A stretch of DNA of 57,383 bases, taken from the IMG/VR virus record IMGVR_UViG_3300028615_000012, positions 1-57,383 of that record; one strand, written 5' to 3'. The notes below the pieces were generated by a model, which saw only the letters and a list, made by a program, of their open reading frames with translations, did not search any database and was not told the origin of the DNA. Made by a program: the position numbers and the translations under genes. The stretch comes from a virus (lineage: Duplodnaviria > Caudoviricetes). Every line of letters starts with the position of its first letter. Position 1 is the stretch's first letter. This document shows, in pieces, positions 1-57,383 of this stretch.

Positions 1-412
1 CGAGACGGAATCCCCGATACGGTAGAACAGCACGTCACCGTTGTTTCCGAGATATATGCCACCGCCGTCGACATTCAGCGATTTGTCGAATTGATAGACG
101 AAGATGTTGGCCGAGCTCGCGAACTGAAACGCGCGATTCGGCGCCGTGATCGTGTCGTCGACATTCATCGTCACGTTTTCGACATCGTCGGTGTAGAAGA
201 TCCGGAAGTCAGCCCCGGTAATCACATCCATGCCGACGTCTGTCGTGTTGCCGACTGTTGTGACGGCCTGCAGGCTGGCCGCGGTCGCTGCGGCAGGGTC
301 GAAGTACACCGAGAATGTGAACGCATCGACCGTCGGGATCTTGACCTCTGCGCCCACGCCGTCGACGACGTACCAGACCATCTCGCCGTCACTGACGCGG
401 TAAGCCGGAACA
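1..412. repeat. Terminal overlap, left copy (matches 56972-57383; 11 mismatches in 412 bp)
   Basis: Direct base-by-base comparison; first 93 nt identical; mismatches at 94,97,103,133,211,220,250,256,293,294,404. Confidence 0.97.
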
Positions 413-672
413 ATCGTGCCGGAAACGACGTCTCGAGAGCCATCAAAGTCACCAGCGCGCTGCCACGCCGACGTTTCGACGACGTAAATGCCATTCTCGA
501 TCGGATCCGCCTGATCCTTGACGAGACAGCGCATGCCGACGAGAAGCGCCTTGCTGTTGACGGTTTGTTCGCCGGAGAGCGTGATTGGGCCGTTAGTAGC
601 GACATGAACTGGCGCCTTGATCGCCAGCCCGATGATGAATGAATCGACGCGGAAGTTTTTGACGGCGGTCAT
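1..672 (-). CDS. Tail fibre 2, 5' part; continues across the circular junction into 56534-56971 (about 369 aa total)
   Basis: ATG at 672 overlaps the upstream stop (ATGA). Reads MTAVKNFRVDSFIIGLAIKAPVHVATNG...DPIENGIYVVETSAWQRAGDFDG, paralogous to the N-terminus of 33822-37856, and joins in frame with ORF 56534-57352. Missing from the ORF track. Confidence 0.88.
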   Translation of the reverse strand, partial: MTAVKNFRVDSFIIGLAIKAPVHVATNGPITLSGEQTVNSKALLVGMRCLVKDQADPIENGIYVVETSAWQRAGDFDGSRDVVSGTIVPAYRVSDGEMVWYVVDGVGAEVKIPTVDAFTFSVYFDPAAATAASLQAVTTVGNTTDVGMDVITGADFRIFYTDDVENVTMNVDDTITAPNRAFQFASSANIFVYQFDKSLNVDGGGIYLGNNGDVLFYRIGDSVS

Positions 673-1193
673 ACTGGCGCCCTACCTATGCCGATGCCGT
701 AATCGGATCCCGTCGACAACGACGATGTTGCGCCGGCCGACCCGCTCGGCATTACAGACGAGCCTCCCCACGATCCACCAGCACCGGCATAAGCCGAAGC
801 GGCTGCGGTGACGACGTTGATCACCCCGGCCGTCAGGGCGGCATCAGCCTCGCGTTGCGCGGCGTCCGCTCGGAAATACATGCCTTCGGCGTCATCCTGG
901 GCGCGCCAGAGTTTCGCGAATGCCTGATATTTGCCCTCGGCCTGAATGTCACCGAGCACTTTGACCATGCCCGGAGTATCGACACCGCCGCCGGACGCGG
1001 CGGCTACCGCCAGCGCCCGTGAGTACATGAACTCACGCTCGCGCTCGGCCTCCCGAAAGTCCCGCGTCCCGGCGGCCAACCTGCGGCGACCAGCTTCGGA
1101 GTAGGCGGCGGATTCCGCCTCTTTGAATTTTTTGGTCTGCCATGCCTTATAGGCCTCGGCGCCACCGGCCGCGACTGCTGCTACGAAAGCCAT
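669..1193 (-). CDS. Internal virion/ejection protein (T7 gp14-like position)
   Basis: Ala/Gly-rich helical protein following tail tubular B and the gp13-like gene, the usual podovirus order. Confidence 0.6.
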   Translation of the reverse strand: MAFVAAVAAGGAEAYKAWQTKKFKEAESAAYSEAGRRRLAAGTRDFREAEREREFMYSRALAVAAASGGGVDTPGMVKVLGDIQAEGKYQAFAKLWRAQDDAEGMYFRADAAQREADAALTAGVINVVTAAASAYAGAGGSWGGSSVMPSGSAGATSSLSTGSDYGIGIGRAPV

Positions 1194-1630
1194 CCGTACC
1201 ACGCTCCATGTAGGTGTTCAAAACCCAACCTGTGCAAAATTCGGCAACCCTCGGCGTCTCGAGCGATTGCCAGCACCGGCCCGCGGTATTCCCGCACAAT
1301 CTGCAGGGCGTCCTTGACCGCCCGCATTACTGTAATACTTCTGAGGTAGGGCTGCAGCTGCGGCTTGTAATCGGAGAAAAACTTGCCCCACTCCGGCTCT
1401 CTGGCGACCCCTGCAATCCCAGTAACTTCGCCGTCTTGCGTCACCACGACGGCCTTCATCGAATAGCAGTACGGTTCGCCGTAAAAGGCGACAATGTCGT
1501 CAGCGCGCGCTGGCCGGCTGGCTATCTCCGGTCTGGTGTTTCCACCGCGACGAAGTCTGCGATCGCCGCCAATATCGTCGCTGGCCTCGGAGCCTGTGAC
1601 TGCAAGCATATTCGTGAATCCGGATCCCAT
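1181..1630 (-). CDS. GNAT-fold virion assembly protein (T7 gp13-like); start uncertain
   Basis: GEVTGIAGV strand and C-terminal RILHRLGF, typical of the GNAT-like gene after tail tubular B. Confidence 0.6.
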   Translation of the reverse strand: MGSGFTNMLAVTGSEASDDIGGDRRLRRGGNTRPEIASRPARADDIVAFYGEPYCYSMKAVVVTQDGEVTGIAGVAREPEWGKFFSDYKPQLQPYLRSITVMRAVKDALQIVREYRGPVLAIARDAEGCRILHRLGFEHLHGAWYGWLS

Positions 1631-4245
1631 TCGCCGCCGAACGGGAAATCCTCCTCGTGATATGAGTCGTAGACGGTGTCGGCGGCGACAACCTGCCCTT
1701 CCTCAACCTGCGGCAGATCATACAGCTGGCTGAAAGATGGGCCATATTGCACTCCGAGATGATGCAGCTTTCTGGCCAAAAAGCCGATCCGATTGACCTT
1801 TTTCGGCTCGAGCAAACTGATTCCAGTGAGCTCGCCCAGTTTCGCCGATTTGAATTGCGCCGTGTACCCGAGGCCGACAATGACATCGCTGGCCGCCGTC
1901 GCCAGCGTGATTTGACCGCTTGAAACCGTCGCCGTACCTACGTCCGCGCCATCGGCCCAGACGATGACATCCTCGCCCTCAAGATGATCGAGGCCGGTAA
2001 TTGTCGTCGTAGCGACGCCAGAGTAGTAGACGAAAGAATCGGCAATTTTGTTGACCGTGCCGCCCTCGGCCTCGGATTCCTGCGCCCACTTGCAGATGTG
2101 ACGTTCCGTATTGCCGTCAATGGTGCGCTTGACGGTGTAGTAAACCTGATCCTCGACGCGCCCAGGAAGCACAGCAACGTCCTCGATCTCGCCGCCAGCG
2201 CCGGGCGAGTCGACGTCGATCCAGCACATGACATTTTCCAGCCGGTCATAAATCAACATGCCGACCGTGCCGTCATTGCGGACACAGTGCACCCGTAAGT
2301 CAGGTTTCATCTGCACCGCAATTTGCTTGATACCGACTTGGTTAAAATCCGGCGCAAAAACCGACAGATCGGCCGATTTGTAATCCTGCACGTCGATGTC
2401 GTACAGGAGCTCGTATAGCCGCTGCTCAGTACGATCGACGAAAACCGCTCTCGACGACGACGGTTTGATTGAGAAATTGAACGGCGTCAGAGGCTCGTCG
2501 AAATTCGATGAGCGAACCGATAGAGGGCTGTTGCCATCCATTCGGTGTGCCGCCACGTTGGCGGATGTGTCGGACGTGCCCATCAGCAAACGCGCCATCG
2601 ACAACAACCAGTGAACGACCTTGATGGGCCCATGGCTGATTTGTCGCGAGATCGGCCCTGAATCGCCCTCGACCTCCTCGTCGAACGATTCGTAATCGTC
2701 AGACACCGATGCCCAGAAACGATCGTTGCCGGCCCATGTGAGCCGACCCTCGTTGATGGCCACGGCTGTTGGATAGCCTTGCTTCTGCGACCATGCGCCC
2801 TCGGCCCAGTCCCTACTGGGATCCAAAGAGCCGAACGGCTTGAAAACGGTGCCGCTGATTTGCGTCGGGCTGATATAGCCGCGCGCTTGAATGATCCCCC
2901 TGATCGAGCCATTGGCATAGATCAACGAGGCCGACACGGTTCCGCTTGTGAAGTCGCCAGATTTCACGCCAATTCGATAGTAAATAACCGAGCCATCCTG
3001 GCCGTCGTTGTATGTCGTGTCGACGTTACCGGTGAAAACCTGATCGGTGTCGTTCCACGGACCCTCCTCGGCAAACGAGAATTGCAGCGTCACCGTGGCC
3101 GTCCATGTGCCGGACAGGACGATCTGAAACTGTCGTGCGTTTGCAGAGCCAGTCACCCGAATTGGATCCGTGAAGTCATCCGCCCCGGAAATGTCCTTCT
3201 GCACTTCTTGCCCGTTCGAGTCGATGCGGAACAGCGCACCAAAGTTTGCGCCCGTGTGCCCGTTCTGATCGAACACCGGTTGCGACGCCGTGATTGTGAC
3301 GGACGGACCGTTGAGCGCGTCTGGCGCGAGCGTTATGCCCGACGTGTTCTGAGTAAGAAACGGCCCATCTTTCGGCTCGTAGGTAATGATCGACCAAGAT
3401 CGGCCATCGCCGCGCCGCTCTATTCGGATCAGCCTGTTCGCGTTTGCGCCAGTCGTTGATCCCCTTTTGCAAGCCACGTAAATGACGTCGCCAGATTGAT
3501 CCCACCGAAGGAACGGCAAATCCTCTGTCGCCCACGGCGTCAGGAGCGTGACGACGCCGGCCGCCTCGATGCTGCATTCGCGTATCCGGACAACATGCTG
3601 CCGCTCGTTGGCGAACTCAATCCAGAAATCGCCCGTTGGCGTGAATGACAGAGAGTGGAGTCCGCGGCCGAGCCTTGTCTCAGAGACGTAGTCGTCCCCG
3701 CCAGATGACGAGCCCACCTTGAACAGCGCGTCAGGATTGTCGATCTCGACAAACAGCGAATGCTCGACCCCCTGATCTGGCCCGGCGACCGTTACTTGCT
3801 GTCGAATGCGTCCGAAGTCCGTGCCATCGCCGGCGAGCTCGACAAAGCTGGTGCCCGCGTAAAAGACTGTTCCGCCGGGATCCGAGGCATCAGTCCAGAT
3901 CAACGAGCCATTGGTGAAATCGTCGTTCTGGACCGTCGTTGACACCCCCGGCCGCGACAACAGCGTGTCGCCGATCCGCACTCGCATAAACAAATTGGTT
4001 AGCTCAATCAGTGCGGTATCGTCGACCTCAAAAATGAACGGCATAATCCGCGCCTGCGCGTTTGCCAGCGTGTTGTCGATATATTGCATGCCCGGCCGCA
4101 ACATCATCGACCCGAGCACCCTGGGGATGTAGTTGCGCTGGATCTCGGCCGACATCGCCATGCGGTCAAGATCAATTCGAGCGAGGCCGAGCTCCGATAT
4201 GACCCCGCGGTTGAATGCGAGAATGTTACGTGTGTTGAACGCCAT
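1522..4245 (-). CDS. Tail tubular protein B / nozzle (T7 gp12-like), 907 aa
   Basis: N-terminal FNRGVIS...RIDL, LRPGMQY, GYPTAVAINEGRL, GLDHLEGEDV..WADG, VIVGLGY motifs; follows tubular A. Confidence 0.9.
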   Translation of the reverse strand: MAFNTRNILAFNRGVISELGLARIDLDRMAMSAEIQRNYIPRVLGSMMLRPGMQYIDNTLANAQARIMPFIFEVDDTALIELTNLFMRVRIGDTLLSRPGVSTTVQNDDFTNGSLIWTDASDPGGTVFYAGTSFVELAGDGTDFGRIRQQVTVAGPDQGVEHSLFVEIDNPDALFKVGSSSGGDDYVSETRLGRGLHSLSFTPTGDFWIEFANERQHVVRIRECSIEAAGVVTLLTPWATEDLPFLRWDQSGDVIYVACKRGSTTGANANRLIRIERRGDGRSWSIITYEPKDGPFLTQNTSGITLAPDALNGPSVTITASQPVFDQNGHTGANFGALFRIDSNGQEVQKDISGADDFTDPIRVTGSANARQFQIVLSGTWTATVTLQFSFAEEGPWNDTDQVFTGNVDTTYNDGQDGSVIYYRIGVKSGDFTSGTVSASLIYANGSIRGIIQARGYISPTQISGTVFKPFGSLDPSRDWAEGAWSQKQGYPTAVAINEGRLTWAGNDRFWASVSDDYESFDEEVEGDSGPISRQISHGPIKVVHWLLSMARLLMGTSDTSANVAAHRMDGNSPLSVRSSNFDEPLTPFNFSIKPSSSRAVFVDRTEQRLYELLYDIDVQDYKSADLSVFAPDFNQVGIKQIAVQMKPDLRVHCVRNDGTVGMLIYDRLENVMCWIDVDSPGAGGEIEDVAVLPGRVEDQVYYTVKRTIDGNTERHICKWAQESEAEGGTVNKIADSFVYYSGVATTTITGLDHLEGEDVIVWADGADVGTATVSSGQITLATAASDVIVGLGYTAQFKSAKLGELTGISLLEPKKVNRIGFLARKLHHLGVQYGPSFSQLYDLPQVEEGQVVAADTVYDSYHEEDFPFGGEWDPDSRICLQSQAPRPATILAAIADFVAVETPDRR

Positions 4246-4889
4246 TAGCCGATCAGCTGGCCACGATTACCGCGCTCGCGGTTGCCGCTGCGAAAGCCCT
4301 GTCTCGAGCGGGCCCAACCGCCTTTCGGCGGGAACTTCGCCGGAGACTCCATCGCGTCGGTTGCCTTTGCCTCCGACAGCCATTGCTTCCACAGCTGGTA
4401 CAGCTTTTTCTCCGAGATCTCGACACCGCGGATCCGCGGACCGGCTTTGAACGCCATGTAGTGCTCGACCATCTCGGTGAAATTCGGCGGCCAGAGTGTG
4501 AAATCCGACCCCCATTGCGTGTCGTCCGAGACGTAAGCGACGTAGATCGTCTCCTGATCGGTAAACCACCAGCTTGCCTCGTCGGCATAGCGCGTGATCG
4601 GGATGTTGAAATACTCGTCGTGAGCGACGCCCATGGTGCGCACGAAATCCGATGGCTTGTCGAAGGCGTATTGATAGCCGAACGACGGCGTCACCGATGG
4701 ACTGGCCTCGAGCTCGACCGTGCGCCGAGCGAAATTCCATTGGCCCATCTGCAGGACGCGACGCACAAGATCGTTGTCCCAGACGTCATCGAGTTTATAG
4801 CGCGGCTCGCGGTTTTCAGTGAGGCTGGCCAGTTTGCGCTCGCCCAGGATCGTGAGAGCGCCGTTATAAATCGTCAGCTTTGATGGCAT
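4245..4889 (-). CDS. Tail tubular protein A / adaptor (T7 gp11-like)
   Basis: SKLTIYNGALTILGE, WNFARR, FGYQYAFDKPSDF motifs. Confidence 0.9.
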   Translation of the reverse strand: MPSKLTIYNGALTILGERKLASLTENREPRYKLDDVWDNDLVRRVLQMGQWNFARRTVELEASPSVTPSFGYQYAFDKPSDFVRTMGVAHDEYFNIPITRYADEASWWFTDQETIYVAYVSDDTQWGSDFTLWPPNFTEMVEHYMAFKAGPRIRGVEISEKKLYQLWKQWLSEAKATDAMESPAKFPPKGGWARSRQGFRSGNRERGNRGQLIG

Positions 4890-4892
4890 CGG

Positions 4893-4938
4893 CTCCTCCT
4901 AAAAGCCAGCGCATCCCTGCGCTATAGAACGTCCCTGC
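4893..4938 (-). promoter_or_regulatory. Candidate CsrA/RsmA binding sites upstream of tail tubular A
   Basis: Minus strand reads GCAGGGACG, then hairpin AGCGCA-GGGA-TGCGCT (4908-4923), then SD AGGAGGA; both sites fit CANGGANG. Confidence 0.5.
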
Positions 4939-4942
4939 TCGG

Positions 4943-5446
4943 CTACCGAGTGAGGGCGCTCGCGTGATTTGACGCGAAACGCCGAGCTAGATCCTCCGTT
5001 GCGAAGCCCTTTTTCAGCACTTCGCCCTTGTACTTGCAAACGAATTTGTCGGTGCTGCCGCCCCACTTGATGTCGTAGGCCGAGGCCAGCTTTTCCGGCG
5101 TCTCGACGCTTTCGATCCCGTAGTCGACACGGAACCGCTCGCGGACGATCGCCCAGTTGTGGCCGTGATCAATGACGCGCACGTTGATTTCCCATGCCAT
5201 GTCGTCGGGCATGATCTCAACGATGTCGCCGCGGTTCAGATGACGCGCGATGTGCTCAAAGAACGACGCATCGAGTACCTGATCCGGAGATGTGCCAATT
5301 TTCGCGTTGCAACGCCATTCGTTGCGATGCTCGCCGGCGAGGCCAAAGCGATTGATGCTGACCGGCTTGATGTCCTGCGGTAGTTCTGGCGCTTCCTGCG
5401 CGGATTCGGTGACTTCCTCGTCGACCTTTTTTGCTGCGTCTGCCAT
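4943..5446 (-). CDS. Hypothetical virion-module protein (167 aa)
   Basis: GGAG RBS before ATG 5446; lies between the decoration protein and tubular A genes. Confidence 0.75.
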   Translation of the reverse strand: MADAAKKVDEEVTESAQEAPELPQDIKPVSINRFGLAGEHRNEWRCNAKIGTSPDQVLDASFFEHIARHLNRGDIVEIMPDDMAWEINVRVIDHGHNWAIVRERFRVDYGIESVETPEKLASAYDIKWGGSTDKFVCKYKGEVLKKGFATEDLARRFASNHASALTR

Positions 5447-5460
5447 TGATTTCTCCAATC

Positions 5461-5493
5461 AAAAACGGGGGCCGCCCTCTCGAGCGGCCCCCG
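5461..5493 (-). terminator. Rho-independent terminator after the capsid/decoration genes
   Basis: 10-bp stem CGGGGGCCGC/GCGGCCCCCG followed by T5 on the minus strand. Confidence 0.85.
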
Positions 5494-5529
5494 GATTGTC
5501 GCGCAGATATGGCTCTTGCGCCAGTCGGC

Positions 5530-5820
5530 TTAGGTGCCGTTGACGAGAGTTACGTCACCGTTGGCCGCGATCGCGGACACTCGAGTCATATCAACCGTGC
5601 CCAAGTTGTCGTCGACAACAAGGATCACGTCGTTGACCGCGAGCCCGTAGTCGGGGCCGTTGGTGATGTAGCCGGCTGCGATGACCGTGGCAATCGCGTC
5701 CGGCGAGCGGTAGGAGAACAGCGCAAAGCTGTCGCCTGCCGGAACCGCCGGGTCGTTGCCGCCTTCGCCAGTACCGACACGCGGGAGGCGAACCTGCAGA
5801 GATGCTGGTTTGAAAGCCAT
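5530..5820 (-). CDS. Capsid decoration/cement protein (96 aa)
   Basis: Small beta-rich protein right after the MCP; FSYRSPDAIATVIAAGY...LAVNDVILV pattern. Confidence 0.65.
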   Translation of the reverse strand: MAFKPASLQVRLPRVGTGEGGNDPAVPAGDSFALFSYRSPDAIATVIAAGYITNGPDYGLAVNDVILVVDDNLGTVDMTRVSAIAANGDVTLVNGT

Positions 5821-5835
5821 GATTCATTTCCTCCT

Positions 5836-6696
5836 TTACGCCGCTGCCAGAGCCGAACCGTCATGCGCAACGATGCACACGCCAGAGTTCTGCAACAGCA
5901 CTGAGCCCATGTAGATCGAGCAACGGGCCCAGGTGTAATCCTGCTCCTCGTCGTAACCTACCCTCATTTCCATGTCGTCAGCGTTGTAGGCATGGCCGAT
6001 CGCTGACTTGTGGAACATGTACGTCTCCTCGGTCGCGGAACCGGGGCCACCACCGCCGTTCAGGTTCGGGTGCACCGTCCAGTTCATGCCGAGCCAACGA
6101 TAGCTGACCGGCCGGTCGCGCCACGCGAGATCCGCGGCATCCATCGGTCCGTTCATCGTGTAGTCACGGCTCGAGAAGTCGTTTTCGCCCATCATGTACG
6201 CCTCGTAGGCAGGCGTTACGACGAACGAGATCCAGCCGTCCCACGGCACATCGTTGTTGCCGAGAACGGTCTTGGCCCGCAGAGTGCGGAGCGTCGATGC
6301 AGTCGTCGCGACGCCGATGTTGACCGTCGACGTAGCGAGCTCGCCGAAAATGTCCTGATCAATCTTACGATTGATGACACCGACGGACGTCTTTTGCATG
6401 ATCGCGCGCTGGTTGCCCTGCGAGGCGAAGATGTTGAAATCGGTCTTGCGCACGAGATCGTGCCACTCGACCAGCGTTGCAACCGGCTGATTCAGGTTAT
6501 CGCCACGAGCCGGGATCAGGCCGTTGACGCCGCGCGTCTTGGCCTCGGCACCGCCGGAATCCGCGACAAGGAACGTCGCCTGATTGCCTTTGATGACCGC
6601 TTCGGTCGTGGTGAATCCCCGAATAAGCGAAACCAGCTGCTCGAAACCGGCAATAAATTCCTGCCGATATTGAATTTGAAAAGCAGTTTCAGCCAT
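5836..6696 (-). CDS. Major capsid protein (286 aa)
   Basis: AFQIQYRQEFIAGFEQ, INRKIDQDI, FHKSAIGHA motifs; GGAGG RBS; follows the scaffold gene. Confidence 0.92.
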   Translation of the reverse strand: MAETAFQIQYRQEFIAGFEQLVSLIRGFTTTEAVIKGNQATFLVADSGGAEAKTRGVNGLIPARGDNLNQPVATLVEWHDLVRKTDFNIFASQGNQRAIMQKTSVGVINRKIDQDIFGELATSTVNIGVATTASTLRTLRAKTVLGNNDVPWDGWISFVVTPAYEAYMMGENDFSSRDYTMNGPMDAADLAWRDRPVSYRWLGMNWTVHPNLNGGGGPGSATEETYMFHKSAIGHAYNADDMEMRVGYDEEQDYTWARCSIYMGSVLLQNSGVCIVAHDGSALAAA

Positions 6697-6734
6697 TGAG
6701 GCATCCTCCAAAAAGTGAAATGTCCATTTCCACT

Positions 6735-6840
6735 GATCGGGTTAGCCTGCGATTGGCTCTGCAAGGGTTAGCCGAGGATCGGGGCCTTGCTTCGCCGGCA
6801 GGGGCCGGTCGGCGCCGGGGCTCGAGTGAGGTTAGCCGGC
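6735..6840 (-). ncRNA. Structured 5' leader of the capsid mRNA with three identical CUAAC/CC internal loops
   Basis: GGTTAGCC at 6740, 6766 and 6830 pair with GGGGC(C/T) at 6781, 6801 and 6817 through flanking stems. Confidence 0.7.
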
Positions 6841-6858
6841 AACGTGGTAGCACGAGAG

Positions 6859-6887
6859 AATGTAGATCAGGTATTCGGCACGGTCAA
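6859..6887 (-). promoter_or_regulatory. Sigma70-type promoter for the capsid gene
   Basis: TTGACC-N17-TACATT on the minus strand, just upstream of the structured leader. Confidence 0.7.
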
Positions 6888-6929
6888 GTCCTATGCTATT
6901 GTCGATGCGCCTCACAGATGGAGTTCAGC

Positions 6930-7142
6930 ATGGCCACGCTCACAATCACTGTCCCAGATCCACAGGTTCCACGCATCCAGACGGCCGTCGGTACATACCT
7001 GAGTCTGGGCCGAGACGCCACGGCAGACGAGGTTCGGCAGCTGCTCGTCAACCAGCTTACGCAGATAGTCCGAAGCGTCGAAGTCACCGAGGCCAGAATC
7101 AGCGCCGACGAAGGCTTCACGGATCCAGGTATCAGCGTTTAG
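6930..7142 (+). CDS. Small 70-aa protein in opposite orientation within the head module
   Basis: GGAG RBS at 6920-6923; MATLTITVPDPQVPRIQTAVG...; TATGCT -10-like at 6892-6897. Confidence 0.7.
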   Translation: MATLTITVPDPQVPRIQTAVGTYLSLGRDATADEVRQLLVNQLTQIVRSVEVTEARISADEGFTDPGISV

Positions 7143-7263
7143 CTTTGCGCTTCTTGCGGTCCTTGAAGCCGTCCGTGGCGTAATACAGGGCCACCTGCTT
7201 TTTTGTGAACTTGCGGCCCGACGGTGACTTGTAGGTGTTCTTGCCGGTTTTCTTGAACGGCAC
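7132..7263 (-). CDS. Small basic protein (43 aa from GTG; alternative ATG at 7275)
   Basis: Translates (M)PFKKTGKNTYKSPSGRKFTKKQVALYYATDGFKDRKKRKAKR; below the ORF-track length cutoff. Confidence 0.65.
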   Translation of the reverse strand: MPFKKTGKNTYKSPSGRKFTKKQVALYYATDGFKDRKKRKAKR

Positions 7264-7304
7264 GTAAACCCCCATTGGAGCGGTTTCGCTCACGTTGCAA
7301 ATCC

Positions 7305-8249
7305 CTATGCGGCGTCGTCGCCTTGTGCGGCCAAGCGTATCTCGTAGAGCTCGCGAAGTCGATTTTGCATCTTCTGATCTTCGTTGTACCGCTTGCGGTC
7401 CGTGCGCATGACGTTTTCGATCTCCGCAATCTCGTCCTCGGTTGCCTGCAGCGCCGTCATGTCATTCGGGATCGGCTTGCCGTGCGGATTGTGCAGCCGG
7501 GCCAGCTTCGCCATGCCCTGCAGCACGATAGGATCGTTGAAAAACATCTTGCCATCGCCGTAACGGCCGCCGATCAGCTGCTCGGCCGCTTCCTCGCCGA
7601 AAACAGATTTCAGCATGCCGTTGATCAGATTCATGTTGGTCGTGTAGTCGGACCCCCATGCCTCCTGTAGCGCAGCGATCGCCTCGCCTTTGTGCTCGGT
7701 GTCGACTTCGGCCATCTCGGCCTGCGTTTGCTCGGCAAAATCGTTGTACCAGCCGAGCGCCTCGTGGACGAGCTCCGGACTGGCGTTTTTGCCGTGCAGG
7801 CGTTCAACGAAGTTTGCAACGATCTCTTTGTCATCCTCGCCGATGACCAAACCCTCGGGCAGATCCTTGAGATAGCCGTCGGGCTCAAGCGGGATGTTGT
7901 TGGCGCGCCGATACTCCCTGATTTGATCCTCGGTCGCGTCCTCGGGGAGCTCCTCGCGCAGCTGGCCAGAGCGGATTTTCTGTTGCGCCTCGCGGAAGCT
8001 GTTACCGAAGGACTGCGGTGAATCGAAGCGGTCCAGGGTAGAGCGGAACTTTTCGTCGTCGCCGGCAATCTCGGCCCGCCAGTCGCGATTCTTGGCCTCG
8101 GAATAGTCCTTGATGAAATCGTCTGGGCTCTCGAACTGCGACAGGAGCTCCTTGCGGCCCTCGTCCTCGCCGACCAGTGAGTCGTACCAGTTACCTTCGA
8201 GTGCGTTGTTTTGGCTTTGATCGTTCGGGTCGTTGTTCAGATCGTCCAT
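7305..8249 (-). CDS. Capsid scaffolding/assembly protein
   Basis: Acidic helical protein with LQEAWGSDY motif, between portal and MCP. Confidence 0.8.
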   Translation of the reverse strand: MDDLNNDPNDQSQNNALEGNWYDSLVGEDEGRKELLSQFESPDDFIKDYSEAKNRDWRAEIAGDDEKFRSTLDRFDSPQSFGNSFREAQQKIRSGQLREELPEDATEDQIREYRRANNIPLEPDGYLKDLPEGLVIGEDDKEIVANFVERLHGKNASPELVHEALGWYNDFAEQTQAEMAEVDTEHKGEAIAALQEAWGSDYTTNMNLINGMLKSVFGEEAAEQLIGGRYGDGKMFFNDPIVLQGMAKLARLHNPHGKPIPNDMTALQATEDEIAEIENVMRTDRKRYNEDQKMQNRLRELYEIRLAAQGDDAA

Positions 8250-8571
8250 CGTCATTCTCCATGCTTCTGCGGGCTGCAATCTTATCAGGGTCAGTTTTCG
8301 CCGGCGCGGTCGTAATCAGCCAGACGAGTGTAGTGCCGGCGTTGCGTCGGCCCTCGGCGAATGCCGTGCCGTGCGGGTCCTCCGGCCGGTAGCTGGTGTC
8401 GTGAGTGCCGAAAATGCGCACCAGACAATCGAGCGCCAGTCGTTGCTGACGCGGATCGGCCTCGCCGCGCCAGACGGCGCGGATAGCCTGTACTTCTGCC
8501 TCGGTGTAGTCGGGACGCTCGAGCGGGTTTCGCTTCGGGACGCAGTCCGCGACGGAATCTCTGATCGCCAA
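8191..8571 (-). CDS. Bbp19-like small head-module protein
   Basis: SYRPEDPHGTAFAEGRRNAG motif directly after the portal gene. Confidence 0.7.
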   Translation of the reverse strand: MAIRDSVADCVPKRNPLERPDYTEAEVQAIRAVWRGEADPRQQRLALDCLVRIFGTHDTSYRPEDPHGTAFAEGRRNAGTTLVWLITTAPAKTDPDKIAARRSMENDDGRSEQRPERSKPKQRTRR

Positions 8572-10209
8572 TTACGCTGCTGCTGCCTGAGCTCGGTTTT
8601 TCTCGGCGCTCGCGAATTCCCTCTCGGCGGTAGCCGCGTCTTTTGCGATGGCAGCCTGCTCCTCCATGGCCGCCTGCTCGGCGTTCGCGCGCAGGATTTC
8701 TTCCACCTGCTCCTCGGAACGCATGTGTCTGGCCTCCACGCCGATGCCCTCGAGGGCCGCCCGCAGCGCAGAGCTCGTGTCCCAGTTCGCCAGCGCGTTC
8801 GGATCGAGCTCGAGCGCGACCCGCGCGAGCTCGGAGCCCTCGAGGAACGTGCTCGCTTCCTTGCGCTCGATCGCGTCGTGAAGCGGCGAAATGAACTTGA
8901 ACCGGACGTCCCGGCCCGACAATTCGGCCGGCATGTCGGCCGGTGCGCCGAACGTACCGGCGCGCAACAGCGCATCGAAGGTGTCCTCGCACAGCTGGCC
9001 GTTGTACTCGTACTCCATCGGCTCAAAAAGAGGCAGCGCGGCGCGCACGTATTCCTCGACGCGCTGCCCAACCTCGAAAGCGGTCATATCGCCTTCGGGG
9101 GGAGGGAGAGTGAGTTTGTTGATGTAGAAGGCCTCGGCCAGCATTGCCATCTGGCCGTCGCGCGCCTCGTAACCCATCGGCAGTCCGCGCCGGTCCTGGG
9201 TGATCGGGCGCAGCACGTCGCCCTTGCGCTCGTCGTACTCGACGTCGGCCCATGTAATGCCGCCGGAGTACAGCTGAATGTCACCGCGGATAGCATCCTG
9301 GGTGGCGATCATTGGAGGACGCACGGACATCTCGCCGGCCTCGAGTAGCGTCAGGCTCATGGCCTGTAGCAGCCGTGCGTCCGGAAGGCCGGCTACTGCC
9401 GCGGGTGAATAGGCGTACTGCGAGCCGGAAACGGTCTGCCAGCGCGGCAACGTCGTGCCGTGACTCCACACACCGTACTCCTGAATGATGTGCGAGTTTT
9501 CGCAGTCCATGTAGACGATGATCCACGGGAAGTTCTCGCCCTCACCGTTCTGGCCCTTGTAAATGTCGGTCGACAGCACCATGCGCTTGCATTCGACCTT
9601 GCGCAGATCCTCTTTGCTGCGCTGGATCTCCGGCGACAACGCATCATTGCCAAAGCGTTCGCGCAGATCCTTGATGCGCGGTTTCCACTTGAAGTAGAAC
9701 TCGCCGATCTCGCCGTCGGCCTTCTCGGCCCACGCGCAATCGCGCAAATGCCATGAGCGATACAGGAGATGCGGGCTCGGTGTATCCCAGATGATCTCGC
9801 GCGTGATCACGCACTGGCCGAACGCCGCAAAATCCGCATCGCCCTCACTGGTTGCGCGGATCAGATGCGCCCGGCGGTCATACATCGCTTGGCGCATGCG
9901 CTTGGTTGCCCACTCGAGCCACATTTTGCCGGTTTTCGTGAGCTCGTCCTCGCCCTCGACCGAAATGTAGAACCATTCACGGGCCCGCGGCCGCAACATG
10001 GCGGCAAACGAATTGCTGAGATCGCGGTGCACCAGGACCGGATACGAAGAATACAGATGCTCGGCGAATTCCTCGCCGATGTAGCGTCGAATCGTGAAAT
10101 CCGCGCGCTGCGGATAGAAATTCTCGGCGATCTCCTGCCACAGCGTCGTGATGGCCTTGCGCTCGGAATAGAGCGTCGCGCCCCGCTCGACGAGATCCTT
10201 GGGTTTCAT
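8572..10209 (-). CDS. Portal (head-tail connector) protein, 545 aa
   Basis: WQEIAENFYP, PRWQTVSGSQYAYSPA, MTAFEVGQR motifs of T7/BPP-1-type portals. Confidence 0.93.
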   Translation of the reverse strand: MKPKDLVERGATLYSERKAITTLWQEIAENFYPQRADFTIRRYIGEEFAEHLYSSYPVLVHRDLSNSFAAMLRPRAREWFYISVEGEDELTKTGKMWLEWATKRMRQAMYDRRAHLIRATSEGDADFAAFGQCVITREIIWDTPSPHLLYRSWHLRDCAWAEKADGEIGEFYFKWKPRIKDLRERFGNDALSPEIQRSKEDLRKVECKRMVLSTDIYKGQNGEGENFPWIIVYMDCENSHIIQEYGVWSHGTTLPRWQTVSGSQYAYSPAAVAGLPDARLLQAMSLTLLEAGEMSVRPPMIATQDAIRGDIQLYSGGITWADVEYDERKGDVLRPITQDRRGLPMGYEARDGQMAMLAEAFYINKLTLPPPEGDMTAFEVGQRVEEYVRAALPLFEPMEYEYNGQLCEDTFDALLRAGTFGAPADMPAELSGRDVRFKFISPLHDAIERKEASTFLEGSELARVALELDPNALANWDTSSALRAALEGIGVEARHMRSEEQVEEILRANAEQAAMEEQAAIAKDAATAEREFASAEKNRAQAAAA

Positions 10210-10451
10210 CCGAGAGTGTCCGCGTCCTGCGTCATCACGTTACGGACGCGACTGCCGCGGCGCTTGGCCGCCTTGCGGCGCTCGTTGCGCGCAATGAGCT
10301 CGTCGTCGGGCATGTCGGCCGAGGCGTACATTTTATCGAGCACCCCCTGCCGCTTGGCCTGATCTTTCTGACGCTTCTCGTCGCGCGTCATGTAGCCCTT
10401 GCCCATCGAAGCATTAGCCAGTCGCTTCACCGTGTTCTTTAATCCAGACAT
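10206..10451 (-). CDS. Small basic virion-module protein (81 aa)
   Basis: Coupled to terL and portal; ends RRGSRVRNVMT..DTLG, typical of the pre-portal gene. Confidence 0.75.
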   Translation of the reverse strand: MSGLKNTVKRLANASMGKGYMTRDEKRQKDQAKRQGVLDKMYASADMPDDELIARNERRKAAKRRGSRVRNVMTQDADTLG

Positions 10452-12079
10452 CAGTGCCTCCTCCTTGGGCCCATGTTGACCGACGGCCGTCGCTTGCCGC
10501 CGAAATTACCACTTCGCTGATCTTCCCGCCACTGTCCAAGATGCGTGATCGACTTGGCGCCGGCCGACCAGCACATGACGATCGCGTCGCCTTTGTCCGG
10601 AGAGCGGCCCAGTTCCTTGACCAGATCCTTTTTCGGCGTGACCTTGATTCCCTGCGGCGTCAGTTCCCACTTGAGCGCGGTGAGATCGGAAACGAGCTCC
10701 TGATCGTCCGGCAGCGCAATCGGCGACCCGCCATCCTGCTCCGGATCGAGCGCCTCCATGAACTTCCAGTAGACCTCGGCGCGCTTGTTGAAAAACTTGA
10801 GATGCTTCGATTTCGTGCGGCCGACACTCGAATCCATGCCGACATGCCGCACACACTGGATCCCGTTTTCATCAAGATGCGCGAACGCCTCCGCACCGTT
10901 CATCTCGCCGCAGTCGATGACCGGCGTGGCGTTGTCGCGGCGCGTTCTGAGTACCAGCGCGGCCACGTCGCGGCCATGCGGCGTCTCGTGGCCCGGCTTG
11001 ACGATCATCTCGGTGAAAAAGCCGTCGTAACGCGGCGCCAGCACCGTTTTGTCCTTCGACCGGGCGCAGTCGACGCCGATCGCGCACATCGGCACCCCCG
11101 AAGGCGGTTTACCGCCGGCATCCAGCCATCTATTCTGCGCCGCATGGATCCACGCCGTCGGAATGACCTGATCCGCGTCGTCTTTGCGCGCGGCCATGAA
11201 ATTGCCGTCCCGAAACGCGCTTCTGAGCGGCTCGGGCATGGCGTCCAGCTGCGCGCGGTAATTCGTGTTTGCCAGGAACGGATTATCGGAGAGATGACTG
11301 GGTATGAACGTGCGCGAGAGCGGTATCAGGTATTCGGGCTCGCCTGTGTCCGGATTGATTTTGCCGGAGGGCACCTTCGCGTCAGGGCCGTCGACCCACT
11401 GATCAAATGAATCGCCGTTTTCGTTGACACTCGTCACGCACCAGCGAATTTCGCCGTACTCGGCCGGGTCCGGATAGCGCGGATCCAGCCACGGCGCAAA
11501 CATCTCGATGATCCACAGGCCAACACTCGAAATCGGCGGGTTCGTGGCCATCACGACACGGCATCGCTGCTCGGGATTCACCGAACGGTTCCAGCCCATC
11601 AGATACCGCACCTGCCGTTCCTTGTTCTGAACCGCCTCGTCGAAACCCACCAGATCGTGCGGCTGGCCCTGCCAGTGCTCCTCGGCACCGTCCTCGGCCA
11701 GACCACCAAAATCAATAATCTTGTCGTTGACGGTTTTCAGCCGCGGCGGCACCTGCCCCGAAAACCCCTTGTCCGTGCCGTTCAGCTGCTTCGCGCGGTC
11801 GGTGATCGCGCGCATATCGGTGTAGTGCTTGCGAATGATCAGGCTGCGCTCGTGATACTCAAAAGCCAGCCCCAACAACAAATCCGTCTTGCCGCCGCCG
11901 GCCTCACCGCCGTACAGCAAAATATCCGCCTCGGAATGCGTCGCCTCCCACTGAGGCCCAGGACTGGGCACCCAGATCCGCCCCGAACTCCGCTCATCAA
12001 TAATCGCATCGAGCTCGGCGCGCTGCTCCTCCGGCAACGAGCGATATTTACCCAGTAACTCCTCAATCGCCGCCGACAC
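10451..12079 (-). CDS. terL: Terminase large subunit
   Basis: Walker A YGGEAGGGKT, Walker B VGFDEA, ATNPP, nuclease motifs IGVDCAR and SPDKGDA. Confidence 0.95.
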   Translation of the reverse strand: MSAAIEELLGKYRSLPEEQRAELDAIIDERSSGRIWVPSPGPQWEATHSEADILLYGGEAGGGKTDLLLGLAFEYHERSLIIRKHYTDMRAITDRAKQLNGTDKGFSGQVPPRLKTVNDKIIDFGGLAEDGAEEHWQGQPHDLVGFDEAVQNKERQVRYLMGWNRSVNPEQRCRVVMATNPPISSVGLWIIEMFAPWLDPRYPDPAEYGEIRWCVTSVNENGDSFDQWVDGPDAKVPSGKINPDTGEPEYLIPLSRTFIPSHLSDNPFLANTNYRAQLDAMPEPLRSAFRDGNFMAARKDDADQVIPTAWIHAAQNRWLDAGGKPPSGVPMCAIGVDCARSKDKTVLAPRYDGFFTEMIVKPGHETPHGRDVAALVLRTRRDNATPVIDCGEMNGAEAFAHLDENGIQCVRHVGMDSSVGRTKSKHLKFFNKRAEVYWKFMEALDPEQDGGSPIALPDDQELVSDLTALKWELTPQGIKVTPKKDLVKELGRSPDKGDAIVMCWSAGAKSITHLGQWREDQRSGNFGGKRRPSVNMGPRRRH

Positions 12080-12359
12080 GACTCTCGTCCCACATCGCGT
12101 ACCGATACCAGTAATTCATCGTCTCAATCGGCTGCGCGTTCAATTCCGAAACCACCAGATCGCCGATTGCCCGCGACACGATCAGCAACCGCCGGCACCG
12201 CTCCATATCGCCCACCGGAAGCGGCAACATGAACCGCGGATTGTCGATCTGAATAACATCCCGGCCAGCGCGCGCCGGATCAACAAAAAGGAGCCCGAAC
12301 CCATCGGGAACGGGCACATTCCTGAGTTCCTCGAGAAAATCGACAACCGTGCCAGTCAT
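12063..12359 (-). CDS. Hypothetical protein (98 aa)
   Basis: Overlap-coupled in the late operon. Confidence 0.6.
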   Translation of the reverse strand: MTGTVVDFLEELRNVPVPDGFGLLFVDPARAGRDVIQIDNPRFMLPLPVGDMERCRRLLIVSRAIGDLVVSELNAQPIETMNYWYRYAMWDESRVGGD

Positions 12360-12628
12360 TCCGCGTCCGGCGCTGGCTCCGGCTTCGACTCGGCCGCAAT
12401 ACGCTCCTGCGCCTCGCGCTTCGTCTCCGTGATCTTCGTGTTCTGACGCACATTCCCGAACGTGAAATCGTCCTTGGCCTGCGCCTTGCGCCGATAATTC
12501 GCGCTCATGTTCTTCTTGATCTCGGCCTTGCGCGCCTCCTCCGATACCGGCTCCTCGGCCGCTACCTCACCCGGCTCGCTCACGGGCTGCTCGTCGACGC
12601 TCTCGCTCACGTTTGTTTCGTCGGACAT
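12356..12628 (-). CDS. Hypothetical protein (90 aa)
   Basis: Purine-rich RBS; ATGA coupling to the next gene. Confidence 0.65.
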   Translation of the reverse strand: MSDETNVSESVDEQPVSEPGEVAAEEPVSEEARKAEIKKNMSANYRRKAQAKDDFTFGNVRQNTKITETKREAQERIAAESKPEPAPDAE

Positions 12629-12767
12629 CCTCTTTCCCCTCCTCGATCACACGATCGAAATTTCGCCAAAATCGCGCCACAGCCGGCCCATCCGGTCGCT
12701 GACGCACATACCCATCGGGCCTGCGTAGTCTACGCCGACCCTTCCGATTGTTCACGCGCTTACTCAT
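12567..12767 (-). CDS. Arg-rich hypothetical protein (66 aa)
   Basis: AGGAGG RBS before ATG 12767 (MSKRVNNRKGRRR...). Confidence 0.5.
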   Translation of the reverse strand: MSKRVNNRKGRRRLRRPDGYVRQRPDGPAVARFWRNFDRVIEEGKEDVRRNKRERERRRAARERAG

Positions 12768-12823
12768 TTTCAGCCTCCTGTCGGGCAAAAGGCCACCGCC
12801 GCCACTCCTGGGCGCGGGGGCAA

Positions 12824-12840
12824 ACCGGAAATTTTCCGGT
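12824..12840. promoter_or_regulatory. 17-bp palindrome ACCGGAAA-T-TTTCCGGT, copy 1
   Basis: Exact copies at 26617-26633 and 51051-51067. Confidence 0.85.
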
Positions 12841-12956
12841 AGTTGCATGTGAAATAAAAAATGCGGGCGGTTTCAGAAAAAAATATGCGTGAGGGTGCTC
12901 CACCCCCACTATTAATCTGCGGAGCGGGCTCCCCCCCGTGGTAATCGGGACCCCTA

Positions 12957-13601
12957 TCACAATTCGTCAGGCGTGGCCGGGTCATCAGGCGGGCTTGCCG
13001 GAGTGTGATCGCCCTCACGAGGGCCAGCGCCGGCGGGCTGGTCTGGCGAGGCTGGCTCGGCCGTGCCTTCGAGCAGCGCACCCGCCCGGCTATCGTCGAG
13101 CATGAACGAGGCCAGCCGACGCATGCGCTCCCGGTCATCGAGGGTGACGGCCTGCGTCACCGTGCCGCTGTGCTCGTGCTGCACCCGGTCGCCGTAGACA
13201 CGGGGCGCCAGCTTGGCCAACAGGAACTTGCGCGTGTCCACCTGCAGGCGGGCCCGGCCGACGCTGGCGTGGTTGGCCGTGCCATCGGGCAGCACGTCGA
13301 GCGTGTCATCATCGGCGATCGCCAGCATGTCGTCGCTCATGGCTTCCATCCCGATAGCCCGCGCGCGCATGTACTGGTCGTCGAAGGCGGGATTCCGCAT
13401 GCGCCACCGGTGCACCGTTTGCCGTGTCGGCAGTCCGCGCGTCCGGCAGATGGCTGTGAGCGTCTCGCCGTCCGCCAGCCGTGCGCAGATGTAGTCGGCG
13501 ATCGCCGGGCTGTATTCTGATGGCCTTCCTGTACCCGGTACAGCTGAGGGGGTAGCAGTCTGCAGGGCTTGATGTGTCTGGCTCTCCGCGGGGTCGCTCA
13601 T
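12957..13601 (-). CDS. terS: Terminase small subunit (Sf6 gp1/P22-like HTH)
   Basis: GRPSEYSPAIADYICARLADGETLTAIC...TVHRW...RARLQVDTRKFLLAKLAPRVYGD. Confidence 0.9.
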   Translation of the reverse strand: MSDPAESQTHQALQTATPSAVPGTGRPSEYSPAIADYICARLADGETLTAICRTRGLPTRQTVHRWRMRNPAFDDQYMRARAIGMEAMSDDMLAIADDDTLDVLPDGTANHASVGRARLQVDTRKFLLAKLAPRVYGDRVQHEHSGTVTQAVTLDDRERMRRLASFMLDDSRAGALLEGTAEPASPDQPAGAGPREGDHTPASPPDDPATPDEL

Positions 13602-13653
13602 TGTCTGGATCTCCGGCCGTCGACGCTTCGGATTCTACCTATGCAATTGGGTA

Positions 13654-13682
13654 TTGACACCCGCGGGCCAATGGCCCATACT
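13654..13682 (+). promoter_or_regulatory. Early sigma70 promoter with a palindrome in the spacer
   Basis: TTGACA-N17-CATACT; GGGCCA-A-TGGCCC at 13665-13677. Confidence 0.85.
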
Positions 13683-13738
13683 CTAGGGTGCAGCATGGCA
13701 TATGGCCAGCTGCCGGGGCCGCAGACCCCGACAACCCG

Positions 13739-13751
13739 ACCCGAGGAGGTA
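13739..13751 (+). promoter_or_regulatory. Extended start-associated RBS motif ACCCGAGGAGGTA (first of 8 related copies)
   Basis: Exact copies at 16934 and 17995; partial copies at 17237, 19025, 19392, 26640 and 26853; each precedes an ATG. Confidence 0.85.
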
Positions 13752-13756
13752 ACGAA

Positions 13757-14170
13757 ATGACGAACCGCACCCCATGGACACCGGCCGAGAATGTCGCGCT
13801 GTGTCGTCTGTACTTCACCATGCTGGACGCAGCCCTCGACGGCCGCGACTACAACAAGGCGGCGTTGATCCGCAGCGCACAGGGCGCCGGCGACCAGTGG
13901 CAGAACGACAGCCACGACGCCGACGGTAACGCCGTGCTCCGCAACCGCAGCCGCGGCAGCATAGAGGCCAAGCTGATGAACGCCAGCGCAGCGCACCGTG
14001 ACCTAGTGCCGGGAGCCGAGACAATGGACGGCCACGGCTACCGGGCGCTGGCCAACTACCAAGCCGCGCTCAAGGAAGCGATGGCGGATGCACTCGCAGC
14101 CCGCGGCCACCGCTCGCAGGAATTGACAGCGCACTACGTTAAGCAGCGTGTCGTAGGGCAGCGCCCATGA
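13757..14170 (+). CDS. Stand-alone domain resembling the N-terminus of HNH/DUF3883 restriction-type nucleases (137 aa)
   Basis: WTPAEN..LCRLYFTML....RDYNKA...RSRGSIEAKLMNASA...GYRALANYQ; no nuclease motif. Confidence 0.55.
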   Translation: MTNRTPWTPAENVALCRLYFTMLDAALDGRDYNKAALIRSAQGAGDQWQNDSHDADGNAVLRNRSRGSIEAKLMNASAAHRDLVPGAETMDGHGYRALANYQAALKEAMADALAARGHRSQELTAHYVKQRVVGQRP

Positions 14171-15135
14171 TCGCCCGAGCCTACCGGCTGGACGTCACCC
14201 GACTGGCCGCGGACTATTCCGCGGCCGTTCGGGCGGCGCTCACCGACAACCAGCTGGCCAAGGTGCAGCGCGGCGACGCCGTCGCTGACGACTACACCGA
14301 CGCCGGCGAGATCCTCAACGAGTGCATCGCCGCGGCCGTGCCCGGCTGCACTATCGCCGACTACCAGCAGGAGGCCATCGAGGCGCAGCAGCGCGCGGTG
14401 GAGGCTGGCTATCGGCTGTCCCGCATTCTCGTCGCCTGCGAATTCTCAGGAACCGTGCGCGACGCTTTCGCAGCCTGCGGCCATGCCGCCGAGTCCTGCG
14501 ACATACTCCCGAGCGAATCGCCGGGAGGCATTCACCACCAGCGCGACGTCCGAGAGATCCTCGGCGACGGCTACCACCTGATGATCGCCCACCCGCCGTG
14601 CACGTATCTGGCCAGCAGCCAGCTGTGGCGGTGCAAACCACAACACGACGTCCGCGCCAAGACTGGGCACCCCGACGGCTGGCGCGAGGCGCAGCGTCAG
14701 GAAGCGTTACAGTTCGTGCGGGATCTCGCCGCGGCGCCGATCGAGCGCGCCTGCATCGAGAATCCCAAGGGCTGCATCGGCACCGAGGGCGCCGCGCCGG
14801 GCTTCACCCCGACAATGGTGCAGCCCTACGAATTCGGCCACGACGTCAGCAAGCAGACCTACCTATGGTTGCGCGAGCTCCCCGAGCTCAAACGCGACCC
14901 GGCCGACTATGTCGAGCCCCGCGTGATCGAGTACAAGGGCAAGCCGGCGAAACGGTGGGCCAACCAGTCGCCATGCGGCGCCGATCGCACCGGGCCGAGC
15001 GCCGACCGCGGCCACAAGCGCAGCCGGTTTTTCGCCGGCATCGCCCGCGCCATGGCCGAGCAATGGGGCGGGCTGGCCACACGGGCCCGCGCCACCGTGA
15101 CGCCGATCACGGCGCAGATGGAGCTCGGACTGTGA
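14167..15135 (+). CDS. Phage-type C5 cytosine methyltransferase-like protein with an N-terminal extension
   Basis: ILVACEFSG (motif I variant), AHPPC (catalytic Cys), IENP, QPYEFG..SKQTYLW, RSRFFAGIARAMAEQWG. Confidence 0.8.
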   Translation: MIARAYRLDVTRLAADYSAAVRAALTDNQLAKVQRGDAVADDYTDAGEILNECIAAAVPGCTIADYQQEAIEAQQRAVEAGYRLSRILVACEFSGTVRDAFAACGHAAESCDILPSESPGGIHHQRDVREILGDGYHLMIAHPPCTYLASSQLWRCKPQHDVRAKTGHPDGWREAQRQEALQFVRDLAAAPIERACIENPKGCIGTEGAAPGFTPTMVQPYEFGHDVSKQTYLWLRELPELKRDPADYVEPRVIEYKGKPAKRWANQSPCGADRTGPSADRGHKRSRFFAGIARAMAEQWGGLATRARATVTPITAQMELGL

Positions 15136-15917
15136 CCCCGCGCGACATGATCGAGGCCGGCGCGCTGGTTTTCGCGTCGCACTCCGGCGGCAAGGATTCG
15201 CAGGCGATGCTCGCCGAGCTCCGGACCCAGGTTCCCGCCGAACAGCTGGTGATCGTACACGCCAATCTTGGCGAGGTAGAGTGGCCCGGAGTCATAGACC
15301 ACATCCGCGCCAACATTGACGGCGACCAGCTGCACATAGTCCGCGCCGGGAAAACCCTGCTCGAAATGGTCGAGCGCCGCCACGAGTCACGGCCGGACGT
15401 CCCGCCGTGGCCGAGCGCGAAGCACCGCCAGTGCACGAGCGACCTCAAGCGCGGGCCGATCTACAAGTTTATCCGCCAGACCATGAAGGCGCGCGGCGCG
15501 ACGCTGGCTATCAACGCCATGGGCCTACGCGCCGAAGAATCGAGCGCCCGCGCCAAAAAGCAGCCGTGGACCCACAATGCGGCCCTGAGCAAGGCCGGCC
15601 GCACGGTTTACGACTGGCTCCCTATTCACGACTGGCCGACGGCGCGCGTTTTCGAGCGGATCGCCGAGGCTGGCCAGCAACCATTCCACGCATACGAGAG
15701 CGGAAACGAGCGCCTTTCCTGCATGTTCTGCATTCTCGGATGCACCGGCGACCTCCGCAACGCCGCCAGACACGCGCCGGAGCTCGCCCGCAAATACATC
15801 GAGCTCGAACGCCGCACCGGCTATTCGATGTTCCCTAATGCCACGCTCGCCGATCGTCTCGGCTGGAACCAGCCCGAGCCGGCCGCCGAGCCCGACCAAT
15901 TGGAGCTCGCCCTATGA
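15132..15917 (+). CDS. PAPS reductase/DndC-family PP-loop protein 1 (261 aa)
   Basis: GTG start coupled to the upstream stop; SHSGGKDS, RQCTSDLK, GLRAEES, RLSCMFC. Confidence 0.85.
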   Translation: MTPRDMIEAGALVFASHSGGKDSQAMLAELRTQVPAEQLVIVHANLGEVEWPGVIDHIRANIDGDQLHIVRAGKTLLEMVERRHESRPDVPPWPSAKHRQCTSDLKRGPIYKFIRQTMKARGATLAINAMGLRAEESSARAKKQPWTHNAALSKAGRTVYDWLPIHDWPTARVFERIAEAGQQPFHAYESGNERLSCMFCILGCTGDLRNAARHAPELARKYIELERRTGYSMFPNATLADRLGWNQPEPAAEPDQLELAL

Positions 15918-16933
15918 GCACAGCCCAGTTTGATCTATTCCGCGAGGCAGAGCCCGCGACCCAGGATGGCAGCCTGCAGCTGCCCGACGCGCCGCTGATT
16001 GTATGCTACGGCGGCGGCGTCGACTCGACGGCCATGCTTATACGCATGGTGCGCGAGGGCATACGGCCGGACGTGATCACGACGGCCGACACCGGCGGCG
16101 AAAAGCCGGAAACCTACGCCTACATCGAGCGGTTTTCGCGCTGGCTGGTTTCGCAGGGATTCCCCGCGGTGCAGCTGGTGAAGTACCAGACCAGCCGCGC
16201 GCCTTATAGCGACCTTGAAGGCAACAACACGGCAAACGAGACGTTGCCATCGCTGGCGTTCGGGATGAAAAGCTGCAGCATTAAGTGGAAGGCGCAGCCG
16301 CAGGATTACTACATCAAGGGCTGTAAGGGCGGCCCCAACCAGTGCGACCCGCACCCGGTATGGCTGGAAGCGCAGCGCCGCGGCGTGAAGCCTTGCAAGT
16401 TAATCGGCTATGACGCCGGCCCGGCGGATCTCCGGCGCGCTGGCCGCCTGAAAACGTCAGACGCCAGCTTTCAGTATGCCTACCCGTTGCAGCAATGGGG
16501 TATGGATCGCGGCGACTGCATCGCCCTAATACTCGACGAGGGTTTGCCCGTGCCGATTAAAAGCGCCTGCTGGTTCTGCCCGGCTTCGCAAAAGTGGGAA
16601 CTCTACTGGCTGGCCGGCAAACACCCGCGCCTATTCGAGCGCGCCCTACAGATGGAGCACCGCGCCATGGTGGGCCGGCATAGCCGCTGGCCATGGCGGG
16701 ATTGCGACTACGGCCCGGACTGGGAGCGCCTCATTCACGAGCCGGCCGACCAATGGCCGCAGGTAGATATTACCGTCGGCCTCGGACGCTCGTTCGCTTG
16801 GAATCACTGGGCCCGGCAAAACGGCGTAACCGACAGCGCCGGCCGCGTGATCCTGGACCCGCAGGAATGCCTACGGCGGGCCAATGAATTGAAAGCGCAA
16901 GGCGGCAATGCGGCCGACTTGCGGACATGCTAG
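15914..16933 (+). CDS. PAPS reductase-family PP-loop protein 2 (339 aa)
   Basis: YGGGVDS, DTGGEKPETY, CSIKWK, IGYDAG, YPL..WG, KSACWFCP. Confidence 0.85.
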   Translation: MSTAQFDLFREAEPATQDGSLQLPDAPLIVCYGGGVDSTAMLIRMVREGIRPDVITTADTGGEKPETYAYIERFSRWLVSQGFPAVQLVKYQTSRAPYSDLEGNNTANETLPSLAFGMKSCSIKWKAQPQDYYIKGCKGGPNQCDPHPVWLEAQRRGVKPCKLIGYDAGPADLRRAGRLKTSDASFQYAYPLQQWGMDRGDCIALILDEGLPVPIKSACWFCPASQKWELYWLAGKHPRLFERALQMEHRAMVGRHSRWPWRDCDYGPDWERLIHEPADQWPQVDITVGLGRSFAWNHWARQNGVTDSAGRVILDPQECLRRANELKAQGGNAADLRTC

Positions 16934-16951
16934 ACCCGAGGAGGTAGGACA

Positions 16952-17257
16952 ATGGCAACCAGCAAAGCAACACCCGACCGGCTAACCGTCACGGTTTACG
17001 AGGCCGGATCCGCTCAACTATTCAGCCAGACGTCGGCGATGTACTACGGCGAAGCCGGAACGCTGGCATGGGCGCTGGCTGGCCGCGCGTATCTGGCCGG
17101 CTATGAGCAGCCCGAAGTGTATCTAACCCGCAGCGACGGCCGGCGCATCGAGGTGACGCGCCCGAGCCGTGACGTCTGCGAAAGCGCCTATTACCGCGGC
17201 GCCCGATTTTGGGCCCAAGGCAATCAGCGTTATCAGCCCGAGGAGGTAACACAATGA
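16952..17257 (+). CDS. Hypothetical early protein (101 aa)
   Basis: Extended RBS motif at 16934. Confidence 0.8.
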   Translation: MATSKATPDRLTVTVYEAGSAQLFSQTSAMYYGEAGTLAWALAGRAYLAGYEQPEVYLTRSDGRRIEVTRPSRDVCESAYYRGARFWAQGNQRYQPEEVTQ

Positions 17258-17622
17258 GAACAGCACCGCTGCACAGCTACGAATTAGATCGCGAGACTTA
17301 CGAGGAGCAACGCGAGGGCGGCCGGTGGAATCCGGCTAGGGTTATCGTCTGGCGCGGCCAGCGTTACACGATAGAAGCCGGCATGGCCGACAACGTCGAC
17401 GTATTCACCGAGGGCGGCGCGCTGTATGTGCTGGCCCGGAATCGCGGCATGTCTTACGCCGGGCTGGAAGTATTCCGCGACGGCGAGCGCATCGCGGATA
17501 TTTTCGTCGACGAGAGCGAGCGCGGCGACTACCTGAACGAATTGACCCCGATATATGCCGCTAAACGGCTGGCCAACTGGGCCGACGCCGAGGGCGGGGA
17601 GGCTTTCGGCTATGACTACTAA
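17254..17622 (+). CDS. Hypothetical early protein (122 aa)
   Basis: Extended RBS at 17237; ATGA coupling. Confidence 0.8.
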   Translation: MRTAPLHSYELDRETYEEQREGGRWNPARVIVWRGQRYTIEAGMADNVDVFTEGGALYVLARNRGMSYAGLEVFRDGERIADIFVDESERGDYLNELTPIYAAKRLANWADAEGGEAFGYDY

Positions 17623-18016
17623 AGCATTTACGGCCGATTGCGGCCACGAGATCCCCGCGTTACCCGCCGGCCACTCCGGCGGGACTGGCTATGGCCGAGA
17701 CGCCGAGGGCCGGACGTTTTGCTATGAGTGCTGTGCGGCCCTGGATCGCCGCGACATGGCCGAGACTGGCCGCGCGGTGCTCTATCTCACAACCGAGGGC
17801 CACGCGAGCGGGCCCTATGTGCTCACCAATTGGCCGGGCACGTTACGGATACCCGTGCAGGCCGCGAGCTCCGGCCGGCATAACATCGCCGGCACCCGTA
17901 CCGATGTCTGGTTTAGCTTCGGCGGCCGGCGCTGGCACGGCGTCCAATACGGCGAATTTTCACAGCTGGCGCATTGCAGGCGCCTGAAAGCAACACCCGA
18001 GGAGGTAAGACAATGA
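17612..18016 (+). CDS. Hypothetical Cys-containing early protein (134 aa)
   Basis: GGGAGG RBS; DCGH, GTGYG, CYECC, TNWPG motifs. Confidence 0.8.
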   Translation: MTTKAFTADCGHEIPALPAGHSGGTGYGRDAEGRTFCYECCAALDRRDMAETGRAVLYLTTEGHASGPYVLTNWPGTLRIPVQAASSGRHNIAGTRTDVWFSFGGRRWHGVQYGEFSQLAHCRRLKATPEEVRQ

Positions 18017-18387
18017 ACCGACCAACCCTGAAACAGCGCCGCCTTGCGGCGTTCAAGGCGCTAGGCGCCGAAAACCCGCGAGCAGCTGGCCGCGCGTTCG
18101 ACAAGATCGAGCGCCGGCACCACCGGAAGGCGCTCGCCTACTGTAACGAGCCGCAGACGGACGGCTGGCTTGAGCTCTGGAACACACAAAAGCGCATGGA
18201 TCTCGCCGCGCTTCGCGAACTATTGCCGGCGGTCCAGGATGGCGCTTTTTTTGTGAATCAGGACCCGCGCGGTTTTGCTATCAAGCTGGACAACGAAACC
18301 GAGGCAGGCCGCGCCGCGATCGAGCTCGCCGGCTGCGTTACTGACTGGGGCGGCTACGGCCTGCTGCAGTCGGAGGCGTACCAGTGA
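18013..18387 (+). CDS. Hypothetical early protein (124 aa)
   Basis: Extended RBS at 17995; AYCN and NQDPRG motifs. Confidence 0.8.
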   Translation: MNRPTLKQRRLAAFKALGAENPRAAGRAFDKIERRHHRKALAYCNEPQTDGWLELWNTQKRMDLAALRELLPAVQDGAFFVNQDPRGFAIKLDNETEAGRAAIELAGCVTDWGGYGLLQSEAYQ

Positions 18388-18833
18388 GGGCGCACAGGCT
18401 GCCGGCGCCAGAGCCCGGCAAACCGTGGACCCGCTCGCCCGTGTATCGAGCGCAATGCGTCACCGCTCGCGTTTTCTGCCGGCTGTTCGGAGCAGTCGGC
18501 AACGTGAGCAAGGGCCCGGATCCGCGCTATTTTCTGCGCGTCCGGTCCAAGTACCGCGGCGAGCAATGCCTGCGCATGCGTAAGCAGGCGGCCGACGTGA
18601 TCCGACTGGCCCGGCGCCACGGCTCGCTATTCGAGGCCGTGCAGGCTGCAGGAATCGAGCACGACAACCACGAGACGGACCTGTATCTGCCGGCCACGCC
18701 GGAGGCGCTGGCCCTGCTGGCATGCTTTCCGCTGAACGACAAAAACGCGGAGCGGTTCACCAGTGCCATAGATGCGTCGCCCTGGATAGATGTGCCGTTC
18801 GCCTATTTGCCGGGATGGGAGGCCAAGCCATGA
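18384..18833 (+). CDS. Hypothetical early protein (149 aa)
   Basis: GTGA coupling; C-terminal NHETDLY...WIDVPFAY domain. Confidence 0.7.
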   Translation: MRAHRLPAPEPGKPWTRSPVYRAQCVTARVFCRLFGAVGNVSKGPDPRYFLRVRSKYRGEQCLRMRKQAADVIRLARRHGSLFEAVQAAGIEHDNHETDLYLPATPEALALLACFPLNDKNAERFTSAIDASPWIDVPFAYLPGWEAKP

Positions 18834-19000
18834 GGCTACGAGACTGGATCCGCGAGAATCGCGAGGACATAGACGCGGCCATACTGTCGACGCCGGGGAT
18901 GGAAGGCTACAAGCTGAACGATGACGAGCGCGCCGACTGGATCCGCAACGACGAGGGCCTATATAACTGGGCCCGCCGCGATCTTCGGCGCAACCCATAA
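18830..19000 (+). CDS. Hypothetical early protein (56 aa)
   Basis: GGGAGG RBS; WIRNDEGLYNW motif. Confidence 0.75.
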   Translation: MRLRDWIRENREDIDAAILSTPGMEGYKLNDDERADWIRNDEGLYNWARRDLRRNP

Positions 19001-19039
19001 GGCGCGCGCCGTGCAGATATATGACGAGGAGGTAAGACA

Positions 19040-19411
19040 ATGAAAGACAGAATGCAAGCATGGGACTGGCCCAGTGTTCGCGATCGCTTCGCGACCCTTT
19101 CAGACGCGCTGGAAATGCCGCCGGATAGTTGCGGCGAGCTCGCCCAGGAACTACAGGATATTGCCGGCTGGATTGCCCTGCAGGGCGCCAGCAAGGCGGG
19201 GGTGTTTTGGGCTTGCCCGACTTGTGGCTGTACCGAAATCGAGGGGCAGGCATGGGTACACCTGAACGAGGACCGGCTATCGAATAGCGAACCGCCGTCC
19301 GATTATTATTGGTGTCCGCAATGCGACATTAACGGCGATGACGGACATTTTGAGAACGGTTGCCCCGAGGCCCAGGAATGGCGGCCGATAACCGAGGAGG
19401 CTACACAATGA
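19040..19411 (+). CDS. Zn-ribbon early protein (123 aa)
   Basis: CPTCG and WCPQC pairs; extended RBS. Confidence 0.8.
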   Translation: MKDRMQAWDWPSVRDRFATLSDALEMPPDSCGELAQELQDIAGWIALQGASKAGVFWACPTCGCTEIEGQAWVHLNEDRLSNSEPPSDYYWCPQCDINGDDGHFENGCPEAQEWRPITEEATQ

Positions 19412-19587
19412 GCACAGAAACAATCGGGTATGCGAACGTCGATTGTTACGATGATGTCTGGCGTTGGTGCATTGTGGCCAACTATGACGGCCAATGCGGC
19501 GACGTTCTGTGCGTTCTGCACGACGAGCAAGGCGGGCCGATGCACGAGCTCGCCGAGCGAATCATCACGAGCGGGGTGCTGCGATGA
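19408..19587 (+). CDS. Hypothetical early protein (59 aa)
   Basis: CCGAGGAGG RBS; ATGA coupling. Confidence 0.7.
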   Translation: MSTETIGYANVDCYDDVWRWCIVANYDGQCGDVLCVLHDEQGGPMHELAERIITSGVLR

Positions 19588-19787
19588 TGAAGCCAGACGT
19601 GCGAATGCACACCCAGGACCCCGTGTATTTCCGCCAGCTGGTCGAGTCGTCGGGGATGTCTCCGGCCGAGCTAGGCAGGCTGATCGGCCACGACGAACGC
19701 ACTATCCGGCGCTGGATGTCTGGCGAGCGTAAATTTAGTTACGCCGTGCAATTTATCGTCGAGTCCGTCGTGCTGAGTCCGGAATAA
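19584..19787 (+). CDS. XRE-type HTH regulator, last gene of the early operon
   Basis: SGMSPAELGRLIGHDERTIRRWMSGER helix-turn-helix. Confidence 0.8.
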   Translation: MMKPDVRMHTQDPVYFRQLVESSGMSPAELGRLIGHDERTIRRWMSGERKFSYAVQFIVESVVLSPE

Positions 19788-20166
19788 TCAGGGAGTGCGT
19801 CACGCGGTCATTGTTGGGCCGCAGGAATTCGGTGCCCTTATGCGTCGGCAAGTCATCGCCCTCGCGTATGGGCACCGATCGCTCTGCGCGCACGACACCG
19901 AGGCGCGGCCGAGGGCCGAACGGCGTCGCTTGCTGCACGATGACAAGGCAGTCGCCCGGCGATAGCTGGATGTCGCTATTGAGCACCGGCGTCCGGATTA
20001 TCACCTGATCCCCCGGCACCCGCCGAATGTCGACCTCGAAATCCTCAAGAAACCGCACGAGCTCCTCGACGTTTTCGACGCGCCACTGGATCCAGGGCAC
20101 GTCGGGCATGTCGGTCGGGACCGGCAGCTTGTTCAGGTAACGCTGGTTTACTTTGACTCGATCCAT
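19753..20166 (-). CDS. Hypothetical protein (137 aa)
   Basis: Last ORF of the leftward middle operon, converging on the early operon. Confidence 0.7.
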   Translation of the reverse strand: MDRVKVNQRYLNKLPVPTDMPDVPWIQWRVENVEELVRFLEDFEVDIRRVPGDQVIIRTPVLNSDIQLSPGDCLVIVQQATPFGPRPRLGVVRAERSVPIREGDDLPTHKGTEFLRPNNDRVTHSLIIPDSARRTRR

Positions 20167-20290
20167 TTACCGCTCGCATGCAGGCGCTCGGGAACCGAGG
20201 CAGGGCCCGCTATTCGTTCGATCTCCCCGCAGACCAGCCGGACCTTTGGCCATGGCGCATTTTTGCGCACGATGATAGGCCGGAGGACTG

Positions 20291-20737
20291 TCAGGTAATC
20301 GCTGCATCTCTCAACTCTCTCCAATGTCGCCGGATCTTGTGTTGCACTTGGCGAGGCAGATTGTATTCGGGCCATGGGTCCTCCGCAAATATGGCCAGCA
20401 GGACGTTCTGGACCGGCACGAGGACGTTGACCTCGTCGCCGAAGGTTTCCTCGAACTCCTTGCGCCCCCAAGGCAGGGGAGGGCCGAGCTCGCCGGACAT
20501 GCGCTGCCGTGTCTGGTCGGGCTCGGTCTGGCCGAAGTGGTGCCATGCACATAGGCCGATCGTCCATTGATGCTGCTCCTCGTCGCCGACGCGCCGCCCA
20601 TGCTCGGTGACGTGCTCGATCGTAGTGTGCACGTCCTTGTAGCCCATCAGGAGACAAGGCAGGCAGCCGCAAAACTTGGCGATCGTGTCCATGCGGTCCG
20701 CGTCCTGGGTCCGAATCGGCTTTGTTTTGCCTACCAT
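20291..20737 (-). CDS. Ref/DUF968-like HNH-type Zn nuclease
   Basis: GCLPC...IEHV...HQWTIGLCAWHH...FEETFG pattern. Confidence 0.75.
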   Translation of the reverse strand: MVGKTKPIRTQDADRMDTIAKFCGCLPCLLMGYKDVHTTIEHVTEHGRRVGDEEQHQWTIGLCAWHHFGQTEPDQTRQRMSGELGPPLPWGRKEFEETFGDEVNVLVPVQNVLLAIFAEDPWPEYNLPRQVQHKIRRHWRELRDAAIT

Positions 20738-20985
20738 CAGGCCGTCTCGGTGGGGGTGGGAGAATTGTTTTTCCTTTTTCCCACCGGCCGGAACGCCGCA
20801 TTGATCATGTTCTGGCGCTGGCGAGTCGACAGGCCGCCGGCGCACACTGGAACCTTGCCTTCGAGCACGGTTTTCACAGCGTATTCGCTAATCCCCAGAT
20901 AGTCCGCGATCTTTTTACGGCCGAGGCCGAGCTCGCTGAATTCACGGATCCGCTGCATGTCGTCATCGCATATTGTCTGGCTCAC
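20737..20985 (-). CDS. Small HTH DNA-binding protein
   Basis: GLGRKKIADYLGISEYAVKTVL; GTGA coupling. Confidence 0.7.
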   Translation of the reverse strand: MSQTICDDDMQRIREFSELGLGRKKIADYLGISEYAVKTVLEGKVPVCAGGLSTRQRQNMINAAFRPVGKRKNNSPTPTETA

Positions 20986-21299
20986 GATATATCTACCTCT
21001 CTGAATACCCATCGGTTTTTGACTTTGCGCCAGCCCCAGACGAGGATCGTCCAGCCGGCGGCTCGCATGTCAGGCAGAGCAGGGTTGTCGGCAATCTTTT
21101 TCACCCGCTTGGAGACGTCGCCATAACTGCAGGCCTGAACAGCCACCGTGCCTTGCTTGCCGACAGCGATGACGTCGATGCAGCCGAAAAGATCCTGCCG
21201 GACCTTGATCGCGTGATTCCATTTCTCGACGACCGCGGCCGTCATCTCACGTTTGCGTAGTTCCCGCAGCGTCAGTTGTGTCGGCGACATCTTCGCCAT
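20982..21299 (-). CDS. PD-(D/E)xK nuclease, Holliday-junction-resolvase-like
   Basis: VVEKW...DLFGCIDVIAV...VAVQAC...VWGW. Confidence 0.7.
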   Translation of the reverse strand: MAKMSPTQLTLRELRKREMTAAVVEKWNHAIKVRQDLFGCIDVIAVGKQGTVAVQACSYGDVSKRVKKIADNPALPDMRAAGWTILVWGWRKVKNRWVFREVDIS

Positions 21300-21534
21300 C
21301 TTTTGCTCTCCTCGCGTCCTCGCGTTTCACCCATGCAGCGATGACCTGCCGGGCCGATTGATACTCCGGCCAGCTTCGGATCTCGTCGCCCAGGGAGCCC
21401 TCCTCGTCGAACAAGGTGTCGCGAAAAAACGGATTCCAGTCGTTGCCGTAGCGCATTTTTGCTACCACGAGCAGGATCGCCATGCGATCGACCAGAAACC
21501 TAATGCGCGCCTTGTCTCTTTTTGCTTTTTGCAT
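21247..21534 (-). CDS. Hypothetical protein (95 aa)
   Basis: Overlap-coupled in the operon. Confidence 0.55.
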   Translation of the reverse strand: MQKAKRDKARIRFLVDRMAILLVVAKMRYGNDWNPFFRDTLFDEEGSLGDEIRSWPEYQSARQVIAAWVKREDARRAKDGEDVADTTDAAGTTQT

Positions 21535-23065
21535 ACTTGATGTTCCGGTGAATGATCCAATTCAGCACCCGCTCGCTAGGCGGCACGAGCGCGTGATTTT
21601 CCCAGTCTCGAGGCGGCCGAACGCCGGCCTTTTCCTCGAACGAGAACACCGCCCACATCGGCTTGCGGCCCTTCTCTTTGGCATAGTGGCGCAGCATGCC
21701 GAACAGGACTTGATGACTGGGCCAGCCGTCGGGCAGCTTTTTTGCCTCAAGATTGCGGCCTATGGGAACGAGATCGGAGTCAATGACGTCGACCTCGCGC
21801 TTGCTGAAAGGAACCTGCCAGCCGCATTTCGGGCAGCGCCGGCTGGCTTTGAAAACGTGCCCGCAATCCTCGCAGGTATGCGCGCGGCTCTCTTTTTCCT
21901 CGCCGGATCTCTCGTCGCGTGACCAGTTATGCGCAGCTGGCTGGCCCTCGTCGAGACGCCATCGGTACAGATCGTCCGCGAACCCGAGATCGCGCGTGTT
22001 GGCCGTATGGTCGAGCACCATGCAGGTTTTGAATCGAGGATCGTTGCGGTCTGCAATGCGATTGCCGTCGCCGTCGACGGCCGGCCGCATACCCCGGCCT
22101 ATCATCTGCAGATGCAGGACAATCGACTTTGTCGGCCGGCAAATTTGAATGCAGTCAACGCTCGGCGCATCGAACCCATAGCTGGCGATCGAGACATTTA
22201 CGAGGACCTGGATCCTTTGTGCCTTGAAGGCGGCCACGACGTCGTCTCTGGCGGTCTGCTCCATGCCGGTATGCAAGGCTGCCGCTCGTATTCCAACCTG
22301 CCGGAACCGGTCGGCAAGTGCCTCACAATGGGCGATGTCGACTGCGAACACGATCGTATGGCGCTCGTGCGCCAGTCGGAGCCAGTTGTCAACGGCGTCA
22401 CCGACCAATTCGACGCAGGCTTTCGAGAGTTTCTTGGTTTCATAGTCTCCCCGGCGGATCTTGATGCCGCGCAAGTCTGGCGTCGATCCGCCCCAGTATT
22501 CGCACGGCGCAAGGTAGCCCTGAGCGATCAGCTGACGGACGCTCGTGACGTGTTTGATCTCGGTGAAAAAATACCCAAGGCCCCGGCCGGTCAGGCGGGC
22601 TGGTGTCGCCGTGTAACCGTCGATGCGGGCCTTGGGCGAATAGTATTTCAGGATCTCGAGGATCTTCGGTGCGACTGACAGATGGCACTCGTCGACGATA
22701 ACGCGATCGACCCGCGGAAACCAGAAATCTGACTTGCGGGAGCGAGCAATCAGCGTCGGCCAGCTGACAACATGCACCGGATTGACCGGATTCCAATGCT
22801 CATCGACACGCTTCGCCCGCAGGACGCTGACATTTTGCGCGCCGCACAGCTGGCGAGCGAGGCCGAGCGTCTGTTCCAGGATCTCGTTGCGCGGCGTCAG
22901 AATTGCCGTGTCATCGCCGCGATCGAGCTCGCGCTTGGCAATCTGGCACTGGATCACCGTTTTGCCGGAGCCAGTCGGGCTGCAATGGATGACCTTGTCA
23001 TCCTTGCCGTGGCCCATGGCATAGTTGATGTCGTCGGCCTGATACCGGCGGGACTCGAGTTTCAT
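21500..23065 (-). CDS. SF2 DExH helicase with a C-terminal Zn ribbon (RadD/YejH-like)
   Basis: SPTGSGKT, VDECH, GYTATP, GFDAP, QMIGRGMR, CEDC/CPKC. Confidence 0.92.
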   Translation of the reverse strand: MKLESRRYQADDINYAMGHGKDDKVIHCSPTGSGKTVIQCQIAKRELDRGDDTAILTPRNEILEQTLGLARQLCGAQNVSVLRAKRVDEHWNPVNPVHVVSWPTLIARSRKSDFWFPRVDRVIVDECHLSVAPKILEILKYYSPKARIDGYTATPARLTGRGLGYFFTEIKHVTSVRQLIAQGYLAPCEYWGGSTPDLRGIKIRRGDYETKKLSKACVELVGDAVDNWLRLAHERHTIVFAVDIAHCEALADRFRQVGIRAAALHTGMEQTARDDVVAAFKAQRIQVLVNVSIASYGFDAPSVDCIQICRPTKSIVLHLQMIGRGMRPAVDGDGNRIADRNDPRFKTCMVLDHTANTRDLGFADDLYRWRLDEGQPAAHNWSRDERSGEEKESRAHTCEDCGHVFKASRRCPKCGWQVPFSKREVDVIDSDLVPIGRNLEAKKLPDGWPSHQVLFGMLRHYAKEKGRKPMWAVFSFEEKAGVRPPRDWENHALVPPSERVLNWIIHRNIKYAKSKKRQGAH

Positions 23066-23274
23066 CGAACACCATCGCGCACGGCTTGCAGGAACACGAT
23101 TAGCTCGTCAAGTTCACCGACATTCAGGCAGGTTTCTACTGGCCGCTCGTAGTCGCACGACGACAGCGAGATGACGCAAGTGTGGTCCTCGTCGTATATC
23201 GAAGGCAGCGACACCCGCAGCGAATCCTCGCCATTACGCCAATCCATCGAGCCCATTTTCAGGGTCCGCATCAT
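23062..23274 (-). CDS. Hypothetical protein (70 aa)
   Basis: ATGA-coupled on both sides. Confidence 0.65.
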   Translation of the reverse strand: MMRTLKMGSMDWRNGEDSLRVSLPSIYDEDHTCVISLSSCDYERPVETCLNVGELDELIVFLQAVRDGVR

Positions 23275-23456
23275 TCCGGCCTGTAGACTGCTACCGCCTC
23301 AATGCAGCTGCGCACGAGCTCCATCTCCCAACCGTCGACCGTGACGTAAATGATCGGCTTTACCTCGTTGGCCCACTGGTTATAAAAAATCTCGCACTGT
23401 TTTTCGTCTTTGATCTTGAAGTGACCAGCCGACGTCATTGTTATGTGAATGATCAT
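23271..23456 (-). CDS. Hypothetical protein (61 aa)
   Basis: AGGAGG RBS before ATG 23456. Confidence 0.65.
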   Translation of the reverse strand: MIIHITMTSAGHFKIKDEKQCEIFYNQWANEVKPIIYVTVDGWEMELVRSCIEAVAVYRPE

Positions 23457-23464
23457 GCTCCCTC

Positions 23465-24130
23465 CTATTTTGCGAGCGGGCTGTTGATGCGGCAGCCGAT
23501 ACGGTCGCCGCCGGCGCACTGGCCGGGCGGGCAGTTACACCATGTAACGTGCCGTGACAGCGTGTTACGGAGGCGCTCCTGGGCCTCCACCGGCGTCTCC
23601 TGCATGTCGCCGTAAATGTCGATTAGCTCGGCAAGCAGATCTCCCGGCGCATGTCCAGAATCGGCAAGGGGCGCGGATTCGTTCCTTACGGTTTCTATGA
23701 TGTTCTTAGTCTGCGGGGTATCATCCGGCGGGGGCTTCCTTTCTACGCGACCCTCGCGCAGCTGCTCCTCGCGGAGCTCCTCGACCGACTTCCCGGTCAA
23801 CTTCGACGCCAGATCGAGCAGCTTGTCCTCGTCGACCTCGGCCGGCGGATGAATTACCGGCTGCTCTTTGACGACCTTGTCGGCCTGCTCCATCTGCTCG
23901 TAGGACATGACACCGATGCGGCCGTCGGCATGCTTTACGATCCAGCCGAACTCAGGGATCTCCGTCTCGGTGTCGTTGACGTTGAGCCACTCTTTGTTGT
24001 CGACGGTCATCAGCCACTTGCTGTTCATCCACGCCGGCCACGTCTTTTCCTGATACCGCGTAGCCGGCGTCAGCTGAAAGGCCTCGATCACCGTGCCGTC
24101 TGGCATTTTGTAGCGGAAATCAGCCGGCAT
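23465..24130 (-). CDS. Hypothetical protein (221 aa)
   Basis: IEAFQL..WPAW...GWIVK domain and a Cys-rich C-terminus. Confidence 0.7.
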   Translation of the reverse strand: MPADFRYKMPDGTVIEAFQLTPATRYQEKTWPAWMNSKWLMTVDNKEWLNVNDTETEIPEFGWIVKHADGRIGVMSYEQMEQADKVVKEQPVIHPPAEVDEDKLLDLASKLTGKSVEELREEQLREGRVERKPPPDDTPQTKNIIETVRNESAPLADSGHAPGDLLAELIDIYGDMQETPVEAQERLRNTLSRHVTWCNCPPGQCAGGDRIGCRINSPLAK

Positions 24131-24845
24131 CGTCGCCACCCTTGCGCGCCTGCACAACCAAGCCGGCGAGCCACGTCGACACGTATTCCGCATCCGCGAC
24201 GTCGTCTTTGGTCAGCGTCATCTTGTTGGCTGCGTCGGGCCCGGAGTACGGAAACGCCTTGATCAGCTTGTGCGCCTCGCGGAGCTCGGCCAGATCGACC
24301 TCCTCCTGGGAGACGTCACCGCTGTCGATGTAGTCCTCGGAGTCGGGGTCCTTGGGCTCGGCCTTTTTCTTTTTCTTTTTCGGCTTGTCGTCGTCGGTCA
24401 TCATCTGTTGATGAATGTTCCGCACCGTGCGATCGGTGACGCCGCATATATCGGCGATCTCCTCCTGCGTCATCTTTGAGATCTCCGGATCCTTGAGGGC
24501 CATCTGCACCGCATGCCGCTTGTCGGCATTCGTTCGCCGTAAGCCGTGCGCCTGATTGGCTCCGAGCGCCTCTACCAGCGCGTCGTGCATGTTCCCCTCT
24601 TTGACCTCGCAAACAACCTCTGGCCAGCCCAGATTGACCATTGCATAGAGCCGGTGAAAGCCGTCGACCAAGACGTTGCGCTCGGTGTTTTTCTCGCGGT
24701 AGACCAGCAACGGCGGAAACTCGGAGCCATTCTCGAGCGCCTCCTGATAATCGTCGATTACTGACCGATCCAGCCGCACCCGAACCTGCGTCGCTGCAGT
24801 CGCCTCGATGTTGTCGATCTCAATTGTCTCGTAGACCGGCTCCAT
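24120..24845 (-). CDS. ParB/Srx N-terminal domain plus HTH protein (241 aa)
   Basis: QVR..LD..VIDDY...FPPLLV...LVDGFHRLYA, ANQAHGLRRTNADKR, TQEEIADICGVTDRTV. Confidence 0.85.
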   Translation of the reverse strand: MEPVYETIEIDNIEATAATQVRVRLDRSVIDDYQEALENGSEFPPLLVYREKNTERNVLVDGFHRLYAMVNLGWPEVVCEVKEGNMHDALVEALGANQAHGLRRTNADKRHAVQMALKDPEISKMTQEEIADICGVTDRTVRNIHQQMMTDDDKPKKKKKKAEPKDPDSEDYIDSGDVSQEEVDLAELREAHKLIKAFPYSGPDAANKMTLTKDDVADAEYVSTWLAGLVVQARKGGDDAG

Positions 24846-25123
24846 CAGTCGTCCTCCTGCAGCATGTCCATCTGGTTGTTGTAGAGCTTTTCGAGCGCCG
24901 CTTCCTTCTCGTTGGCCAGCTGCGTTATCAGCTGGTTGCGCAGCGTCTTGGTATGGTCCGGCTGGCTCGCCAGCTGCATGAGCAGGGCCGGGTCGACGCC
25001 CGTGTCGTGCTCCTCGCACACGCCCTTGCCGGCGACGCGCATTGCGAGCTCGAGAACCTCGAGTTTTTTCTCGGCGTCAGCGCGCAGCCGTTGCCGGAGG
25101 GTCATTGCTTTTTTCTTGGCCAT
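24845..25123 (-). CDS. Hypothetical protein (92 aa)
   Basis: AAGGA RBS; TGATG coupling; ends QMDML.. Confidence 0.75.
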   Translation of the reverse strand: MAKKKAMTLRQRLRADAEKKLEVLELAMRVAGKGVCEEHDTGVDPALLMQLASQPDHTKTLRNQLITQLANEKEAALEKLYNNQMDMLQEDD

Positions 25124-25156
25124 TACGGTTCCTTGTTTAGTGCTGATTGTGGTGCG

Positions 25157-25489
25157 AAAAAGGCGGGATTACGGACATGCTTGTAGTCCCGCCAAAACCT
25201 ATCCAGATTTCCACCGGGCATACCTCCGGGCCTTTGGCCATGCAGGACGCATGGTTACTCGGCTCGCCTTTGGTCGATGCAGTCGCCGTTGGCCACTCGG
25301 ATCATCGGTCAGCCCGTGGGACCTCCCCGAGATTTTTACCTGCCCTGAGTTTCGGTCGGTTGTGGACCCCACACCGGGGAATTGGCGGGGGTTGATACGA
25401 GATGCAACGGGATGCGACAATCGCATCGCGCCGGTAATCGTGGACCCCGATTCCCGAAGGCCCCGATAGTTCATCGCTGTCGGGGCCTT
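25157..25489. ncRNA. Hairpin-rich intergenic element (candidate structured RNA or replication origin)
   Basis: Stems at 25162-25193, 25238-25255, 25357-25376, 25411-25427, 25436-25452 and 25457-25489; GTGGACCCC repeated. Confidence 0.5.
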
Positions 25490-25512
25490 AAAATTTCTGC
25501 CGATCGAAAGTA

Positions 25513-25872
25513 TCACTCCTCGTATTCTCCGAGCAACATCTTTTTCTCGTGGCACCACTGGCATTGCCAGACGTCTATGTCACCCTCGCCGTCGTACCCT
25601 GGAACCATGGCGCAGCATGTTCCCTCGCCATCGCAGTCGGGGTCTGGGCACTTGGCGGCGCGCAACAACGTCGCCAGCTTGTGAACGTGATCACTGTTGA
25701 CCTGAACGACGTGCTCGAAAAACAGCTTGGCGCACTCCTCGTGCTCGCCCTCGAACGTCATAGGCGGGCCGAAGTGTAGCCGGCCGACCTCGGCGCCGTC
25801 GTTGTGGAAGGTAATGTGCTGCGGCGGATTGCCGCGCAGGATCTCGAACTCGCCGTCGTGTTTCTCGATCAT
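25513..25872 (-). CDS. Hypothetical protein with a C-terminal Cys cluster (119 aa)
   Basis: CPDPDC...CC...CQWC; GAGGAGG RBS. Confidence 0.75.
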   Translation of the reverse strand: MIEKHDGEFEILRGNPPQHITFHNDGAEVGRLHFGPPMTFEGEHEECAKLFFEHVVQVNSDHVHKLATLLRAAKCPDPDCDGEGTCCAMVPGYDGEGDIDVWQCQWCHEKKMLLGEYEE

Positions 25873-26045
25873 TTTGCCTCCTCGACCGTCTGGCCGTTTT
25901 CCCGCAAGATCGCGGCGGCACGGCTGGTTGATTTCAGCCAGTCCCGATCGAATGCTTCGTCGATTGACGCCGCCGTGTCTATCAAATCGCTGCCAGAGAT
26001 GGGCTCGCCATCGAGCAGGTATTTCTTTTTGTCGAGCTCGTGCAT
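25869..26045 (-). CDS. Hypothetical protein (58 aa)
   Basis: GGAG RBS; TGATG coupling. Confidence 0.7.
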   Translation of the reverse strand: MHELDKKKYLLDGEPISGSDLIDTAASIDEAFDRDWLKSTSRAAAILRENGQTVEEAK

Positions 26046-26431
26046 CAGCGATTCTCCGCTATTGGGCCGCAGTCGCACTGGGCCTTTTCTCTGGCGCCGC
26101 AGACGTGACACCACGGCGTCGGGTCCTCGTAAAATTGCGCTTGCGCCCTCGCTGCCTCGCGAGTTTTCAGTGCATCGCGCGACGGATACGTGTGCTCATT
26201 GATGCAGGTATCGTTGCCGTCTGGCCGGCGCTCGCGCGCATACCCTCGAGCCCCGCATGTCGGACACCAGCCGTACACGGCCTCGGCCTCGTCGAGCTCA
26301 AACGCCCGCCGCAGCTTTGCGTAAGCGTCCTGCAGATCCCACCCGCCGGCGGCGCTGCATCGTAGAACCTCTTTGGCGCGCTTGGCGACCACGCGGAGCT
26401 CGCGCGTACTCATCTTGTCGGGGTTTTTCAT
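26045..26431 (-). CDS. Zn-finger hypothetical protein (128 aa)
   Basis: CPTCG...C..EH and CHVCG...CDC. Confidence 0.7.
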   Translation of the reverse strand: MKNPDKMSTRELRVVAKRAKEVLRCSAAGGWDLQDAYAKLRRAFELDEAEAVYGWCPTCGARGYARERRPDGNDTCINEHTYPSRDALKTREAARAQAQFYEDPTPWCHVCGAREKAQCDCGPIAENR

Positions 26432-26580
26432 ACCGGCATGCCTCGTTTTTTCGATTCATCGCGGATGAACTTCCGGATGTACTTGGAGACGCTCATGCCG
26501 GCGCGGTGCGCCAGCAACCTCAAATTGCGGTGCTCGGCCTCGGTAATCCGGACCTGCACAAACTTGTTTTTCGTGTCCAT
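26428..26580 (-). CDS. Ribbon-helix-helix regulator (50 aa), probably leaderless
   Basis: KFVQVRITEAEHRNLRLLAHRAGMSVSKYIRKFI; promoter -10 element ends 8 nt before the ATG; no SD. Confidence 0.8.
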   Translation of the reverse strand: MDTKNKFVQVRITEAEHRNLRLLAHRAGMSVSKYIRKFIRDESKKRGMPV

Positions 26581-26633
26581 GGGCCTATAATGTACTGACA
26601 AATGTATTGCAGAGCAACCGGAAATTTTCCGGT
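26564..26633. promoter_or_regulatory. Divergent overlapping promoters plus palindrome copy 2
   Basis: Plus strand: TTGTTT-N16-TATAAT (26564-26591). Minus strand: TTGCTC-N17-TACATT (26617-26589). Direct repeat AATGTAYTG; 17-bp palindrome at 26617-26633. Confidence 0.7.
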
Positions 26634-26652
26634 TTTTAACCGAGGAGGAAAA

Positions 26653-26853
26653 ATGAACCACAAAATGCCGTGCCATATTACGGACGGCCCCACAGATCCC
26701 GAGGACGCCGAGGACCGCTGGCGCGATCTCGAGCGGATCTCCGACTACGACTACGACAAGGCCGCCAATGCGGTCTGCACAATCTGCGGCGTCGAATGGG
26801 TCGACGTCCTGCATGGCGAGGACACCTGTGCTGGTTGTCTGAGCCGGGCCTAA
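26653..26853 (+). CDS. Small Zn-finger protein (66 aa)
   Basis: CTICG...CAGC; GAGGAGG RBS. Confidence 0.75.
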   Translation: MNHKMPCHITDGPTDPEDAEDRWRDLERISDYDYDKAANAVCTICGVEWVDVLHGEDTCAGCLSRA

Positions 26854-26868
26854 CCCGAGGAGGAAACT

Positions 26869-27633
26869 ATGACTGACTATGATCTCAACACCGTAATACC
26901 CGCAGTTCTGCAACGGCTCGACAACATCGACGGCATGCTGGTCGATCACCAGCGCATGTTCGACAAGATCCAGATTATTGAGTCGGCCAAGCCTGATTGC
27001 ACTGAGCTCTACAGTGCGCTGGCCGCGGCCCAGGGAGAGATCCAGAACGCCGAGGCCAATACCGAAAACGAATTCATCGGCAAGAAGTATGCGAACCTAG
27101 CCGCCGTGCTCGATGCTATTCGCGAGCCGTTCTCAAAAAACGGCTTGTGCCTCATTCAGCTGCCGCAGCCTACCGATACACCGGCAACGCTTGGCCTGCG
27201 CACGATCCTCGCGCACGAGTCCGGCCAGTCGATCGAGGACTATTACGAGATGTCGCCGCCGAAGCTGGACCCGCAAGGTATCGGCAGCTGCATGACCTAC
27301 ATGCGTCGCTACGCAGCGATGGCGATGGCTGGCATTGCCGGCGCGCTGGACGACGACGCCGAGCGCACTAAGGCAGAAGCGCCCAAGATCACGCCGGCCG
27401 AGGCCGACGCGATTCTCAATCTCGCCGACGAGCTCTTTGGCTCCGACGCAGACAACCTGCTCGATCGTATGTGCGCCAAGATCTTCGACTGCGATTCTGT
27501 GCCGCAGATCCCAGAGGGTCAGGCCGAAGTCGCTATGCGCCGCCTGAAAAACCAGCGCGCGCGCATGGACAAGGAAGCCGCCAAGCCGGAAACCAAAGCG
27601 CCGAGCGCGAAACCCAAAGGTGACAAGTCGTGA
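26869..27633 (+). CDS. erf: ERF-family ssDNA-annealing recombinase
   Basis: LAAAQGE...KYANLAAVLDAIR...LAHESGQ...PQGIGSCMTYMRRY...DDDA. Confidence 0.92.
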   Translation: MTDYDLNTVIPAVLQRLDNIDGMLVDHQRMFDKIQIIESAKPDCTELYSALAAAQGEIQNAEANTENEFIGKKYANLAAVLDAIREPFSKNGLCLIQLPQPTDTPATLGLRTILAHESGQSIEDYYEMSPPKLDPQGIGSCMTYMRRYAAMAMAGIAGALDDDAERTKAEAPKITPAEADAILNLADELFGSDADNLLDRMCAKIFDCDSVPQIPEGQAEVAMRRLKNQRARMDKEAAKPETKAPSAKPKGDKS

Positions 27634-27884
27634 CCCGGCGCATCGCCGACAAAATGATCACGTTTGTCGTTGCGGAGCGGGACATTGACAGCCCGTTCCG
27701 CGCGACCGGCGCGATCATTTTCGAGCAGATGACCAACGAATCGCCGCTCACAGTATTGGACCGGGCTCGGAAACTGGGCAACCGCTACGGCCGGCTATGG
27801 ATCGCGCAGATTCCCGAGGAGATGCTCGTGCCAATCGACGAGTTTCAGGAGCGAATCGAGAAAATGGGCGACGAGGCAGAGTGA
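27630..27884 (+). CDS. Hypothetical protein (84 aa)
   Basis: Coupled between erf and the exonuclease gene. Confidence 0.7.
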   Translation: MTRRIADKMITFVVAERDIDSPFRATGAIIFEQMTNESPLTVLDRARKLGNRYGRLWIAQIPEEMLVPIDEFQERIEKMGDEAE

Positions 27885-28531
27885 TGGACTGCCGCATCGT
27901 TACTGTTGAACAGGGCAGCGATGAATGGCTCGATCTGCGCAGGAACCGCATAACCTGTTCGCGTCTGGCCGACGTGATGGCCAAGCCCGAAACCAAGCGA
28001 TACCAGAAGTATCAGCGCGAAAAGATCAAAGAACTGCTCGGCTACCGACACGTTGAGGAGTCGCCGGAGTGGGCGCGCCATGGCAGAGAGCACGAGCCTC
28101 GAGCCCTGGGCGCCTACGAATGGCGCTATGAGATCGACGTGGAGCATGATGTCTTTTTGATCTCGGACCGCTACGACTGGCTTGGCGGATCACCTGATCT
28201 ACTCCACCTGCCGAACTATGACGAGGGTGGAGAGATCAAGTGCCGGGCCCTCTACAAGAATTACCGGAAGTTTCGGAATCTCGCAGAGGAGCACAAGGGC
28301 ACGACGCGAGCATGTCCTGCAGCCGACCGTCATCAGGTACAGGGCCACATGATGCTGACAGGATTCAGCCGGTGGGCCTATATCAATTACTACATCGGCT
28401 CAGATCTCGAGGGCGGTATCACGCAAAAACTGCACCGCGTCTGGATCCCGCGCGACGACACGCTTATTGCCCAAATGGAGGAGCGCGCCGTGCAGTTCAT
28501 GGCCGAATGCTACGAGGAGGCGGGGCTGTGA
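27884..28531 (+). CDS. YqaJ/lambda-exonuclease family protein
   Basis: EQGSDEWLDLRRNRITCS, HGREHEP, GGSPD, EIKC, QVQGHM. Confidence 0.92.
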   Translation: MDCRIVTVEQGSDEWLDLRRNRITCSRLADVMAKPETKRYQKYQREKIKELLGYRHVEESPEWARHGREHEPRALGAYEWRYEIDVEHDVFLISDRYDWLGGSPDLLHLPNYDEGGEIKCRALYKNYRKFRNLAEEHKGTTRACPAADRHQVQGHMMLTGFSRWAYINYYIGSDLEGGITQKLHRVWIPRDDTLIAQMEERAVQFMAECYEEAGL

Positions 28532-28953
28532 ATAAAGAACTGATCTCGCGGTTGCGGGAAGCAGTAGAAATCACTGACAAGGAATTTATCGCAGCGGTGG
28601 CCGACGCACTGGAAGCGGCACAGCAGCGGGAAGCGCGGCTGAACAGAGATAATGCCAACCTGTTCGATGAACTGAAAAAAGCGCAAGAGCGCATCGCAGA
28701 ACTGGAACATAGCCTGAAGTTGGCTAACGAATCATGCGGCGAGTGGGCTGACGAAAACGAAAAGTTAGAAGCCAAAAACGAACGGCTGCGAGCTGCGCTG
28801 GACAGGGCTTGCGAGGCAATCGAAACGCAGCCGCAGGTAGGGCGAAGCATTGATTATGCAAACGGATTTCGACGAGGCGTTCAGTGCCAACGCATACGCG
28901 CGAAGTTTGCGCGAGATGAAGCACTCGCCGCTGCGGAGGTGGGCGATGAGTAA
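28528..28953 (+). CDS. Coiled-coil hypothetical protein (Ead/Ea22-like)
   Basis: GTG start with GAGGAGG RBS; ADALEAAQ..RIAELE heptads. Confidence 0.7.
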   Translation: MNKELISRLREAVEITDKEFIAAVADALEAAQQREARLNRDNANLFDELKKAQERIAELEHSLKLANESCGEWADENEKLEAKNERLRAALDRACEAIETQPQVGRSIDYANGFRRGVQCQRIRAKFARDEALAAAEVGDE

Positions 28954-29395
28954 AAGTACATTCGATTTCGGTTCCGGGCCAGTGCCCGCTCATCAGCACC
29001 CCAATGGTGGCGGATGGGTTGCTGATACAGCGAGCGTTGCTGACACGGCTTATGTTGGCCCAAATGCGCGGGTCTACGACGATGCGCTGGTCTCCGGCAA
29101 TGCGCGGGTCTACGACGATGCGTGGGTCTGCGACGATGCGCGGGTCTACGGCAATGCGCGGGTCTGCGAGGATGCGTGGGTCTACGAGGATGCGGAGGTC
29201 TACGGCAATGCGCGGGTCTACGGCAATGCGTGGGTCTGCGAGGATGCGGAGGTGTACGGCGATGCGCTGGTCTACGACGATGCGCTGGTCTCCGGCGATG
29301 CGCGGGTCTACGGCGATGCGCGGGTCTTCGGCAATGCGCGGGTCTGCGGCAAAGCGGAGCTCTCCGGTAATGCGCGGGTCTACGATGCCGACTAG
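28946..29395 (+). CDS. Left-handed beta-helix hexapeptide-repeat protein (149 aa)
   Basis: HQHPNGGGWVA..A.VA..AYVGP followed by 18 [ND]A[RWEL]V[YCSF][GDE]-type repeats. Confidence 0.9.
   Translation: MSKSTFDFGSGPVPAHQHPNGGGWVADTASVADTAYVGPNARVYDDALVSGNARVYDDAWVCDDARVYGNARVCEDAWVYEDAEVYGNARVYGNAWVCEDAEVYGDALVYDDALVSGDARVYGDARVFGNARVCGKAELSGNARVYDAD
29063..29386 (+). repeat. 18-bp coding tandem repeat, 18 units
   Basis: Consensus (A/G)ATGCGCGGGTCTACGGC encoding the hexapeptides. Confidence 0.9.
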
Positions 29396-29633
29396 CTACC
29401 AAACATTGAAAGACATAACCCTGTATTTTTTCGGCATTGTCTCCGGCCTCGCGCTATCCTTGATCGCCGATCGGCTCAAAGAGCTCACCGATCCGGACAT
29501 CGACGCGCTCTGGCGAGAGCACGACGCAATCCGCGTCTGCATTGAGCGATCCGATTGTCGCCTGTCGATGGATGACTGGATCAGATACTACGACCTGAAA
29601 TGGTCATTAACAGAGGAGAAGGACATTGAGTGA
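29385..29633 (+). CDS. Membrane-anchored hypothetical protein (82 aa)
   Basis: ITLYFFGIVSGLALSLIA transmembrane segment. Confidence 0.65.
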   Translation: MPTSYQTLKDITLYFFGIVSGLALSLIADRLKELTDPDIDALWREHDAIRVCIERSDCRLSMDDWIRYYDLKWSLTEEKDIE

Positions 29634-29910
29634 AGATCAAGCGCCCTACGACGCGCAGCCCAAACCAGAAGCACCCACGCCACCGCCACCGCTGGCGCCG
29701 TGCCCGTGCGGCACCGTTCCGGAAAACCTGCTGATCGAGATGCCCGACCGGGCCAAGTACGGCCGAGCGATGGGCGATTGCTGCGGAGATTGGTCTATCG
29801 AATTCAAAAACGGGTACACTCAGGACCCCGAAAAGACTACAGCGCGAGCTCGAGAGGCGTGGAACGACGCGCCGCGCGCTGAACCGATCCCGGCGTCATC
29901 CGACGCATAG
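29626..29910 (+). CDS. Lar-like (restriction alleviation) Zn protein
   Basis: LAPCPCG...CCG...AREAWN pattern; TTG start with AGGA RBS. Confidence 0.55.
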   Translation: MSEDQAPYDAQPKPEAPTPPPPLAPCPCGTVPENLLIEMPDRAKYGRAMGDCCGDWSIEFKNGYTQDPEKTTARAREAWNDAPRAEPIPASSDA

Positions 29911-30002
29911 TACCTCCTCGGGTACAAGGGAAGCCGGACTACTCCCGTGCCGGTCTGCAACAAAGTAGGGAGAGGGCCGCCTGTCAGAGGGCGGCCTTTT
30001 TT
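29910..30002 (+). ncRNA. Candidate anti-RBS small RNA ending in an intrinsic terminator
   Basis: TACCTCCTCGGGT (29911-29923) is the exact complement of ACCCGAGGAGGTA and lies in a GTACC/GGTAC hairpin. Confidence 0.5.
29975..30002 (+). terminator. Rho-independent terminator of the rightward middle operon
   Basis: GGCCGCC/GGCGGCC stem plus T6. Confidence 0.85.
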
Positions 30003-30213
30003 ATTCGTCCGAACGATAGTGGACGGAGTGCCGGCCCTCGAGGCGGGCGACGGCACGGGAGATCCCGCGCACTGGCTTGACTTCCTCCTCCAAGTGCTCG
30101 ACTTTCGTCTCGACCTTGGTAATACGCTTTTCTGTGTGCCGCAAGCCAGCGACGATCGCCAGTATGATGATGACGGTCTGGCCGATGATTGCGACCCAGA
30201 GTTCAGAGCTCAT
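30001..30213 (-). CDS. Small membrane protein with a coiled coil (holin/XhlA-like)
   Basis: N-terminal TM, then RITKVETKV..LE. Confidence 0.65.
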   Translation of the reverse strand: MSSELWVAIIGQTVIIILAIVAGLRHTEKRITKVETKVEHLEEEVKPVRGISRAVARLEGRHSVHYRSDE

Positions 30214-30214
30214 A

Positions 30215-30475
30215 TCAGTTTCCCATCAGGATCTCGAACGCCTGCTCGACCCTTCGCTCGGCGTCGTCGATCTCCTCTTTGTTGCGTTCTGCCAGCGCCT
30301 TGTTCGCTGCGATGTTGGTATCCATGCTGACGATCTTGGCGTCGGTGCCGAGATCCTGTGAGGCCAGCGCGTCGTCGACGGCAACGTCGATCCGCCATTC
30401 GGCATAGGCGCCAAGCACCAGCACGCCGAACGCCATGATGGCCAGGATGCCGCCGTTTTCCTTGATCCAGTTCAT
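30215..30475 (-). CDS. Membrane-anchored coiled-coil protein (86 aa)
   Basis: GGILAIMAFGVLVLGAYA TM segment. Confidence 0.7.
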   Translation of the reverse strand: MNWIKENGGILAIMAFGVLVLGAYAEWRIDVAVDDALASQDLGTDAKIVSMDTNIAANKALAERNKEEIDDAERRVEQAFEILMGN

Positions 30476-31233
30476 TCGCCCTCCTCCCCATCATCCTCGG
30501 CGAACAGCGCCTTGATCCGCGCCCGCTTCTCGTCGGTGACAAAATCCTCGTGAACGATGACTGGCTCCGGCCGGCGCTCCGCTCGCTCGAGAAGCCGTTG
30601 CTGCCGCTCAACCTGCTCCTGCAGCTGCGCCTGCTCCATGCGTAGCATTGCGAGCTCCTCGTCATTCTGTCTCTCGATCTGCGCGACCATTGCCGGCAGC
30701 GCGTTCGCCGCAGCCGCCGGCGGCGTGAAATCATGCGCGAGCTCGCACTCCTCCTCGCTGGCGAATTCCTTGAGGATCTCTTTGACGTTGCACAGCGCCA
30801 TCGCAGCCAGATGATACTTGCCGGCGCTCAGGTAGAACTCTGCCATGCACACGTTGTTGAGAATCAGGCCTTGTCGGCCGAACACCGGCGTCGACCATTG
30901 CGTTGAGCCCAGACAGTCTGCGATGTCGACGTCACCGAGGACGTTACCCAGGGCCAGTGACTTCGACTCGTTGTGCATCGTGTTGCTACTTGGCGCATTG
31001 ACATCGACCGGCACCGTCACGTCGCCGCCGCTGAACGTGCCGCCGTCGACGTTGATCGTGTCACCACCGACGTCGATCGTGTCGCCGCCGACGTTGATCG
31101 TGTCGCCGTCGTTGCAGGAATTGCCGCGGCAGTCGCCGCTGGCCTGCGCAACCTGAATGCCCCAGATGAACCATGCGATCGCCAGCGCCAGCGCCAGCAA
31201 CCCCCACAGCCGAGCCTTTGTTACCGTTCTCAT
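30472..31233 (-). CDS. Exported Cys-containing protein with GDTI(N/D)V repeats (253 aa)
   Basis: Signal/TM sequence, three 21-bp repeats near 31047-31110, coiled-coil tail. Confidence 0.75.
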   Translation of the reverse strand: MRTVTKARLWGLLALALAIAWFIWGIQVAQASGDCRGNSCNDGDTINVGGDTIDVGGDTINVDGGTFSGGDVTVPVDVNAPSSNTMHNESKSLALGNVLGDVDIADCLGSTQWSTPVFGRQGLILNNVCMAEFYLSAGKYHLAAMALCNVKEILKEFASEEECELAHDFTPPAAAANALPAMVAQIERQNDEELAMLRMEQAQLQEQVERQQRLLERAERRPEPVIVHEDFVTDEKRARIKALFAEDDGEEGE

Positions 31234-31661
31234 AACGCCACCAATATCCCGAGGGCGATCAGCCCCCTGTGAAACCAGTTATCGACAAAATGGTCCCGCC
31301 GCTCGCGGGCCAGCTGCTCCTCGCGCACCTGCCCGAACTGATGCGCCGCCTTGGCGCAGCCCACGAGCTCGTTGTAGGCCTCGCTCTGGGCCTCGAGCGC
31401 CGCGGCGTTGGCAGCCGCAACCTCGTAATTGCCCCCTGCTGTGACTGCGTAGGCCGTCAGCTGACGAAAGCCCTCGAGGCTGAACGTCACGGTGTCCTCG
31501 CTGGTTGACGCGGGAGACGGCATCTCAGGCAGCCTCAGAGGCTCCTGAATTTCCACCGAGGCCTCGTCGACCTCGCAGGTAGGGAGCTCAACCGGACTGC
31601 TGACGCACCCGCTCAGACTGCCAAGCAGAGAGCAGATCATCCATATCGGGATTCGATTCAC
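31230..31661 (-). CDS. Lipoprotein spanin (Rz1/o-spanin-like) with a hydrophobic C-terminus
   Basis: Lipobox LSGC; overlaps the 3' end of the i-spanin gene. Confidence 0.65.
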   Translation of the reverse strand: MNRIPIWMICSLLGSLSGCVSSPVELPTCEVDEASVEIQEPLRLPEMPSPASTSEDTVTFSLEGFRQLTAYAVTAGGNYEVAAANAAALEAQSEAYNELVGCAKAAHQFGQVREEQLARERRDHFVDNWFHRGLIALGILVAL

Positions 31662-31893
31662 TCAGGCCCTCCAACCGTTTCTCGGTTTCCGCCGCGGCGT
31701 CCTTCGCCGCCGCCTTTTGTTTCTCGGCCTTGCGCGCCAGCTGCTCGGCCTTTTTCTTGTGCTCGTTGGCGCCGGTTGCGAGGAGCTCGTCGCGCTGCCG
31801 CTCGGTGCGCCGCAGCTGGCGGGCGTCACGGCCCAGGATCGCCAGCGCGGCAGCCAGTAGCAGGCCGCCGAGCCAGAGGATCCAGCTTTTCAC
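31588..31893 (-). CDS. Inner-membrane spanin (Rz-like)
   Basis: N-terminal TM then coiled coil; follows the holin gene. Confidence 0.65.
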   Translation of the reverse strand: MKSWILWLGGLLLAAALAILGRDARQLRRTERQRDELLATGANEHKKKAEQLARKAEKQKAAAKDAAAETEKRLEGLSESNPDMDDLLSAWQSERVRQQSG

Positions 31894-32099
31894 GCCAGTC
31901 GCTCTTTGCTGGCGTATCCGATCGCGAGCGCGACCAGCGTCGCCAGACCACCCTCGAACCCCGGCGGCACCCGGCCGTACACTTCCGGCGCAAAGATAGC
32001 CAGCGCGCCCATTGCGATGCTCGCGATGGCGCCGCCGAGCGCAGCCTTTTCCAGCTTGCGCGTCGGTTTACGATTGTTCTGGTTGATCAGTTCAGCCAT
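31890..32099 (-). CDS. Holin (2 TM, 69 aa)
   Basis: KPTRK..AALGGAIA and a second TM ending GY..KER; in the lysis cluster. Confidence 0.7.
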   Translation of the reverse strand: MAELINQNNRKPTRKLEKAALGGAIASIAMGALAIFAPEVYGRVPPGFEGGLATLVALAIGYASKERLA

Positions 32100-32113
32100 G
32101 CCTGCCTCCATGC

Positions 32114-32163
32114 AAAAAAAGGGTCTGGCCGGAGAAACAGCAAAAATCCGGCCAGCAAGCCCC
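32114..32163 (-). terminator. Rho-independent terminator upstream of the holin gene
   Basis: CTGGCCGGA/TCCGGCCAG stem followed by T7 on the minus strand. Confidence 0.65.
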
Positions 32164-32189
32164 TGCCGCTGTTCTCCTTCGGGGCGCCC

Positions 32190-32558
32190 CTATGAGAATC
32201 GGTTGACGACCTCGTTGTTCTGCGACTCGATGCGAATGCTGGCGCCGGCCGCCTCGAGCACGATCGTCTGCTCGACCGTCTCGATCGAGCCGGCAGCTAC
32301 CGCGTCAGCCTCGTATTCACCGTCGTTGCTGCCGGAGCCGACAACCTCGATGATCTCTGCGTCCTCGAATCCAGCCAGACCGCTACCCGAATCGCCGATC
32401 AAGTCCGGCGCGGTAAAGTCGATGGTTGTCGCAGGACCGACCAGCTTGTGCCGGCGATCTTCACGATTGGGCTCGCTGTTGAGCCCGTAAGTGTAGCGGT
32501 TCACGCGCCGATTGCGATTGCCGCTCGAATTGTCAAATCCCGGTTTCCGTACCGCCAT
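32190..32558 (-). CDS. Hypothetical, probably structural protein (122 aa)
   Basis: AGGAG RBS; GFEDAEIIEVVGSGSNDGEY beta motif. Confidence 0.7.
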   Translation of the reverse strand: MAVRKPGFDNSSGNRNRRVNRYTYGLNSEPNREDRRHKLVGPATTIDFTAPDLIGDSGSGLAGFEDAEIIEVVGSGSNDGEYEADAVAAGSIETVEQTIVLEAAGASIRIESQNNEVVNRFS

Positions 32559-32570
32559 GATTCACTCCTG

Positions 32571-33026
32571 TCAGTTCGCACTCATGTTGCCCGGAGCCCC
32601 AGGGATCCGGACGTCAATGGTTTTGCAGGACTCATTCGACTGCGCCGACTCCTGCCCGTTCTTTGCAAGGTGCGTCGCCACGTAGCAATGCACCCCGTTT
32701 GGCTGATTGGCGTCCACGTAGGACGTCACCGTAGGGGCCACCCGATCGAGCTCGGTGTAGGCCCGCGGATCGGCCATGCCGGCGCCGTCGAGCGGGAACG
32801 ATTGCTTGTAGATGATCGTCGCCTCGAGCTCGTCGACCGTCAGCGCCGCGCCATCATCCCACTGTGTCGCGTTTGTCCACGACAGATTGACGTCGTCGGC
32901 CAGCACGATCGGAGCCGCGAAGCCCAACGCAATGAGCAGGCCGTAGACCCACGCCTTGAACTTGCGCCATTGCCGGCCGGTCCATGCCTTGAATCGAGCC
33001 CACCTCTCCGAGATCCAGTCCCTCAT
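32571..33026 (-). CDS. Exported fibronectin-type-III-like protein
   Basis: Signal/TM then VNLSW..., YVD..., CYVATH...ESAQSNE...PGAP. Confidence 0.65.
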   Translation of the reverse strand: MRDWISERWARFKAWTGRQWRKFKAWVYGLLIALGFAAPIVLADDVNLSWTNATQWDDGAALTVDELEATIIYKQSFPLDGAGMADPRAYTELDRVAPTVTSYVDANQPNGVHCYVATHLAKNGQESAQSNESCKTIDVRIPGAPGNMSAN

Positions 33027-33475
33027 AACAGCCTCCGCACAGCAAGTAATCGGTCCCGAGGATACCGGGAAACCTTGACCGTGTCGCTCTGGTTGCCGCC
33101 CAGAACCTCGATCAGGCTGCCGAATACCCCGGCGTAAAAGCCCACATGTCCCGGCGCGTCAATGACCTCCGGGCCGTCGTCGGTGCCACGCTTGAGCACG
33201 ATGATGTCTCCCGGCTCCGCGCAGTCGAGCTCGATGCCGCGGCCGACCTCGAGCCAGCTGCGCGCCCGCAGATCCTTGGACCGCGGCGCCCGTGACAGCC
33301 ACGCGATGTAATTGACAAACGCCGAGCACCACGGGACCTCGTCATTCTGCGGCCAGCTGTTGTCGAGTTTCAGCATCGACATGATCTGCGGATTGTCCAC
33401 GGCGCCGCCGACCTCTTTGATTGCGAGGAATCGCTCGGCCAGATCGAACATGTGCCCGCGTGTGAATTTAGTCAT
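33023..33475 (-). CDS. Endolysin, TIGR02594/NlpC-P60-type peptidase
   Basis: DEVPWCSAFV (Cys), ARSW, PGDIIVL.RG, GHVGF (His), VLGGNQ. Confidence 0.88.
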   Translation of the reverse strand: MTKFTRGHMFDLAERFLAIKEVGGAVDNPQIMSMLKLDNSWPQNDEVPWCSAFVNYIAWLSRAPRSKDLRARSWLEVGRGIELDCAEPGDIIVLKRGTDDGPEVIDAPGHVGFYAGVFGSLIEVLGGNQSDTVKVSRYPRDRLLAVRRLL

Positions 33476-33822
33476 AGCTCTACCACCCCTTGTTCGCGCC
33501 ATCGGATCTCGTCCTCGTTGAGCGGATCGTCCTCCCGCTGATTGGCTTCGACCTCAAACGGATTTTTCTTGTAGCCGTAGCGGATCTGATACCAGATGTA
33601 CGTCGAGTAAAACTTGAGCCGGCCGAGGCTGGCAACCTGATAGCAATGCTGTAGCTCGTGCCGATACAGCCGATCGGTCGCCGACTGATACCACGCCTTG
33701 TAGACGTCGTCGGTCCGGTCGTAGTCGACGTGCTTGACTTCCCGCAGCCACATCCAGGGCCACAGCACCATGCCGCGCGCCCAGAACATCCACCATGCGT
33801 TATTGACGATTTTGAAGTTCAT
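33472..33822 (-). CDS. Small HExxH zinc-metallopeptidase-like protein (DUF4157-like)
   Basis: RHELQHCYQ...YGY..NPFEVEA. Confidence 0.7.
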   Translation of the reverse strand: MNFKIVNNAWWMFWARGMVLWPWMWLREVKHVDYDRTDDVYKAWYQSATDRLYRHELQHCYQVASLGRLKFYSTYIWYQIRYGYKKNPFEVEANQREDDPLNEDEIRWREQGVVEL

Positions 33823-36800
33823 TACGGTCCAAGCCTCGTAAGTGTCATCCAACATCCACGGTGCATAACGACAGCCGTTGCGTCAGACACGTTTTGTGCC
33901 CACTGGAAATCGAGCGTACCGCCAGTCGTGGCGTTGGTGGTGAAGTGCGCAATGACATGGACACCCATCTGCCCCACGCCGCTGCTGCTGATACTGATTG
34001 ATGTCTCGATAGCTCGGACAAGTTCTGATGATGGCGTGGCAGAAAAGTCCTGCCCTGCGTGTTGCTTCCAATAGCCTTCTTGCGTCGTCTGACTGAAATT
34101 GAATCGCCACTTGAAGTCGGGGTTTGGGTCGCCGTCATAGCTAAAGAACATGTCGATTCGGTACGACGTGTCGGCCTCGAGATTCCACCCGCTAAGGTGC
34201 GTATCGTTGGTGAACGTCGTGCTGTTGCTAATCGACTGGCTGGCTGTCTTGTATTTCGTGACCTCGTGGAATTGACCGGCAACCGGAAAATCTTGGCCGG
34301 TATCGTCCGTAAACATGAGCGTGTTAGGAGCATCATTTCTTACCCACAGCTGACCTTGGCCGGCCAGATCCGTCGACGCCGCAGCCCGCTCGACGATGTA
34401 GACAACCTGCGAGCATTCCAGATCGCCGACGATGTCGACCGTAGTGGCCTGAATGTCAATCTCCGTGACTACGCCAGCGTTGCGGAATATCTGGAACACA
34501 TTGAAGTCCAGAACATCCGAATCGTCGTAACCGGAGAGGAACAGATCGCCGGCCGACTGGCGCCAGCGATAGACCTTTTCATCCAGAGCGGCGTCAGTCT
34601 CGCGAACCTCGATGTATGGCGCCGTCCCTTCGATCTCGAGATTGCCGGCGACGTCGAGCACCGTGCCATCCCACGTCAGGTTTGCGCTGCCCTCGATCTC
34701 GTCGGCCGTTGCCGCACCGACTGCGATCTGGTTGTCCGCGATGGATCCACCAATGGATGCGGCCAGCAAGTCGTGATCAGTGCCGGCGTCATCGGTAAAG
34801 ATGATCGTGTTCGGCGTGTCATTGCGGACCCATAGCTGACCTTGGCCTGCGGCAGGACTATCGTTGGTTGCCTGCTCGGCAAGGAATAGCGGTGCGTTTG
34901 CGGCGACCGTGAACGAGCCACCTGAGCCCGTTGTCCATCCGGCCGTAATCGTCGTCGACTGAGCGCCGACATCGTTCAGCTGCCAGTCGTTGCCGGCGTC
35001 ATCAGTAAACATCGGCACGTTTGGCGTGTCATTGCGGACCCACCACTGGCCTCGCTTCGCAGCATCGGCACCTGCAGATGCGCGCTCCATCTGGTACAGA
35101 GGCGGGCCGGCAGTCGACGCCATATTGTTAGCGCCGATCTGGACGTAATTGGCAATGCCGTTGGCTTGAAATACCGGAAGCGTACCGTCTTTGTCGTAGA
35201 CCTCGAATAGATCCGTTTCAAGCTGAATGCGACCGGTGCCAGCAAGGCTCTGCGTTTCGATTTTGAGAATCGTGCCGTTGGCGACGTACTCGCAGACCTG
35301 CGTCGCGCCGTCCCATTGTTCGATGATCGAGGCGCCAGCCGATTCCGGCCGAATCCGCACGTTGGCGTTTTCTCGCAAACCTGGAAGCGGGCTGCCGCCG
35401 GTCGTTACCTCCCCGTAGTACAGTGAAAACGCAGTCGTTGGGGTTTCAACAGCTGGCTCCGGCGACAGCGTAATCTGGACTGGCGTCGTGGCTGCCCAAA
35501 AGGTTCCTGAACCGTCTTTATTGACACAGGCAACCTCGAAATACCCGGTTTGCTCGGTCACGGAAATAACGGCGAACGTCTGCCAAGTAGAATCATCTTC
35601 TGGGTCGACAAAAGTCATCAGTGATCCCTGAGTAAGCCGGCGCAGGAGATCCTGCCTATCCGTGCCATCGGCATCGAGATCGTCAATGGACATCCGCTGT
35701 ATCGAGCCAATGGTTAAGCTATCGAAACGGAAGTTGCCGTTGCCGGGGTCGACTATTGTCGTGCCCGTGTCGTAATTCCACGTACTTGTGTGCGGTGAAA
35801 ACCCGCCCGCCGGGCTTGGGTCGCTCGTCAGATTGCTGAACGTGAACATCATCGGCTCACGCACAGTCGTCGAGAAGGCGTTGCCGTTGGCGACATACGC
35901 GACCGGGATCTCCCACCAGCCAGTGTTGTCGACTGCCGGACCGGTTGCCTCGTACACGGCCCAGACCGCGAGATCCTTTGTTTCAGCAATTCGGATCTGA
36001 GTACCGGCCTGTATGGCGCTCAACAGGCCTGCGGGATCTCGGAGCGTCAGTCCACCGTCATCGACAGCGATGGCCGTCACCAACGTCTGATCAGCATTGT
36101 TGAGTTTAAACCGCTGCTGCGTCGGGTCGCTCATGACCTGATTTGTATAGTCGTAGTCCCAGTATTCGGCGGTTTGGCCAAGATCGTAGACGGTCAGCGC
36201 GCGCTTGAGATCATTCGACACACCGGTCACGGTCTGGGCAACTGCAAGACCACCGTTGTTCTGAGCTCGCGCCCGCATAACTTCTGACGAGCCCGCATAG
36301 AAAAAGCTGGTTTCGCCGAGATTGTCGCACCGAACAAATGTCAAATTGCCGATACGTAACTCCACATCTCGACCGGCGTTCGCGTTCAGAAAAGTGCTGC
36401 TGTTCTGGTTGTGCTCGAGAAATGTGTGAGCAGAGCCGCCAGCCAGCGTCGACTGAATACGCACAGAATCATCTTGAGAGAAGTTACGGATCTCAAAATC
36501 GCCATTGCTTTGCGGTCCGACGTGGGCGTGTACGGCGCCGGTGTCGTCCTCGAAAACCAACCGCTTCTCCTCGGTAAAGCCAGTATTGACTCCGCGGATC
36601 CGCGCGTTGACGGTGTCCATGACAAAGTCGGTGCCCTTGAACTCGATCGGCAGCGTCGGTGCATTGAACCACCACAGCGCGCCGGTGTTTTGCACCTGCG
36701 CCAGCGCGATGACGCCGGTGTCCTCGCCGTACATGTTGAAAATGGCTTGCTGTGCATCGCCGCGGAGCGTCGACGACTCGCCGATCGTGACGACGGCATT

Positions 36801-37856
36801 GGCGTTCTGATCCGGATTGATGATCAGATTGTTGATGCCGGGGCCGACCCGCATGGTCGTGTTGGTCGCCGAAGCGTCGTAGACCTCGAGCGAATTGTCG
36901 ACGGCGTTGTACCGAATGTTGATCTCGCCGCCGGCCACGGTGCCGAACTGAACCTCGCCAGCGTCGTCCAGGATCAGATTCGATCCCGTGAGATCTATGT
37001 CGTTGGTCGTCGTGTTGCCGTTGTCGGTAACTGACTGCAGGGTATCGACGACGTTGAGCACCCAATCGGTGCCGGCGTCGTCAGTAAACACGAGCACATT
37101 CGGCGTGTCGTCACGGACCCAGATCGTCGCGAACGACGCGATCGGGCCGGGGAGCGGATTGGTTCCAGAGTTGCGCTCACCCATAACCAGCACGGCGCCA
37201 TCGGGCGCGCCGTCACCGAGAATTCGGAACTCATCGAGCCCGGTGAACTGAAACAGATCGACAATGCCCGTGGCACTGATCTGCATACCAGTCGGTGACA
37301 CGCTGCCGATTTCGACTGTGCCATCGGCCGTCGTGTTGCCGAGCTCGATGCGGCCAGCATTGCTGATAATGAACGCCGGCGTGTAAGGCGTGGCCGGGTT
37401 GATGATGATGTCGTTGGTCGTCGTGTTGCCAACATCCGTGACCGCCTGCAAGCCAGCCGCAGCCGGATTGTCGGGATCGAAATAGATCTGGAACGCGAGC
37501 GCATCGGTGCCAATGCGAATCGGATCAGTGTCGGTCGTCAGGATATACATGATCGGGTTGTCGCTACCCGACCGGCCGGCCGTGATCAGTGTGCTTTCGG
37601 TCGCGTCTCGTGTGCCGTCGAAGTCCGGCGCACGGCTCCATGAGCTCGAAAGATTGACCTCCCAGATCCCGTTCTCAATCGGGTTGGTCTGGCCGTAGAG
37701 CAGGATTCGATCGCCGTCACTCCATGTCCAGCCGTCGATCGGCCCAGGATCCCCGGAGAGCACCTGATTGACGTTTGTCGCGCGCTTGACCGGGACCTTG
37801 ATGGCCTTGCTGGCCAACACGCCATTGAATCTGTCCGTTGAGTTACTGACTGCCAT
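33822..37856 (-). CDS. Long tail fibre 1 (1344 aa)
   Basis: N-terminal anchor shared with fibre 2; four WVR[ND]D[TA]PN...FTDD[AT]G repeats; two LQ.VTD.GNTTTNDI repeats. Confidence 0.88.
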   Translation of the reverse strand: MAVSNSTDRFNGVLASKAIKVPVKRATNVNQVLSGDPGPIDGWTWSDGDRILLYGQTNPIENGIWEVNLSSSWSRAPDFDGTRDATESTLITAGRSGSDNPIMYILTTDTDPIRIGTDALAFQIYFDPDNPAAAGLQAVTDVGNTTTNDIIINPATPYTPAFIISNAGRIELGNTTADGTVEIGSVSPTGMQISATGIVDLFQFTGLDEFRILGDGAPDGAVLVMGERNSGTNPLPGPIASFATIWVRDDTPNVLVFTDDAGTDWVLNVVDTLQSVTDNGNTTTNDIDLTGSNLILDDAGEVQFGTVAGGEINIRYNAVDNSLEVYDASATNTTMRVGPGINNLIINPDQNANAVVTIGESSTLRGDAQQAIFNMYGEDTGVIALAQVQNTGALWWFNAPTLPIEFKGTDFVMDTVNARIRGVNTGFTEEKRLVFEDDTGAVHAHVGPQSNGDFEIRNFSQDDSVRIQSTLAGGSAHTFLEHNQNSSTFLNANAGRDVELRIGNLTFVRCDNLGETSFFYAGSSEVMRARAQNNGGLAVAQTVTGVSNDLKRALTVYDLGQTAEYWDYDYTNQVMSDPTQQRFKLNNADQTLVTAIAVDDGGLTLRDPAGLLSAIQAGTQIRIAETKDLAVWAVYEATGPAVDNTGWWEIPVAYVANGNAFSTTVREPMMFTFSNLTSDPSPAGGFSPHTSTWNYDTGTTIVDPGNGNFRFDSLTIGSIQRMSIDDLDADGTDRQDLLRRLTQGSLMTFVDPEDDSTWQTFAVISVTEQTGYFEVACVNKDGSGTFWAATTPVQITLSPEPAVETPTTAFSLYYGEVTTGGSPLPGLRENANVRIRPESAGASIIEQWDGATQVCEYVANGTILKIETQSLAGTGRIQLETDLFEVYDKDGTLPVFQANGIANYVQIGANNMASTAGPPLYQMERASAGADAAKRGQWWVRNDTPNVPMFTDDAGNDWQLNDVGAQSTTITAGWTTGSGGSFTVAANAPLFLAEQATNDSPAAGQGQLWVRNDTPNTIIFTDDAGTDHDLLAASIGGSIADNQIAVGAATADEIEGSANLTWDGTVLDVAGNLEIEGTAPYIEVRETDAALDEKVYRWRQSAGDLFLSGYDDSDVLDFNVFQIFRNAGVVTEIDIQATTVDIVGDLECSQVVYIVERAAASTDLAGQGQLWVRNDAPNTLMFTDDTGQDFPVAGQFHEVTKYKTASQSISNSTTFTNDTHLSGWNLEADTSYRIDMFFSYDGDPNPDFKWRFNFSQTTQEGYWKQHAGQDFSATPSSELVRAIETSISISSSGVGQMGVHVIAHFTTNATTGGTLDFQWAQNVSDATAVVMHRGCWMTLTRLGP

Positions 37857-37858
37857 GT

Positions 37859-40800
37859 CTAATCATCCCTGCTCGGCCCGAATAAATACTCGTACAGGGC
37901 CGTGTCATCATCCTCGAAAATTGCCCGATATGTCTTGCTGATCTGGCCAGTCGGCGTGTGTGTTGCTGTACCCACGACATCGAGGAACGCATCGACGGCC
38001 GCAGCATCCGCCTCTCCTTGTCCGGCTTGCTCGATCAGTCGCCAGCTGTCGTTCAAGAATACTCCGACTGGCGTGTTGCCGCCGCCATACTTCGCGGCGA
38101 GGAGCTCGCGGGCATACGGTACACCGGAAATCATTGAGTCTGCGGTGACTGCTGCAGTCCACTTGGCCCACTCCTCCGGCTCATCTTCCTCCTCCGGAAG
38201 CCGGTTATACAGTAGCGCGGAGGCCATGCCCTCGACCGTGAACAGAAGGAACATGTCGGCCGTGTACTTCGCAATCTGAGCCGGACTACGGAAGTTGGTC
38301 GACTTGGTTTTTTCGTAAGCAATGTTGCCCTTGGCCAGCATGTAGGACAGTAGCGTCGACCATATCCTGATCCACTGGGACTGACGGTTTTTGCGCAGGC
38401 CGCTGGTGCCACGCTCGAAACCAGAGCGATCAGAGAAAAAGCCGCTGGTCTGTGATGCCTCGACCTGAGTGTCCGCGTAAATGACCGCGTCGGCCTCGGA
38501 GAGCTCGAGCTCATTCAGCCCCTTGTGGTAGGCACCGAGCCATGTCGTGATGTCGACCACCTGCTGCGCTTTGGCGATCGGGAGAAAATACGTGTAGGCG
38601 AGCCGCGTCATAACGACTTTACTGGCCGTTGGCGTCGTGCCAAAAATGCTCTCGAGATGCGCGCGAGTGTCCTGCACGTCCTTGTTCCACGCGCCGATCT
38701 CATAGCGAGCGTTCAGAAACTTCGACGTTTCCATGACATGCTTCCACGCGGCCCGCGGATTCTGCATGAACTTGCCGAGGCCGCGGCCGTAGTGTGTCGC
38801 GCCGATAACCGCAATCGTCTGAAAGACGCCGGTGAACTGCAGGAACATGACTGCCATGTTCCAGCCGAGTTTCGCCTTTGTGAATCCCGTGCGTATCCAA
38901 GCGGTGCTCGCCTCCCAGATGTTTTCGCTTGGGAGCTCGCCCACGGCCGCGTCAGTGAGCCAGAGATTGAGCGCCTCGAGGGAATGCTCGTTGCCCGTTT
39001 TCTTGAACGCCTTGCGGACCTCACGGGAATCGAGCAGCCGCTTGATGTAGAGCGTTTCATCGCCTATGGCAATGTCGCGAATAACCTCGCGCAAATGCGT
39101 GTCGATATTGTTGAGGCCCAGTCGCACCACCTTGCCGTGATTGCGAACGCGATTGTAGGTTGCGCCGGCTCGCGTGTTCGCTGTCACCATTGAGCCGAAA
39201 GCGACCCGGTTGAACTCGTCCTGTATGTCCTGCGGCGCCGCTTCGGCCTCATAGCTTGAATCGTATCGGAGCGGATAGTAGCCGCCGGCCAGCGTTACCT
39301 CAGTGCCGTCGGCCGTGCGGATCGTGAACGGCAACGGCTCCACCTTTTGCGGAGCCACGCCGCGTCGACGCTTTTCAGCCTCGAAAATCTGATCTCGATA
39401 GGTGTCCAGATAATCCCAGATCCCCTGCACAAAACCCCAGTCCTGCGCCGTCAGATGCGCCAGCATTTCATCCACAGCCTGCTGCGTAAACACTGGTGCA
39501 CCCTCGTCCACGCCGCCCAGTAACGCCGCTCGGTTCGACTGTGACCCCCAGTTAAGCGCCACGGACAAAATCTCCGATCGCGAATAGGTGCGATCCAGCG
39601 ACTCGATCCGAATGTTTCGCTTGGCCAGCTGACCGAGCTCGGCTTTCGAGTAATGCTGTTGATAAATTTTGGACACATCCTCCTGCGCCTTGTGCAGCAT
39701 CGGGATCAATTTCTCAGCGTAAGCCCGCCGCATTGGCGCAATGATTCGCCGGGTCAGCGCACCAAATCCGGCGTTATCCAGGACGCGGGCAATCGAACTC
39801 GGTCGCAACCATGTGCGTATGCCCTGATCAATGCTCTTGCTAACCTGCTCGCGACCAGTGCGGACGCCACCCGGCCGGAGATCAATGCGCTCATTGTTTT
39901 CAAACAGTGACTCGACGACGTCGGCCTCGGCTTCCGAAAAGTCGACCCACTGATCGTTGACGTAATGCTTGTTGCTCGCGACCGCGGAGTGCTCGATCTG
40001 TTTGACCAGATCGCGCATGCCCATGAATTCCTCGAGCGTGAGATCCTGCCAGTTCACGCGGTCATCAAAGATCCGCGCCAGTGTCGAAGGCGTGACAATG
40101 AACCGGCCCTTTTCTACGTCGTCACGAAGGCTCTGCAGTCGCTTATCCATGTCGACCTGTGTCAGCGATCGACGGCGCAGATCAACCCCCTCGAGGATTG
40201 CCTGTATGTCCTCGAGCACACCGGCCTTACCCATCTTGCGTTGAATCGTTGGCCGATTGAATTTCGACAGATACCGCTGGCCAGCTTGTGCATCGCGCTG
40301 CGCTTTGTTTGCCGCGCGCCACATCTCGAGCGCATTGATCTGCTGCATCTTGTGCTTGTAGGCGGCCTGATAGTCTCGTCGCCGCATTGCCTCGAACGCC
40401 ATGCGTCCCGCTTTTCGCTCGGCCGCGAGATACTGGTGCGGCTTGATGTTGCGGATCTCTTTGGCTGCAATCGCCTGCCGGGCGGCAGCGCGAATCATCT
40501 GCACTTCCTTGCGACTTGGCAGCTGCGCTTTGTTGGCGGCGATGGCCTCGCGCTCCTGCCGACGCTCGGCCTGCTGCGCAGCGCGTACTGCCGGCCTGTC
40601 CTCGCGAACCATCCGCCGGAGAGCTCGCAGTTCTGCAGCAAGGATTTCCGCGCGCTTGTGATCGTGTACGGCGCGCACGGCATTGTCAGCCAATGTGCCG
40701 TCCGTCAATGGATCCGGATAGAGCTCGAGCATGCGGCGATCGGTTTCGGCTTTGATCCACGCCTTCATCTTTGGCGCCTTGATCATCTCCTCGATCATTT

Positions 40801-43800
40801 TCATGGCGTCTTTGTAGCCGAACATCTGCGCGGCTACCTGGACGTCGGTGCCGCCGTCCCGGCTGTAGATGTACGGCTTCGGCAGGCGATTGAGCATGGA
40901 CTGATCGCCGGCAACGAGCTCGAGCAGGGATTCTTTGTCGATCTTGAACGGGGCCGTCGGCGACGGCTCACCGTTGGGCTGCTGATCTTTTTGCAGCTTC
41001 GCAAGCGCCACATAGACGCGCGTGTTGTACGCCTCCTCCTCCACTTCGGCCTGAATAGCCTTGCGCTGCTCCTTCCACCACGCCAGCTGATCACGCCGCA
41101 TGGCTTTGATTAGCCGTCGTGTCTCGCGATCAACAGCATCATCATGCGCCGCCTGCAGTCGTCGCTTGTAGAGCGTGAACTCCTCCTGCGACATGCGCGC
41201 CTCCTCGGCGTTCAGGAACAGCGCGGAAAAGCCGTGTGACTCCTCGGCCAGTTTGATCTGCTCGTCACTGGCCAGCATGCGGTCCATAACGCCGCGGACC
41301 TCGTCGGTTAGCTCGACATTGGCCATCTGCGTCAGCTTGCGGTAAATCGCCTGCAGCCAGCGACGGAACGCATTGAACGAATCCTGTAGCTCGAGACTGG
41401 GGGCCTTGCCCTCCATCGTGTATTTCTCAAACGCCCGTGCCCACTTTTCGTGATGCTCGGTTGTTATCTGTGAGCCATCGGTGACGCCAAGGAAATTCAG
41501 AATTTTCGACCAGTCATCTTTGATCTGTTGCGGAGCGTCCTCCATGGCAGCAACACGACGCATGACTTCCAGATACAGATGCCCGGTTTCGTGAATGAAC
41601 GTCGAAAAGTCCGCGTTCTCGGTCAGACGGATGTAGCCTCGGCGCAAATCATCAAAGTCGATGTAGCCTCGCTCGTCCTGTTTATAGCGCCCATCCTTCG
41701 GCGGGATCGTGCCCTGATCCGCGCGGCTTTTGAGCTCGTCGCCGTACAGGTGATCCAGGAACCGGAAGTCATCGGCGAAATTGACGATGTTCTGCACCGC
41801 CTCGGTCGCCAAGTCGGGTGTAACCATGGCAAACGCCGATGCGTTTGTTGCATCCAATGCCTGAAAAAATGCCGCCGCGCCACCGCTCGATCGCAAGTTT
41901 TCCATCTGCTCTGTTGTCAGCGCGATGTGACCGATCAGTCGGTGTCGATTGTCGAGCAGATAAACGCCGGGATTTCGGCCAGCCTGCCGAATCATCGTGC
42001 GCATTGATTCGGGTCCTGTAATCGGCGCGGCGTCTGAGGGCGCAGCGACCAGTATTCGTTCTGTAACCGGAACACGCTTTTTGCGCCGCGCTTTTGTCGG
42101 CACGATCGGACCCAAGTCGCTGCCGTCTGCCGCCATGCGCCCCGCCTTACCGCCGGCGGCGACAATCACATGGCCCATGATGGTGACGCCGGTGCCGGCC
42201 AGCGTGTCCTGCAGCTTTTTCGTAATTCGCGCGTCGGCTTGTGACGGCTCGTTTTTGCCCGAAGGATGGTTGTGGCCGAACCAAACGTATTTCGCGCCCT
42301 TCGTATTGTGGATAGCGCCTGCCAGAACACTCGGAAAGACACCTGCGCCGTCCGTCGTGCCCTTCGTATGATGTATGACGGCGATCGGTTTTTGCTGCTC
42401 ATCCAGCACCAGCGCGACGAAATTCTCCTGCGCATTTTTTCGCACAGGCGCCAGAACATGCGCGGCATCTTCCGGTGTTTCGACCTTGTCAATGCCGATG
42501 TTAAATTGCTTGGTTTCCTCGTGCTTGACGCGAATCTTGTAGTTCGCAATAGATTCGGATTCGCGTATCTTGCCGGACAACGCGGCCGCACCGTACATGT
42601 CGCTGTCGACTGGCTCGCGCACCATATCGTCGCCGTCCTGTTCGGCAGGATTCAGTCCAGTCGACGTGTCGATGTAGTTACCGCTTTCATCGACGATGAT
42701 GCCGCGGTCCGGCTCCTCGAGCACGGTCCGAGGATCCTCGAGCAGCTTGTGCAGCTGGCTGTTCTGGCCAGCCTGCGGATTGACTGCACCCTCTGGCGCT
42801 ACAATGCCTCCCTCTCGATAGCCCGCCGCCACTCGATCACGCTGGCTGATTCCCGTAGCAGCTGCAGCGCCCGGTTGTACTTCATCTGCAGCACCCGGCC
42901 GTTCTGCACCCCGAGGCTCTGGTTGCGTAGGGTCAGTAATATCGCCTCGAGTTCCTCTTTGTTCTGTCCCGACATCTTGGAGGCTGTTGCCAAGATTGTT
43001 GAAAGAGTCGATGTCCTGCGCGTCCGCGAGCCACCGGTAGATTTCGTGGTTGGCATTGAGCGTATCCTCCAATCGTTTCCGCAACCCGGCCATGACTTTC
43101 GGCTCCTGGATCGCGGTCGCCATGGCGTTCTGCAAAGCAAAAATAAAATCATTGTCGTGCGACCACTCCGCGTAGTGAGCAATCTCGTGGATCATCGTGG
43201 TCAGCATCGACGCGGCTGTTACGTTGGCCGGCACTTCCCGGCCGTCCGTCTCGGCACGGGTACGCAACTCGCGAGGATCGGCCGCCGGGTTTATAAACAT
43301 CATCTGGCCCGGCACCTTGGTATGGACGCCGTAGTGCATCGGGCCCAATACGCTGACGCCGGCACCTATCTTGTCCAGACCGCCAAACATGTTTTTGTCG
43401 CCCTTGACGGCGATCAAATTGCGGGTGTCCAAAAACACCCGGCCGATCTCGTAAAAGTATTTATGGACCCGCTCCTCGCCGAACTTGTCGTAGAGCGCAT
43501 CCATGAGATCCGAGCCGGCGTACTCCTCGTGAGTCGACAACAATAGCTGGCGATCGTCTTTGAATTTCTTTTGGTTGTGCAGGATTGGTTCTTTGTTCGG
43601 AATTAAATCCTGATCGACCTGATACTCCGAAGTATCTACCCCGCTCAGATCTCGCATTTCCTCCGGCGTAATACGCTGCTGCTCGATGCCATCGACCACC
43701 AGAACACCGTCACGAACCTCGAGCATCGAACCCTCATCGAGACGCTCGACCAGACCTCCCCGCTGCCGCTCAGGCGGTTCCAGTTTGAGCTCGGGGCCGC

Positions 43801-45622
43801 TGCTACCGTCCTCGGTGAGCGTAAACAAGGTTCCGTAGCCCTGGGCCACTTGCTCGGCCTTGCTTCTGGCATTCAACACAGCGAGATAGGCCTGCAGCTG
43901 CAGCATGTCGCGCTCGGCATGATCGACAAAGGCCTGTCGCTGCAAATTGAACGGGTAGCCCGGCTCGCCAGGATCCATGTCTGGCTTCACGTCGATATAA
44001 AACTGACGCTTGATGATGTCTGACGATGGGTTGACTGGGTTCTCTGTAATGCCTAGCTCGAACTGTTTGAGGCCGTGCACAGACACCCGTGCATTTTCTC
44101 GCCAGACCGCTCGCTCATCTTTCGACATGTAAACGTCGACCGTGCCCCACTCGAAACGGACCTGTTGGATGACGTTGAACTCGTGGTGTCGGAAGTTTTT
44201 GCCGGACGGTGATTGACGGCCATTTTCTGTAACCTTGATGCGCGGATCGAGAATCTGTTTGTCGCTCGATTCCCAGACATCGAAGCCGCGAATGTCCGCT
44301 ATCGTTTTGACCTCACCGGTTCGGAAATCGGTGTACTCGTCGGGCATCGTCACCGTGACGGTAGTGCCGTTTGGCTCGTCGGTTTTCTCGCGACGCAGAA
44401 CGCGATCAGGCGGATACTTCGGATTCAGCGAATGACTTGGATCCTCCATGTTTTTCGCAAAATCCGCGCCTGTTGTCTCGAGCGTCGTTTTGACGCCATC
44501 GCGCACCGTGACGACTTTGAGCGCCTTGTTGCCGGCAAGGAAAAGCACCTTGGCGATACCGAAACCGCCAGAATTGATGTCACCCTCTTTGGCGGTGCCA
44601 GCAACACGCAGAAAGCCTGCGTTGATCATGTCGGGCGTCATGCCAACGCCGTTATCTCGGACTGTTACGCTGCGCTTGTCATCGCTGACGGTAATGTCGA
44701 TTTCGCCCTCGTCGACGGCACCCTTGCGGACATTGGTTCGCACCGCGTCGTAGGCGTTCTGGAACAGTTCCTTGATCGTGACCTTGTGGATTTTCTCCAT
44801 GTCACCGTAAAGCGCCGGGCCAAGCAGCTTGAGCACACGGCCGGCATCGGTTGAACCGCTCGCGCCCATGGCCTCGAGCTCGGCTTCGGCCTGCTGATCA
44901 TCAAGAAAATTGAGCTCCTCCTGTATTTTCTCGCGCTCGGTTCCCGGCTTTTTGCCGTCGTCGATCGGCCCCTGGAACAAACGATCTTTTACGCGCGCGT
45001 CCTCCCACCGCTGTTTATCCAGATCCTCCATGCGATTCTCTAGCTCGACCTTTTGCGCAACGAGAGGCTCGAGATCTCGCACAATTTCGATCGACCGGTC
45101 CATCATCCGGTGCCACGACTGGAATACCTCAAGCGGGGAATTGCCGTGAAGCAGATCGCCGCCCAGTTGATTGTTCCGGAACAGATCGGGATTGACGAAA
45201 AAGATCGCCGACAAACGATTCAGCAATTGCTGATCATTTTCTGGGTCAATGTTTTCCTGCGTTGGCGCTTCCTGCGGGCCGGTCCAGCTGACGACCATAT
45301 CTCGGATCCAGCGAATGCGGCTCCACTCGTCCTGCAGATCGCCAATGTCAGCGAGGACTACTTCATATTCAGCCTCGGCCTTGTCAAATGCCGCCTTGGC
45401 GTAGTCGCCGATAATCGCCCGCACATCAGGATTGCGAACTTGGAGCTCGCCCGACACCTTGGCTTTGCGCACGACGTCGAGCATGTCCATCTCGGCCGCC
45501 AGCTGGTATCGCTGCACGACCGCCTCATCAGACATACCCTCATCCAGCCACGACTGCAGGAGCGCGCGCTCATCCTTGTCGATCAGCTTTCCGAGTTTGC
45601 GAATGCAATCCTTGAGTGCCAT
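37859..45622 (-). CDS. Giant polyvalent internal virion/ejection protein (2587 aa): GHKL ATPase, HExxH peptidase, JAB/RadC, second HExxH, helical C-terminus
   Basis: KELFQNAYDA / DNGVGM / GGFGIA / GTTV; IHEIAH; HNHPSG.EPSQAD; STFIHETGH. Confidence 0.85.
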   Translation of the reverse strand: MALKDCIRKLGKLIDKDERALLQSWLDEGMSDEAVVQRYQLAAEMDMLDVVRKAKVSGELQVRNPDVRAIIGDYAKAAFDKAEAEYEVVLADIGDLQDEWSRIRWIRDMVVSWTGPQEAPTQENIDPENDQQLLNRLSAIFFVNPDLFRNNQLGGDLLHGNSPLEVFQSWHRMMDRSIEIVRDLEPLVAQKVELENRMEDLDKQRWEDARVKDRLFQGPIDDGKKPGTEREKIQEELNFLDDQQAEAELEAMGASGSTDAGRVLKLLGPALYGDMEKIHKVTIKELFQNAYDAVRTNVRKGAVDEGEIDITVSDDKRSVTVRDNGVGMTPDMINAGFLRVAGTAKEGDINSGGFGIAKVLFLAGNKALKVVTVRDGVKTTLETTGADFAKNMEDPSHSLNPKYPPDRVLRREKTDEPNGTTVTVTMPDEYTDFRTGEVKTIADIRGFDVWESSDKQILDPRIKVTENGRQSPSGKNFRHHEFNVIQQVRFEWGTVDVYMSKDERAVWRENARVSVHGLKQFELGITENPVNPSSDIIKRQFYIDVKPDMDPGEPGYPFNLQRQAFVDHAERDMLQLQAYLAVLNARSKAEQVAQGYGTLFTLTEDGSSGPELKLEPPERQRGGLVERLDEGSMLEVRDGVLVVDGIEQQRITPEEMRDLSGVDTSEYQVDQDLIPNKEPILHNQKKFKDDRQLLLSTHEEYAGSDLMDALYDKFGEERVHKYFYEIGRVFLDTRNLIAVKGDKNMFGGLDKIGAGVSVLGPMHYGVHTKVPGQMMFINPAADPRELRTRAETDGREVPANVTAASMLTTMIHEIAHYAEWSHDNDFIFALQNAMATAIQEPKVMAGLRKRLEDTLNANHEIYRWLADAQDIDSFNNLGNSLQDVGTEQRGTRGDITDPTQPEPRGAERPGAADEVQPGAAAATGISQRDRVAAGYREGGIVAPEGAVNPQAGQNSQLHKLLEDPRTVLEEPDRGIIVDESGNYIDTSTGLNPAEQDGDDMVREPVDSDMYGAAALSGKIRESESIANYKIRVKHEETKQFNIGIDKVETPEDAAHVLAPVRKNAQENFVALVLDEQQKPIAVIHHTKGTTDGAGVFPSVLAGAIHNTKGAKYVWFGHNHPSGKNEPSQADARITKKLQDTLAGTGVTIMGHVIVAAGGKAGRMAADGSDLGPIVPTKARRKKRVPVTERILVAAPSDAAPITGPESMRTMIRQAGRNPGVYLLDNRHRLIGHIALTTEQMENLRSSGGAAAFFQALDATNASAFAMVTPDLATEAVQNIVNFADDFRFLDHLYGDELKSRADQGTIPPKDGRYKQDERGYIDFDDLRRGYIRLTENADFSTFIHETGHLYLEVMRRVAAMEDAPQQIKDDWSKILNFLGVTDGSQITTEHHEKWARAFEKYTMEGKAPSLELQDSFNAFRRWLQAIYRKLTQMANVELTDEVRGVMDRMLASDEQIKLAEESHGFSALFLNAEEARMSQEEFTLYKRRLQAAHDDAVDRETRRLIKAMRRDQLAWWKEQRKAIQAEVEEEAYNTRVYVALAKLQKDQQPNGEPSPTAPFKIDKESLLELVAGDQSMLNRLPKPYIYSRDGGTDVQVAAQMFGYKDAMKMIEEMIKAPKMKAWIKAETDRRMLELYPDPLTDGTLADNAVRAVHDHKRAEILAAELRALRRMVREDRPAVRAAQQAERRQEREAIAANKAQLPSRKEVQMIRAAARQAIAAKEIRNIKPHQYLAAERKAGRMAFEAMRRRDYQAAYKHKMQQINALEMWRAANKAQRDAQAGQRYLSKFNRPTIQRKMGKAGVLEDIQAILEGVDLRRRSLTQVDMDKRLQSLRDDVEKGRFIVTPSTLARIFDDRVNWQDLTLEEFMGMRDLVKQIEHSAVASNKHYVNDQWVDFSEAEADVVESLFENNERIDLRPGGVRTGREQVSKSIDQGIRTWLRPSSIARVLDNAGFGALTRRIIAPMRRAYAEKLIPMLHKAQEDVSKIYQQHYSKAELGQLAKRNIRIESLDRTYSRSEILSVALNWGSQSNRAALLGGVDEGAPVFTQQAVDEMLAHLTAQDWGFVQGIWDYLDTYRDQIFEAEKRRRGVAPQKVEPLPFTIRTADGTEVTLAGGYYPLRYDSSYEAEAAPQDIQDEFNRVAFGSMVTANTRAGATYNRVRNHGKVVRLGLNNIDTHLREVIRDIAIGDETLYIKRLLDSREVRKAFKKTGNEHSLEALNLWLTDAAVGELPSENIWEASTAWIRTGFTKAKLGWNMAVMFLQFTGVFQTIAVIGATHYGRGLGKFMQNPRAAWKHVMETSKFLNARYEIGAWNKDVQDTRAHLESIFGTTPTASKVVMTRLAYTYFLPIAKAQQVVDITTWLGAYHKGLNELELSEADAVIYADTQVEASQTSGFFSDRSGFERGTSGLRKNRQSQWIRIWSTLLSYMLAKGNIAYEKTKSTNFRSPAQIAKYTADMFLLFTVEGMASALLYNRLPEEEDEPEEWAKWTAAVTADSMISGVPYARELLAAKYGGGNTPVGVFLNDSWRLIEQAGQGEADAAAVDAFLDVVGTATHTPTGQISKTYRAIFEDDDTALYEYLFGPSRDD

Positions 45623-45840
45623 TAGCGATCCTTCACATCGAGCCACGCCTTGATGACAAGGAGCAGGAGCTCGTCCTCGAGCATGATTCTACGCCACCGC
45701 GCCTCTGCGTCCTCGCTGGTGCCCGGCGGAAATGTCGGCTCCGGCGTGAACGGCGGCGGCGGAACGACGCCGGTCCTGCCGTAGTGCGATGACAGGTTGT
45801 GCGAGCTCGCGTAATGAGATCCTCCATAATGGCTGCTCAT
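45622..45840 (-). CDS. Small protein with SSHY repeats and a Pro linker (72 aa)
   Basis: Overlap-coupled; ends EDELLLLVI. Confidence 0.7.
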   Translation of the reverse strand: MSSHYGGSHYASSHNLSSHYGRTGVVPPPPFTPEPTFPPGTSEDAEARWRRIMLEDELLLLVIKAWLDVKDR

Positions 45841-46415
45841 GTGCCGTCCGTGCTCGAGATGTCACGGCCTCCGTTGGCCGAGTCATCGCCAACGATGCGA
45901 TCCTTGCTGTCCGCGGCATCCCTGATCGCGTAGCTGCCATCGCCGGCCTGATTGATCTTGCCGGCCGCATTGGCGCGTATCAGCCGGATCTGCTCGGCCA
46001 GCGTCTCGCCATTCTCCATGACGATGTTTTCCAGATCCGCCAGCGTGATCGAGCCCTCGATCAGGCCACCGGAGTTCTGCGACAGGATGCTGACCTGATT
46101 CGACGTGGCCTTGTCCAGGATGTTGTTGTTGGTCCCGGCCAGAGCGACCGCGTACTGGCCGTCCTCAAACGTGACGAAATACGGGTCGATGATCAGGAAG
46201 GCCTGCGCATAGGTGAAGCCGGAGATCGTATAGCTCGGGAAATTCTGCTGCGTGTCTGGCCACGGAATGCCGTCGACCGTCGCCTCGAGATCCTTGAGAT
46301 CCAGCCAGAACTGCGCCGTGTCCAGCTGCCGGACTTCCGGCGATACCTGAATGATCGGCATGTCAGCGCGCGGCACGAAGATCTCGCCGGTAATCCAGTT
46401 CACGCTGACGGCCAT
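45837..46415 (-). CDS. Putative virion structural protein (192 aa)
   Basis: Beta-rich; coupled within the block. Confidence 0.7.
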   Translation of the reverse strand: MAVSVNWITGEIFVPRADMPIIQVSPEVRQLDTAQFWLDLKDLEATVDGIPWPDTQQNFPSYTISGFTYAQAFLIIDPYFVTFEDGQYAVALAGTNNNILDKATSNQVSILSQNSGGLIEGSITLADLENIVMENGETLAEQIRLIRANAAGKINQAGDGSYAIRDAADSKDRIVGDDSANGGRDISSTDGT

Positions 46416-48079
46416 TACTCGTCACTCACCAAGGTTATCGTTGCGGACAGTCCGTTTGCGCCAATCGTGTCGTTGATCGGCGACGGCTTGTAGACCGGCG
46501 CGGCTGTGCCCTTGCGGACAAAGCCGGTCACGTCCTGCGGCGTGGCTCCCGTGTAGCTAGTTGATACCTGCCCGTTGACGTCCGTCGTGCCATAGGTGAT
46601 GACGTCGGTGCCTCCCGGCGTCGTCTCGAGGAACACACGGGCACCCTGAATCGGATTACCTAACGTGTCGACGACCGTGATCGTCACTGTCACGGTCTGG
46701 TTGATTGTGACCGTGCCGGTGTAGCCGGCTGCGCGCTCGTAGCTGAACGTGCCCGTGCCGTTGGTCACGTTGATCGTGACGTCGCCGTCCTGCAGGTTGT
46801 CAACGAGGAATACCGTGTTGCCGGTTGTGCCGTCGTTGGCCGTCTCGTAGCCATTGACTTCGTAGCCGTCAATGTTGAACGTCGTCAGCGCGGCCGTGTC
46901 CAGCGCGATCTCGATGGCGTGACCGGTGCCGTCGGAATTGAACGTCAGATTGTCCTGCGCCGATGGATCCGAGCCGCCATCCCAGAGGACCGCACCGAGC
47001 GCATCGTTGGAACCGTTGAACGTCAGCCGATTGCAGACCAGATCATCCAGGTACACCTGATCGCAGTTATTGAAAATGCAGTCGTTCGCGAAGCGACTGG
47101 TGCCGCCAGCCGGCGGGAACGTGATCGTGCCCAGATCCGTGAACGTAACCGCGGTGAGCTCGAGCGTGTTGATATTCGTATCAGAGCAGTCGAACTGCGC
47201 TCGGGTGCCCGTGTTGACGATGACGACATTGTCCAGCACAAAGCTGATCGTGTCGGTTGCATTGGCGACGACGCGGAACGGGAAATGCGTTGCACCGACC
47301 GCCCTGCCGCCAGCGTTGTCGCCGATCCAGAACCATTGCTCGTCCGCGGCCGAGAAATACGCATCGGCATTTGCTGCTGGCTCGCCCCATTCTGTCGGGC
47401 CGAAAAAGTAGTACAGCGCGCCGAGCGGATTAGCGACCAGCCCCCATCCGTTTGTGACGTCGTCGCCCTGCACATCTGCCATCGTTTCCGGTGTAACCGC
47501 TGTGCCGCCATTGATTCGCAGCGCGTAGCTGCCGTTGGCGTGATACGTCATCCGATCCAGACTGAGGTTTGCGACATTGCCCTGCGCCTTGGCGTTATGG
47601 AACGTGCCAAGACCAAACTGAGTGACCGCGGTCTGCGCAAGGTTTGCCTCGCTGCCGGCGTAGGTAGCGAAATTCGTACCGGGCGCCGCGACGATTTCGG
47701 AAACGTCCAGCTTGTAGACGTTGAAAAACGGACCGACTGGCATACCCTGCGCGTCCTGCCCGCCGACTGAGTAACCGATGCGATCGGTGCCATCGCCGAG
47801 AAGGATCTGCACACCGCGATTCGCGAACGTCTGCGGCAGCGCATCCTTGAGGATGATGTAGCAAGTCGAATCGCTGAGATCTATGTTGAACGTCGCGCCG
47901 GCGGAATCTTGCGTCGTGTAGAGCTCGTCGTCGTTGTTTGAGTGCTGCGCCTCGACGGCGGCCGCGCCCTCGTAGAACTGACCGGCCAGCGACACTGTGC
48001 CAAGTGCGCCACCCGATGTCGTAAACAACGTGGTGTCGTCCTCGCAGTCGTTGATTTCTGTGCGTAGATCGACGCTCAT
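46415..48079 (-). CDS. Virion fibre/adhesin-like protein with a C-terminal carboxypeptidase-regulatory-like (Ig/transthyretin) domain
   Basis: Thr/Asp/Gly-rich; VTITVVDTLGNPIQGARV...GTTDVNG. Confidence 0.7.
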   Translation of the reverse strand: MSVDLRTEINDCEDDTTLFTTSGGALGTVSLAGQFYEGAAAVEAQHSNNDDELYTTQDSAGATFNIDLSDSTCYIILKDALPQTFANRGVQILLGDGTDRIGYSVGGQDAQGMPVGPFFNVYKLDVSEIVAAPGTNFATYAGSEANLAQTAVTQFGLGTFHNAKAQGNVANLSLDRMTYHANGSYALRINGGTAVTPETMADVQGDDVTNGWGLVANPLGALYYFFGPTEWGEPAANADAYFSAADEQWFWIGDNAGGRAVGATHFPFRVVANATDTISFVLDNVVIVNTGTRAQFDCSDTNINTLELTAVTFTDLGTITFPPAGGTSRFANDCIFNNCDQVYLDDLVCNRLTFNGSNDALGAVLWDGGSDPSAQDNLTFNSDGTGHAIEIALDTAALTTFNIDGYEVNGYETANDGTTGNTVFLVDNLQDGDVTINVTNGTGTFSYERAAGYTGTVTINQTVTVTITVVDTLGNPIQGARVFLETTPGGTDVITYGTTDVNGQVSTSYTGATPQDVTGFVRKGTAAPVYKPSPINDTIGANGLSATITLVSDE

Positions 48080-48474
48080 TGCAAGCACCTGTGCAACACG
48101 AGCGGCAGACAGGCAGCCGCGAACATATCAGTCTCTTGTGGCGTGGGGATGCTGGCCGCCTGTGATGGCGGCGTGACCAGCCGATGCAGATTCTCGTGAT
48201 AGTTGCCAAAAATCACGGCCGGATTTTCAACCGGCCGGATCTCGTCAACGGTCTGGCGAGCACCGGGGATCAGAAATATCCTGCGGTGCTCGTCGATGTC
48301 GGCTATCGCATCATCAATCCTGTCGAATTCCTGATACGCGCCGCATCCTGGTACGTTTCCCACCATGCGCCAATCTCGTATTCGGTAGGCGCTGATCGTC
48401 TGTTTCCACATGCGCCATTCAACGAACAGCTGCTCATCAGTGAACCCAGGCTCCCAGACGCCAACGACAATCAC
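48076..48474 (-). CDS. Possible minimal SPOUT (TrmL/TrmH-like) methyltransferase-fold protein
   Basis: C-terminal PAVIFG...SIPTP...MFAAACLPLVLH echoes the SPOUT knot LVFG.E...I.IPM..SLN.A.A..I.LY. Confidence 0.45.
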   Translation of the reverse strand: MIVVGVWEPGFTDEQLFVEWRMWKQTISAYRIRDWRMVGNVPGCGAYQEFDRIDDAIADIDEHRRIFLIPGARQTVDEIRPVENPAVIFGNYHENLHRLVTPPSQAASIPTPQETDMFAAACLPLVLHRCLQ

Positions 48475-50876
48475 TCATCCGGCGTCCGAATCGTCGGCGT
48501 CGAGAACGGCCCGAACACGGCGCTCGATTTGAACGTCTTGATCGGATTCGGACTGCCGCCTCGCCGCACCGTGATGGCGACATCCTCGCCCGGTGCGATG
48601 TAAGTAGCCGTGTAGGACTCCTGCCCGCCAGATACATGCTCGGTGTCGATCAGCGCGCGCATGACGTTATTGCCGATTGCCGCATTGCTTGGCGCCGTGC
48701 CGACCAGCGTGAACGTGCCTGTCGTGTTGTCGAACGACGAATAGGGAACCAGATCGTAGTTGCCGTCCGAATCACGCTCGATGCGGATGTTGCCCGATGC
48801 CGGCGTGTTGTCCGGAATGTTGCCGGCACCGACCACCGCGCTCGTGCTGACGCCGGCCGTAAGCGCCACCGTCAGCTGCATCTCATTCAGCGTCGGCGCA
48901 GGATCCCCGTTGACGTCGGTCGTCGTGCCATCCCACGGGTACACCGTGACACGGTCGCCTGCGACAAGGTTTGTCACGGTGCCGGTCCGGTTGTCCGGTG
49001 GGCTGATCGTGACCTCGAGCAGGTTCGGGAAGCTGTCGCCGGCGATGGCGTCGGTCGGGTCGATCGCGATACCGAAATTCGTCTGGAAATTCGTGCCGGT
49101 AAACAGGCCGACGAATTGGTTGTTGATCGTGCGGGTGCTGACCGTGCCGTTGACGTCGATCGTGTTGTTCGACGTCTTGCCGAAAAGCGTCTGATTGTCG
49201 ACCGGTACGACGCCGGTAAGCTGCTGACCGTAGACATTGCCGGTCGTTCCCTGATCATCCAGCGCCATCAGGAGAATCTGGCCGCTGGCGGTGTTGTTGA
49301 CCACCGTGCCAGACGTTGCCGTCCACTCCGAAGCGCCGCGCAGCGTCGTAAGGCTTTCCGTGTTCTGGAATGTGCCAACGACGTCGGCCAGGATGATCGT
49401 TCCGACGCCAGCCGTGTCGTCGACGTAGATGACGCGACCGCGCGCGCCGGACGTGCCGCCCTCGACTACCTCACCCTCGGCCACCAGCGTACCGGTGCCG
49501 CCGGTGTACGGGATCTCGGTTCCGTAAGCCAGAACCTCCGGCTCGGTCAGGTTTGCCGATTCGTTGTCGTAGGCGAAGTTGCGATTGAAACCGGTGAATA
49601 GCTGCGCATTGCGGCCGAACAGTGTCTCGGACGTGCCGCGGCGCTGAATGTACTTGGTTCGCTCGTATGTCTGCAGCCCGCTTGCAGAGCCGAAGTCGAT
49701 CGACAAGCCGAACGGCGTGGCGCCAGATCCCTCGTTGTAATCGAGCGTCTGGTAACCCTCGGTGAGGACGATCGTGTTGTACGGAGCACCTGCGACCGTA
49801 CCCTCGGCCGTGTTGTTGTTGGCGTCGCCTGCAGAGAACAGTGCGAGCGATGTCTCGGCGGTGCCGATCGTCGTGAAGCCCTCGAAGTAACCCTCACCGT
49901 ACTCGAGCAGCTTGCCCTTGATGCGCTGACCGTCGATAGCCACACCGTTTTCGATCGTCTTGATCAGGATGCGAACCTTGCCGGATACCGAGTCTGGGAA
50001 GTAAGCGTTGTTCCAGTAGTCGGTGATAATCGCGTCCTCCTGAATCAGGATCGGGCGCGTCGAGCCGAGCGGCGTTGTGACCTGTACGCCAAGGCCGGAG
50101 TAGAGCTCGCGGGTGTTGCCTGAGCCCTGCTCGACCGAACCGCCGTACATGTGCTGCGCGACGGTGTCGTTGATGTTGATGGTGCCGAGCAGCCGGATAA
50201 TCTGATCGGTGGAACGATCCGACGCCGTGGCGTCGATCATCGACCAGTCATCGTCGCCGGCGATCGTCTCGTCATCGTTGAGATCCATCAGGAAGCGATG
50301 GAGCTCGAGCGGCGTGTAGCCGCGCGGATGTACCTCGCCATTGACCGTGCCGTCGCCAGCAATGTCGCCGGTGAATGTGTCGTCATTGACCGGCAGCCCG
50401 TTAACGTCGATGTCGGTAATGAACCGGACATCGAGCTCGCCGGTCGCGCCGGCATCGGCAACCACCGTAATGACCTCGGCCTGCTGGCCGCCGGAGAATG
50501 TGAGGATCTCGCCGACCACGACATTCGACGTCTGAGCGTCGAAAAAGAAACTGTGCGTTGCGCCGAGCGCAGGCCCGGTCCATGTGATCGCGCCAGAGGC
50601 AGCGACCGCCACGTCGTCACGCAGATACGCGGGATAGAGCAGTAGCGTACTGGCGTCGACGTCGGCCGTGACGCCGCCCTGGGTCAGCGTGTCGGCAGCG
50701 TCCGGTGGCGTTGAGCCGTCAATGATGGCGATGGCCAGCTTGCCGGCGGTGCCATCAGGTATGTCGGAAACGATAAAGCCCGAGTCGGCGCCGGCGTTCC
50801 ACGTTACGAATGCGCCCTCCTCGACGAATTCGCCACCCGCCTGATTGCTATACGTGACGTTGTAGTAGACGGTCAT
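48471..50876 (-). CDS. Virion structural protein with repeated beta-barrel modules (801 aa)
   Basis: Repeats of type GE.V.GGTSGA.G.V....G.L; acidic, Thr-rich. Confidence 0.72.
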   Translation of the reverse strand: MTVYYNVTYSNQAGGEFVEEGAFVTWNAGADSGFIVSDIPDGTAGKLAIAIIDGSTPPDAADTLTQGGVTADVDASTLLLYPAYLRDDVAVAASGAITWTGPALGATHSFFFDAQTSNVVVGEILTFSGGQQAEVITVVADAGATGELDVRFITDIDVNGLPVNDDTFTGDIAGDGTVNGEVHPRGYTPLELHRFLMDLNDDETIAGDDDWSMIDATASDRSTDQIIRLLGTININDTVAQHMYGGSVEQGSGNTRELYSGLGVQVTTPLGSTRPILIQEDAIITDYWNNAYFPDSVSGKVRILIKTIENGVAIDGQRIKGKLLEYGEGYFEGFTTIGTAETSLALFSAGDANNNTAEGTVAGAPYNTIVLTEGYQTLDYNEGSGATPFGLSIDFGSASGLQTYERTKYIQRRGTSETLFGRNAQLFTGFNRNFAYDNESANLTEPEVLAYGTEIPYTGGTGTLVAEGEVVEGGTSGARGRVIYVDDTAGVGTIILADVVGTFQNTESLTTLRGASEWTATSGTVVNNTASGQILLMALDDQGTTGNVYGQQLTGVVPVDNQTLFGKTSNNTIDVNGTVSTRTINNQFVGLFTGTNFQTNFGIAIDPTDAIAGDSFPNLLEVTISPPDNRTGTVTNLVAGDRVTVYPWDGTTTDVNGDPAPTLNEMQLTVALTAGVSTSAVVGAGNIPDNTPASGNIRIERDSDGNYDLVPYSSFDNTTGTFTLVGTAPSNAAIGNNVMRALIDTEHVSGGQESYTATYIAPGEDVAITVRRGGSPNPIKTFKSSAVFGPFSTPTIRTPDE

Positions 50877-50888
50877 CGCTCACCCTCC

Positions 50889-51308
50889 TTAGTGAGTAGT
50901 CGGTCGCGCCGGTGTCGCCACAATCCGCTGTGCGAACCCTCGGCCATCGCGTTTTATTTCAAATTCGTAGGATCCCCCGTTGTCGTTCCGCTCCCGCTCC
51001 TCCTTCATTTCGGAGAGGATTTGGACGACCGGGGTCAGATCTATTTCAGAACCGGAAATTTTCCGGTTTTCGCCTTGCTTGCGGATCATGGCCTGCAGCG
51101 TGGCCAGAATCTCGAGATTGGTCTGGTTGCGAGCGATGTCAGCGCGAATGCGCTCCTCCTCATTGGCTGCCATCGTCTTGAGGACGTCGATCAGATCGCC
51201 CAGTTGCTCGACTTGCATCGGTTTTGCCGGAAATTCGACAGATGCGCCCTTTTTTTGCAGCCGGCGGATCTGCCCCAAAGACATAGTTTTTTCAGTCACT
51301 TGAGGCAA
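50889..51308 (-). CDS. Hypothetical coiled-coil protein (139 aa)
   Basis: C-terminal FEIKRDGRGFAQRIVA hairpin; contains palindrome copy 3. Confidence 0.7.
   Translation of the reverse strand: MPQVTEKTMSLGQIRRLQKKGASVEFPAKPMQVEQLGDLIDVLKTMAANEEERIRADIARNQTNLEILATLQAMIRKQGENRKISGSEIDLTPVVQILSEMKEERERNDNGGSYEFEIKRDGRGFAQRIVATPARPTTH
51051..51067. promoter_or_regulatory. 17-bp palindrome, copy 3 (intragenic)
   Basis: ACCGGAAATTTTCCGGT, identical to the copies at 12824 and 26617. Confidence 0.8.
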
Positions 51309-53869
51309 TCTCGCAGTCGAATAGCGTTTTCTTTGCGCTGTTTGGCGTCATCAAAAAGTGACTGTGCGGACGCTGTCATTTCTACGATTTCCCCGTTTTC
51401 CCTGACGCGGACTGTATCAGTAATTTCGACATTCCCAAAGTCTGCGACAGCCGAGACGACGTCGACGATCTCCAAAGCGCGCGCCAGATCCCCGCTGACC
51501 TGATCCGCCTGTTCGACTTTACCGGCCGCTTCGTCCAGCTGGCCAAGCAGCTGCGTGAGTTCCTCGAGCGTCAGCTGTTGGAATCGCTCCATTTTTGATA
51601 GCTGCGCGCGGATCTCCTCGTTGGTCATCGTGTCCACGTCCAGCCCCACCATGCCCAGTTGCTCCTCGAGTTGCTCGAGCATGGTCCCGAGCTCCTGCAG
51701 CCGGGGGTCGCCGGACTCGAACCGGGAGCGCACGGGGTCGCCTGCCATCTCACGATCCAGCGCATCGAGCAGCGAATTCGGAGAGTAGTCTGGCGGCAGA
51801 AAGCCAGCCTCGGCCGCCGCCTCGGCCATGGCGTCGAGCGATTGCCCGGCCTGCGGCCGCACCAGTCCGCGGCGATGTTTGCCAGCATCTCGAGCAGATA
51901 GCTCGCCACCCTCATCGAGAAGGCCGCCCTTCTGCACGATGAAGTCCACCAGCGTCGGGCCTAGCATTTGGCGCTGCGTCGGTTGTTTCTTTTCGCGCAG
52001 CATATTCAGGTAGGGGTCCAGTGTCAGATCAACGTCGGGGCGCTCAGTCAGGACATCGGAACGCACACGCGCGACGCCGCCGAAAACCTGCCGGTACAGC
52101 GCGTCTGGATCCAGCCCTGCGCGCGACGCGATATTCGCAATGCCTTGGTATAGCTGCGCCATCCTTTCGGCGCCTGTGCGCTCTACGTTGGCCTGTAACA
52201 GCTGTCCGAGCACATCCTGGACGATACGACCGGCGGCCTCGGTGCTCTCGGCCTCACTGATGTCCGCCATCGCCTTTTCCAGCGACTTCATTATTTCCGG
52301 ATTGTTTTTGCGGAAATTCTCGGCGTCGCTCAGGCTCATGTCATCCGGATCGGTTTTCAGATGCGGGAGCAAGCCATCGTGATGTTTCGTTGGCGCGATT
52401 TTCTCAATGAACTGCGTACCGTCGATTTCGATGGCGCCGGCCACGACCCGCGCCTCGGCAACCTCGGATTCTTTCAGACCCAAATCCCGTGCGACTGCGT
52501 CCGGATCCGCGCCCTGATCCTGCCAGTAGCGATCGAATTCGCTGACGTCGACCCAGATCTTGCCGCTCTCGGCAAAGCGCGACACGAAAGCACGGAACGT
52601 CTCAGGCGCCTTTTTCGCCAGCTTGGACTCTTTGGCGCCGCGGCCTACAGAATCCCAGACGGCCGCCATGCGTTCAGCTTTGCCGGCACGTTGCACGTCA
52701 CCGACATACTGCATGCCGGGCCCAAGCCCGGCGATCAAAAGCGTCCCCTTGGCCGTCTCGACAAAGACCTCGGCAACCTGATCGGTGTACTCCTCCCACG
52801 ATACGCTCGCCTCCGGCTTCATCTCGGCTTCGGCCAAAATGTTTTGCCCGACCGTCATAATCGCGTCCTGCGCGAGCTCGACCGCTATTTCGGTTCCCAT
52901 GACCTCGCCGTATCGAAGCGGCAACATTTTCGTCGCCTGCGCGACTGTGCGCTTTTCGAGCACATCCTTGCCGAGCCTTTCGGCGACCGACTGCCCTGCC
53001 ATGTTTGTAATGCGGCCGACCCCAGGGATGTACTTGATGAACTTGGATAGCGGTATGACCTCGAGAGCGCCACCGATCGTACCGACGCCCTTTGCCATGA
53101 TCGCCGCATTTTGATGTGAAAACCCTTGCCGAATGTAGTTGTTGTATGCCTCGCCGGTAATCAGCCGACCACCGGATTCCGCAGCGCCAACGGCCGCACC
53201 GACAGTGAGGCCGGTTGTAAAACCAGTCACCGCACCAACGCCAGTGCCTAGCGGACCGCCGGCTGTACCCACCGCCGCACCAGTGCCGGCGCCGGCCATC
53301 GCGCCATACAACGCATCGTCGATTGCGTCCTTCGCGGTTTGCAGCGTTGGGCCCAAGTATTTCGCGGTCCAGACGATGACCTTGTGAGCAGCGTTTTCTG
53401 CGCCGAAATCGTGCGTCTGCTCAGACAGCTTGCGGAGCTCGGCCATTCGCTCCTCGTCATCCGGCTGCCAGTGATCCTGCCCTTTGGCGCGACGAGCGCC
53501 GATCTCCATGAGCTCGACGTCGGCCCACGTTTTGTCCCACCCCATCGAGATCGGGCGCCATGCTCGCTCGAGCATATTCAGGTTTTCTTTGTCGGCCTCG
53601 AGGACGGAAAGGTGATACGGATTTTCTGCTGCAAATTCCGCGAATTTCGGGCTGTGACGGCGGTATTCGTCATACGAGAAATCCGCCTTTTGCGTCTCGA
53701 TTTCGAGGTTTTCGAGATCCGCGTCGACGAGATCCATCGGGATACCGGTGCGCCCAGAGATCCGCAGGATCCGTGCAGCACGGTCGGGGTCCACGGGGTT
53801 TTGATGGCCAACAGACAGCCGCGCGTTTTCCTCAAAACCCTGTACGGCTTGTTCGAGCTCGCTTGCCAC
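51296..53869 (-). CDS. Internal virion/ejection protein (857 aa)
   Basis: Gly/Ala-rich membrane-inserting stretch GAMAGAGTGAAVG...; helical; follows the 638-aa ejection protein. Confidence 0.75.
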   Translation of the reverse strand: MASELEQAVQGFEENARLSVGHQNPVDPDRAARILRISGRTGIPMDLVDADLENLEIETQKADFSYDEYRRHSPKFAEFAAENPYHLSVLEADKENLNMLERAWRPISMGWDKTWADVELMEIGARRAKGQDHWQPDDEERMAELRKLSEQTHDFGAENAAHKVIVWTAKYLGPTLQTAKDAIDDALYGAMAGAGTGAAVGTAGGPLGTGVGAVTGFTTGLTVGAAVGAAESGGRLITGEAYNNYIRQGFSHQNAAIMAKGVGTIGGALEVIPLSKFIKYIPGVGRITNMAGQSVAERLGKDVLEKRTVAQATKMLPLRYGEVMGTEIAVELAQDAIMTVGQNILAEAEMKPEASVSWEEYTDQVAEVFVETAKGTLLIAGLGPGMQYVGDVQRAGKAERMAAVWDSVGRGAKESKLAKKAPETFRAFVSRFAESGKIWVDVSEFDRYWQDQGADPDAVARDLGLKESEVAEARVVAGAIEIDGTQFIEKIAPTKHHDGLLPHLKTDPDDMSLSDAENFRKNNPEIMKSLEKAMADISEAESTEAAGRIVQDVLGQLLQANVERTGAERMAQLYQGIANIASRAGLDPDALYRQVFGGVARVRSDVLTERPDVDLTLDPYLNMLREKKQPTQRQMLGPTLVDFIVQKGGLLDEGGELSARDAGKHRRGLVRPQAGQSLDAMAEAAAEAGFLPPDYSPNSLLDALDREMAGDPVRSRFESGDPRLQELGTMLEQLEEQLGMVGLDVDTMTNEEIRAQLSKMERFQQLTLEELTQLLGQLDEAAGKVEQADQVSGDLARALEIVDVVSAVADFGNVEITDTVRVRENGEIVEMTASAQSLFDDAKQRKENAIRLRDCLK

Positions 53870-55785
53870 TAGAAGCCCTCGATACCTTTAAGCCGCGCTA
53901 TTGCCGAATCGAAGCCCTGCGTGACCAGATAGAACCACGCCTCCTCGAGATCCTTCTGGCTTGGCTCCTCGTTGTTCTCGTCGATCGACTTGCCCATGTT
54001 GACCAGCCAGTCGTAGGCCTTCGCGGTGCCGCCGCCATAGCGATCGGGAATCTGGATGTCGGTCGAAAACGCGGTGCGCGGTACGCCACCAATGTTGACC
54101 TCTTGATCGAGCGGAATGTAGGCCTCCTGCATCTGCTCCGCAGACAGCGCCGGGAACGGCAGTTTCTTGTCGCGACCCCACTCGCGCACAAATACCTCGT
54201 GCCGCATGATTTCACCCAGGATCTCGCGGCGACGCTGTTCGCTGACCTTGCCATTGGTATCGTCACCCTCGGCAACAATGGCCGCGTCCCACGCCAGCGC
54301 AATGCGAGCCCACCGGTCCTTTTGTTCGGACGAATCGCCAGCCGTCGGCTTACGATCGAAGTACGGCGTTGCAACAAGATACTGCTCGAGAAACTGCGTA
54401 TCGGTAAGCCCGCCGGGCTCCTGCGGCGCTTTGCCAGACTCGACACGATTTCGCGCCAGCCTTTTTTGTGCGGACATTGTTTCCATGCGCTTGCGCGTGA
54501 CCACGTTTCGCCACAACACACGATCGCCGTCAGGGTTTTCAGGGTCGATTGGCATGGCGCCATTGAGATCCGCCGCAGCCTTGTCGGCTTCGGTCATTGC
54601 GTCCCACATTTCGTAAGCCTCCCACGTCGTATGATCGTTGAAACCGTCGCTTTCGTGGTGCGACTGCGACGCGCGTTCCAGTTGCCGGCGCTCGCCCTCA
54701 GTCAGCTGCTTTAGCTTCGCGGGATCGAGCTCGTTGTATGTCAGGCCGTTCTCCCGCTCGATCTCGTTCAACAACTCCATCATCGTGTCATGCCGCCGCG
54801 CCGCTTCCTCGGCCGCTTTGCGCCCAGTCTTTTGCGATTCCAGAATCATCGCCTCTTTGCGCGCTTTCGGATTGTCCGCGAGATAGTCCCGAATGAACGC
54901 CTCACGCTCGCTGATGCTGGTGCGCTCCGGAAACGCCTCCCACGCTGCATCCATGGCCTCGAATGCCAGCCCTTGCGTCGTGTCGATCTCGAGCTCGACC
55001 TCGGCCTGCTCGAGCATTTTTTGCGCGATGTCAGCATGCAGATAATCGGCAATTGACCCAGAGCCCTCGCCCTTTTCAAGATCCTCCGGCGTAATTGGGC
55101 CACGCGCTTTGCGGTGGGCCAGCGACAACTCGAGCTCTTTGACGCGATCCTCCGGCGGCATAAAGTCCAGTGCCGATGTTGCTGCGTCCTTCACAAATGC
55201 CTGCAACAGCTTTTGACCCTGGACGTCGCTGTAAACGCCCTCGTCAACGGCCGCCGTGATGTTTTCCAGCTGCGCCTGCATGAGATCGTTCTGCAGCTGC
55301 GGTGATTCAGCGACAGCAATAGCCTCGAGGGCGGAATCGAGATCCGCCATGATCTTGCCCTGCTGCCAGTCGATTCGCTTGCGCCGTGCAATCTCGCCGG
55401 TGAACGCACGACCGCGCTCGCGGATCAGGTTCGATTCGGCCGTCAGCAATTGCCGGTCGCTGCCCGACAAATTGTATTTGGCTAAAACCTCATCTGCGCG
55501 CGTCTGATACGTGCTCGTGTACGCCTCGTCGAACTTGTCGAAATCCTCGCGATCACGAATTTCCTCGCGGGCCGCGATGTCGGCCTGCAGTAAATCGTTT
55601 TTCGCCAGTGAGTAGTTGAGTCGATCGTCTTTGCGCTTTTTCTCGCCGGCAATCTGCGCGAACGTACCGGCTGCCTTGGAGATCGAGTCTGCAATGATCA
55701 GGCCGCTTTCGTCCGGCAAATCCACGCGATTTGATCGCAATGAAGGCCGGGCGCCGTAATCCAAAACTGTAGGTAGCCGTGCCAT
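53869..55785 (-). CDS. Internal virion/ejection protein (638 aa)
   Basis: MARLP N-terminus and all-helical composition, as in T7 gp15-position proteins. Confidence 0.7.
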   Translation of the reverse strand: MARLPTVLDYGARPSLRSNRVDLPDESGLIIADSISKAAGTFAQIAGEKKRKDDRLNYSLAKNDLLQADIAAREEIRDREDFDKFDEAYTSTYQTRADEVLAKYNLSGSDRQLLTAESNLIRERGRAFTGEIARRKRIDWQQGKIMADLDSALEAIAVAESPQLQNDLMQAQLENITAAVDEGVYSDVQGQKLLQAFVKDAATSALDFMPPEDRVKELELSLAHRKARGPITPEDLEKGEGSGSIADYLHADIAQKMLEQAEVELEIDTTQGLAFEAMDAAWEAFPERTSISEREAFIRDYLADNPKARKEAMILESQKTGRKAAEEAARRHDTMMELLNEIERENGLTYNELDPAKLKQLTEGERRQLERASQSHHESDGFNDHTTWEAYEMWDAMTEADKAAADLNGAMPIDPENPDGDRVLWRNVVTRKRMETMSAQKRLARNRVESGKAPQEPGGLTDTQFLEQYLVATPYFDRKPTAGDSSEQKDRWARIALAWDAAIVAEGDDTNGKVSEQRRREILGEIMRHEVFVREWGRDKKLPFPALSAEQMQEAYIPLDQEVNIGGVPRTAFSTDIQIPDRYGGGTAKAYDWLVNMGKSIDENNEEPSQKDLEEAWFYLVTQGFDSAIARLKGIEGF

Positions 55786-55787
55786 TG

Positions 55788-56534
55788 CTAATTAAACTCC
55801 CATCGTGTGTGCTGCAAAGTTTCCACCCCGAAACCTTCCAGTGGCGAATAGGTGATCACACCGCTGCCCATTGCCTCATCAGTCGGCTGAAATTCCCACC
55901 CCCACGTAAACCACAAGCGGCACTGGCTGCTGCTCTCGTTCACATAATCCGCAAAACTGCCGATCTCGTTGTCGGCGGCACCCGGATAGGGTGGCGTAAG
56001 GCTCAGGGAGGCCGACGCGATCGGCGCGCGAAACTTTAGTGCCCAATGAAGCACCAGCGTATCGGTGTAAAGGTTTGCGTCCGACATCCCGAGATAATCC
56101 CACGACGAATCGCCACCGGCCGCGCCATCGGTCAAAAAGCCGCTTTGCACGTTTTGTAGAAAATTCGGTGGCGCCCCCACAAATCCGCTGTACTGGAATG
56201 ACGCCATCTGCGCGATTCGGGCGCCACCACCGGCCTCGGCCGGAATCAAAAAATTATCATTGGCATCGCCGGTCGCTACGCGCGTAAAAACCTGTAGCCG
56301 GTTGCTGCCATAAGCGTGTGTTCGGGTCCATCCCGTTTGCGTCGCATCGCTCGAAACCGGTCCAGCCACAATGACGAAAAGATTGTCGTCAGCTACGCGA
56401 GATGCGAGTGGAATGTTGGTATTAAACCCATCGACATCGGAGCGATAGAAGGCTCCTGCATCTCGTAATGAAATGGATGGGCCGGCGGGCGGCGCTGCAC
56501 CACCGGATAGCGGCCCTCGCAAAATCATGCCCAT
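55788..56534 (-). CDS. Putative receptor-binding tip protein partnered with tail fibre 2 (248 aa)
   Basis: TGATG coupling to the fibre 2 stop; beta-rich; visibly more AT-rich than its neighbours. Confidence 0.65.
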   Translation of the reverse strand: MGMILRGPLSGGAAPPAGPSISLRDAGAFYRSDVDGFNTNIPLASRVADDNLFVIVAGPVSSDATQTGWTRTHAYGSNRLQVFTRVATGDANDNFLIPAEAGGGARIAQMASFQYSGFVGAPPNFLQNVQSGFLTDGAAGGDSSWDYLGMSDANLYTDTLVLHWALKFRAPIASASLSLTPPYPGAADNEIGSFADYVNESSSQCRLWFTWGWEFQPTDEAMGSGVITYSPLEGFGVETLQHTRWEFN

Positions 56535-57383
56535 CAGGAGAAATTCTCCGCGAAGGTTCCGAGCCACGTCGTTCCACCGTCCCGCGAACGCAGATGCACG
56601 AGATGAACGCTGCCCAGGGTCGACAGATCTGGCGCCGTGCCACCCGGCCACGTTACCGACCCCGGCCATGTGATCGTTCGAGCAACACCGGCGTCCTGCG
56701 TAATTTCGATCTCGATTTGCGCCAGAACACCCGACGCCGGCAGATTGCTGAACGTCAGGCTGGTGATGTTTTCCGTCAGCGTGATGTTGACCGACTGGCC
56801 GAGTCGGTAGTCGATGTCGAGCGACCCGGCCGCAGAGGCCTCGGCCTGATCCTCGATTGTGAAGTCGATAAACGGCGATTCATTCATGTCCACCGACGAG
56901 GCAATGATGTCGAGCGGACCAGCAACGCAGGTGATGATGATGTTGCTGCCGCCAGAGCAGCTGATCGAGCTCGAGACGGAATCCCCGATACGGTAGAACA
57001 GCACGTCACCGTTGTTTCCGAGATATATGCCACCGCCGTCGACATTCAGCGATTTGTCGAATTGGTACACGAAAATGTTGGCCGAGCTCGCGAACTGAAA
57101 CGCACGATTCGGCGCCGTGATCGTGTCGTCGACATTCATCGTCACGTTTTCGACATCGTCGGTGTAGAAGATCCGGAAGTCTGCCCCGGTGATCACATCC
57201 ATGCCGACGTCTGTCGTGTTACCGACCGTTGTGACGGCCTGCAGGCTGGCCGCGGTCGCTGCGCTAGGGTCGAAGTACACCGAGAATGTGAACGCATCGA
57301 CCGTCGGGATCTTGACCTCTGCGCCCACGCCGTCGACGACGTACCAGACCATCTCGCCGTCACTGACGCGGTAACCCGGAACA
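56534..57383 (-). CDS. Tail fibre 2, 3' part (5' end at 672 across the junction)
   Basis: C-terminal adaptor domain LTENITSLTFSN.P...TITWPGSVTWPGGTAP...DGGTTWLG. Confidence 0.88.
   Translation of the reverse strand, partial: VPGYRVSDGEMVWYVVDGVGAEVKIPTVDAFTFSVYFDPSAATAASLQAVTTVGNTTDVGMDVITGADFRIFYTDDVENVTMNVDDTITAPNRAFQFASSANIFVYQFDKSLNVDGGGIYLGNNGDVLFYRIGDSVSSSISCSGGSNIIITCVAGPLDIIASSVDMNESPFIDFTIEDQAEASAAGSLDIDYRLGQSVNITLTENITSLTFSNLPASGVLAQIEIEITQDAGVARTITWPGSVTWPGGTAPDLSTLGSVHLVHLRSRDGGTTWLGTFAENFS
56972..57383. repeat. Terminal overlap, right copy
   Basis: Matches 1-412 with 11 mismatches. Confidence 0.97.

What the first reader, a model, noticed from the sequence alone, without database searches (positions are those of the whole stretch)
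13757..16933. First-expressed cassette: stand-alone reader domain + C5-methylase-like + two PAPS-reductase/DndC-family enzymes (candidate novel DNA-modification system)
Seen: four translationally coupled genes directly after a TTGACA-N17-CATACT promoter. One has C5-MTase motifs (PPC, ENP). Two are divergent PP-loop proteins (SGGKDS..CT..LK..G.R.EES..CxxC and GGGVDS..CS.KWK..KSAC.FCP). Known: DndC of phosphorothioation is a PAPS-reductase-family PP-loop/Fe-S enzyme, and PP-loop enzymes adenylate substrates for thiolation or amidation. Inference: the set writes an unusual base or backbone modification on phage DNA. No DndA/D/E or sulfate-assimilation genes are present, so it is not a canonical Dnd or Cys pathway.
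Basis: partly seen in the sequence, partly recalled or inferred. Interest (0 to 1): 0.85.

Follow-up and report, generated by a model that had tools for sequence, protein, structure and literature searches.

The report
Clamp-tagged phage DNA-modification gene cassette
A marine-sediment phage carries, behind one promoter, a two-part cytosine-methylase-like enzyme and two iron-sulfur-type 'PAPS-reductase-like' enzymes that all end in a peptide resembling the docking tag for the bacterial replication clamp, so they most likely mark newly copied phage DNA to escape host defences; the chemistry is untested.

Summary
Four co-oriented genes with 4-nt overlaps (13757-16933) follow TTGACA-N17-CATACT, and every quoted motif is present.

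- **g2** has a C5-cytosine methyltransferase fold (Z 13.1 to DNMT3A). It belongs to a large phage family usually annotated 'DNA methyltransferase'.
- **g3 and g4** are distant paralogues (23% identity) of the PAPS-reductase/PP-loop superfamily, nearest to BrxP, DndC and SspD. Neither is a DndC by its curated cut-off.
- **g1** is a nuclease-less copy of the N-terminal domain of NOV_C/McrA-type nucleases.

New here:
- g1 always travels with g2 (14 of 14 contigs). It is predicted to dock on an N-terminal extension that only these g2 proteins have (ipSAE 0.82, best control 0.00).
- g2, g3 and g4 each end in a QLxLF-type beta-clamp-binding-like peptide. They are the only 3 of 64 ORFs in the genome that do, and their relatives outside this phage lineage lack it.

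The set is modular, not obligate: g3 is in 7 and g4 in 8 of the 14 contigs, and elsewhere each mostly stands alone.

A phage PAPS-domain/methylase fusion with anti-Dnd activity is already published. This scan also noted clamp-type tails on phage PAPS-like enzymes on other DNA.

Verdict: new variant of a known kind; chemistry unknown.

The parts
13654..13682 (+). sigma-70-like promoter TTGACA-N17-CATACT in the divergent intergenic region
   Evidence: It matches 10 of 12 consensus positions. It is a consensus match only.
13757..14170 (+). g1: 137-aa nuclease-less 'head' domain, predicted subunit of g2
   Evidence: No Pfam or PHROG hit. PADLOC PDC-S36 N-terminus, E 8.6e-16. 140 representatives in 1.84 billion proteins. 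5 of the 10 longer relatives scanned carry the g1-like domain followed by a NOV_C nuclease. Atlas structural neighbours are N-termini of ScoMcrA_N+NOV_C, HNH and MvaI/BcnI nucleases. Complex with g2: ipSAE 0.82, best control 0.00.
14167..14421 (+). g2 N-terminal helical extension (residues 1-85), predicted docking site for g1
   Evidence: It is helical in the model. Interface residues are 24, 39-51 and 62-78. Among the 80 IMG/VR loci it is matched only in the 7 that also hold g1.
14422..15081 (+). g2 catalytic core (residues 86-305): C5-cytosine methyltransferase-like fold with a small insert in place of a large target-recognition domain
   Evidence: phrog_757, E 7.5e-46. Model pLDDT 91.2. Foldseek and VIA top hits are all C5-MTases; best Z 13.1, rmsd 4.4 A, 199 residues aligned. 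HPPC and ENP are invariant.
15115..15132 (+). g2 C-terminal QMELGL: beta-clamp-binding-like peptide on a low-confidence tail
   Evidence: 118 of 120 close homologues end in the motif.
15132..15917 (+). g3: PAPS-reductase-family PP-loop protein (SGGKDS, C..CxxC); C-terminal QLELAL at 15897-15914
   Evidence: PF01507 39.4 bits, cut-off 22.5. phrog_424, E 7.2e-40. PADLOC BrxP 4e-17, DndC 1.3e-8, SspD 2.5e-8. Motif coordinates.
15914..16933 (+). g4: divergent PAPS-reductase-fold PP-loop protein (GGGVDS, KSCS, CWFC); N-terminal QFDLF at 15926-15940; conserved C-terminal ...RTC at 16922-16930
   Evidence: phrog_424, E 6.1e-26. PADLOC SspD 1.4e-13. Model pLDDT 83.5. VIA Z 13.6 to PAPS reductase 7rge, rmsd 4.2 A, 175 aligned. 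Conservation. 84 of 120 homologues end in R[TSPR]C.

Best explanation
This is an early accessory (anti-restriction) island made of two modules. Both are brought to replicating DNA by short terminal peptides that mimic the host beta-sliding-clamp docking motif.

Module 1 is a two-subunit cytosine-C5 methyltransferase. g2 supplies the catalytic core with only a small target-recognition insert. g1 is a nuclease-less copy of a restriction-nuclease 'head' domain. It docks on g2's lineage-specific N-terminal helices and most likely helps target or regulate the enzyme.

Module 2 is two paralogous ATP-pyrophosphatase-type (PP-loop) enzymes with three conserved cysteines, of the DndC/SspD/BrxP kind. 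They most likely adenylate and then thiolate DNA, or otherwise defeat phosphorothioation-based host defence, using host sulfur donors.

Shown: gene structure, folds, family placement, co-occurrence, conservation of the terminal peptides.
Predicted: the g1-g2 contact.
Inferred: clamp binding, methylation, any sulfur chemistry, the anti-defence role, early timing.
For: (1) Folds and families.
- g2: the top 50 PDB entries by VIA are all C5-MTases. Z 13.1, rmsd 4.4 A, 199 aligned to DNMT3A; Z 12.6, rmsd 4.0 A, 193 aligned to M.HhaI.
- g2: the catalytic-type HPPC and ENP are invariant in 50 sequences.
- g3 passes the Pfam PAPS_reduct cut-off.
- g4: Z 13.6 (rmsd 4.2 A, 175 aligned) to PAPS reductase 7rge, Z 12.4 (rmsd 2.7 A, 167 aligned) to the [4Fe-4S] tRNA thiolase TtuA (5mkp).
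- The best defence-library matches are BrxP, DndC and SspD.
- hhalign lines up the PP-loop, the first Cys motif and the CxxC of g3 and g4.

(2) g1-g2 unit.
- g1 lies next to g2 in all 14 contigs that hold g1 as a small gene: the window, 12 IMG/VR contigs and L195.
- Among the 80 g2 loci, the 7 whose match reaches g2's N-terminus are the 7 with g1. The other 73 have neither.
- Complex prediction scored 0.82 (runs 0.82, 0.80, 0.83) against a best control of 0.00. The runs agree in at least 92% of contacts and the partner pLDDT is at least 86.
- That mark was reached by 58 of 80 solved complexes and by 2 of 110 mismatched pairs. These counts hold only roughly here, because my own alignments were used.
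- The interface uses 13 of g1's 20 invariant or near-invariant residues.

(3) Terminal QLxLF-type peptides.
- Exactly 3 of 64 ORFs in the window have one within 16-20 residues of an end: g2, g3 and g4.
- 118 of 120 close g2 homologues have it at the C-terminus. By the stricter pattern the count is 115 of 120, against 0 of 2161 internal windows.
- In loci of the g1-bearing lineage: g2 8 of 12, g3 5 of 6, g4 6 of 6. The regex misses end in QLALI, QLELI or QLSLI.
- In relatives outside the lineage: g2 1 of 65, g3 1 of 75, g4 0 of 22.
- The tails are low-confidence, hence probably flexible, in both models.
- The consensus Q-L-x-L-F at protein ends is the published beta-binding motif (PMC4549789, passages read).

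(4) Linkage despite rearrangement. The gene order is g4...g1-g2-g3 in 5 contigs and g1-g2-g3-g4 in the window and in L007.

(5) Precedent. A PAPS domain fused to a Dam methylase made a Vibrio phage resistant to host Dnd (10.1101/2021.05.05.442762, passages read). PAPS reductases occur in Aca-regulated candidate anti-defence operons (PMC13551039, passage read).

(6) Neighbours elsewhere. g4-like genes in other phages sit near ArdC and DUF932 genes. g3-like genes in phages Dolphis and PseuP_222 abut DNA methylases.
Against: - No activity, modification or binding has been measured.
- g3 scores 29.8 bits against the DndC model's cut-off of 290.4. The partners that DndC or SspD need (desulfurase, DndD) are absent from the phage. 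Phosphorothioation would therefore need host factors or different chemistry.
- g2 does not hit Pfam's C5-MTase model at E up to 0.1. Its motif I is EFSG rather than FxGxG.
- g1's conserved surface is also conserved in nuclease-fused relatives that have no g2 nearby. Its primary role may therefore be something else, for example DNA binding, and the predicted interface could be over-confident.
- Modularity argues against one joint pathway. 6 of 14 g1-g2 contigs lack g4 and 7 lack g3 within the flanks held. 73 of 80 g3 loci and 23 of 25 g4 loci lack the other cassette genes.
- Immediate neighbours of g3-type genes are rarely methylases: 1 Dam and 1 Mom among 145 ORFs. My neighbour calling there was imperfect, and Pfam has no model of the g2 family.
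Confidence: 0.5

Rival explanations
1. One concerted pathway. g2 installs a group on cytosine. g3 and g4 then adenylate it and convert it by thiolation or amidation into a new hypermodified base, with g1 as the reader or targeting factor.
For: - The four genes overlap.
- All four stay together in 7 contigs despite a change of order.
- The three enzymes share lineage-specific terminal peptides.
- PP-loop enzymes adenylate carbonyl groups of bases. YcfA, TtuA and GMP synthetase are among g4's structural neighbours.
Against: - g1-g2 occurs without g3 in 7 and without g4 in 6 of 14 contigs.
- g3 and g4 families mostly occur without any g2-family gene: 73 of 80 and 25 of 25 loci.
- In L008 two unrelated small ORFs replace g3.
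Confidence: 0.17
2. g3 and g4 are non-modifying decoys or inhibitors. They bind and sequester host Dnd, Ssp or BREX type 4 partners, or the clamp itself. g1 is a dominant-negative decoy of host type IV nucleases rather than a g2 subunit.
For: - The mechanism of the published anti-Dnd PAPS domain is unknown (10.1101/2021.05.05.442762, passages read).
- g1 is homologous to nuclease N-termini.
- The phage has no partner genes for sulfur transfer.
Against: - The PP-loop and the three cysteines are invariant or nearly so across the g4 family and are kept in g3. That is what one expects of working enzymes.
- g1 strictly co-occurs with g2 and is predicted to dock on it.
Confidence: 0.15
3. g3 and g4 are auxiliary sulfur-metabolism genes (CysH-type PAPS/APS reductases) that boost host sulfate assimilation. 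They sit next to an ordinary phage methylase by chance.
For: - Database names say 'phosphoadenosine phosphosulfate reductase'.
- g4's best structural matches are assimilatory PAPS and APS reductases.
Against: - Both proteins keep a full SGGxDS-type PP-loop, typical of ATP pyrophosphatases (the contrast with CysH is recalled).
- There is no ECGLH-type C-terminal motif (the motif is recalled).
- Their profile matches are to DNA-modifying BrxP, DndC and SspD.
- They carry clamp-binding-like tails.
- The record holds no other sulfur-assimilation gene among those I scanned.
Confidence: 0.05

Closest known systems
Vibrio podophage p0018: PAPS-reductase domain fused to a Dam methylase, an anti-Dnd factor (Piel et al., bioRxiv 10.1101/2021.05.05.442762; passages read)
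   Same: A phage-borne PAPS-reductase-family domain is physically linked to a DNA methyltransferase in a variable anti-defence region. The phage has no DndA, DndD or DndE.
   Different: There it is one fused protein with an N6-adenine methylase. Here there are separate genes, a C5-type methylase with an extra subunit, two PAPS-like paralogues and clamp-motif tails. I did not compare the sequences directly.
DndC / SspD / BrxP: PAPS-reductase-family enzymes of DNA phosphorothioation and type 4 BREX (PMC12839542 and PMC12707154, passages read)
   Same: They share the PP-loop ATP-pyrophosphatase fold and conserved cysteines. They are the best PADLOC matches: BrxP 4e-17 and DndC 1.3e-8 for g3, SspD 1.4e-13 for g4.
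   Different: g3 falls far below the DndC equivalog cut-off, 29.8 against 290.4 bits. There is no desulfurase or DndD gene. The DUF4007 or Mog1p-like additions described for BrxP were not seen. The proteins are short (261 and 339 aa).
phrog_757 short phage 'DNA (cytosine) methyltransferases', e.g. Burkholderia phage Bcep1 gp12 and Rhizobium phage Pasto
   Same: g2 residues 86-305 are 38-48% identical to these proteins and share the conserved motifs.
   Different: Those proteins end right after ...AMAEQWGG and start at the core. g2 adds an N-terminal g1-docking extension and a C-terminal QLxL[F/L] tail.
DNMT3A/3B catalytic domains and M.HhaI/M.HaeIII (PDB)
   Same: Same fold: Z 12.4-13.1 over about 190-200 residues. 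PC and ENV-type motifs are present. The target-recognition region is small, as in DNMT3.
   Different: Sequence identity is 10-15%. Pfam's C5-MTase model does not match. Motif I is atypical. Activity is untested.
N-terminal 'head' domain of ScoMcrA and of NOV_C/HNH/MvaI-BcnI-type nucleases; PADLOC candidate PDC-S36
   Same: g1 aligns to the first ~105 positions of PDC-S36 and to the N-termini of NOV_C proteins. The Atlas structure matches have TM 0.65-0.69 by query.
   Different: g1 has no nuclease domain. The ScoMcrA head has no known function (PMC6224610, passage read). A profile of the g1 family found no PDB chain by sequence.
Bacterial beta-clamp clients with terminal QLxLF motifs, such as polymerases and IS transposases (PMC4549789, passages read)
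   Same: A five- or six-residue Q-L-x-L-F / Q-L-x-L-x-L peptide sits at the extreme terminus after a flexible linker.
   Different: Binding was not tested here. The clients would be DNA-modifying enzymes of a phage.
Stand-alone PAPS-reductase homologues of phages, archaeal viruses and type IV-B CRISPR loci (PMC11437467, passage read)
   Same: g3 is 50-59% identical to single-copy 'PAPS reductases' of many temperate phages.
   Different: Those lack the tail motif (1 of 75 has it) and the g1, g2 and g4 partners.

Membership tests
C5-cytosine DNA methyltransferase (g2) | Catalytic Pro-Cys (motif IV) and Glu-Asn-Val-type motif VI | tested here: met
   HPPC 142-145 and ENP 198-200. C145, E198 and P200 are invariant in 50 sequences. 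The names of the motifs are recalled.
C5-cytosine DNA methyltransferase (g2) | AdoMet-binding motif I FxGxG | tested here: inconclusive
   The sequence has C-E-F-S-G-T at 91-96, with S94 and G95 nearly invariant. Only one glycine is present. The consensus is recalled.
C5-cytosine DNA methyltransferase (g2) | Fold of the catalytic domain | tested here: met
   Z 13.1, rmsd 4.4 A, 199 aligned (9prw_D). Z 12.6, rmsd 4.0 A, 193 aligned (1fjx_A). All 50 entries listed are C5-MTases.
C5-cytosine DNA methyltransferase (g2) | Match to the curated Pfam model of the family | tested here: not met
   No Pfam family other than a chance SAMP hit at E up to 0.1. Only phrog_757 'DNA methyltransferase' matches, at 7.5e-46.
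C5-cytosine DNA methyltransferase (g2) | SAM-dependent methyl transfer to cytosine C5 in DNA | not testable with these tools
   This needs enzymology or methylome data.
PAPS_reduct superfamily PF01507 (g3, g4) | Score over Pfam's gathering cut-off (22.5 bits) | tested here: met
   g3 scores 39.4 bits. g4 alone does not pass (14.2 bits). g4 is placed by phrog_424 at 6.1e-26, by hhalign to g3 and by fold, Z 13.6.
DndC (TIGR03183 equivalog) | Score over the curated cut-off (290.4 bits) | tested here: not met
   g3 scores 29.8 bits over profile positions 108-200 only. g4 has no hit.
DndC (Dnd phosphorothioation system) | Co-encoded DndA-type desulfurase, DndD ATPase and DndE | tested here: not met
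   No Aminotran_5 (the control rang in 14 of 14 genomes) and no DndD in the record. The DndE search is inconclusive because its control was silent.
SspD / BrxP | Profile similarity and system partners (SspABC; BrxC, PglZ, BrxL) | tested here: inconclusive
   PADLOC E-values are 1.4e-13 (g4 to SspD) and 4e-17 (g3 to BrxP), without curated cut-offs. The partner genes were not searched for by their own models. None appeared among the ORFs I scanned.
Assimilatory PAPS reductase CysH | C-terminal catalytic Cys in an ECGLH-type motif and a degenerate PP-loop | tested here: not met
   g3 has no such motif. g4 ends in ...RTC. Both keep SGGKDS / GGGVDS. The CysH features are recalled, not taken from a call.
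[4Fe-4S] PP-loop sulfurtransferases (TtuA, LarE, DndC-like) | Three clustered Cys ligands | tested here: inconclusive
   C121, C219 and C222 are invariant in g4 and align with the C..CxxC of g3. TtuA and LarE [4Fe-4S] structures are among the neighbours. I could not inspect model coordinates. There are no cluster data.
Beta-sliding-clamp clients | Terminal QLxLF / QLxLxL peptide | tested here: met
   QMELGL (g2 C-terminus), QLELAL (g3 C-terminus) and QFDLF (g4 N-terminus) are conserved in the lineage. The consensus comes from PMC4549789.
Beta-sliding-clamp clients | Binding to DnaN | not tested
Nuclease 'head' domain (PDC-S36 / NOV_C N-terminus / ScoMcrA_N) (g1) | Sequence homology to the N-terminal domain of such nucleases | tested here: met
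   PDC-S36 at 8.6e-16. NOV_C-fused relatives match at E 7.7e-5 to 8.1e-4 with the g1-like part N-terminal. The link to ScoMcrA_N rests only on an Atlas structure match, TM 0.69. A PDB profile search was blank.

The most novel reading that the evidence does not exclude
This is a replication-coupled, clamp-tethered DNA-marking machine. A two-subunit C5-methylase and two Fe-S PP-loop enzymes ride the host beta clamp and write, on nascent phage DNA, a sulfur-containing or otherwise adenylation-dependent mark (phosphorothioate or a thio-base). They do so without any DndA/D/E or SspA/B/C partner. That would be a minimal, autonomous route to DNA thiolation. It would also give the first assigned function to the nuclease 'head' domain, as a methylase-docking or targeting subunit.
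Probability: 0.2. Interest if true: 0.85.

Novelty: new variant of a known kind. Interest (0 to 1): 0.58.

Why it matters
PAPS-reductase homologues are among the commonest unexplained 'metabolic' genes of phages, archaeal viruses and some CRISPR and BREX loci. A 2024 paper calls for their study (PMC11437467, passage read). Only one genetic result, anti-Dnd, exists among the papers I read.

This cassette gives three concrete handles:
- Lineage-specific clamp-docking-like tails on both PAPS-like enzymes and on the methylase. These point to DNA at the replication fork as the substrate and can be tested with peptides.
- A predicted two-subunit methylase, which assigns a possible role to a nuclease-associated domain of unknown function.
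- Natural genomes that carry zero, one or both PAPS-like genes, which serve as ready-made deletion controls.

If the enzymes thiolate DNA on their own, they would be a minimal tool for DNA phosphorothioation or base thiolation. If not, the finding is still a tidy example of an anti-restriction island.

Tried and rejected
Things tried that gave little:
- Megablast of 13600-17300 against cultured phages: no match.
- PDB sequence searches. g2 gave only chance RNase M5 hits. g4 gave an artefactual match to designed PPR repeats. g3 gave nothing. A g1 profile gave only a chance SPC34 hit.
- Pfam and PHROG on the downstream plus-strand ORFs (16952-19587): no family.
- A genome-contig scan with the g1 profile: only 2 loci. 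There is therefore no host assignment and no evidence that these phages are prophages.
- An attempt to fetch true DndC genes for a residue-by-residue comparison: none in G001 or G002 and none in 201 sampled genomes of one class. The cysteine comparison with DndC therefore rests on profile hits and on recall.
- The look-up of sequencing runs: one DNA holder, which may be the source sample (marine sediment metagenome). No RNA holder is listed.
- Literature. Searches for anti-Dnd/anti-Ssp/DndC-like terms gave only unrelated papers in the 20 listed of 104. 'polyvalent proteins'+PAPS+methylase gave only PMC12839542. 'PAPS reductase'+'sliding clamp' gave 2 papers with unrelated titles, listing only. 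'methyltransferase'+'clamp-binding motif'+'phage' gave 4 papers (3 listed); none of the listed titles is on phage methylases, listing only. Within this library I therefore found no paper that describes clamp motifs on phage PAPS-like enzymes or the g1-g2 pair.
Fig. S10 of PMC13551039 and the supplementary data of PMC12839542 may list related operons that I could not see.

Readings considered and set aside:
- A canonical Dnd or Cys pathway: partners absent, cut-off not met.
- g1 as an independent 'reader': it is always beside g2 and is predicted to dock on it.
- The immediate-neighbour Pfam count for g3 loci is weak evidence. My ORF picker chose overlapping wrong-frame ORFs at least in L114-L118, and Pfam has no model of the g2 family. 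The HMM counts are the better measure.

Full report
**What is there.** The window is a complete 57,383-bp IMG/VR virus record (CheckV 100%). Its structural and packaging genes are podovirus-like and lie on the minus strand: tail protein, head-tail adaptor, large terminase, and a 2595-aa protein matching phrog_9880.

A short plus-strand operon diverges from the small-terminase gene (12957-13601, Sf6_terminase E 2.8e-35). It opens with TTGACA-17-CATACT at 13654-13682, which matches 10 of 12 consensus positions. Promoter-like sites are no commoner in this stretch than in shuffles: 2 found against 1.5 expected.

Four genes follow, each overlapping the next by four bases:
- g1, 13757-14170
- g2, 14167-15135
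- g3, 15132 (GTG) or 15147 (ATG) to 15917
- g4, 15914-16933

**g2.** Pfam gives nothing. PHROGs gives phrog_757 'DNA methyltransferase' at 7.5e-46. The family is large:
- 7819 proteins at E up to 0.001 among the 8000 candidates scored.
- 157 cultured-phage records, mostly annotated as DNA or DNA-cytosine methyltransferase, for example Bcep1 gp12.

An AlphaFold model from a 50-sequence alignment is confident (pLDDT 91.2, pTM 0.88). Foldseek's best matches are C5-cytosine methyltransferases (E from 3.3e-6). In the VIA re-alignment all 50 entries listed are C5-MTases over model residues about 85-305:
- DNMT3A: Z 13.1, rmsd 4.4 A, 199 residues aligned.
- M.HhaI: Z 12.6, rmsd 4.0 A, 193 aligned.
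- M.HaeIII: Z 12.4.

C145 of HPPC, and E198 and P200 of ENP, are invariant. The region where large bacterial C5-MTases carry their target-recognition domain is short. That fits DNMT3 enzymes being the top matches.

So 'C5-MTase-like' is right at fold and motif level. Motif I is atypical and activity is untested.

**g3 and g4.**
- g3 passes Pfam PAPS_reduct (39.4 bits against a cut-off of 22.5). It matches phrog_424 (7.2e-40) and PADLOC BrxP (4e-17), DndC (1.3e-8) and SspD (2.5e-8).
- g3 is not a DndC by NCBI's equivalog model: 29.8 bits against a cut-off of 290.4.
- g4 misses the Pfam cut-off (14.2 bits). It matches phrog_424 (6.1e-26) and PADLOC SspD (1.4e-13).
- g4's family has 2358 members at E up to 0.001 and is strongly conserved, 55-86% identity among the best 120.
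- The g4 model (pLDDT 83.5) matches PAPS and APS reductases: Z 13.6, rmsd 4.2 A, 175 aligned to 7rge; Z 13.2 to E. coli 1sur. It also matches [4Fe-4S] or cysteine-dependent PP-loop sulfurtransferases: TtuA Z 12.4, rmsd 2.7 A, 167 aligned; LarE Z 12.0; the thioguanine enzyme YcfA Z 11.4.
- hhalign aligns g3 with the g4 family at 23% identity. It puts SGGKDS on GGGVDS, QC(T)SD on SC(S)IK, and CMFC on CWFC.
- In the g4 family C121, C219 and C222 are invariant. 84 of 120 homologues end in R-[TSPR]-C within the last five residues.

From recalled knowledge of the superfamily, a full PP-loop plus three conserved cysteines is the signature of ATP-pyrophosphatase Fe-S sulfurtransferases such as DndC and TtuA. 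It is not the signature of CysH.

The phage has no cysteine desulfurase (the control rang in 14 of 14 genomes) and no DndD. The DndE search was uninformative because its control was silent.

**g1.** There is no Pfam or PHROG family. PADLOC's candidate defence protein PDC-S36 matches over its first 105 of 280 positions (8.6e-16).

A full HMMER pass over 1.84 billion representatives found only 140 relatives, most of them 100-150 aa. Of the 10 longer ones that I scanned, 5 (275-290 aa) carry the g1-like domain at the N-terminus followed by a NOV_C restriction-endonuclease-like domain.

The ESM Atlas's own model of g1 resembles N-termini of ScoMcrA_N+NOV_C, HNH and MvaI/BcnI nucleases, with TM 0.65-0.69 by query. 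That is a lead only. The ScoMcrA 'head' domain has no known function (PMC6224610, passage read). So g1 is a nuclease-less copy of a nuclease-associated domain, and 'reader' is not established.

**Are the four genes one system?** I surveyed IMG/VR with each protein and scored the flanks with family HMMs built here.
- g2: of the 80 loci kept (529 confirmed by tblastn), 7 hold g1, 1 holds g3 and 2 hold g4.
- g4: of 25 loci, none holds g1 or g2 and 2 hold g3.
- g3: of the 80 loci kept (256 confirmed), the six closest (63-72% identity) hold g1, g2 and g4. One more holds g2. The other 73 hold g3 alone.

Pooling distinct contigs, and adding a 54.6-kb MAG contig (L195) and the window, gives 14 contigs with g1. 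All 14 have g2 right after it. 8 have g4 and 7 have g3, within the flanks held.

The gene order is g4...g1-g2-g3 in five contigs and g1-g2-g3-g4 in the window and in L007. In L008 two unrelated small ORFs stand where g3 would be.

So g1-g2 is the constant pair. g3 and g4 are frequent companions that stay close even when the order changes, but they are dispensable.

In other phages:
- g3-type genes sit mostly among lambdoid early genes. My neighbour Pfam count found 1 Dam and 1 Mom among 145 ORFs, but the neighbour picking was imperfect.
- In phage Dolphis a g3-type gene overlaps a DNA methylase gene. In PseuP_222 it follows an adenine methylase.
- g4-type genes have neighbours such as DUF932 (5), DUF7227 (4), an ArdC-type anti-restriction protein, one N6/N4 methylase and another PAPS-like gene, among 146 ORFs from 24 loci. 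No desulfurase was among them.

**g1 docks on g2.** The first 85 residues of g2 are helical. They are matched only in the loci that also have g1: 7 of 7, against 0 of 73.

A complex prediction with my alignments gave ipSAE 0.82 (runs 0.82, 0.80, 0.83) against 0.00 for the best of three controls.
- The runs agree in at least 92% of contacts, and the partner pLDDT is at least 86.
- In the tool's calibration the mark was reached by 58 of 80 solved complexes and by 2 of 110 mismatched pairs. This holds only roughly here, because my own alignments were used.
- The interface joins g2 residues 24, 39-51 and 62-78 to g1 residues 2-7, 34, 64-75 and 94-105.
- On the g1 side these include W7, K34, R64, S68, E70, K72, M74, N75, G94, Y95, N100, Q102 and L105. 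That is 13 of g1's 20 invariant or near-invariant positions.

This supports binding but does not show it. One caveat: the same residues are conserved in nuclease-fused relatives that have no g2.

**Shared terminal peptides.** g2 ends in QMELGL, g3 ends in QLELAL, and g4 begins MSTAQFDLF. With one pattern, Q-x-x-[LM]-(F or x-[LFI]), within 16-20 residues of an end, exactly 3 of 64 candidate ORFs of the genome match, and they are these three.
- 118 of 120 close g2 homologues carry the motif at the C-terminus. By the stricter pattern the count is 115 of 120, against 0 of 2161 internal 14-residue windows.
- 43 of 120 g4 homologues carry it at the N-terminus, against 7 of 1413 internal windows.
- In g1-bearing loci the counts are g2 8 of 12, g3 5 of 6 and g4 6 of 6. 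The four g2 misses end in QLALI or QLELI, and the g3 miss ends in QLSLI.
- In relatives outside the lineage the counts are 1 of 65, 1 of 75 and 0 of 22.
- Generic g2-family proteins stop right after ...AMAEQWGG.
- The tails have low model confidence.

Q-L-x-L-F at a protein end is the published beta-clamp-binding consensus (PMC4549789, passages read).

Three unrelated or distantly related enzymes gained the same kind of tag in one phage lineage. That is the strongest sign that they work at the same place, most simply on DNA at the host replisome.

Earlier follow-ups in this scan reported clamp-type tails on PAPS-like enzymes and methylases in other viruses (e1-5888221, e1-1964130, e1-6021241, e1-5888238), and a first-stage note did so for what looks like a sister phage (e1-6266797). 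Those are unchecked notes. The counts above are my own.

**What is known.**
- In Vibrio crassostreae podophages, a protein with an N-terminal PAPS domain and a C-terminal Dam domain, moved together with a neighbouring gene into a sensitive phage, gave full plating on a Dnd-carrying host (bioRxiv 10.1101/2021.05.05.442762, passages read).
- PAPS reductases are listed among Aca-regulated candidate anti-defence genes (PMC13551039, passage read).
- DndC, SspD and BrxP are the PAPS-reductase-family components of phosphorothioation systems and type 4 BREX (PMC12839542, PMC12707154 and PMC8569181, passages read).
- A 2024 paper lists PAPS-reductase homologues in lambda, marine phages, archaeal viruses, and type IV-B CRISPR and BREX loci, and says they deserve study (PMC11437467, passage read).

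My searches found no paper on clamp motifs in these enzymes or on the g1-g2 pair (listings only for the last two).

**Verdict.** The cassette is real and DNA-directed in all likelihood. It is best read as a modular anti-restriction island, not as one new pathway. It consists of a predicted two-subunit C5-methylase plus two DndC/SspD-like PP-loop enzymes, all carrying clamp-docking-like tags. The kind is known: phage methylase plus PAPS-like anti-defence genes. The variant is new in three respects: the docking subunit, two paralogues, and shared tags. The chemistry of g3 and g4 remains the open and interesting question.

Noticed in passing
window 37859-45646 (-): A 2595-aa ORF matches phrog_9880 (E 1.7e-260, residues 1309-2577) and a 'DNA repair protein' PHROG at residues 1032-1166. 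A second ORF (51296-53869) matches the same PHROG more weakly. These look like large, possibly injected, polyvalent-type virion proteins.
   Followed up: no
window 20291-20845 (-): A 184-aa ORF matches RecA_dep_nuc (PF16786, E 5.8e-9), a RecA-dependent nuclease family.
   Followed up: no
window 16952-19587 (+): Seven further small plus-strand ORFs downstream of the cassette have no Pfam or PHROG family. The homologue of 17251-17622 follows g2 directly in L005/L006 and follows g4 in L007.
   Followed up: partly
L008 5121-5961: In this relative, two unrelated small ORFs (173 and 92 aa) occupy the position of g3, between g2 and g4.
   Followed up: no
L196 6001-6846 (Janibacter limosus contig): This is the only clearly bacterial genome hit of the g1 profile. 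It is a longer ORF (about 282 aa) with the g1-like domain at its start and no g2-family gene within 6 kb. It is probably a PDC-S36/NOV_C-type nuclease.
   Followed up: partly
L085-L108 (g4-like loci in other phages): DUF932 (5 ORFs), DUF7227 (4) and an ArdC-type anti-restriction protein recur within 2.5 kb of g4-like genes. This is the kind of company kept by anti-defence islands.
   Followed up: partly
window 13632-13660 (-): A second promoter-like site (GTGTCA-17-TAGAAT, 9 of 12) faces the small-terminase gene and overlaps the plus-strand -35 box. It suggests a back-to-back divergent promoter pair.
   Followed up: no
L113 (Pseudomonas phage Dolphis) 3501-5479: A g3-type 'PAPS reductase' (gp103) overlaps the start of a DNA methyltransferase gene (gp104), which is followed by an 'adenylosuccinate synthase' gene. 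A MazEF pair lies just upstream.
   Followed up: no

Follow-up and report, generated by a model that had tools for sequence, protein, structure and literature searches.

Clamp-binding-like terminal motifs on three adjacent putative DNA-modifying enzymes of a phage suggest tethering to the host sliding clamp

Results

Organization of the locus

The window (the whole stretch of 57,383 nucleotides analyzed here) is a stand-alone contig from an uncultured phage, and its capsid protein retrieved two phage matches only, both distant. Three consecutive, overlapping genes encode a methyltransferase-like protein and two PP-loop proteins (PP-loop 1 and PP-loop 2), each with a short terminal peptide that resembles the motifs of proteins binding the bacterial β sliding clamp, DnaN; a fourth such peptide is found in a 92-aa protein encoded elsewhere in the window (Table 1). 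Every gene with such a peptide maps to the early/replication region, where the neighboring genes encode a helicase, a ParB-like protein, Erf, and an exonuclease.

Table 1 Positions of the genes, motifs, and probable ribosome-binding sites (RBS) in the window.
Feature	Position	Strand	Remarks
C5-DNA-methyltransferase-like gene, 322 aa	14167..15135	+	phrog_757 'DNA methyltransferase', E 7.5e-46
QMELGL, C-terminal clamp-binding-like hexapeptide of the methyltransferase-like protein	15115..15132	+	ends ...ITAQMELGL*
GGAG, probable RBS of PP-loop 1	15120..15123	+	in codons 2-3 of the methyltransferase motif; inferred function
PP-loop 1, PAPS-reductase-family gene, 261 aa from GTG 15132	15132..15917	+	SGGKDS; PF01507, phrog_424
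QLELAL, C-terminal clamp-binding-like hexapeptide of PP-loop 1	15897..15914	+	ends ...EPDQLELAL*
GGAG, probable RBS of PP-loop 2	15902..15905	+	in codons 2-3 of the PP-loop 1 motif; inferred function
PP-loop 2, second PP-loop ATPase-like gene, 339 aa	15914..16933	+	GGGVDS; phrog_424, E 6.1e-26
QFDLF, N-terminal clamp-binding-like pentapeptide of PP-loop 2, residues 5-9	15926..15940	+	begins MSTAQFDLF
92-aa helical protein, acidic tail, directly upstream of a ParB-like gene	24845..25123	-	ORF
QMDML, clamp-binding-like, residues 84-88 of the 92-aa protein, then QEDD	24860..24874	-	

PP-loop 1 most likely starts at GTG 15132, a codon that overlaps the methyltransferase stop (GTGA) and has a GGAG 8 nt upstream; we preferred it to a 531-aa frame from 14322 in the open reading frame list, which was not accepted as the PP-loop 1 gene. 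The PP-loop 1 stop codon (15915-15917) is in turn overlapped by the ATG of PP-loop 2 at 15914 (ATGA), which has its own RBS candidate 8 nt upstream.

Families and predicted folds

Searches of Pfam and NCBIfam with the methyltransferase-like protein gave no match, phrog_757 being its only family match, hence the cautious name and our treatment of methyl transfer as putative. Its AlphaFold2 (AF2) model (mean pLDDT 89.9) comprises an N-terminal helical domain (residues ~1-85) that is specific to the clade and for which an ESM Atlas look-up returned nothing, a core (~86-302), and a disordered tail (303-322). Foldseek retrieved 119 matches at E ≤ 0.001, led by DNMT1 (top), DNMT3A/B, M.HaeIII, DNMT2, and the methyltransferase of prophage CP-933R, with modest TM-scores of 0.3-0.4. 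As modeled, the core adopts the C5 DNA methyltransferase fold, which is consistent with the original prediction that DNA rather than a metabolite is the substrate. P143, C145, E198, N199, and P200 are invariant in the alignment of this family (A1), and the stretches PPC (P143, P144, C145) and E198-N199-P200 are invariant or nearly so across 117 sequences; we take them to be the catalytic Pro-Cys motif IV and the Glu-Asn-Val-type motif VI of C5 methyltransferases.

PP-loop 1 matched PF01507 with 39.4 bits (cut-off 22.5) and phrog_424 with an E-value of 7.2e-40. Against the DndC equivalog TIGR03183, our measure of DndC membership, PP-loop 1 stayed far under the cut-off (29.8 bits vs. 290.4, over residues 92-180 only) and PP-loop 2 gave no match. 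A Pfam search with PP-loop 2 was equally negative; its AF2 model (mean pLDDT 89.3) retrieved LarE, PAPS and APS reductases, TtuA, and argininosuccinate synthase with Foldseek, and the modeled core, which begins at the strand of residues 28-31, folds as a PP-loop ATPase. Four cysteines of PP-loop 2 (C121, C202, C219, and C222) are invariant.

Terminal motifs in the window

The clamp-binding motif is defined as Q-phi-x-[L/M]-[F/L] or Q-phi-x-[L/M]-x-[F/L] in a review (PMC11139829). QLELAL, QMELGL, and QMDML match this definition, and QFDLF departs from it at position 2 only (aromatic Phe), a position that the same text calls tolerant. The original prediction had placed these peptides at the ends of the three enzymes and of the 92-aa protein. 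The three enzyme termini read as described, whereas the 92-aa protein, said to end in QMDML, actually ends in QMDMLQEDD, four residues beyond the motif. The tails had also been described as flexible, in agreement with low pLDDT values (AF2) at methyltransferase residues 303-322 (62/52) and PP-loop 2 residues 1-20 (65/58), so that in both models the motif sits in a terminus predicted to be disordered. Pro, Glu, and Ala are abundant in the linker of PP-loop 1, GWNQPEPAAEPD.

Using our own GC3-based script we called 63 proteins in the window, 4 of which have the motif within a terminal 20 residues. In 2000 shuffles, at least four motif-bearing proteins arose 116 times, at least three canonical termini 13 times, and three adjacent motif-bearing proteins 0 times. 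Judged on the window alone the enrichment is only moderately significant, and the weight of the case is therefore placed on conservation among homologues. A scan of all open reading frames also flagged a small frame (55114-55305, plus strand) starting with MGQRQLELF, which we rejected as spurious because a 638-aa gene on the opposite strand encloses it.

Conservation of the motifs among homologues

The motif is present at the same end in 118 of 120 methyltransferase homologues (in canonical form in 117), compared with a single occurrence in 2260 interior 15-residue windows. Their tails comprise 23 motif variants, most commonly QLALF (35/117), in 112 distinct tails with linkers of 10-27 residues. 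In A1, conservation is 90% or higher at Q317 but not across the linker columns 303-316. For PP-loop 1, Qxx[LM](x)[FLI] occurs in the last 20 residues of all 30 nearest homologues (45/119 overall), and for PP-loop 2 the motif occurs in the first 20 residues of 23 of the 30 nearest (43/120 overall). Shuffled termini, by comparison, gave means of 0.8 to 2.8 per 120. The motif is absent from the expected end in 74/119 PP-loop 1 and 77/120 PP-loop 2 homologues, mostly the more distant ones. The check on homologues proposed with the original prediction thus came out in its favor: as judged from the alignments, the motif is kept in all three enzymes while its flanks drift. These counts cover related sequences and are not independent events.

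At related viral loci with all three genes, the motif is on all three proteins in 8 of 8 cases; long-form methyltransferases at viral loci carry it in 28 of 28 complete sequences (a 29th, L142, runs off its contig and is outside this count), whereas at most 1 of 20 short-form methyltransferases at viral loci does. Distant short-form methyltransferases of bacterial genomes carry it in 3 of 80 cases, the other 77 being without it. In a genome scan, the only methyltransferase relatives had at most 47% identity, apart from a single broken fragment at 64%; synteny with the PP-loop genes was seen at just one locus, in Rhizobium. Since many homologues in the wider families are free of the motif, the enzymes evidently function without it; from these sequence comparisons, clamp tethering would be a clade-specific trait that the enzymes do not need.

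Hydrophobic C-terminal ends such as ...LFA, ...LAL, and ...LGL resemble ssrA-type tags. Under one alternative reading, the tails would have no docking role, being either tags for proteolysis or a side effect of the overlapping start and RBS signals of the next gene. This likeness is accompanied by -AA ends in 11 of the 80 distant bacterial-genome methyltransferase homologues (counted by eye) and by the GGAG in codons 2-3 of both C-terminal motifs, which may bias position 3 towards Glu, the last codon overlapping the next start. However, the PP-loop 2 motif is N-terminal, many PP-loop 1 homologues continue for 5-10 residues past the motif, and QLALF, by its amino acids, cannot encode GGAG at the two codons in question. 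Such an origin would also fail to account for the constancy of the Gln and for Leu at position 4, and we regard it as very improbable.

Within the PP-loop 1 family, nine homologues have the motif at the N-terminal end, and some (e.g. P0064, P0091, and P0102) have it there instead of at the C-terminus; this swapping of ends counts for a docking role. A second shared tail type, [G/L]IPxx[V/I], occurs in 23/120 PP-loop 1 and 3/120 PP-loop 2 homologues, a distribution that shows that the PP-loop families exchange docking tails.

Among cultured phages, Dolphis of Pseudomonas putida encodes, beside a PAPS-reductase gene, a DPPY-type methyltransferase (gp104) ending in QQDLFAGAAV. This protein is unrelated to the methyltransferase of the window, yet it bears a clamp-like motif. 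The PAPS-reductase homologues of Dolphis (gp103) and of the cultured Labrenzia phage V1 have no motif, nor does the PP-loop 2-like protein of the cultured PARCL1pr at its annotated ends. The methyltransferase of Pf-like phage 62-2 ends in QAILELGVTA, which we set aside as a loose match only.

Predicted docking on DnaN

Solved peptide-clamp structures exist for Pol IV, Pol II, and Pol III. When the methyltransferase was co-predicted with E. coli DnaN, a stand-in for the clamp of a phage host that may differ, residues 314-322 were placed in the canonical pocket with a score of 0.63, a value that may reflect memory of solved complexes and indicates likeness only, the fold of the partner being uncertain in the run. 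The best of three controls scored 0.00. The DnaN pairing passed the score mark that we applied, a value attained by 116 of 157 solved complexes but by only 2 of 215 mismatched pairs. The runs shared at least 49% of contacts, with a partner pLDDT of at least 42. Of the pocket residues given in PMC11139829, the predicted contacts include 10 of 12 in subsite I and 7 of 8 in subsite II. The multimer prediction suggested for the original claim is thus consistent with clamp binding.

The same peptide could instead dock on another hub of phage or host origin, such as the phage helicase, the ParB-like protein, or the motif-bearing proteins themselves. All motif genes neighbor those for the helicase, ParB-like protein, Erf, and exonuclease, and the [G/L]IPxx[V/I] tail is a second peptide shared by the PP-loop families. 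We nevertheless consider another hub improbable: the 5- and 6-residue forms of the peptide both agree with the clamp consensus wherever it is defined, the peptide recurs on the unrelated methyltransferase of a very different phage (Dolphis), and the prediction places it in the canonical DnaN pocket and scores 0.00 once the clamp is exchanged for an unrelated protein.

The 92-aa protein

The 92-aa protein gave no family match above threshold in Pfam, PHROG, or NCBIfam searches and has 68 relatives among representatives of 50%-identity clusters. In the alignment of this family (A3), conservation is 90% or higher at Q84 and N82. Among the 68 relatives, 39 have a match to Qxx[LM](x)[FL] within their final 18 residues, and near variants, e.g. 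QMDLIP or QQELPG, are seen in most of the remainder. The Gln comes straight after a conserved helix end (YNxQ) and could be structural. Judging from its sequence, this protein, whose gene adjoins that of the ParB-like protein, probably binds the same DnaN pocket.

A protein of this kind suggests another use of the motifs, namely that they bind DnaN mainly for a take-over of the clamp, in which abundant phage proteins, chiefly the 92-aa protein, displace Hda, repair polymerases, and MutS/L, the targeting of enzymes being secondary. Four motif proteins occur in this one phage and the 92-aa protein has no enzyme domain; moreover, over-produced MuC of phage Mu sequesters the clamp and disturbs Hda-dependent control (bioRxiv 2025.01.04.631326). 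Yet the motif is on three enzymes with DNA-modifying folds and is kept with them across phages, and a pure competitor needs no attached enzyme, which makes displacement an unlikely main function. Displacement of host clients is compatible with tethering of the enzymes.

Discussion

We consider it likely that the observations as a whole are explained by three co-transcribed enzymes that are tethered independently to host DnaN and act on fresh DNA. Family searches of the 57-kb record found no clamp, polymerase, or primase; because the phage thus has no polymerase or clamp of its own, the host replisome would copy its DNA and leave clamps on it. Each enzyme would tether separately to the clamp through its terminal short linear motif (C-terminal QMELGL and QLELAL, N-terminal QFDLF), dock in the DnaN peptide pocket, and act on newly made duplex DNA. 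In this way the three enzymes probably modify phage DNA during host replication via tails that grip the clamp. As for the chemistry, the C5-methyltransferase-fold enzyme would likely work on pyrimidine C5, and the two PP-loop ATPases may adenylate a DNA group and then replace it, as DndC/SspD do on the backbone. The resulting modification would shield progeny DNA from restriction. More tentatively, and in our view with a probability well short of even, the three enzymes may alternate between both pockets of a single DnaN ring as an assembly line that builds an undescribed modification stepwise on nascent DNA; the 92-aa protein may then displace host clients or link the clamp to the ParB-like protein, and clamp tethering may be a general phage strategy that evolved repeatedly (here and in Dolphis).

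Eukaryotic DNMT1 tethers to PCNA through a PIP box. It is the top structural match of the methyltransferase-like protein and likewise a C5-methyltransferase-fold enzyme recruited to a replication clamp, a recruitment that is predicted in our case; DNMT1 differs in clamp, motif, and domain architecture, the phage enzyme having no maintenance-methylation domains.

Clamp clients with terminal motifs include Pol IV (C-terminal QLVLGL), Pol II, Pol V (QLNLF), Pol III alpha, and Hda (N-terminal) (PMC11139829). The phage proteins resemble these canonical clients in peptide pattern, disordered terminus, and predicted pocket; canonical clients, however, are host replication and repair proteins, whereas the carriers here are phage DNA-modifying enzymes. 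The word 'methyltransferase' occurs 0 times in PMC11139829, and phage appears there only as phage display. Phage Mu MuC binds the clamp with an N-terminal QHDLF, and the motif is family-wide in MuC/Mor with the consensus Qx[D/E][L/M]F (bioRxiv 2025.01.04.631326). MuC is therefore similar to PP-loop 2 (QFDLF) as a phage protein with an N-terminal motif for the host clamp, although MuC is a transcription activator with two-hybrid and mutant binding data, whereas PP-loop 2 is enzyme-like and its binding is predicted.

Another phage DNA-modifying enzyme associated with a sliding clamp is the T4 α-glucosyltransferase, which binds the T4 clamp gp45 and for which replication-coupled modification was proposed (Sommer 2004, cited in PMC13216743). 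On re-testing in PMC13216743, modification levels were found not to be determined mainly by the gp45 interaction. In T4, the clamp is phage-encoded, and both the chemistry and the motif are other than here.

DndC, SspD, and BrxP are ATP pyrophosphatases of DNA phosphorothioation with a PAPS-reductase domain (PMC12914056 and PMC12839542). The PP-loop proteins share this PAPS-reductase/PP-loop domain, PP-loop 1 with its weak match to the DndC model, and the DndC, SspD, and BrxP systems need a P-loop NTPase partner (DndD, SspC, or BrxC). Such a partner was not found adjoining the PP-loop genes of the window. To our knowledge, clamp motifs have not been reported on DndC, SspD, or BrxP enzymes, nor did our searches of the literature retrieve any description of clamp-docking tails on phage enzymes of the present DNA-modifying kind.

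Dolphis, with the QQDLF near the end of gp104, offers a cultured system for testing. If the tails bind DnaN, they would constitute a bacterial and phage counterpart of the DNMT1-PCNA pair, with marks written at the fork, and would add a new client class to the list of β-clamp interactions. Tethering would explain how a phage with no replisome of its own gets all of its progeny DNA modified ahead of host restriction, and it would point to DNA as the substrate of a large group of phage 'PAPS reductases' whose genes are usually assigned to sulfur metabolism in annotations.

Terminal motifs on three coupled genes

The methyltransferase-like gene and those of the two PP-loop (PAPS-reductase-like) ATPases form a translationally coupled trio, judging from the sequence and its open reading frames: the GTG of PP-loop 1 overlaps the methyltransferase stop as GTGA, and the ATG of PP-loop 2 overlaps the PP-loop 1 stop as ATGA. 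As the original prediction stated, each of the three proteins carries a β-clamp (DnaN)-binding-like peptide at one terminus. The 92-aa protein was also said to end in such a peptide; QMDML is indeed present, but not at the very end, since QEDD comes after it.

Coordinates and termini of the features discussed.
Feature	Position	Strand	Remarks
Methyltransferase-like gene	14167-15135	+	322 aa; C-terminal QMELGL
Methyltransferase N-terminal domain	14167-14421	+	Residues 1-85
9-mer TGGAGCTCG, first copy	15119-15127	+	GGAG at 15120-15123
PP-loop 1	GTG 15132 (most likely start) to stop 15915-15917	+	C-terminal QLELAL
9-mer TGGAGCTCG, second copy	15901-15909	+	GGAG at 15902-15905
PP-loop 2	15914-16933	+	N-terminal MSTAQFDLF
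PP-loop 2 C-terminal tail	16904-16930	+	Residues 331-339
ParB-like gene	24120-24845	-	Probable start ATG 24845-24843, Met59 of the long ORF
92-aa protein	24845-25123	-	QMDML, then QEDD
2595-aa virion-module protein	37859-45646	-	GHKL-type ATPase domain, residues 289-435; RadC-like JAB domain, residues 1056-1165

The motif lies within the terminal 20 residues of 4 of the 63 window proteins. Among 2000 shuffles, at least four motif-bearing proteins arose in 116, at least three canonical termini in 13, and three motif-bearing neighbours in a row in none. A fifth candidate from a scan of all ORFs (55114-55305) lies inside a longer opposite-strand gene and was dropped.

Family assignments and structural models

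The methyltransferase-like protein has no match in Pfam or NCBIfam and matches phrog_757 'DNA methyltransferase'. Its AlphaFold2 model (mean pLDDT 89.9; 117 sequences, with 116 of the 120 listed homologues used and P0191, P0209, P0220 and P0236 left out) gave DNMT1, DNMT3A/B, M.HaeIII and DNMT2 as best PDB matches, and Pro-Pro-Cys and Glu-Asn-Pro are invariant in the alignment. DNMT1 associates with PCNA. PP-loop 1 contains SGGKDS and scores above the PF01507 cut-off and far below the DndC equivalog cut-off. PP-loop 2 has no Pfam match and matches phrog_424; its model (pLDDT 89.3; 116 sequences, including 115 of 120 homologues, without P0249, P0290, P0348, P0359 and P0360) resembles LarE, PAPS and APS reductases, and TtuA. 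The motif-bearing ends, residues 303-322 of the methyltransferase and 1-20 of PP-loop 2, were modelled with low confidence, in agreement with the flexible-looking tails originally described.

Other features of these families were observed. The four-helix N-terminal domain of the methyltransferase is confined to the long form, the one that bears the tail; it opens with a nearly invariant LDVTRLAAD and gave neither a family nor an Atlas match. Proteins of the PP-loop 2 family share a conserved GGNAxDxRTC at the C-terminal end, where model confidence is low, and a Cys is among the last 4 residues in 107 of 120 homologues (P0241-P0360). Invariant cysteines are C121, C202, C219 and C222. This pattern points to a catalytic Cys that is mobile and maybe to an Fe-S site, with the structural matches LarE and TtuA as parallels. 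Another tail type, [G/L]IPxx[V/I] (e.g. LAGIPITVE), recurs close to the C-terminus in 23 of 120 PP-loop 1 homologues (P0032-P0092) and 3 of 120 PP-loop 2 homologues (P0278, P0299, P0347), and in two of all these homologues a clamp-type motif follows it; it may serve as a further docking peptide or belong to the fold of a subfamily.

Conservation of the motif and its absence

PMC11139829 gives the canonical clamp motifs as Q-phi-x-[L/M]-[F/L] and Q-phi-x-[L/M]-x-[F/L]; by its account, substitutions are tolerated at position 2 and binding is similar for motifs of 5 and 6 residues. Such a motif occurs in the last 15 residues of 117 of the 120 best methyltransferase homologues, versus 1 of 2260 interior windows; allowing Ile at the last position raises the count to 118 of 120 (exceptions P0239 and P0240), although here, as for the other families, the homologues are mutually related and the counts are not independent events. 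There are 23 variants, including QLALF (35), QLELF (27) and QMELF (12), the linkers span 10-27 residues and 112 different tails occur, and because variants and linkers turn over, we argue for selection on the motif. For PP-loop 1, Qxx[LM](x)[FLI] was found in the last 20 residues of all 30 nearest homologues (45/119 overall); nine homologues have an N-terminal motif, some (e.g. P0064, P0091, P0102) without a C-terminal one. PP-loop 2 has the motif in the first 20 residues of 23 of its 30 nearest homologues (43/120 overall), four more showing xDLF or xPLF without Gln in register. Shuffled termini gave means of 0.8-2.8 matches per 120. The motifs are thus conserved in close homologues, as the original prediction implied.

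Could these tails instead be degrons, or a by-product of overlapping signals? One observation speaks for this. The same 9-mer, TGGAGCTCG, occurs in the DNA of both C-terminal motifs, and its GGAG, within codons 2-3 of the upstream motif, lies 8 nt before GTG 15132 or ATG 15914, so that clamp-type peptide and downstream ribosome-binding site have codons in common. The overlap may favour Glu at motif position 3 but leaves Gln and Leu at position 4 unexplained, and neither degron nor signal overlap explains why QLALF is common, why PP-loop 2 has its copy at the N-terminus, or why some motifs have 5-10 residues after them. We consider this explanation very improbable.

In 80 bacterial-genome loci, the methyltransferase relatives (identities of 26-47%, apart from a broken copy that reaches 64% over a short segment) usually stop just past a conserved AMAEQWGG, and only three carry the motif, two of them Acinetobacter proteins with QQDLF. 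In related viral contigs, it is present on all 28 methyltransferases that are complete and of the long form, the one with the N-terminal domain (a 29th, at locus L142, is broken off at the contig end), and on no more than 1 of 20 short forms. Where all three genes occur together, all three proteins carry it (8 of 8 loci, including two pairs of near-duplicates); 4 of 6 PP-loop 1 loci of the first viral scan lack it. These comparisons indicate that the tail is an add-on of this phage clade, sporadic elsewhere too.

Other endings were also seen. Eleven of the 80 bacterial homologues (L032-L111; counted by eye), mostly alphaproteobacterial, end in -AA (...LEETRAA, ...QLAA), which might be an ssrA-like C-terminal degron. 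The Pf-like inovirus Pseudomonas filamentous phage 62-2 (L112:1483-2124) encodes a short-form methyltransferase of the family with C-terminal QAILELGVTA. Gp104 of Dolphis, a cultured P. putida phage (L166:3238-4479), is an unrelated DPPY-type DNA methyltransferase with C-terminal QQDLFAGAAV and an adjoining PAPS-reductase gene; it is a convergent case and a possible experimental model.

The 92-aa protein

The motif pattern occurs in 39 of 68 relatives of the 92-aa protein, and most of these have QQxLPL or QQxLDL with acidic residues behind it. Conservation of Q84 and N82 is at least 90% across the 63 relatives aligned (without P0382, P0396, P0419, P0421 and P0429). The probable start ATG of the ParB-like gene overlaps the 92-aa stop by one base, so the two proteins look translationally coupled. 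A 2026 paper (PMC13229309) reports phage thymidine dioxygenases in need of a ParB partner. The 92-aa protein is the likeliest candidate for clamp take-over, which is compatible with tethering; as the main role of the motifs we think take-over improbable.

Predicted docking on DnaN

The complex of methyltransferase residues 278-322, with alignment, and two copies of E. coli DnaN, a stand-in that may not be the host's, scored 0.63 versus 0.00 for the best of 3 controls. The score mark is attained in 116 of 157 solved complexes and in 2 of 215 mismatched pairs; the tool's calibration is based on jobs of other kinds, and the predictor may owe the pass to similar complexes that are already solved. 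The runs share at least 49% of contacts, with partner pLDDT of at least 42. Contacts of residues 314-322 include DnaN 152, 172, 174-177, 242, 247, 320, 344, 360 and 362-366, covering 10 of 12 subsite-I and 7 of 8 subsite-II residues as listed in PMC11139829. The clamp docking originally proposed is thus also predicted in silico for the methyltransferase tail. Docking on a partner other than the clamp seems unlikely.

Probable dependence on the host, and precedents

The window corresponds to an entire virus record that stands alone. Its 59-63 proteins, called with a custom GC3-based script, were scanned against PHROG and Pfam, which showed a structural module of podovirus type (terminase, portal, capsid, tail tubular proteins and the 2595-aa virion protein, which has GHKL-type ATPase and RadC-like JAB domains) and an early region with SF2 helicase, Erf, YqaJ exonuclease, Ref-like nuclease and ParB-like protein. 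These family scans found neither a DNA polymerase nor a primase nor a sliding clamp among the proteins of the 57,383-base record, from which we infer that the phage needs the host replisome.

MuC/Mor of phage Mu uses the host clamp through this motif, with Tn7 TnsE and plasmid TrfA cited as further cases (bioRxiv 2025.01.04.631326), T4 α-glucosyltransferase is a phage DNA-modifying enzyme bound to the clamp gp45 (PMC13216743), and DndC, SspD and BrxP are PAPS-reductase-domain enzymes acting on DNA (PMC12914056, PMC12839542). A full-text literature search, judged by titles and abstract starts and covering subscription journals poorly, found no paper describing phage methyltransferases or PAPS-reductase-like enzymes that bear clamp-binding motifs.

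In summary, motif conservation and predicted docking make the original reading, in which the enzymes ride the host sliding clamp and act on nascent phage DNA, the best supported one. The chemistry, host and biological pay-off of such tethering we infer; the enzymes themselves are probably tethered to the clamp through their terminal motifs.

Follow-up and report, generated by a model that had tools for sequence, protein, structure and literature searches.

A conserved, structured 3'UTR element that mirrors a phage-private ribosome-binding-site tag is probably an anti-RBS regulatory RNA

The window analyzed here is the whole 57,383-nucleotide stretch of DNA that makes up the viral record IMGVR_UViG_3300028615_000012 (Duplodnaviria; Caudoviricetes). 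On its plus strand, an erf–exonuclease operon ends with the gene p94, which specifies a small, Cys-rich, conserved protein with the pattern CPCG...CC..W...AWN.APR. Pfam, PHROG, and NCBIfam contain no matches to p94. Homologs of p94 are present at 52 related loci; as a single-protein query or as an alignment (A2), p94 retrieved no loci. Directly 3' of p94, and convergent with a minus-strand membrane-protein operon, lies a structured element. Because the p94 stop codon (29908–29910) adjoins or overlaps the first hairpin, H1, the element constitutes a 3'UTR. The parts of the locus are as follows.

29626–29910, plus strand: p94 gene (ORF), last gene of the erf–exonuclease operon
29910–29925, plus strand: hairpin H1, GUACCU-CCUC-GGGUAC, from the fold; stem pairs covary in relatives
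29933–29954, plus strand: hairpin H2, GCCGG-ACUACUCCCGUG-CCGGU, with a C-rich loop, from the fold; stem kept and covarying
29955–29974, plus strand: single-stranded stretch CUGCAACAAAGUAGGGAGAG; its G-rich GGGAG block is kept in most relatives
29975–30002, plus strand: intrinsic terminator, a GGCCGCC/GGCGGCC stem followed by U6, from the fold

The plus-strand fold of the element has a minimum free energy of −41.9 kcal/mol (z = −2.82), a stability equaled by 1 of 200 shuffled sequences, and the minus strand folds no better than its shuffles (z = −1.22; 24 of 200). In the predicted H1, nucleotides 29910–29915 pair with 29920–29925 around a CCUC loop. The original prediction for this DNA had proposed such a hairpin, and its loop stands; the stem, however, is 6 bp long (GUACCU/GGGUAC) and holds part of the anti-Shine–Dalgarno (anti-SD) sequence. 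The intrinsic terminator proposed for the operon 3'UTR is borne out, with a GC stem at 29975–29996 and a U6 tract downstream of the p94 stop. A consensus scan revealed no sigma-70 promoter upstream of H1, so a separate small RNA would need to be generated by processing. At gathering score, cmscan found no Rfam match in the whole window or in the loci of seven relatives, presumably including the C4 family, which Rfam should contain. The best sub-threshold match on 29850–30060, to anti-hemB, scores 19.8 bits against a threshold of 49.5 and lies mostly over the terminator. A search of viral contigs with the DNA pattern of the element uncovered no identical copy.

The sequence within H1 connects the element to genes elsewhere in the genome. 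Specifically, TACCTCCTCGGGT (29911–29923, plus strand) is the exact reverse complement of ACCCGAGGAGGTA, a 13-nt ribosome-binding-site (RBS) tag. The tag precedes eight plus-strand, nonstructural genes, among them the first gene of the element's own operon and erf. As originally reported, it occurs in full at three sites and as 9- to 12-nt matches at five more.

13739–13751, plus strand: tag copy, full 13-mer; downstream ORF begins at 13757
16934–16946, plus strand: tag copy, full 13-mer; downstream ORF begins at 16952
17237–17248, plus strand: tag copy matching over 12 nt; downstream ORF begins at 17254
17995–18007, plus strand: tag copy, full 13-mer; downstream ORF begins at 18013
19025–19034, plus strand: tag copy matching over 10 nt; downstream ORF begins at 19040
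19392–19400, plus strand: tag copy matching over 9 nt; downstream ORF begins at 19408
26640–26648, plus strand: tag copy matching over 9 nt; downstream ORF, the first gene of the erf operon, begins at 26653
26853–26863, plus strand: tag copy matching over 11 nt; downstream ORF is erf, which begins at 26869 and shares its operon with the element

With up to two mismatches allowed, ACCCGAGGAGGTA has seven sites in the window, six on the plus strand and one on the minus strand, versus 0.67 ± 0.73 expected by chance; 0 of 100 shuffles reach seven. The plus-strand sites comprise the exact copies at 13739, 16934, and 17995, copies with one mismatch at 17236 and 26853, and one with two mismatches at 26638. 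The only exact minus-strand copy is that at 29911–29923. Plus-strand tag copies stand 4–7 nt from the start codon, and start codons follow 8 of the 11 plus-strand tag runs of at least 9 nt in the whole 57-kb genome. For the H1:tag duplex, the calculated energy lies between −26.8 and −27.4 kcal/mol, compared to −7.1 kcal/mol for the H1 hairpin alone. Given that the 6-bp stem encloses part of the anti-SD, the hairpin would have to open for all 13 nt to pair. Duplex energies of the whole element against leaders are too noisy to be informative.

A reverse copy of an RBS motif could also simply be an RBS. Indeed, on the minus strand, ACCCGAGGAGGTA-CT-ATG makes a plausible RBS and start for a micro-ORF of 23 aa (29837–29908), and the original prediction named this ORF as the alternative; the copy could also be the relic start of a lost minus-strand gene. 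The ORF is present in the window, yet it is not conserved. Specifically, in 19 of 30 distinct elements, no ATG, GTG, or TTG lies 2–13 nt past the minus-strand SD, and the other 11 open ORFs that are unrelated in sequence and whose lengths run from 4 codons to more than 26 (the row for relative L010 is anchored on the wrong CCTCG, inside p94). Moreover, the micro-ORF overlaps conserved p94 on the opposite strand, and the plus-strand terminator stands between it and the minus-strand operon. We give this explanation almost no credence.

The element itself is widespread among relatives. Its approximately 90 nt, consisting of H1, H2, the G-rich stretch, and the plus-strand terminator, are present in 46 of the 47 related loci that reach past p94, in 28 distinct 90-mer sequences, and the U tract lies on the plus strand in every distinct element listed. 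Among genome records of 185,579 species, there is one close relative only, a contig of 54.6 kb assigned to the bin of an Acidithiobacillales MAG. The position of H1 is not homologous across all lineages: CCUCG can occupy the 5' arm and loop or the loop and 3' arm. MAFFT alignments (A1, A3, A4, A5, and A7) placed the hairpins out of register, and RNAalifold predicted no pairs on A1. A covariance model, R1, was therefore built from seven sequences of one well-aligned clade (A8), with the window left out. R1 matches window positions 29911–30004 on the plus strand over model positions 1–82 of 82 (25.1 bits; E = 7.9e-5 in 375 kb), and a second search recovered the element at E = 4.8e-5. At E ≤ 1, the element is the only match that R1 has in the window.

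Compensatory changes accompany this conservation. In 24 aligned elements, 91.8% of cells are paired versus 77.9 ± 1.3 in shuffles, the alignment having been fitted to the model's own structure, which favors the pairing score; slid controls give 36–57%. Changes on both sides occur in 13 of the 16 element pairs, a value that 0 of 500 shuffles reach. They affect all five pairs of H1 and five of the six pairs of the terminator helix (helix 3), which is 100% paired, and the H2 stem appears in relatives as CCGG, GCCG/CGGC, CUGG/CCAG, and GCGG/CCGC. H2 had been put forward as a second C-rich loop. It does fold with a C-rich loop, but it contains no conserved anti-SD, and the H2 loops of relatives are mostly noncomplementary to the tag. 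A different partner is possible for this loop, namely the G-rich stretch, with which it may form a pseudoknot: across 21 sequences, the mean best helix is 4.71 versus 4.10 in shuffles, and modeled helices of 6–9 bp are found in one clade only (L017, L018, L019, L021, and L112; shuffle fractions of at most 0.12). Visual inspection shows matching pseudoknot pairs of 6 bp in L076, L093, and L107 as well.

The central comparative observation is a joint change of tag and mirror from one lineage to another. The lineage-specific tags ACCCGAGGAGGTA, CCGCGAGGAAA, CTTACGCGAGG, CCTACGAGGAA(AC), and CATCGAGGAAA are each mirrored by the hairpin of their own lineage. Genome G006 carries CCGCGAGGAAA, with matches of 11 nt at three RBSs, 10 nt at the operon leader, and 9 nt at two more sites, and the matches of G008 to its own hairpin are 12, 11, 11, and 10 nt long. 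G002 (ACCGCGAGGA / CGCGAGGACT) has 10 nt at three RBSs; G005 (CTTACGCGAGG), 11 nt at two RBSs; and G007 (CCTACGAGGAAAC), 13 nt at the first-gene RBS. In the 43.6 kb of G001, the matching 11-mer occurs twice, once forward in the leader and once in reverse in H1. Matches of 11 nt are likewise present in L106 (CATCGAGGAAA), L003 (CAACGCGAGGA), and L002 (AGAAACGGAGG). In the L002 and L073 lineages, the loop of the terminator, rather than H1, holds the mirror. For the L017 clade, if translation truly begins at an upstream in-frame ATG, the matched site may fall 20–30 nt within the first gene.

Permutation tests quantify this correspondence. For H1 from 12 lineage representatives, the summed longest runs of own pairing reach 107, compared to 87.2 ± 4.1 when partners are permuted (2 of 200,000 permutations reach the observed sum); for the whole element, the sum is 118, which 0 of 200,000 reach. 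Own pairing is at least the row maximum in only 5 of 12 rows for H1 alone and in 6 of 12 for the whole element because related lineages share tags. In nine whole genomes, H1 has 22 same-strand start-site matches of at least 10 nt in its own genome (reached by 286 of 100,000 permutations) and 15 of at least 11 nt (111 of 100,000). Longest matches in 2.6 kb of unfiltered upstream sequence gave a weak result (119 versus 110.7 ± 3.6; fraction 0.021), and tests on RBS windows were therefore used in its place. Two of the nine genomes, G003 and G004, have no RBS match of at least 10 nt to their own H1, and the G003 hairpin fits sister-genome tags more closely than it fits any site of G003 itself. With these two exceptions, complementarity between element and tagged RBSs appears to be maintained by compensatory change in the relatives. 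Covariation of the RBS flank with its antisense copy had been set beforehand as a test of the original prediction, and the lineage pairs and permutations give a positive answer. The small-RNA reading thus receives partial support: it gains from the covariation and from the lack of conservation of the micro-ORF, and it loses the H2 loop as a conserved anti-SD.

Could the element nonetheless be an ordinary structured 3'UTR and terminator that stabilizes mRNA, its likeness to an anti-SD arising from composition and its RBS matches having no function? 3' ends that are GC-rich and bear C-rich loops are widespread, the shared SD core produces cross-lineage matches of 6–9 nt, and two genomes lack long matches of their own. 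We consider this reading very unlikely, given the three exact 13-mers in the window and a site count that no shuffle attained. Furthermore, at least six lineages show concerted changes in the flanks beyond the SD core, and the permutation tests on both the 12 representatives and the nine genomes point the other way.

The range over which pairing would act is a separate issue. Purely cis 5'–3' pairing would place the 3'UTR hairpin on the leader and erf RBS of the same message and tune the element's own operon only, with no regulon-wide role in trans. For most relatives (L003, L007, L010, L011, L015, L017–19, L106, and G007), the RBS that precedes the first gene of the own operon is the best or only match; the G001 11-mer is confined to leader and H1; and a precedent exists in icaR of Staphylococcus aureus (PMC3868564). 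Against this, the three exact 13-nt matches in the window belong to another transcription block, 10–16 kb upstream, and the own-operon sites match over 9 and 11 nt. RBSs in distal blocks likewise match equally well or better in G006, G008, G002, and G005. On balance, a cis-only arrangement is unlikely.

Alternatively, the motif could be read by a protein, either as a double-stranded DNA site or through an RNA-binding protein acting on the forward copies, and the reverse copy would be one more site. Tag and mirror would then covary because all sites follow the specificity of the protein rather than RNA pairing, and covariation of all copies is equally predicted. For a comparable motif in Cluster K mycobacteriophages, Pope et al. 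2011 leave open, in the passages concerned, whether RNA or protein is the binder (PMC3203893). However, forward copies occur on the coding strand only, at SD distance from starts, and include the SD. The single reverse copy is always in a transcribed 3'UTR, in a covarying hairpin, just before a plus-strand terminator. Relocation of the mirror to the terminator loop in L002 and L073 is what one would expect of an exposed loop in RNA rather than of a fixed site in DNA. We deem a protein-read site distinctly unlikely.

The reading we prefer is that the p94 3'UTR element is probably an anti-RBS regulatory RNA, acting either from within the 3'UTR or as a small RNA processed out of it. The notion is that the last approximately 90 nt of the erf–exonuclease–p94 transcript would form a structured RNA (H1, H2, G-rich stretch, and terminator) in which H1 mirrors a phage-private extension of the SD, a "start-associated" tag on eight genes. 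The RNA would be made and be stable. As it accumulates, H1 would open and pair with tagged translation-initiation regions, in cis or in trans if the mRNA 3' end is the acting form, or as a 3'UTR-derived small RNA released by processing. Pairing of H1 would cover the SD, and we propose that 30S binding is thereby blocked; the H1:tag duplex may also be cut. The effect would be repression. Because H1 mirrors a tag shared by putative early genes, one RNA probably turns off the gene set. The tagged set would be shut off late, and untagged structural genes and host genes would be spared. A conserved structured 3' end whose first hairpin mirrors a private tag leads us to favor, if only modestly, delayed negative feedback on the tagged genes.

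Motifs of this kind have been noted before. Start-associated sequences (SAS) were described in Cluster K mycobacteriophages (Pope et al. 2011; passages of PMC3203893) as 13-bp, asymmetric, phage-private motifs that include the SD core and lie 3–7 bp before the starts of some nonstructural genes, nearly all in one orientation. The window tag has SAS-type features: it is longer than the SD, has one orientation and a fixed short distance to starts, and is rare elsewhere. Nonetheless, the phages, hosts, and motif sequence are all unrelated. The tag is a different motif from the Cluster K consensus, GGGATAGGAGCCC, and falls outside that family. One mycobacteriophage, Boilgate, is among the 17 records listed when 10 kb of the window was searched as DNA against a phage collection, and its match covers only approximately 330 nt (69.5% identity) of a beta-solenoid repeat gene.

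Cluster K phages can also carry a mirror. In Anaya, 16 forward SAS sites and one reverse site exist within two mismatches, and the reverse site lies in the gp96–gp97 gap between GCGCGG/CCGCGC arms, in a region with a fold z of −4.4. Among nine aligned Cluster K phages, the mirror is exact or near-exact in only three, unlike in the window's group; it is a degenerate C/U-rich loop in four and absent from two. Since the Cluster K tag is invariant between subclusters, a covariation test is impossible there. In 2024 and 2025, SAS function was still termed unknown or untested (PMC11373665, PMC12699233), and the terms "antisense," "small RNA," and "opposite orientation" are absent from the passages of these two papers. 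Likewise, the SAS passages of PMC3203893, PMC12699233, and PMC11373665 give the function as unknown and make no mention of an antisense copy as regulator. We speculate, while regarding the idea as doubtful, that unrelated phages share a tag/mirror "translation address" system whose pairs diversify like immunity specificities, and that the reverse SAS is the same device. Diversification would let related phages occupy one cell without cross-regulation, and a shared device would account for a motif that has lacked an assigned role since 2011.

RBS-blocking RNAs are already known; a phage-private RBS tag on a gene set, with one mirror RNA as its reader, is not described in the literature searched. 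Several natural tag/mirror variants that changed together provide comparative evidence for a functional link, which Cluster K cannot supply, and they represent ready-made orthogonal pairs. If our reading is correct, it would define a simple timing switch for phage early genes, offer a plausible answer to the purpose of start-associated sequences, and yield compact, programmable translational off-switches.

Known systems share parts of this arrangement. Bacteria possess 3'UTR-derived, terminator-ended small RNAs and small RNAs with C-rich anti-SD loops. The element resembles both in having hairpins followed by a terminator at an mRNA end and C-rich exposed sequence facing the SD; it differs in that its predicted targets are the phage's own tagged genes. 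The c4 antisense RNA of phages P1 and P7 is processed from the same operon transcript as its targets, and its loops pair with complementary sequences covering a downstream RBS; between P1 and P7, c4 loop and target carry matching changes. A phage RNA derived from its targets' transcript, RBS-covering pairing, and matched loop/target changes would be common to both cases. Unlike the element, c4 lies upstream of its targets, acts in one operon (icd-ant), and has a role in immunity. In icaR of S. aureus, 5'–3' UTR pairing within an mRNA was described by Ruiz de los Mozos et al. 2013 (PMC3868564): a C-rich 3'UTR motif base-pairs with the SD region, stops the initiation complex from forming, and generates a substrate for RNase III, much as we envision here. 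There, however, one gene is controlled within the same mRNA, by the 7-nt UCCCCUG directed at a generic SD. In the window, by contrast, 10–13 nt extend over a private tag that as many as eight genes, spread over two transcription blocks, have in common, and tag and mirror covary between lineages of the window's group.

The 13-mer ACCCGAGGAGGTA occurs in three exact copies on the plus strand of the window and in one on the minus strand, at 29911-29923. Allowing up to two mismatches gives seven sites where chance predicts 0.67, and none of 100 shuffles has that many. All of the plus-strand copies, together with five shorter versions, lie 4-7 nt 5' of a start codon. Therefore, the motif is an extended ribosome-binding tag. 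As the original prediction had claimed, the minus-strand copy (the mirror) is exactly antisense to this ribosome-binding site (RBS) motif of phage genes, all three exact plus-strand copies being located at starts.

Starts of the tagged ORFs:
13757, plus strand
16952, plus strand
17254, plus strand
18013, plus strand
19040, plus strand
19408, plus strand
26653, plus strand
26869, plus strand

The window is a complete virus record (IMG/VR, 57,383 bp, G+C ~60%) from a marine sediment metagenome, and DNA searches of the phage collection reveal no closely related named phage. The RNA element containing the mirror resides in a 90-nt gap, with the gene p94 on one side and a minus-strand membrane-protein operon on the other.

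Genes around the element:
26653-26853, plus strand, small first gene of the erf operon
26869-27633, plus strand, erf (PF04404, 2e-21)
between erf and the exonuclease gene, plus strand, 84-aa ORF
27884-28531, plus strand, YqaJ-type exonuclease
after the exonuclease gene, plus strand, coiled-coil ORF
before p94, plus strand, YdcK-type beta-solenoid protein (PF18836)
29626-29910, plus strand, p94
30001-31893, minus strand, operon of small membrane proteins, convergent on the p94 side

Small and Cys-rich, the p94 product is conserved, with homologs in related loci L002-L025 in which the CPCG, C, W, and AW..A.R positions are invariant; searches of Pfam, PHROG, and NCBIfam give no match. It may resemble Lar-type restriction-alleviation proteins, which also come after recombination genes. 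The beta-solenoid repeat gene (28850-29395) has DNA matches of 66-85% identity over ~320 nt to very different phages, those of Acidovorax, Bacteroides, Mycobacterium, Xanthomonas, and Streptococcus. A perfect palindrome and then a T run (AACCGGAAATTTTCCGGTT TTT, 26617-26633) stand immediately 5' of the first rightward gene's RBS. In the leaders of L011, L012, and L013, two ~9-nt direct repeats (GTAATGACA-like) overlap a TATAGT-like box ~45 nt before the first-gene start, an arrangement that looks like an operator.

The element is genuine; it is both conserved and structured, and it lies on the putative transcribed strand. The plus-strand fold of 29908-30004 (z = -2.8) contains the first hairpin, second hairpin, and terminator that had been predicted; the fold of the opposite strand is not better than that of shuffled sequences.

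Parts of the fold:
H1, plus strand, GUACCU/GGGUAC stem with loop CCUC
H2, plus strand, GCCGG/CCGGU stem with 12-nt loop
terminator, plus strand, GC-rich, then U6

The predicted energy of the H1:tag duplex (-27 kcal/mol) is far below that of the H1 hairpin alone (-7.1), and therefore pairing is energetically allowed. In L007, L009, and L012, the H1 CCUCG pairs with an upstream CGAGG/GAGG copy inside its own hairpin, as in CCGAGG-UUCA-CCUCGG of L009; in these lineages, a decoy copy of the tag hides the mirror.

Relatives were retrieved with the exonuclease: 69 viral loci, 80 metagenome loci, and one close genome contig. The order erf-exonuclease-p94, convergent on the same minus-strand genes, recurs in about two dozen viral loci. 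A p94 homolog is present in 52 loci, 47 of which extend to the stop codon and terminator, and 46 of these 47 carry the element, defined as H1 with CCUCG (or CCUUCG or CUCCUU), H2, a G-rich stretch, and a terminator with a plus-strand U tract. A strict pattern finds 43 of the 46; L019, L020, and L113 miss the H2 pattern only. L103 lacks the element, and in L014, L076, L093, and L107 the element is present and p94 is not detected. The viral and metagenome loci overlap, which makes 28 distinct 90-mers the fair tally. The alternative offered with the original prediction, that the mirror is the RBS of a minus-strand micro-ORF, is rejected: the ORF is not conserved, a correctly placed start codon being absent from 19 of the 30 distinct elements.

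The surroundings of the element vary. One clade (L016-L022 and L025) possesses an extra plus-strand gene, with its own TTATACTA-like box and terminator, ~480 nt after the element and before the minus-strand operon. In another clade (L011-L013), p94 and the element are separated by a small transmembrane ORF, and the stop codon of p94 falls in the H1 loop in the L017 clade. The sole close relative among genome records of 185,579 species is L152, a contig as long as an entire phage genome (54,650 bp) and binned in a MAG with the label Acidithiobacillales bacterium SM1_46; over the 105 nt that end at the terminator U tract, it does not differ from L007/G005. This placement is either a host hint or a binning artefact.

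No Rfam family matches the window or seven relatives at the gathering score (best sub-threshold match, 19.8 bits versus a threshold of 49.5). A covariance model, R1, trained on seven sequences of a single clade with the window left out, recovers the window element full-length (25.1 bits, E 7.9e-5 in 375 kb), with no second window match at E <= 1. Most other lineages score E 1e-10 to 1e-2; L073, L013, and L077 are weak (E ~0.2), and L005, L010, and L012 are absent from the R1 matches listed. Among the 24 confident matches, whose alignment is fitted to the R1 structure and hence biased towards it, 91.8% of cells pair versus 77.9 +/- 1.3 shuffled, and 13 of 16 pairs changed on both sides. Neither value is reached in any of 500 shuffles, and 36-57% of cells pair in a slid-partner control. 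H1 lacks strict position-by-position homology because CCUCG occupies different hairpin parts in different lineages.

The mirror-image relation of the element to the tag is kept by coordinated change. For each lineage, we sought locations of the element's reverse complement and tabulated the longest matches.

Longest matches to the element's reverse complement:
L003, CAACGCGAGGA, 11 nt, RBS of first operon gene
L007, CTTACGCGAGG, 11 nt, RBS of first operon gene
L010, L011, L015, L091, L094, L105, CGCGAGGAAA, 10 nt, RBS of first operon gene
L017, L018, L019, L109, CCTACGAGGAA, 11 nt, RBS of first operon gene
L106, CATCGAGGAAA, 11 nt, RBS of first operon gene
L002, AGAAACGGAGG, 11 nt, mirror in terminator loop
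L073, AAACGGAGG, 9 nt at two RBSs, mirror in terminator loop

The two bases 5' of CGAGG vary by lineage (CC, GC, TA, or AT), as do the H1 bases matching them (GG, GC, UA, or AU). In L002 and L073, whose RBSs read ACGGAGG, the terminator loop UUACCUCCGUUUC takes the place of H1 as the mirror. Covariation of the RBS flank and its antisense copy, the check proposed with the original prediction, is thus positive across lineages. Eight relatives compared as whole genomes (G001-G008) share the window's layout: several forward RBS copies in a block 10-16 kb upstream, a further one at the leader of the operon, and a single reverse copy within H1. Pattern counts are four forward and one reverse in each of G006 and G008 (reversed-pattern control, 0/0 and 1/0) and one of each in G001.

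Matches to own H1 at RBSs:
G006: 11, 11, 11, 10, 9, 9 nt
G008: 12, 11, 11, 10 nt
G002: 10, 10, 10 nt
G005: 11, 11 nt
G007: 13 nt
G001: 11 nt

Against a pairing reading, the matched site in the L017 clade could lie within the coding region, given an in-frame ATG further upstream; in G007, however, it is a normal RBS, 4 nt before ATG.

Co-variation is likewise predicted if tag copies and mirror are DNA sites of a binding factor. Such a model leaves unexplained why forward copies are confined to the coding strand at the Shine-Dalgarno position, why the sole reverse copy is always in a covarying hairpin of a putative transcribed 3'UTR, and how the mirror is able to shift into the terminator loop. 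A fold-back acting purely in cis, as in icaR, fits many relatives but not the window, in which the exact 13-mers belong to another transcription block.

When H1 (25 nt) of 12 lineage representatives is scored against RBS-like windows within 2.6 kb upstream of the exonuclease gene, own pairs sum to 107 versus 87.2 +/- 4.1 permuted (2 of 200,000 reach 107), and for the whole element to 118 (0 of 200,000). Counting against the pairing reading, own pairing equals or exceeds the row maximum in just 5-6 of 12 rows, and the unfiltered 2.6-kb match test is weak (fraction 0.021). Across all same-strand start windows of the nine genomes (window included), own matches of at least 10 nt number 22 versus 60 over 72 foreign cells, the latter mostly between tag-sharing lineages (the own count is attained in 286 of 100,000 permutations); at least 11 nt gives 15 versus 26 (111 of 100,000). 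Opposite-strand start windows yield seven own matches. Also against the pairing reading, own RBS matches of at least 10 nt are lacking in G003 and G004. In G003, of the L013 lineage (element at 12476-12548, oriented record), H1 matches tags of G002, G006, and G008 at 10-11 nt, and no start-codon site in its own 53.5-kb record matches at 10 nt or more; the tagged block may be missing from this 97%-complete record, or the mirror may have been orphaned.

The most likely function of the element would be to repress translation of the tagged genes through base pairing, a reading we hold with moderate confidence. In function, the window tags can be likened to the start-associated sequences (SAS) of Cluster K mycobacteriophages, described by Pope et al. 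2011 (PMC3203893) as a 13-bp motif 3-7 bp before non-structural gene starts. Publications from 2024 (PMC11373665) and 2025 (PMC12699233) still call the SAS role unknown. Mycobacterium phage Anaya (L176) possesses 16 forward SAS copies and one reverse, the latter in the gp96-gp97 gap (L176 34871-34883, record 59870-59882) between GCGCGG and CCGCGC arms, and the surrounding 216-nt stretch folds with z = -4.4. Across Cluster K, 182 records conserve this gap region; among nine aligned phages, the mirror is exact or near-exact in three, degenerate in four, and absent in two. We regard the reverse SAS as a lead to a comparable mirror, short of demonstration. Mechanistically, the c4 RNA of P1 and P7 provides a precedent for the element. 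So does Staphylococcus aureus icaR (PMC3868564).
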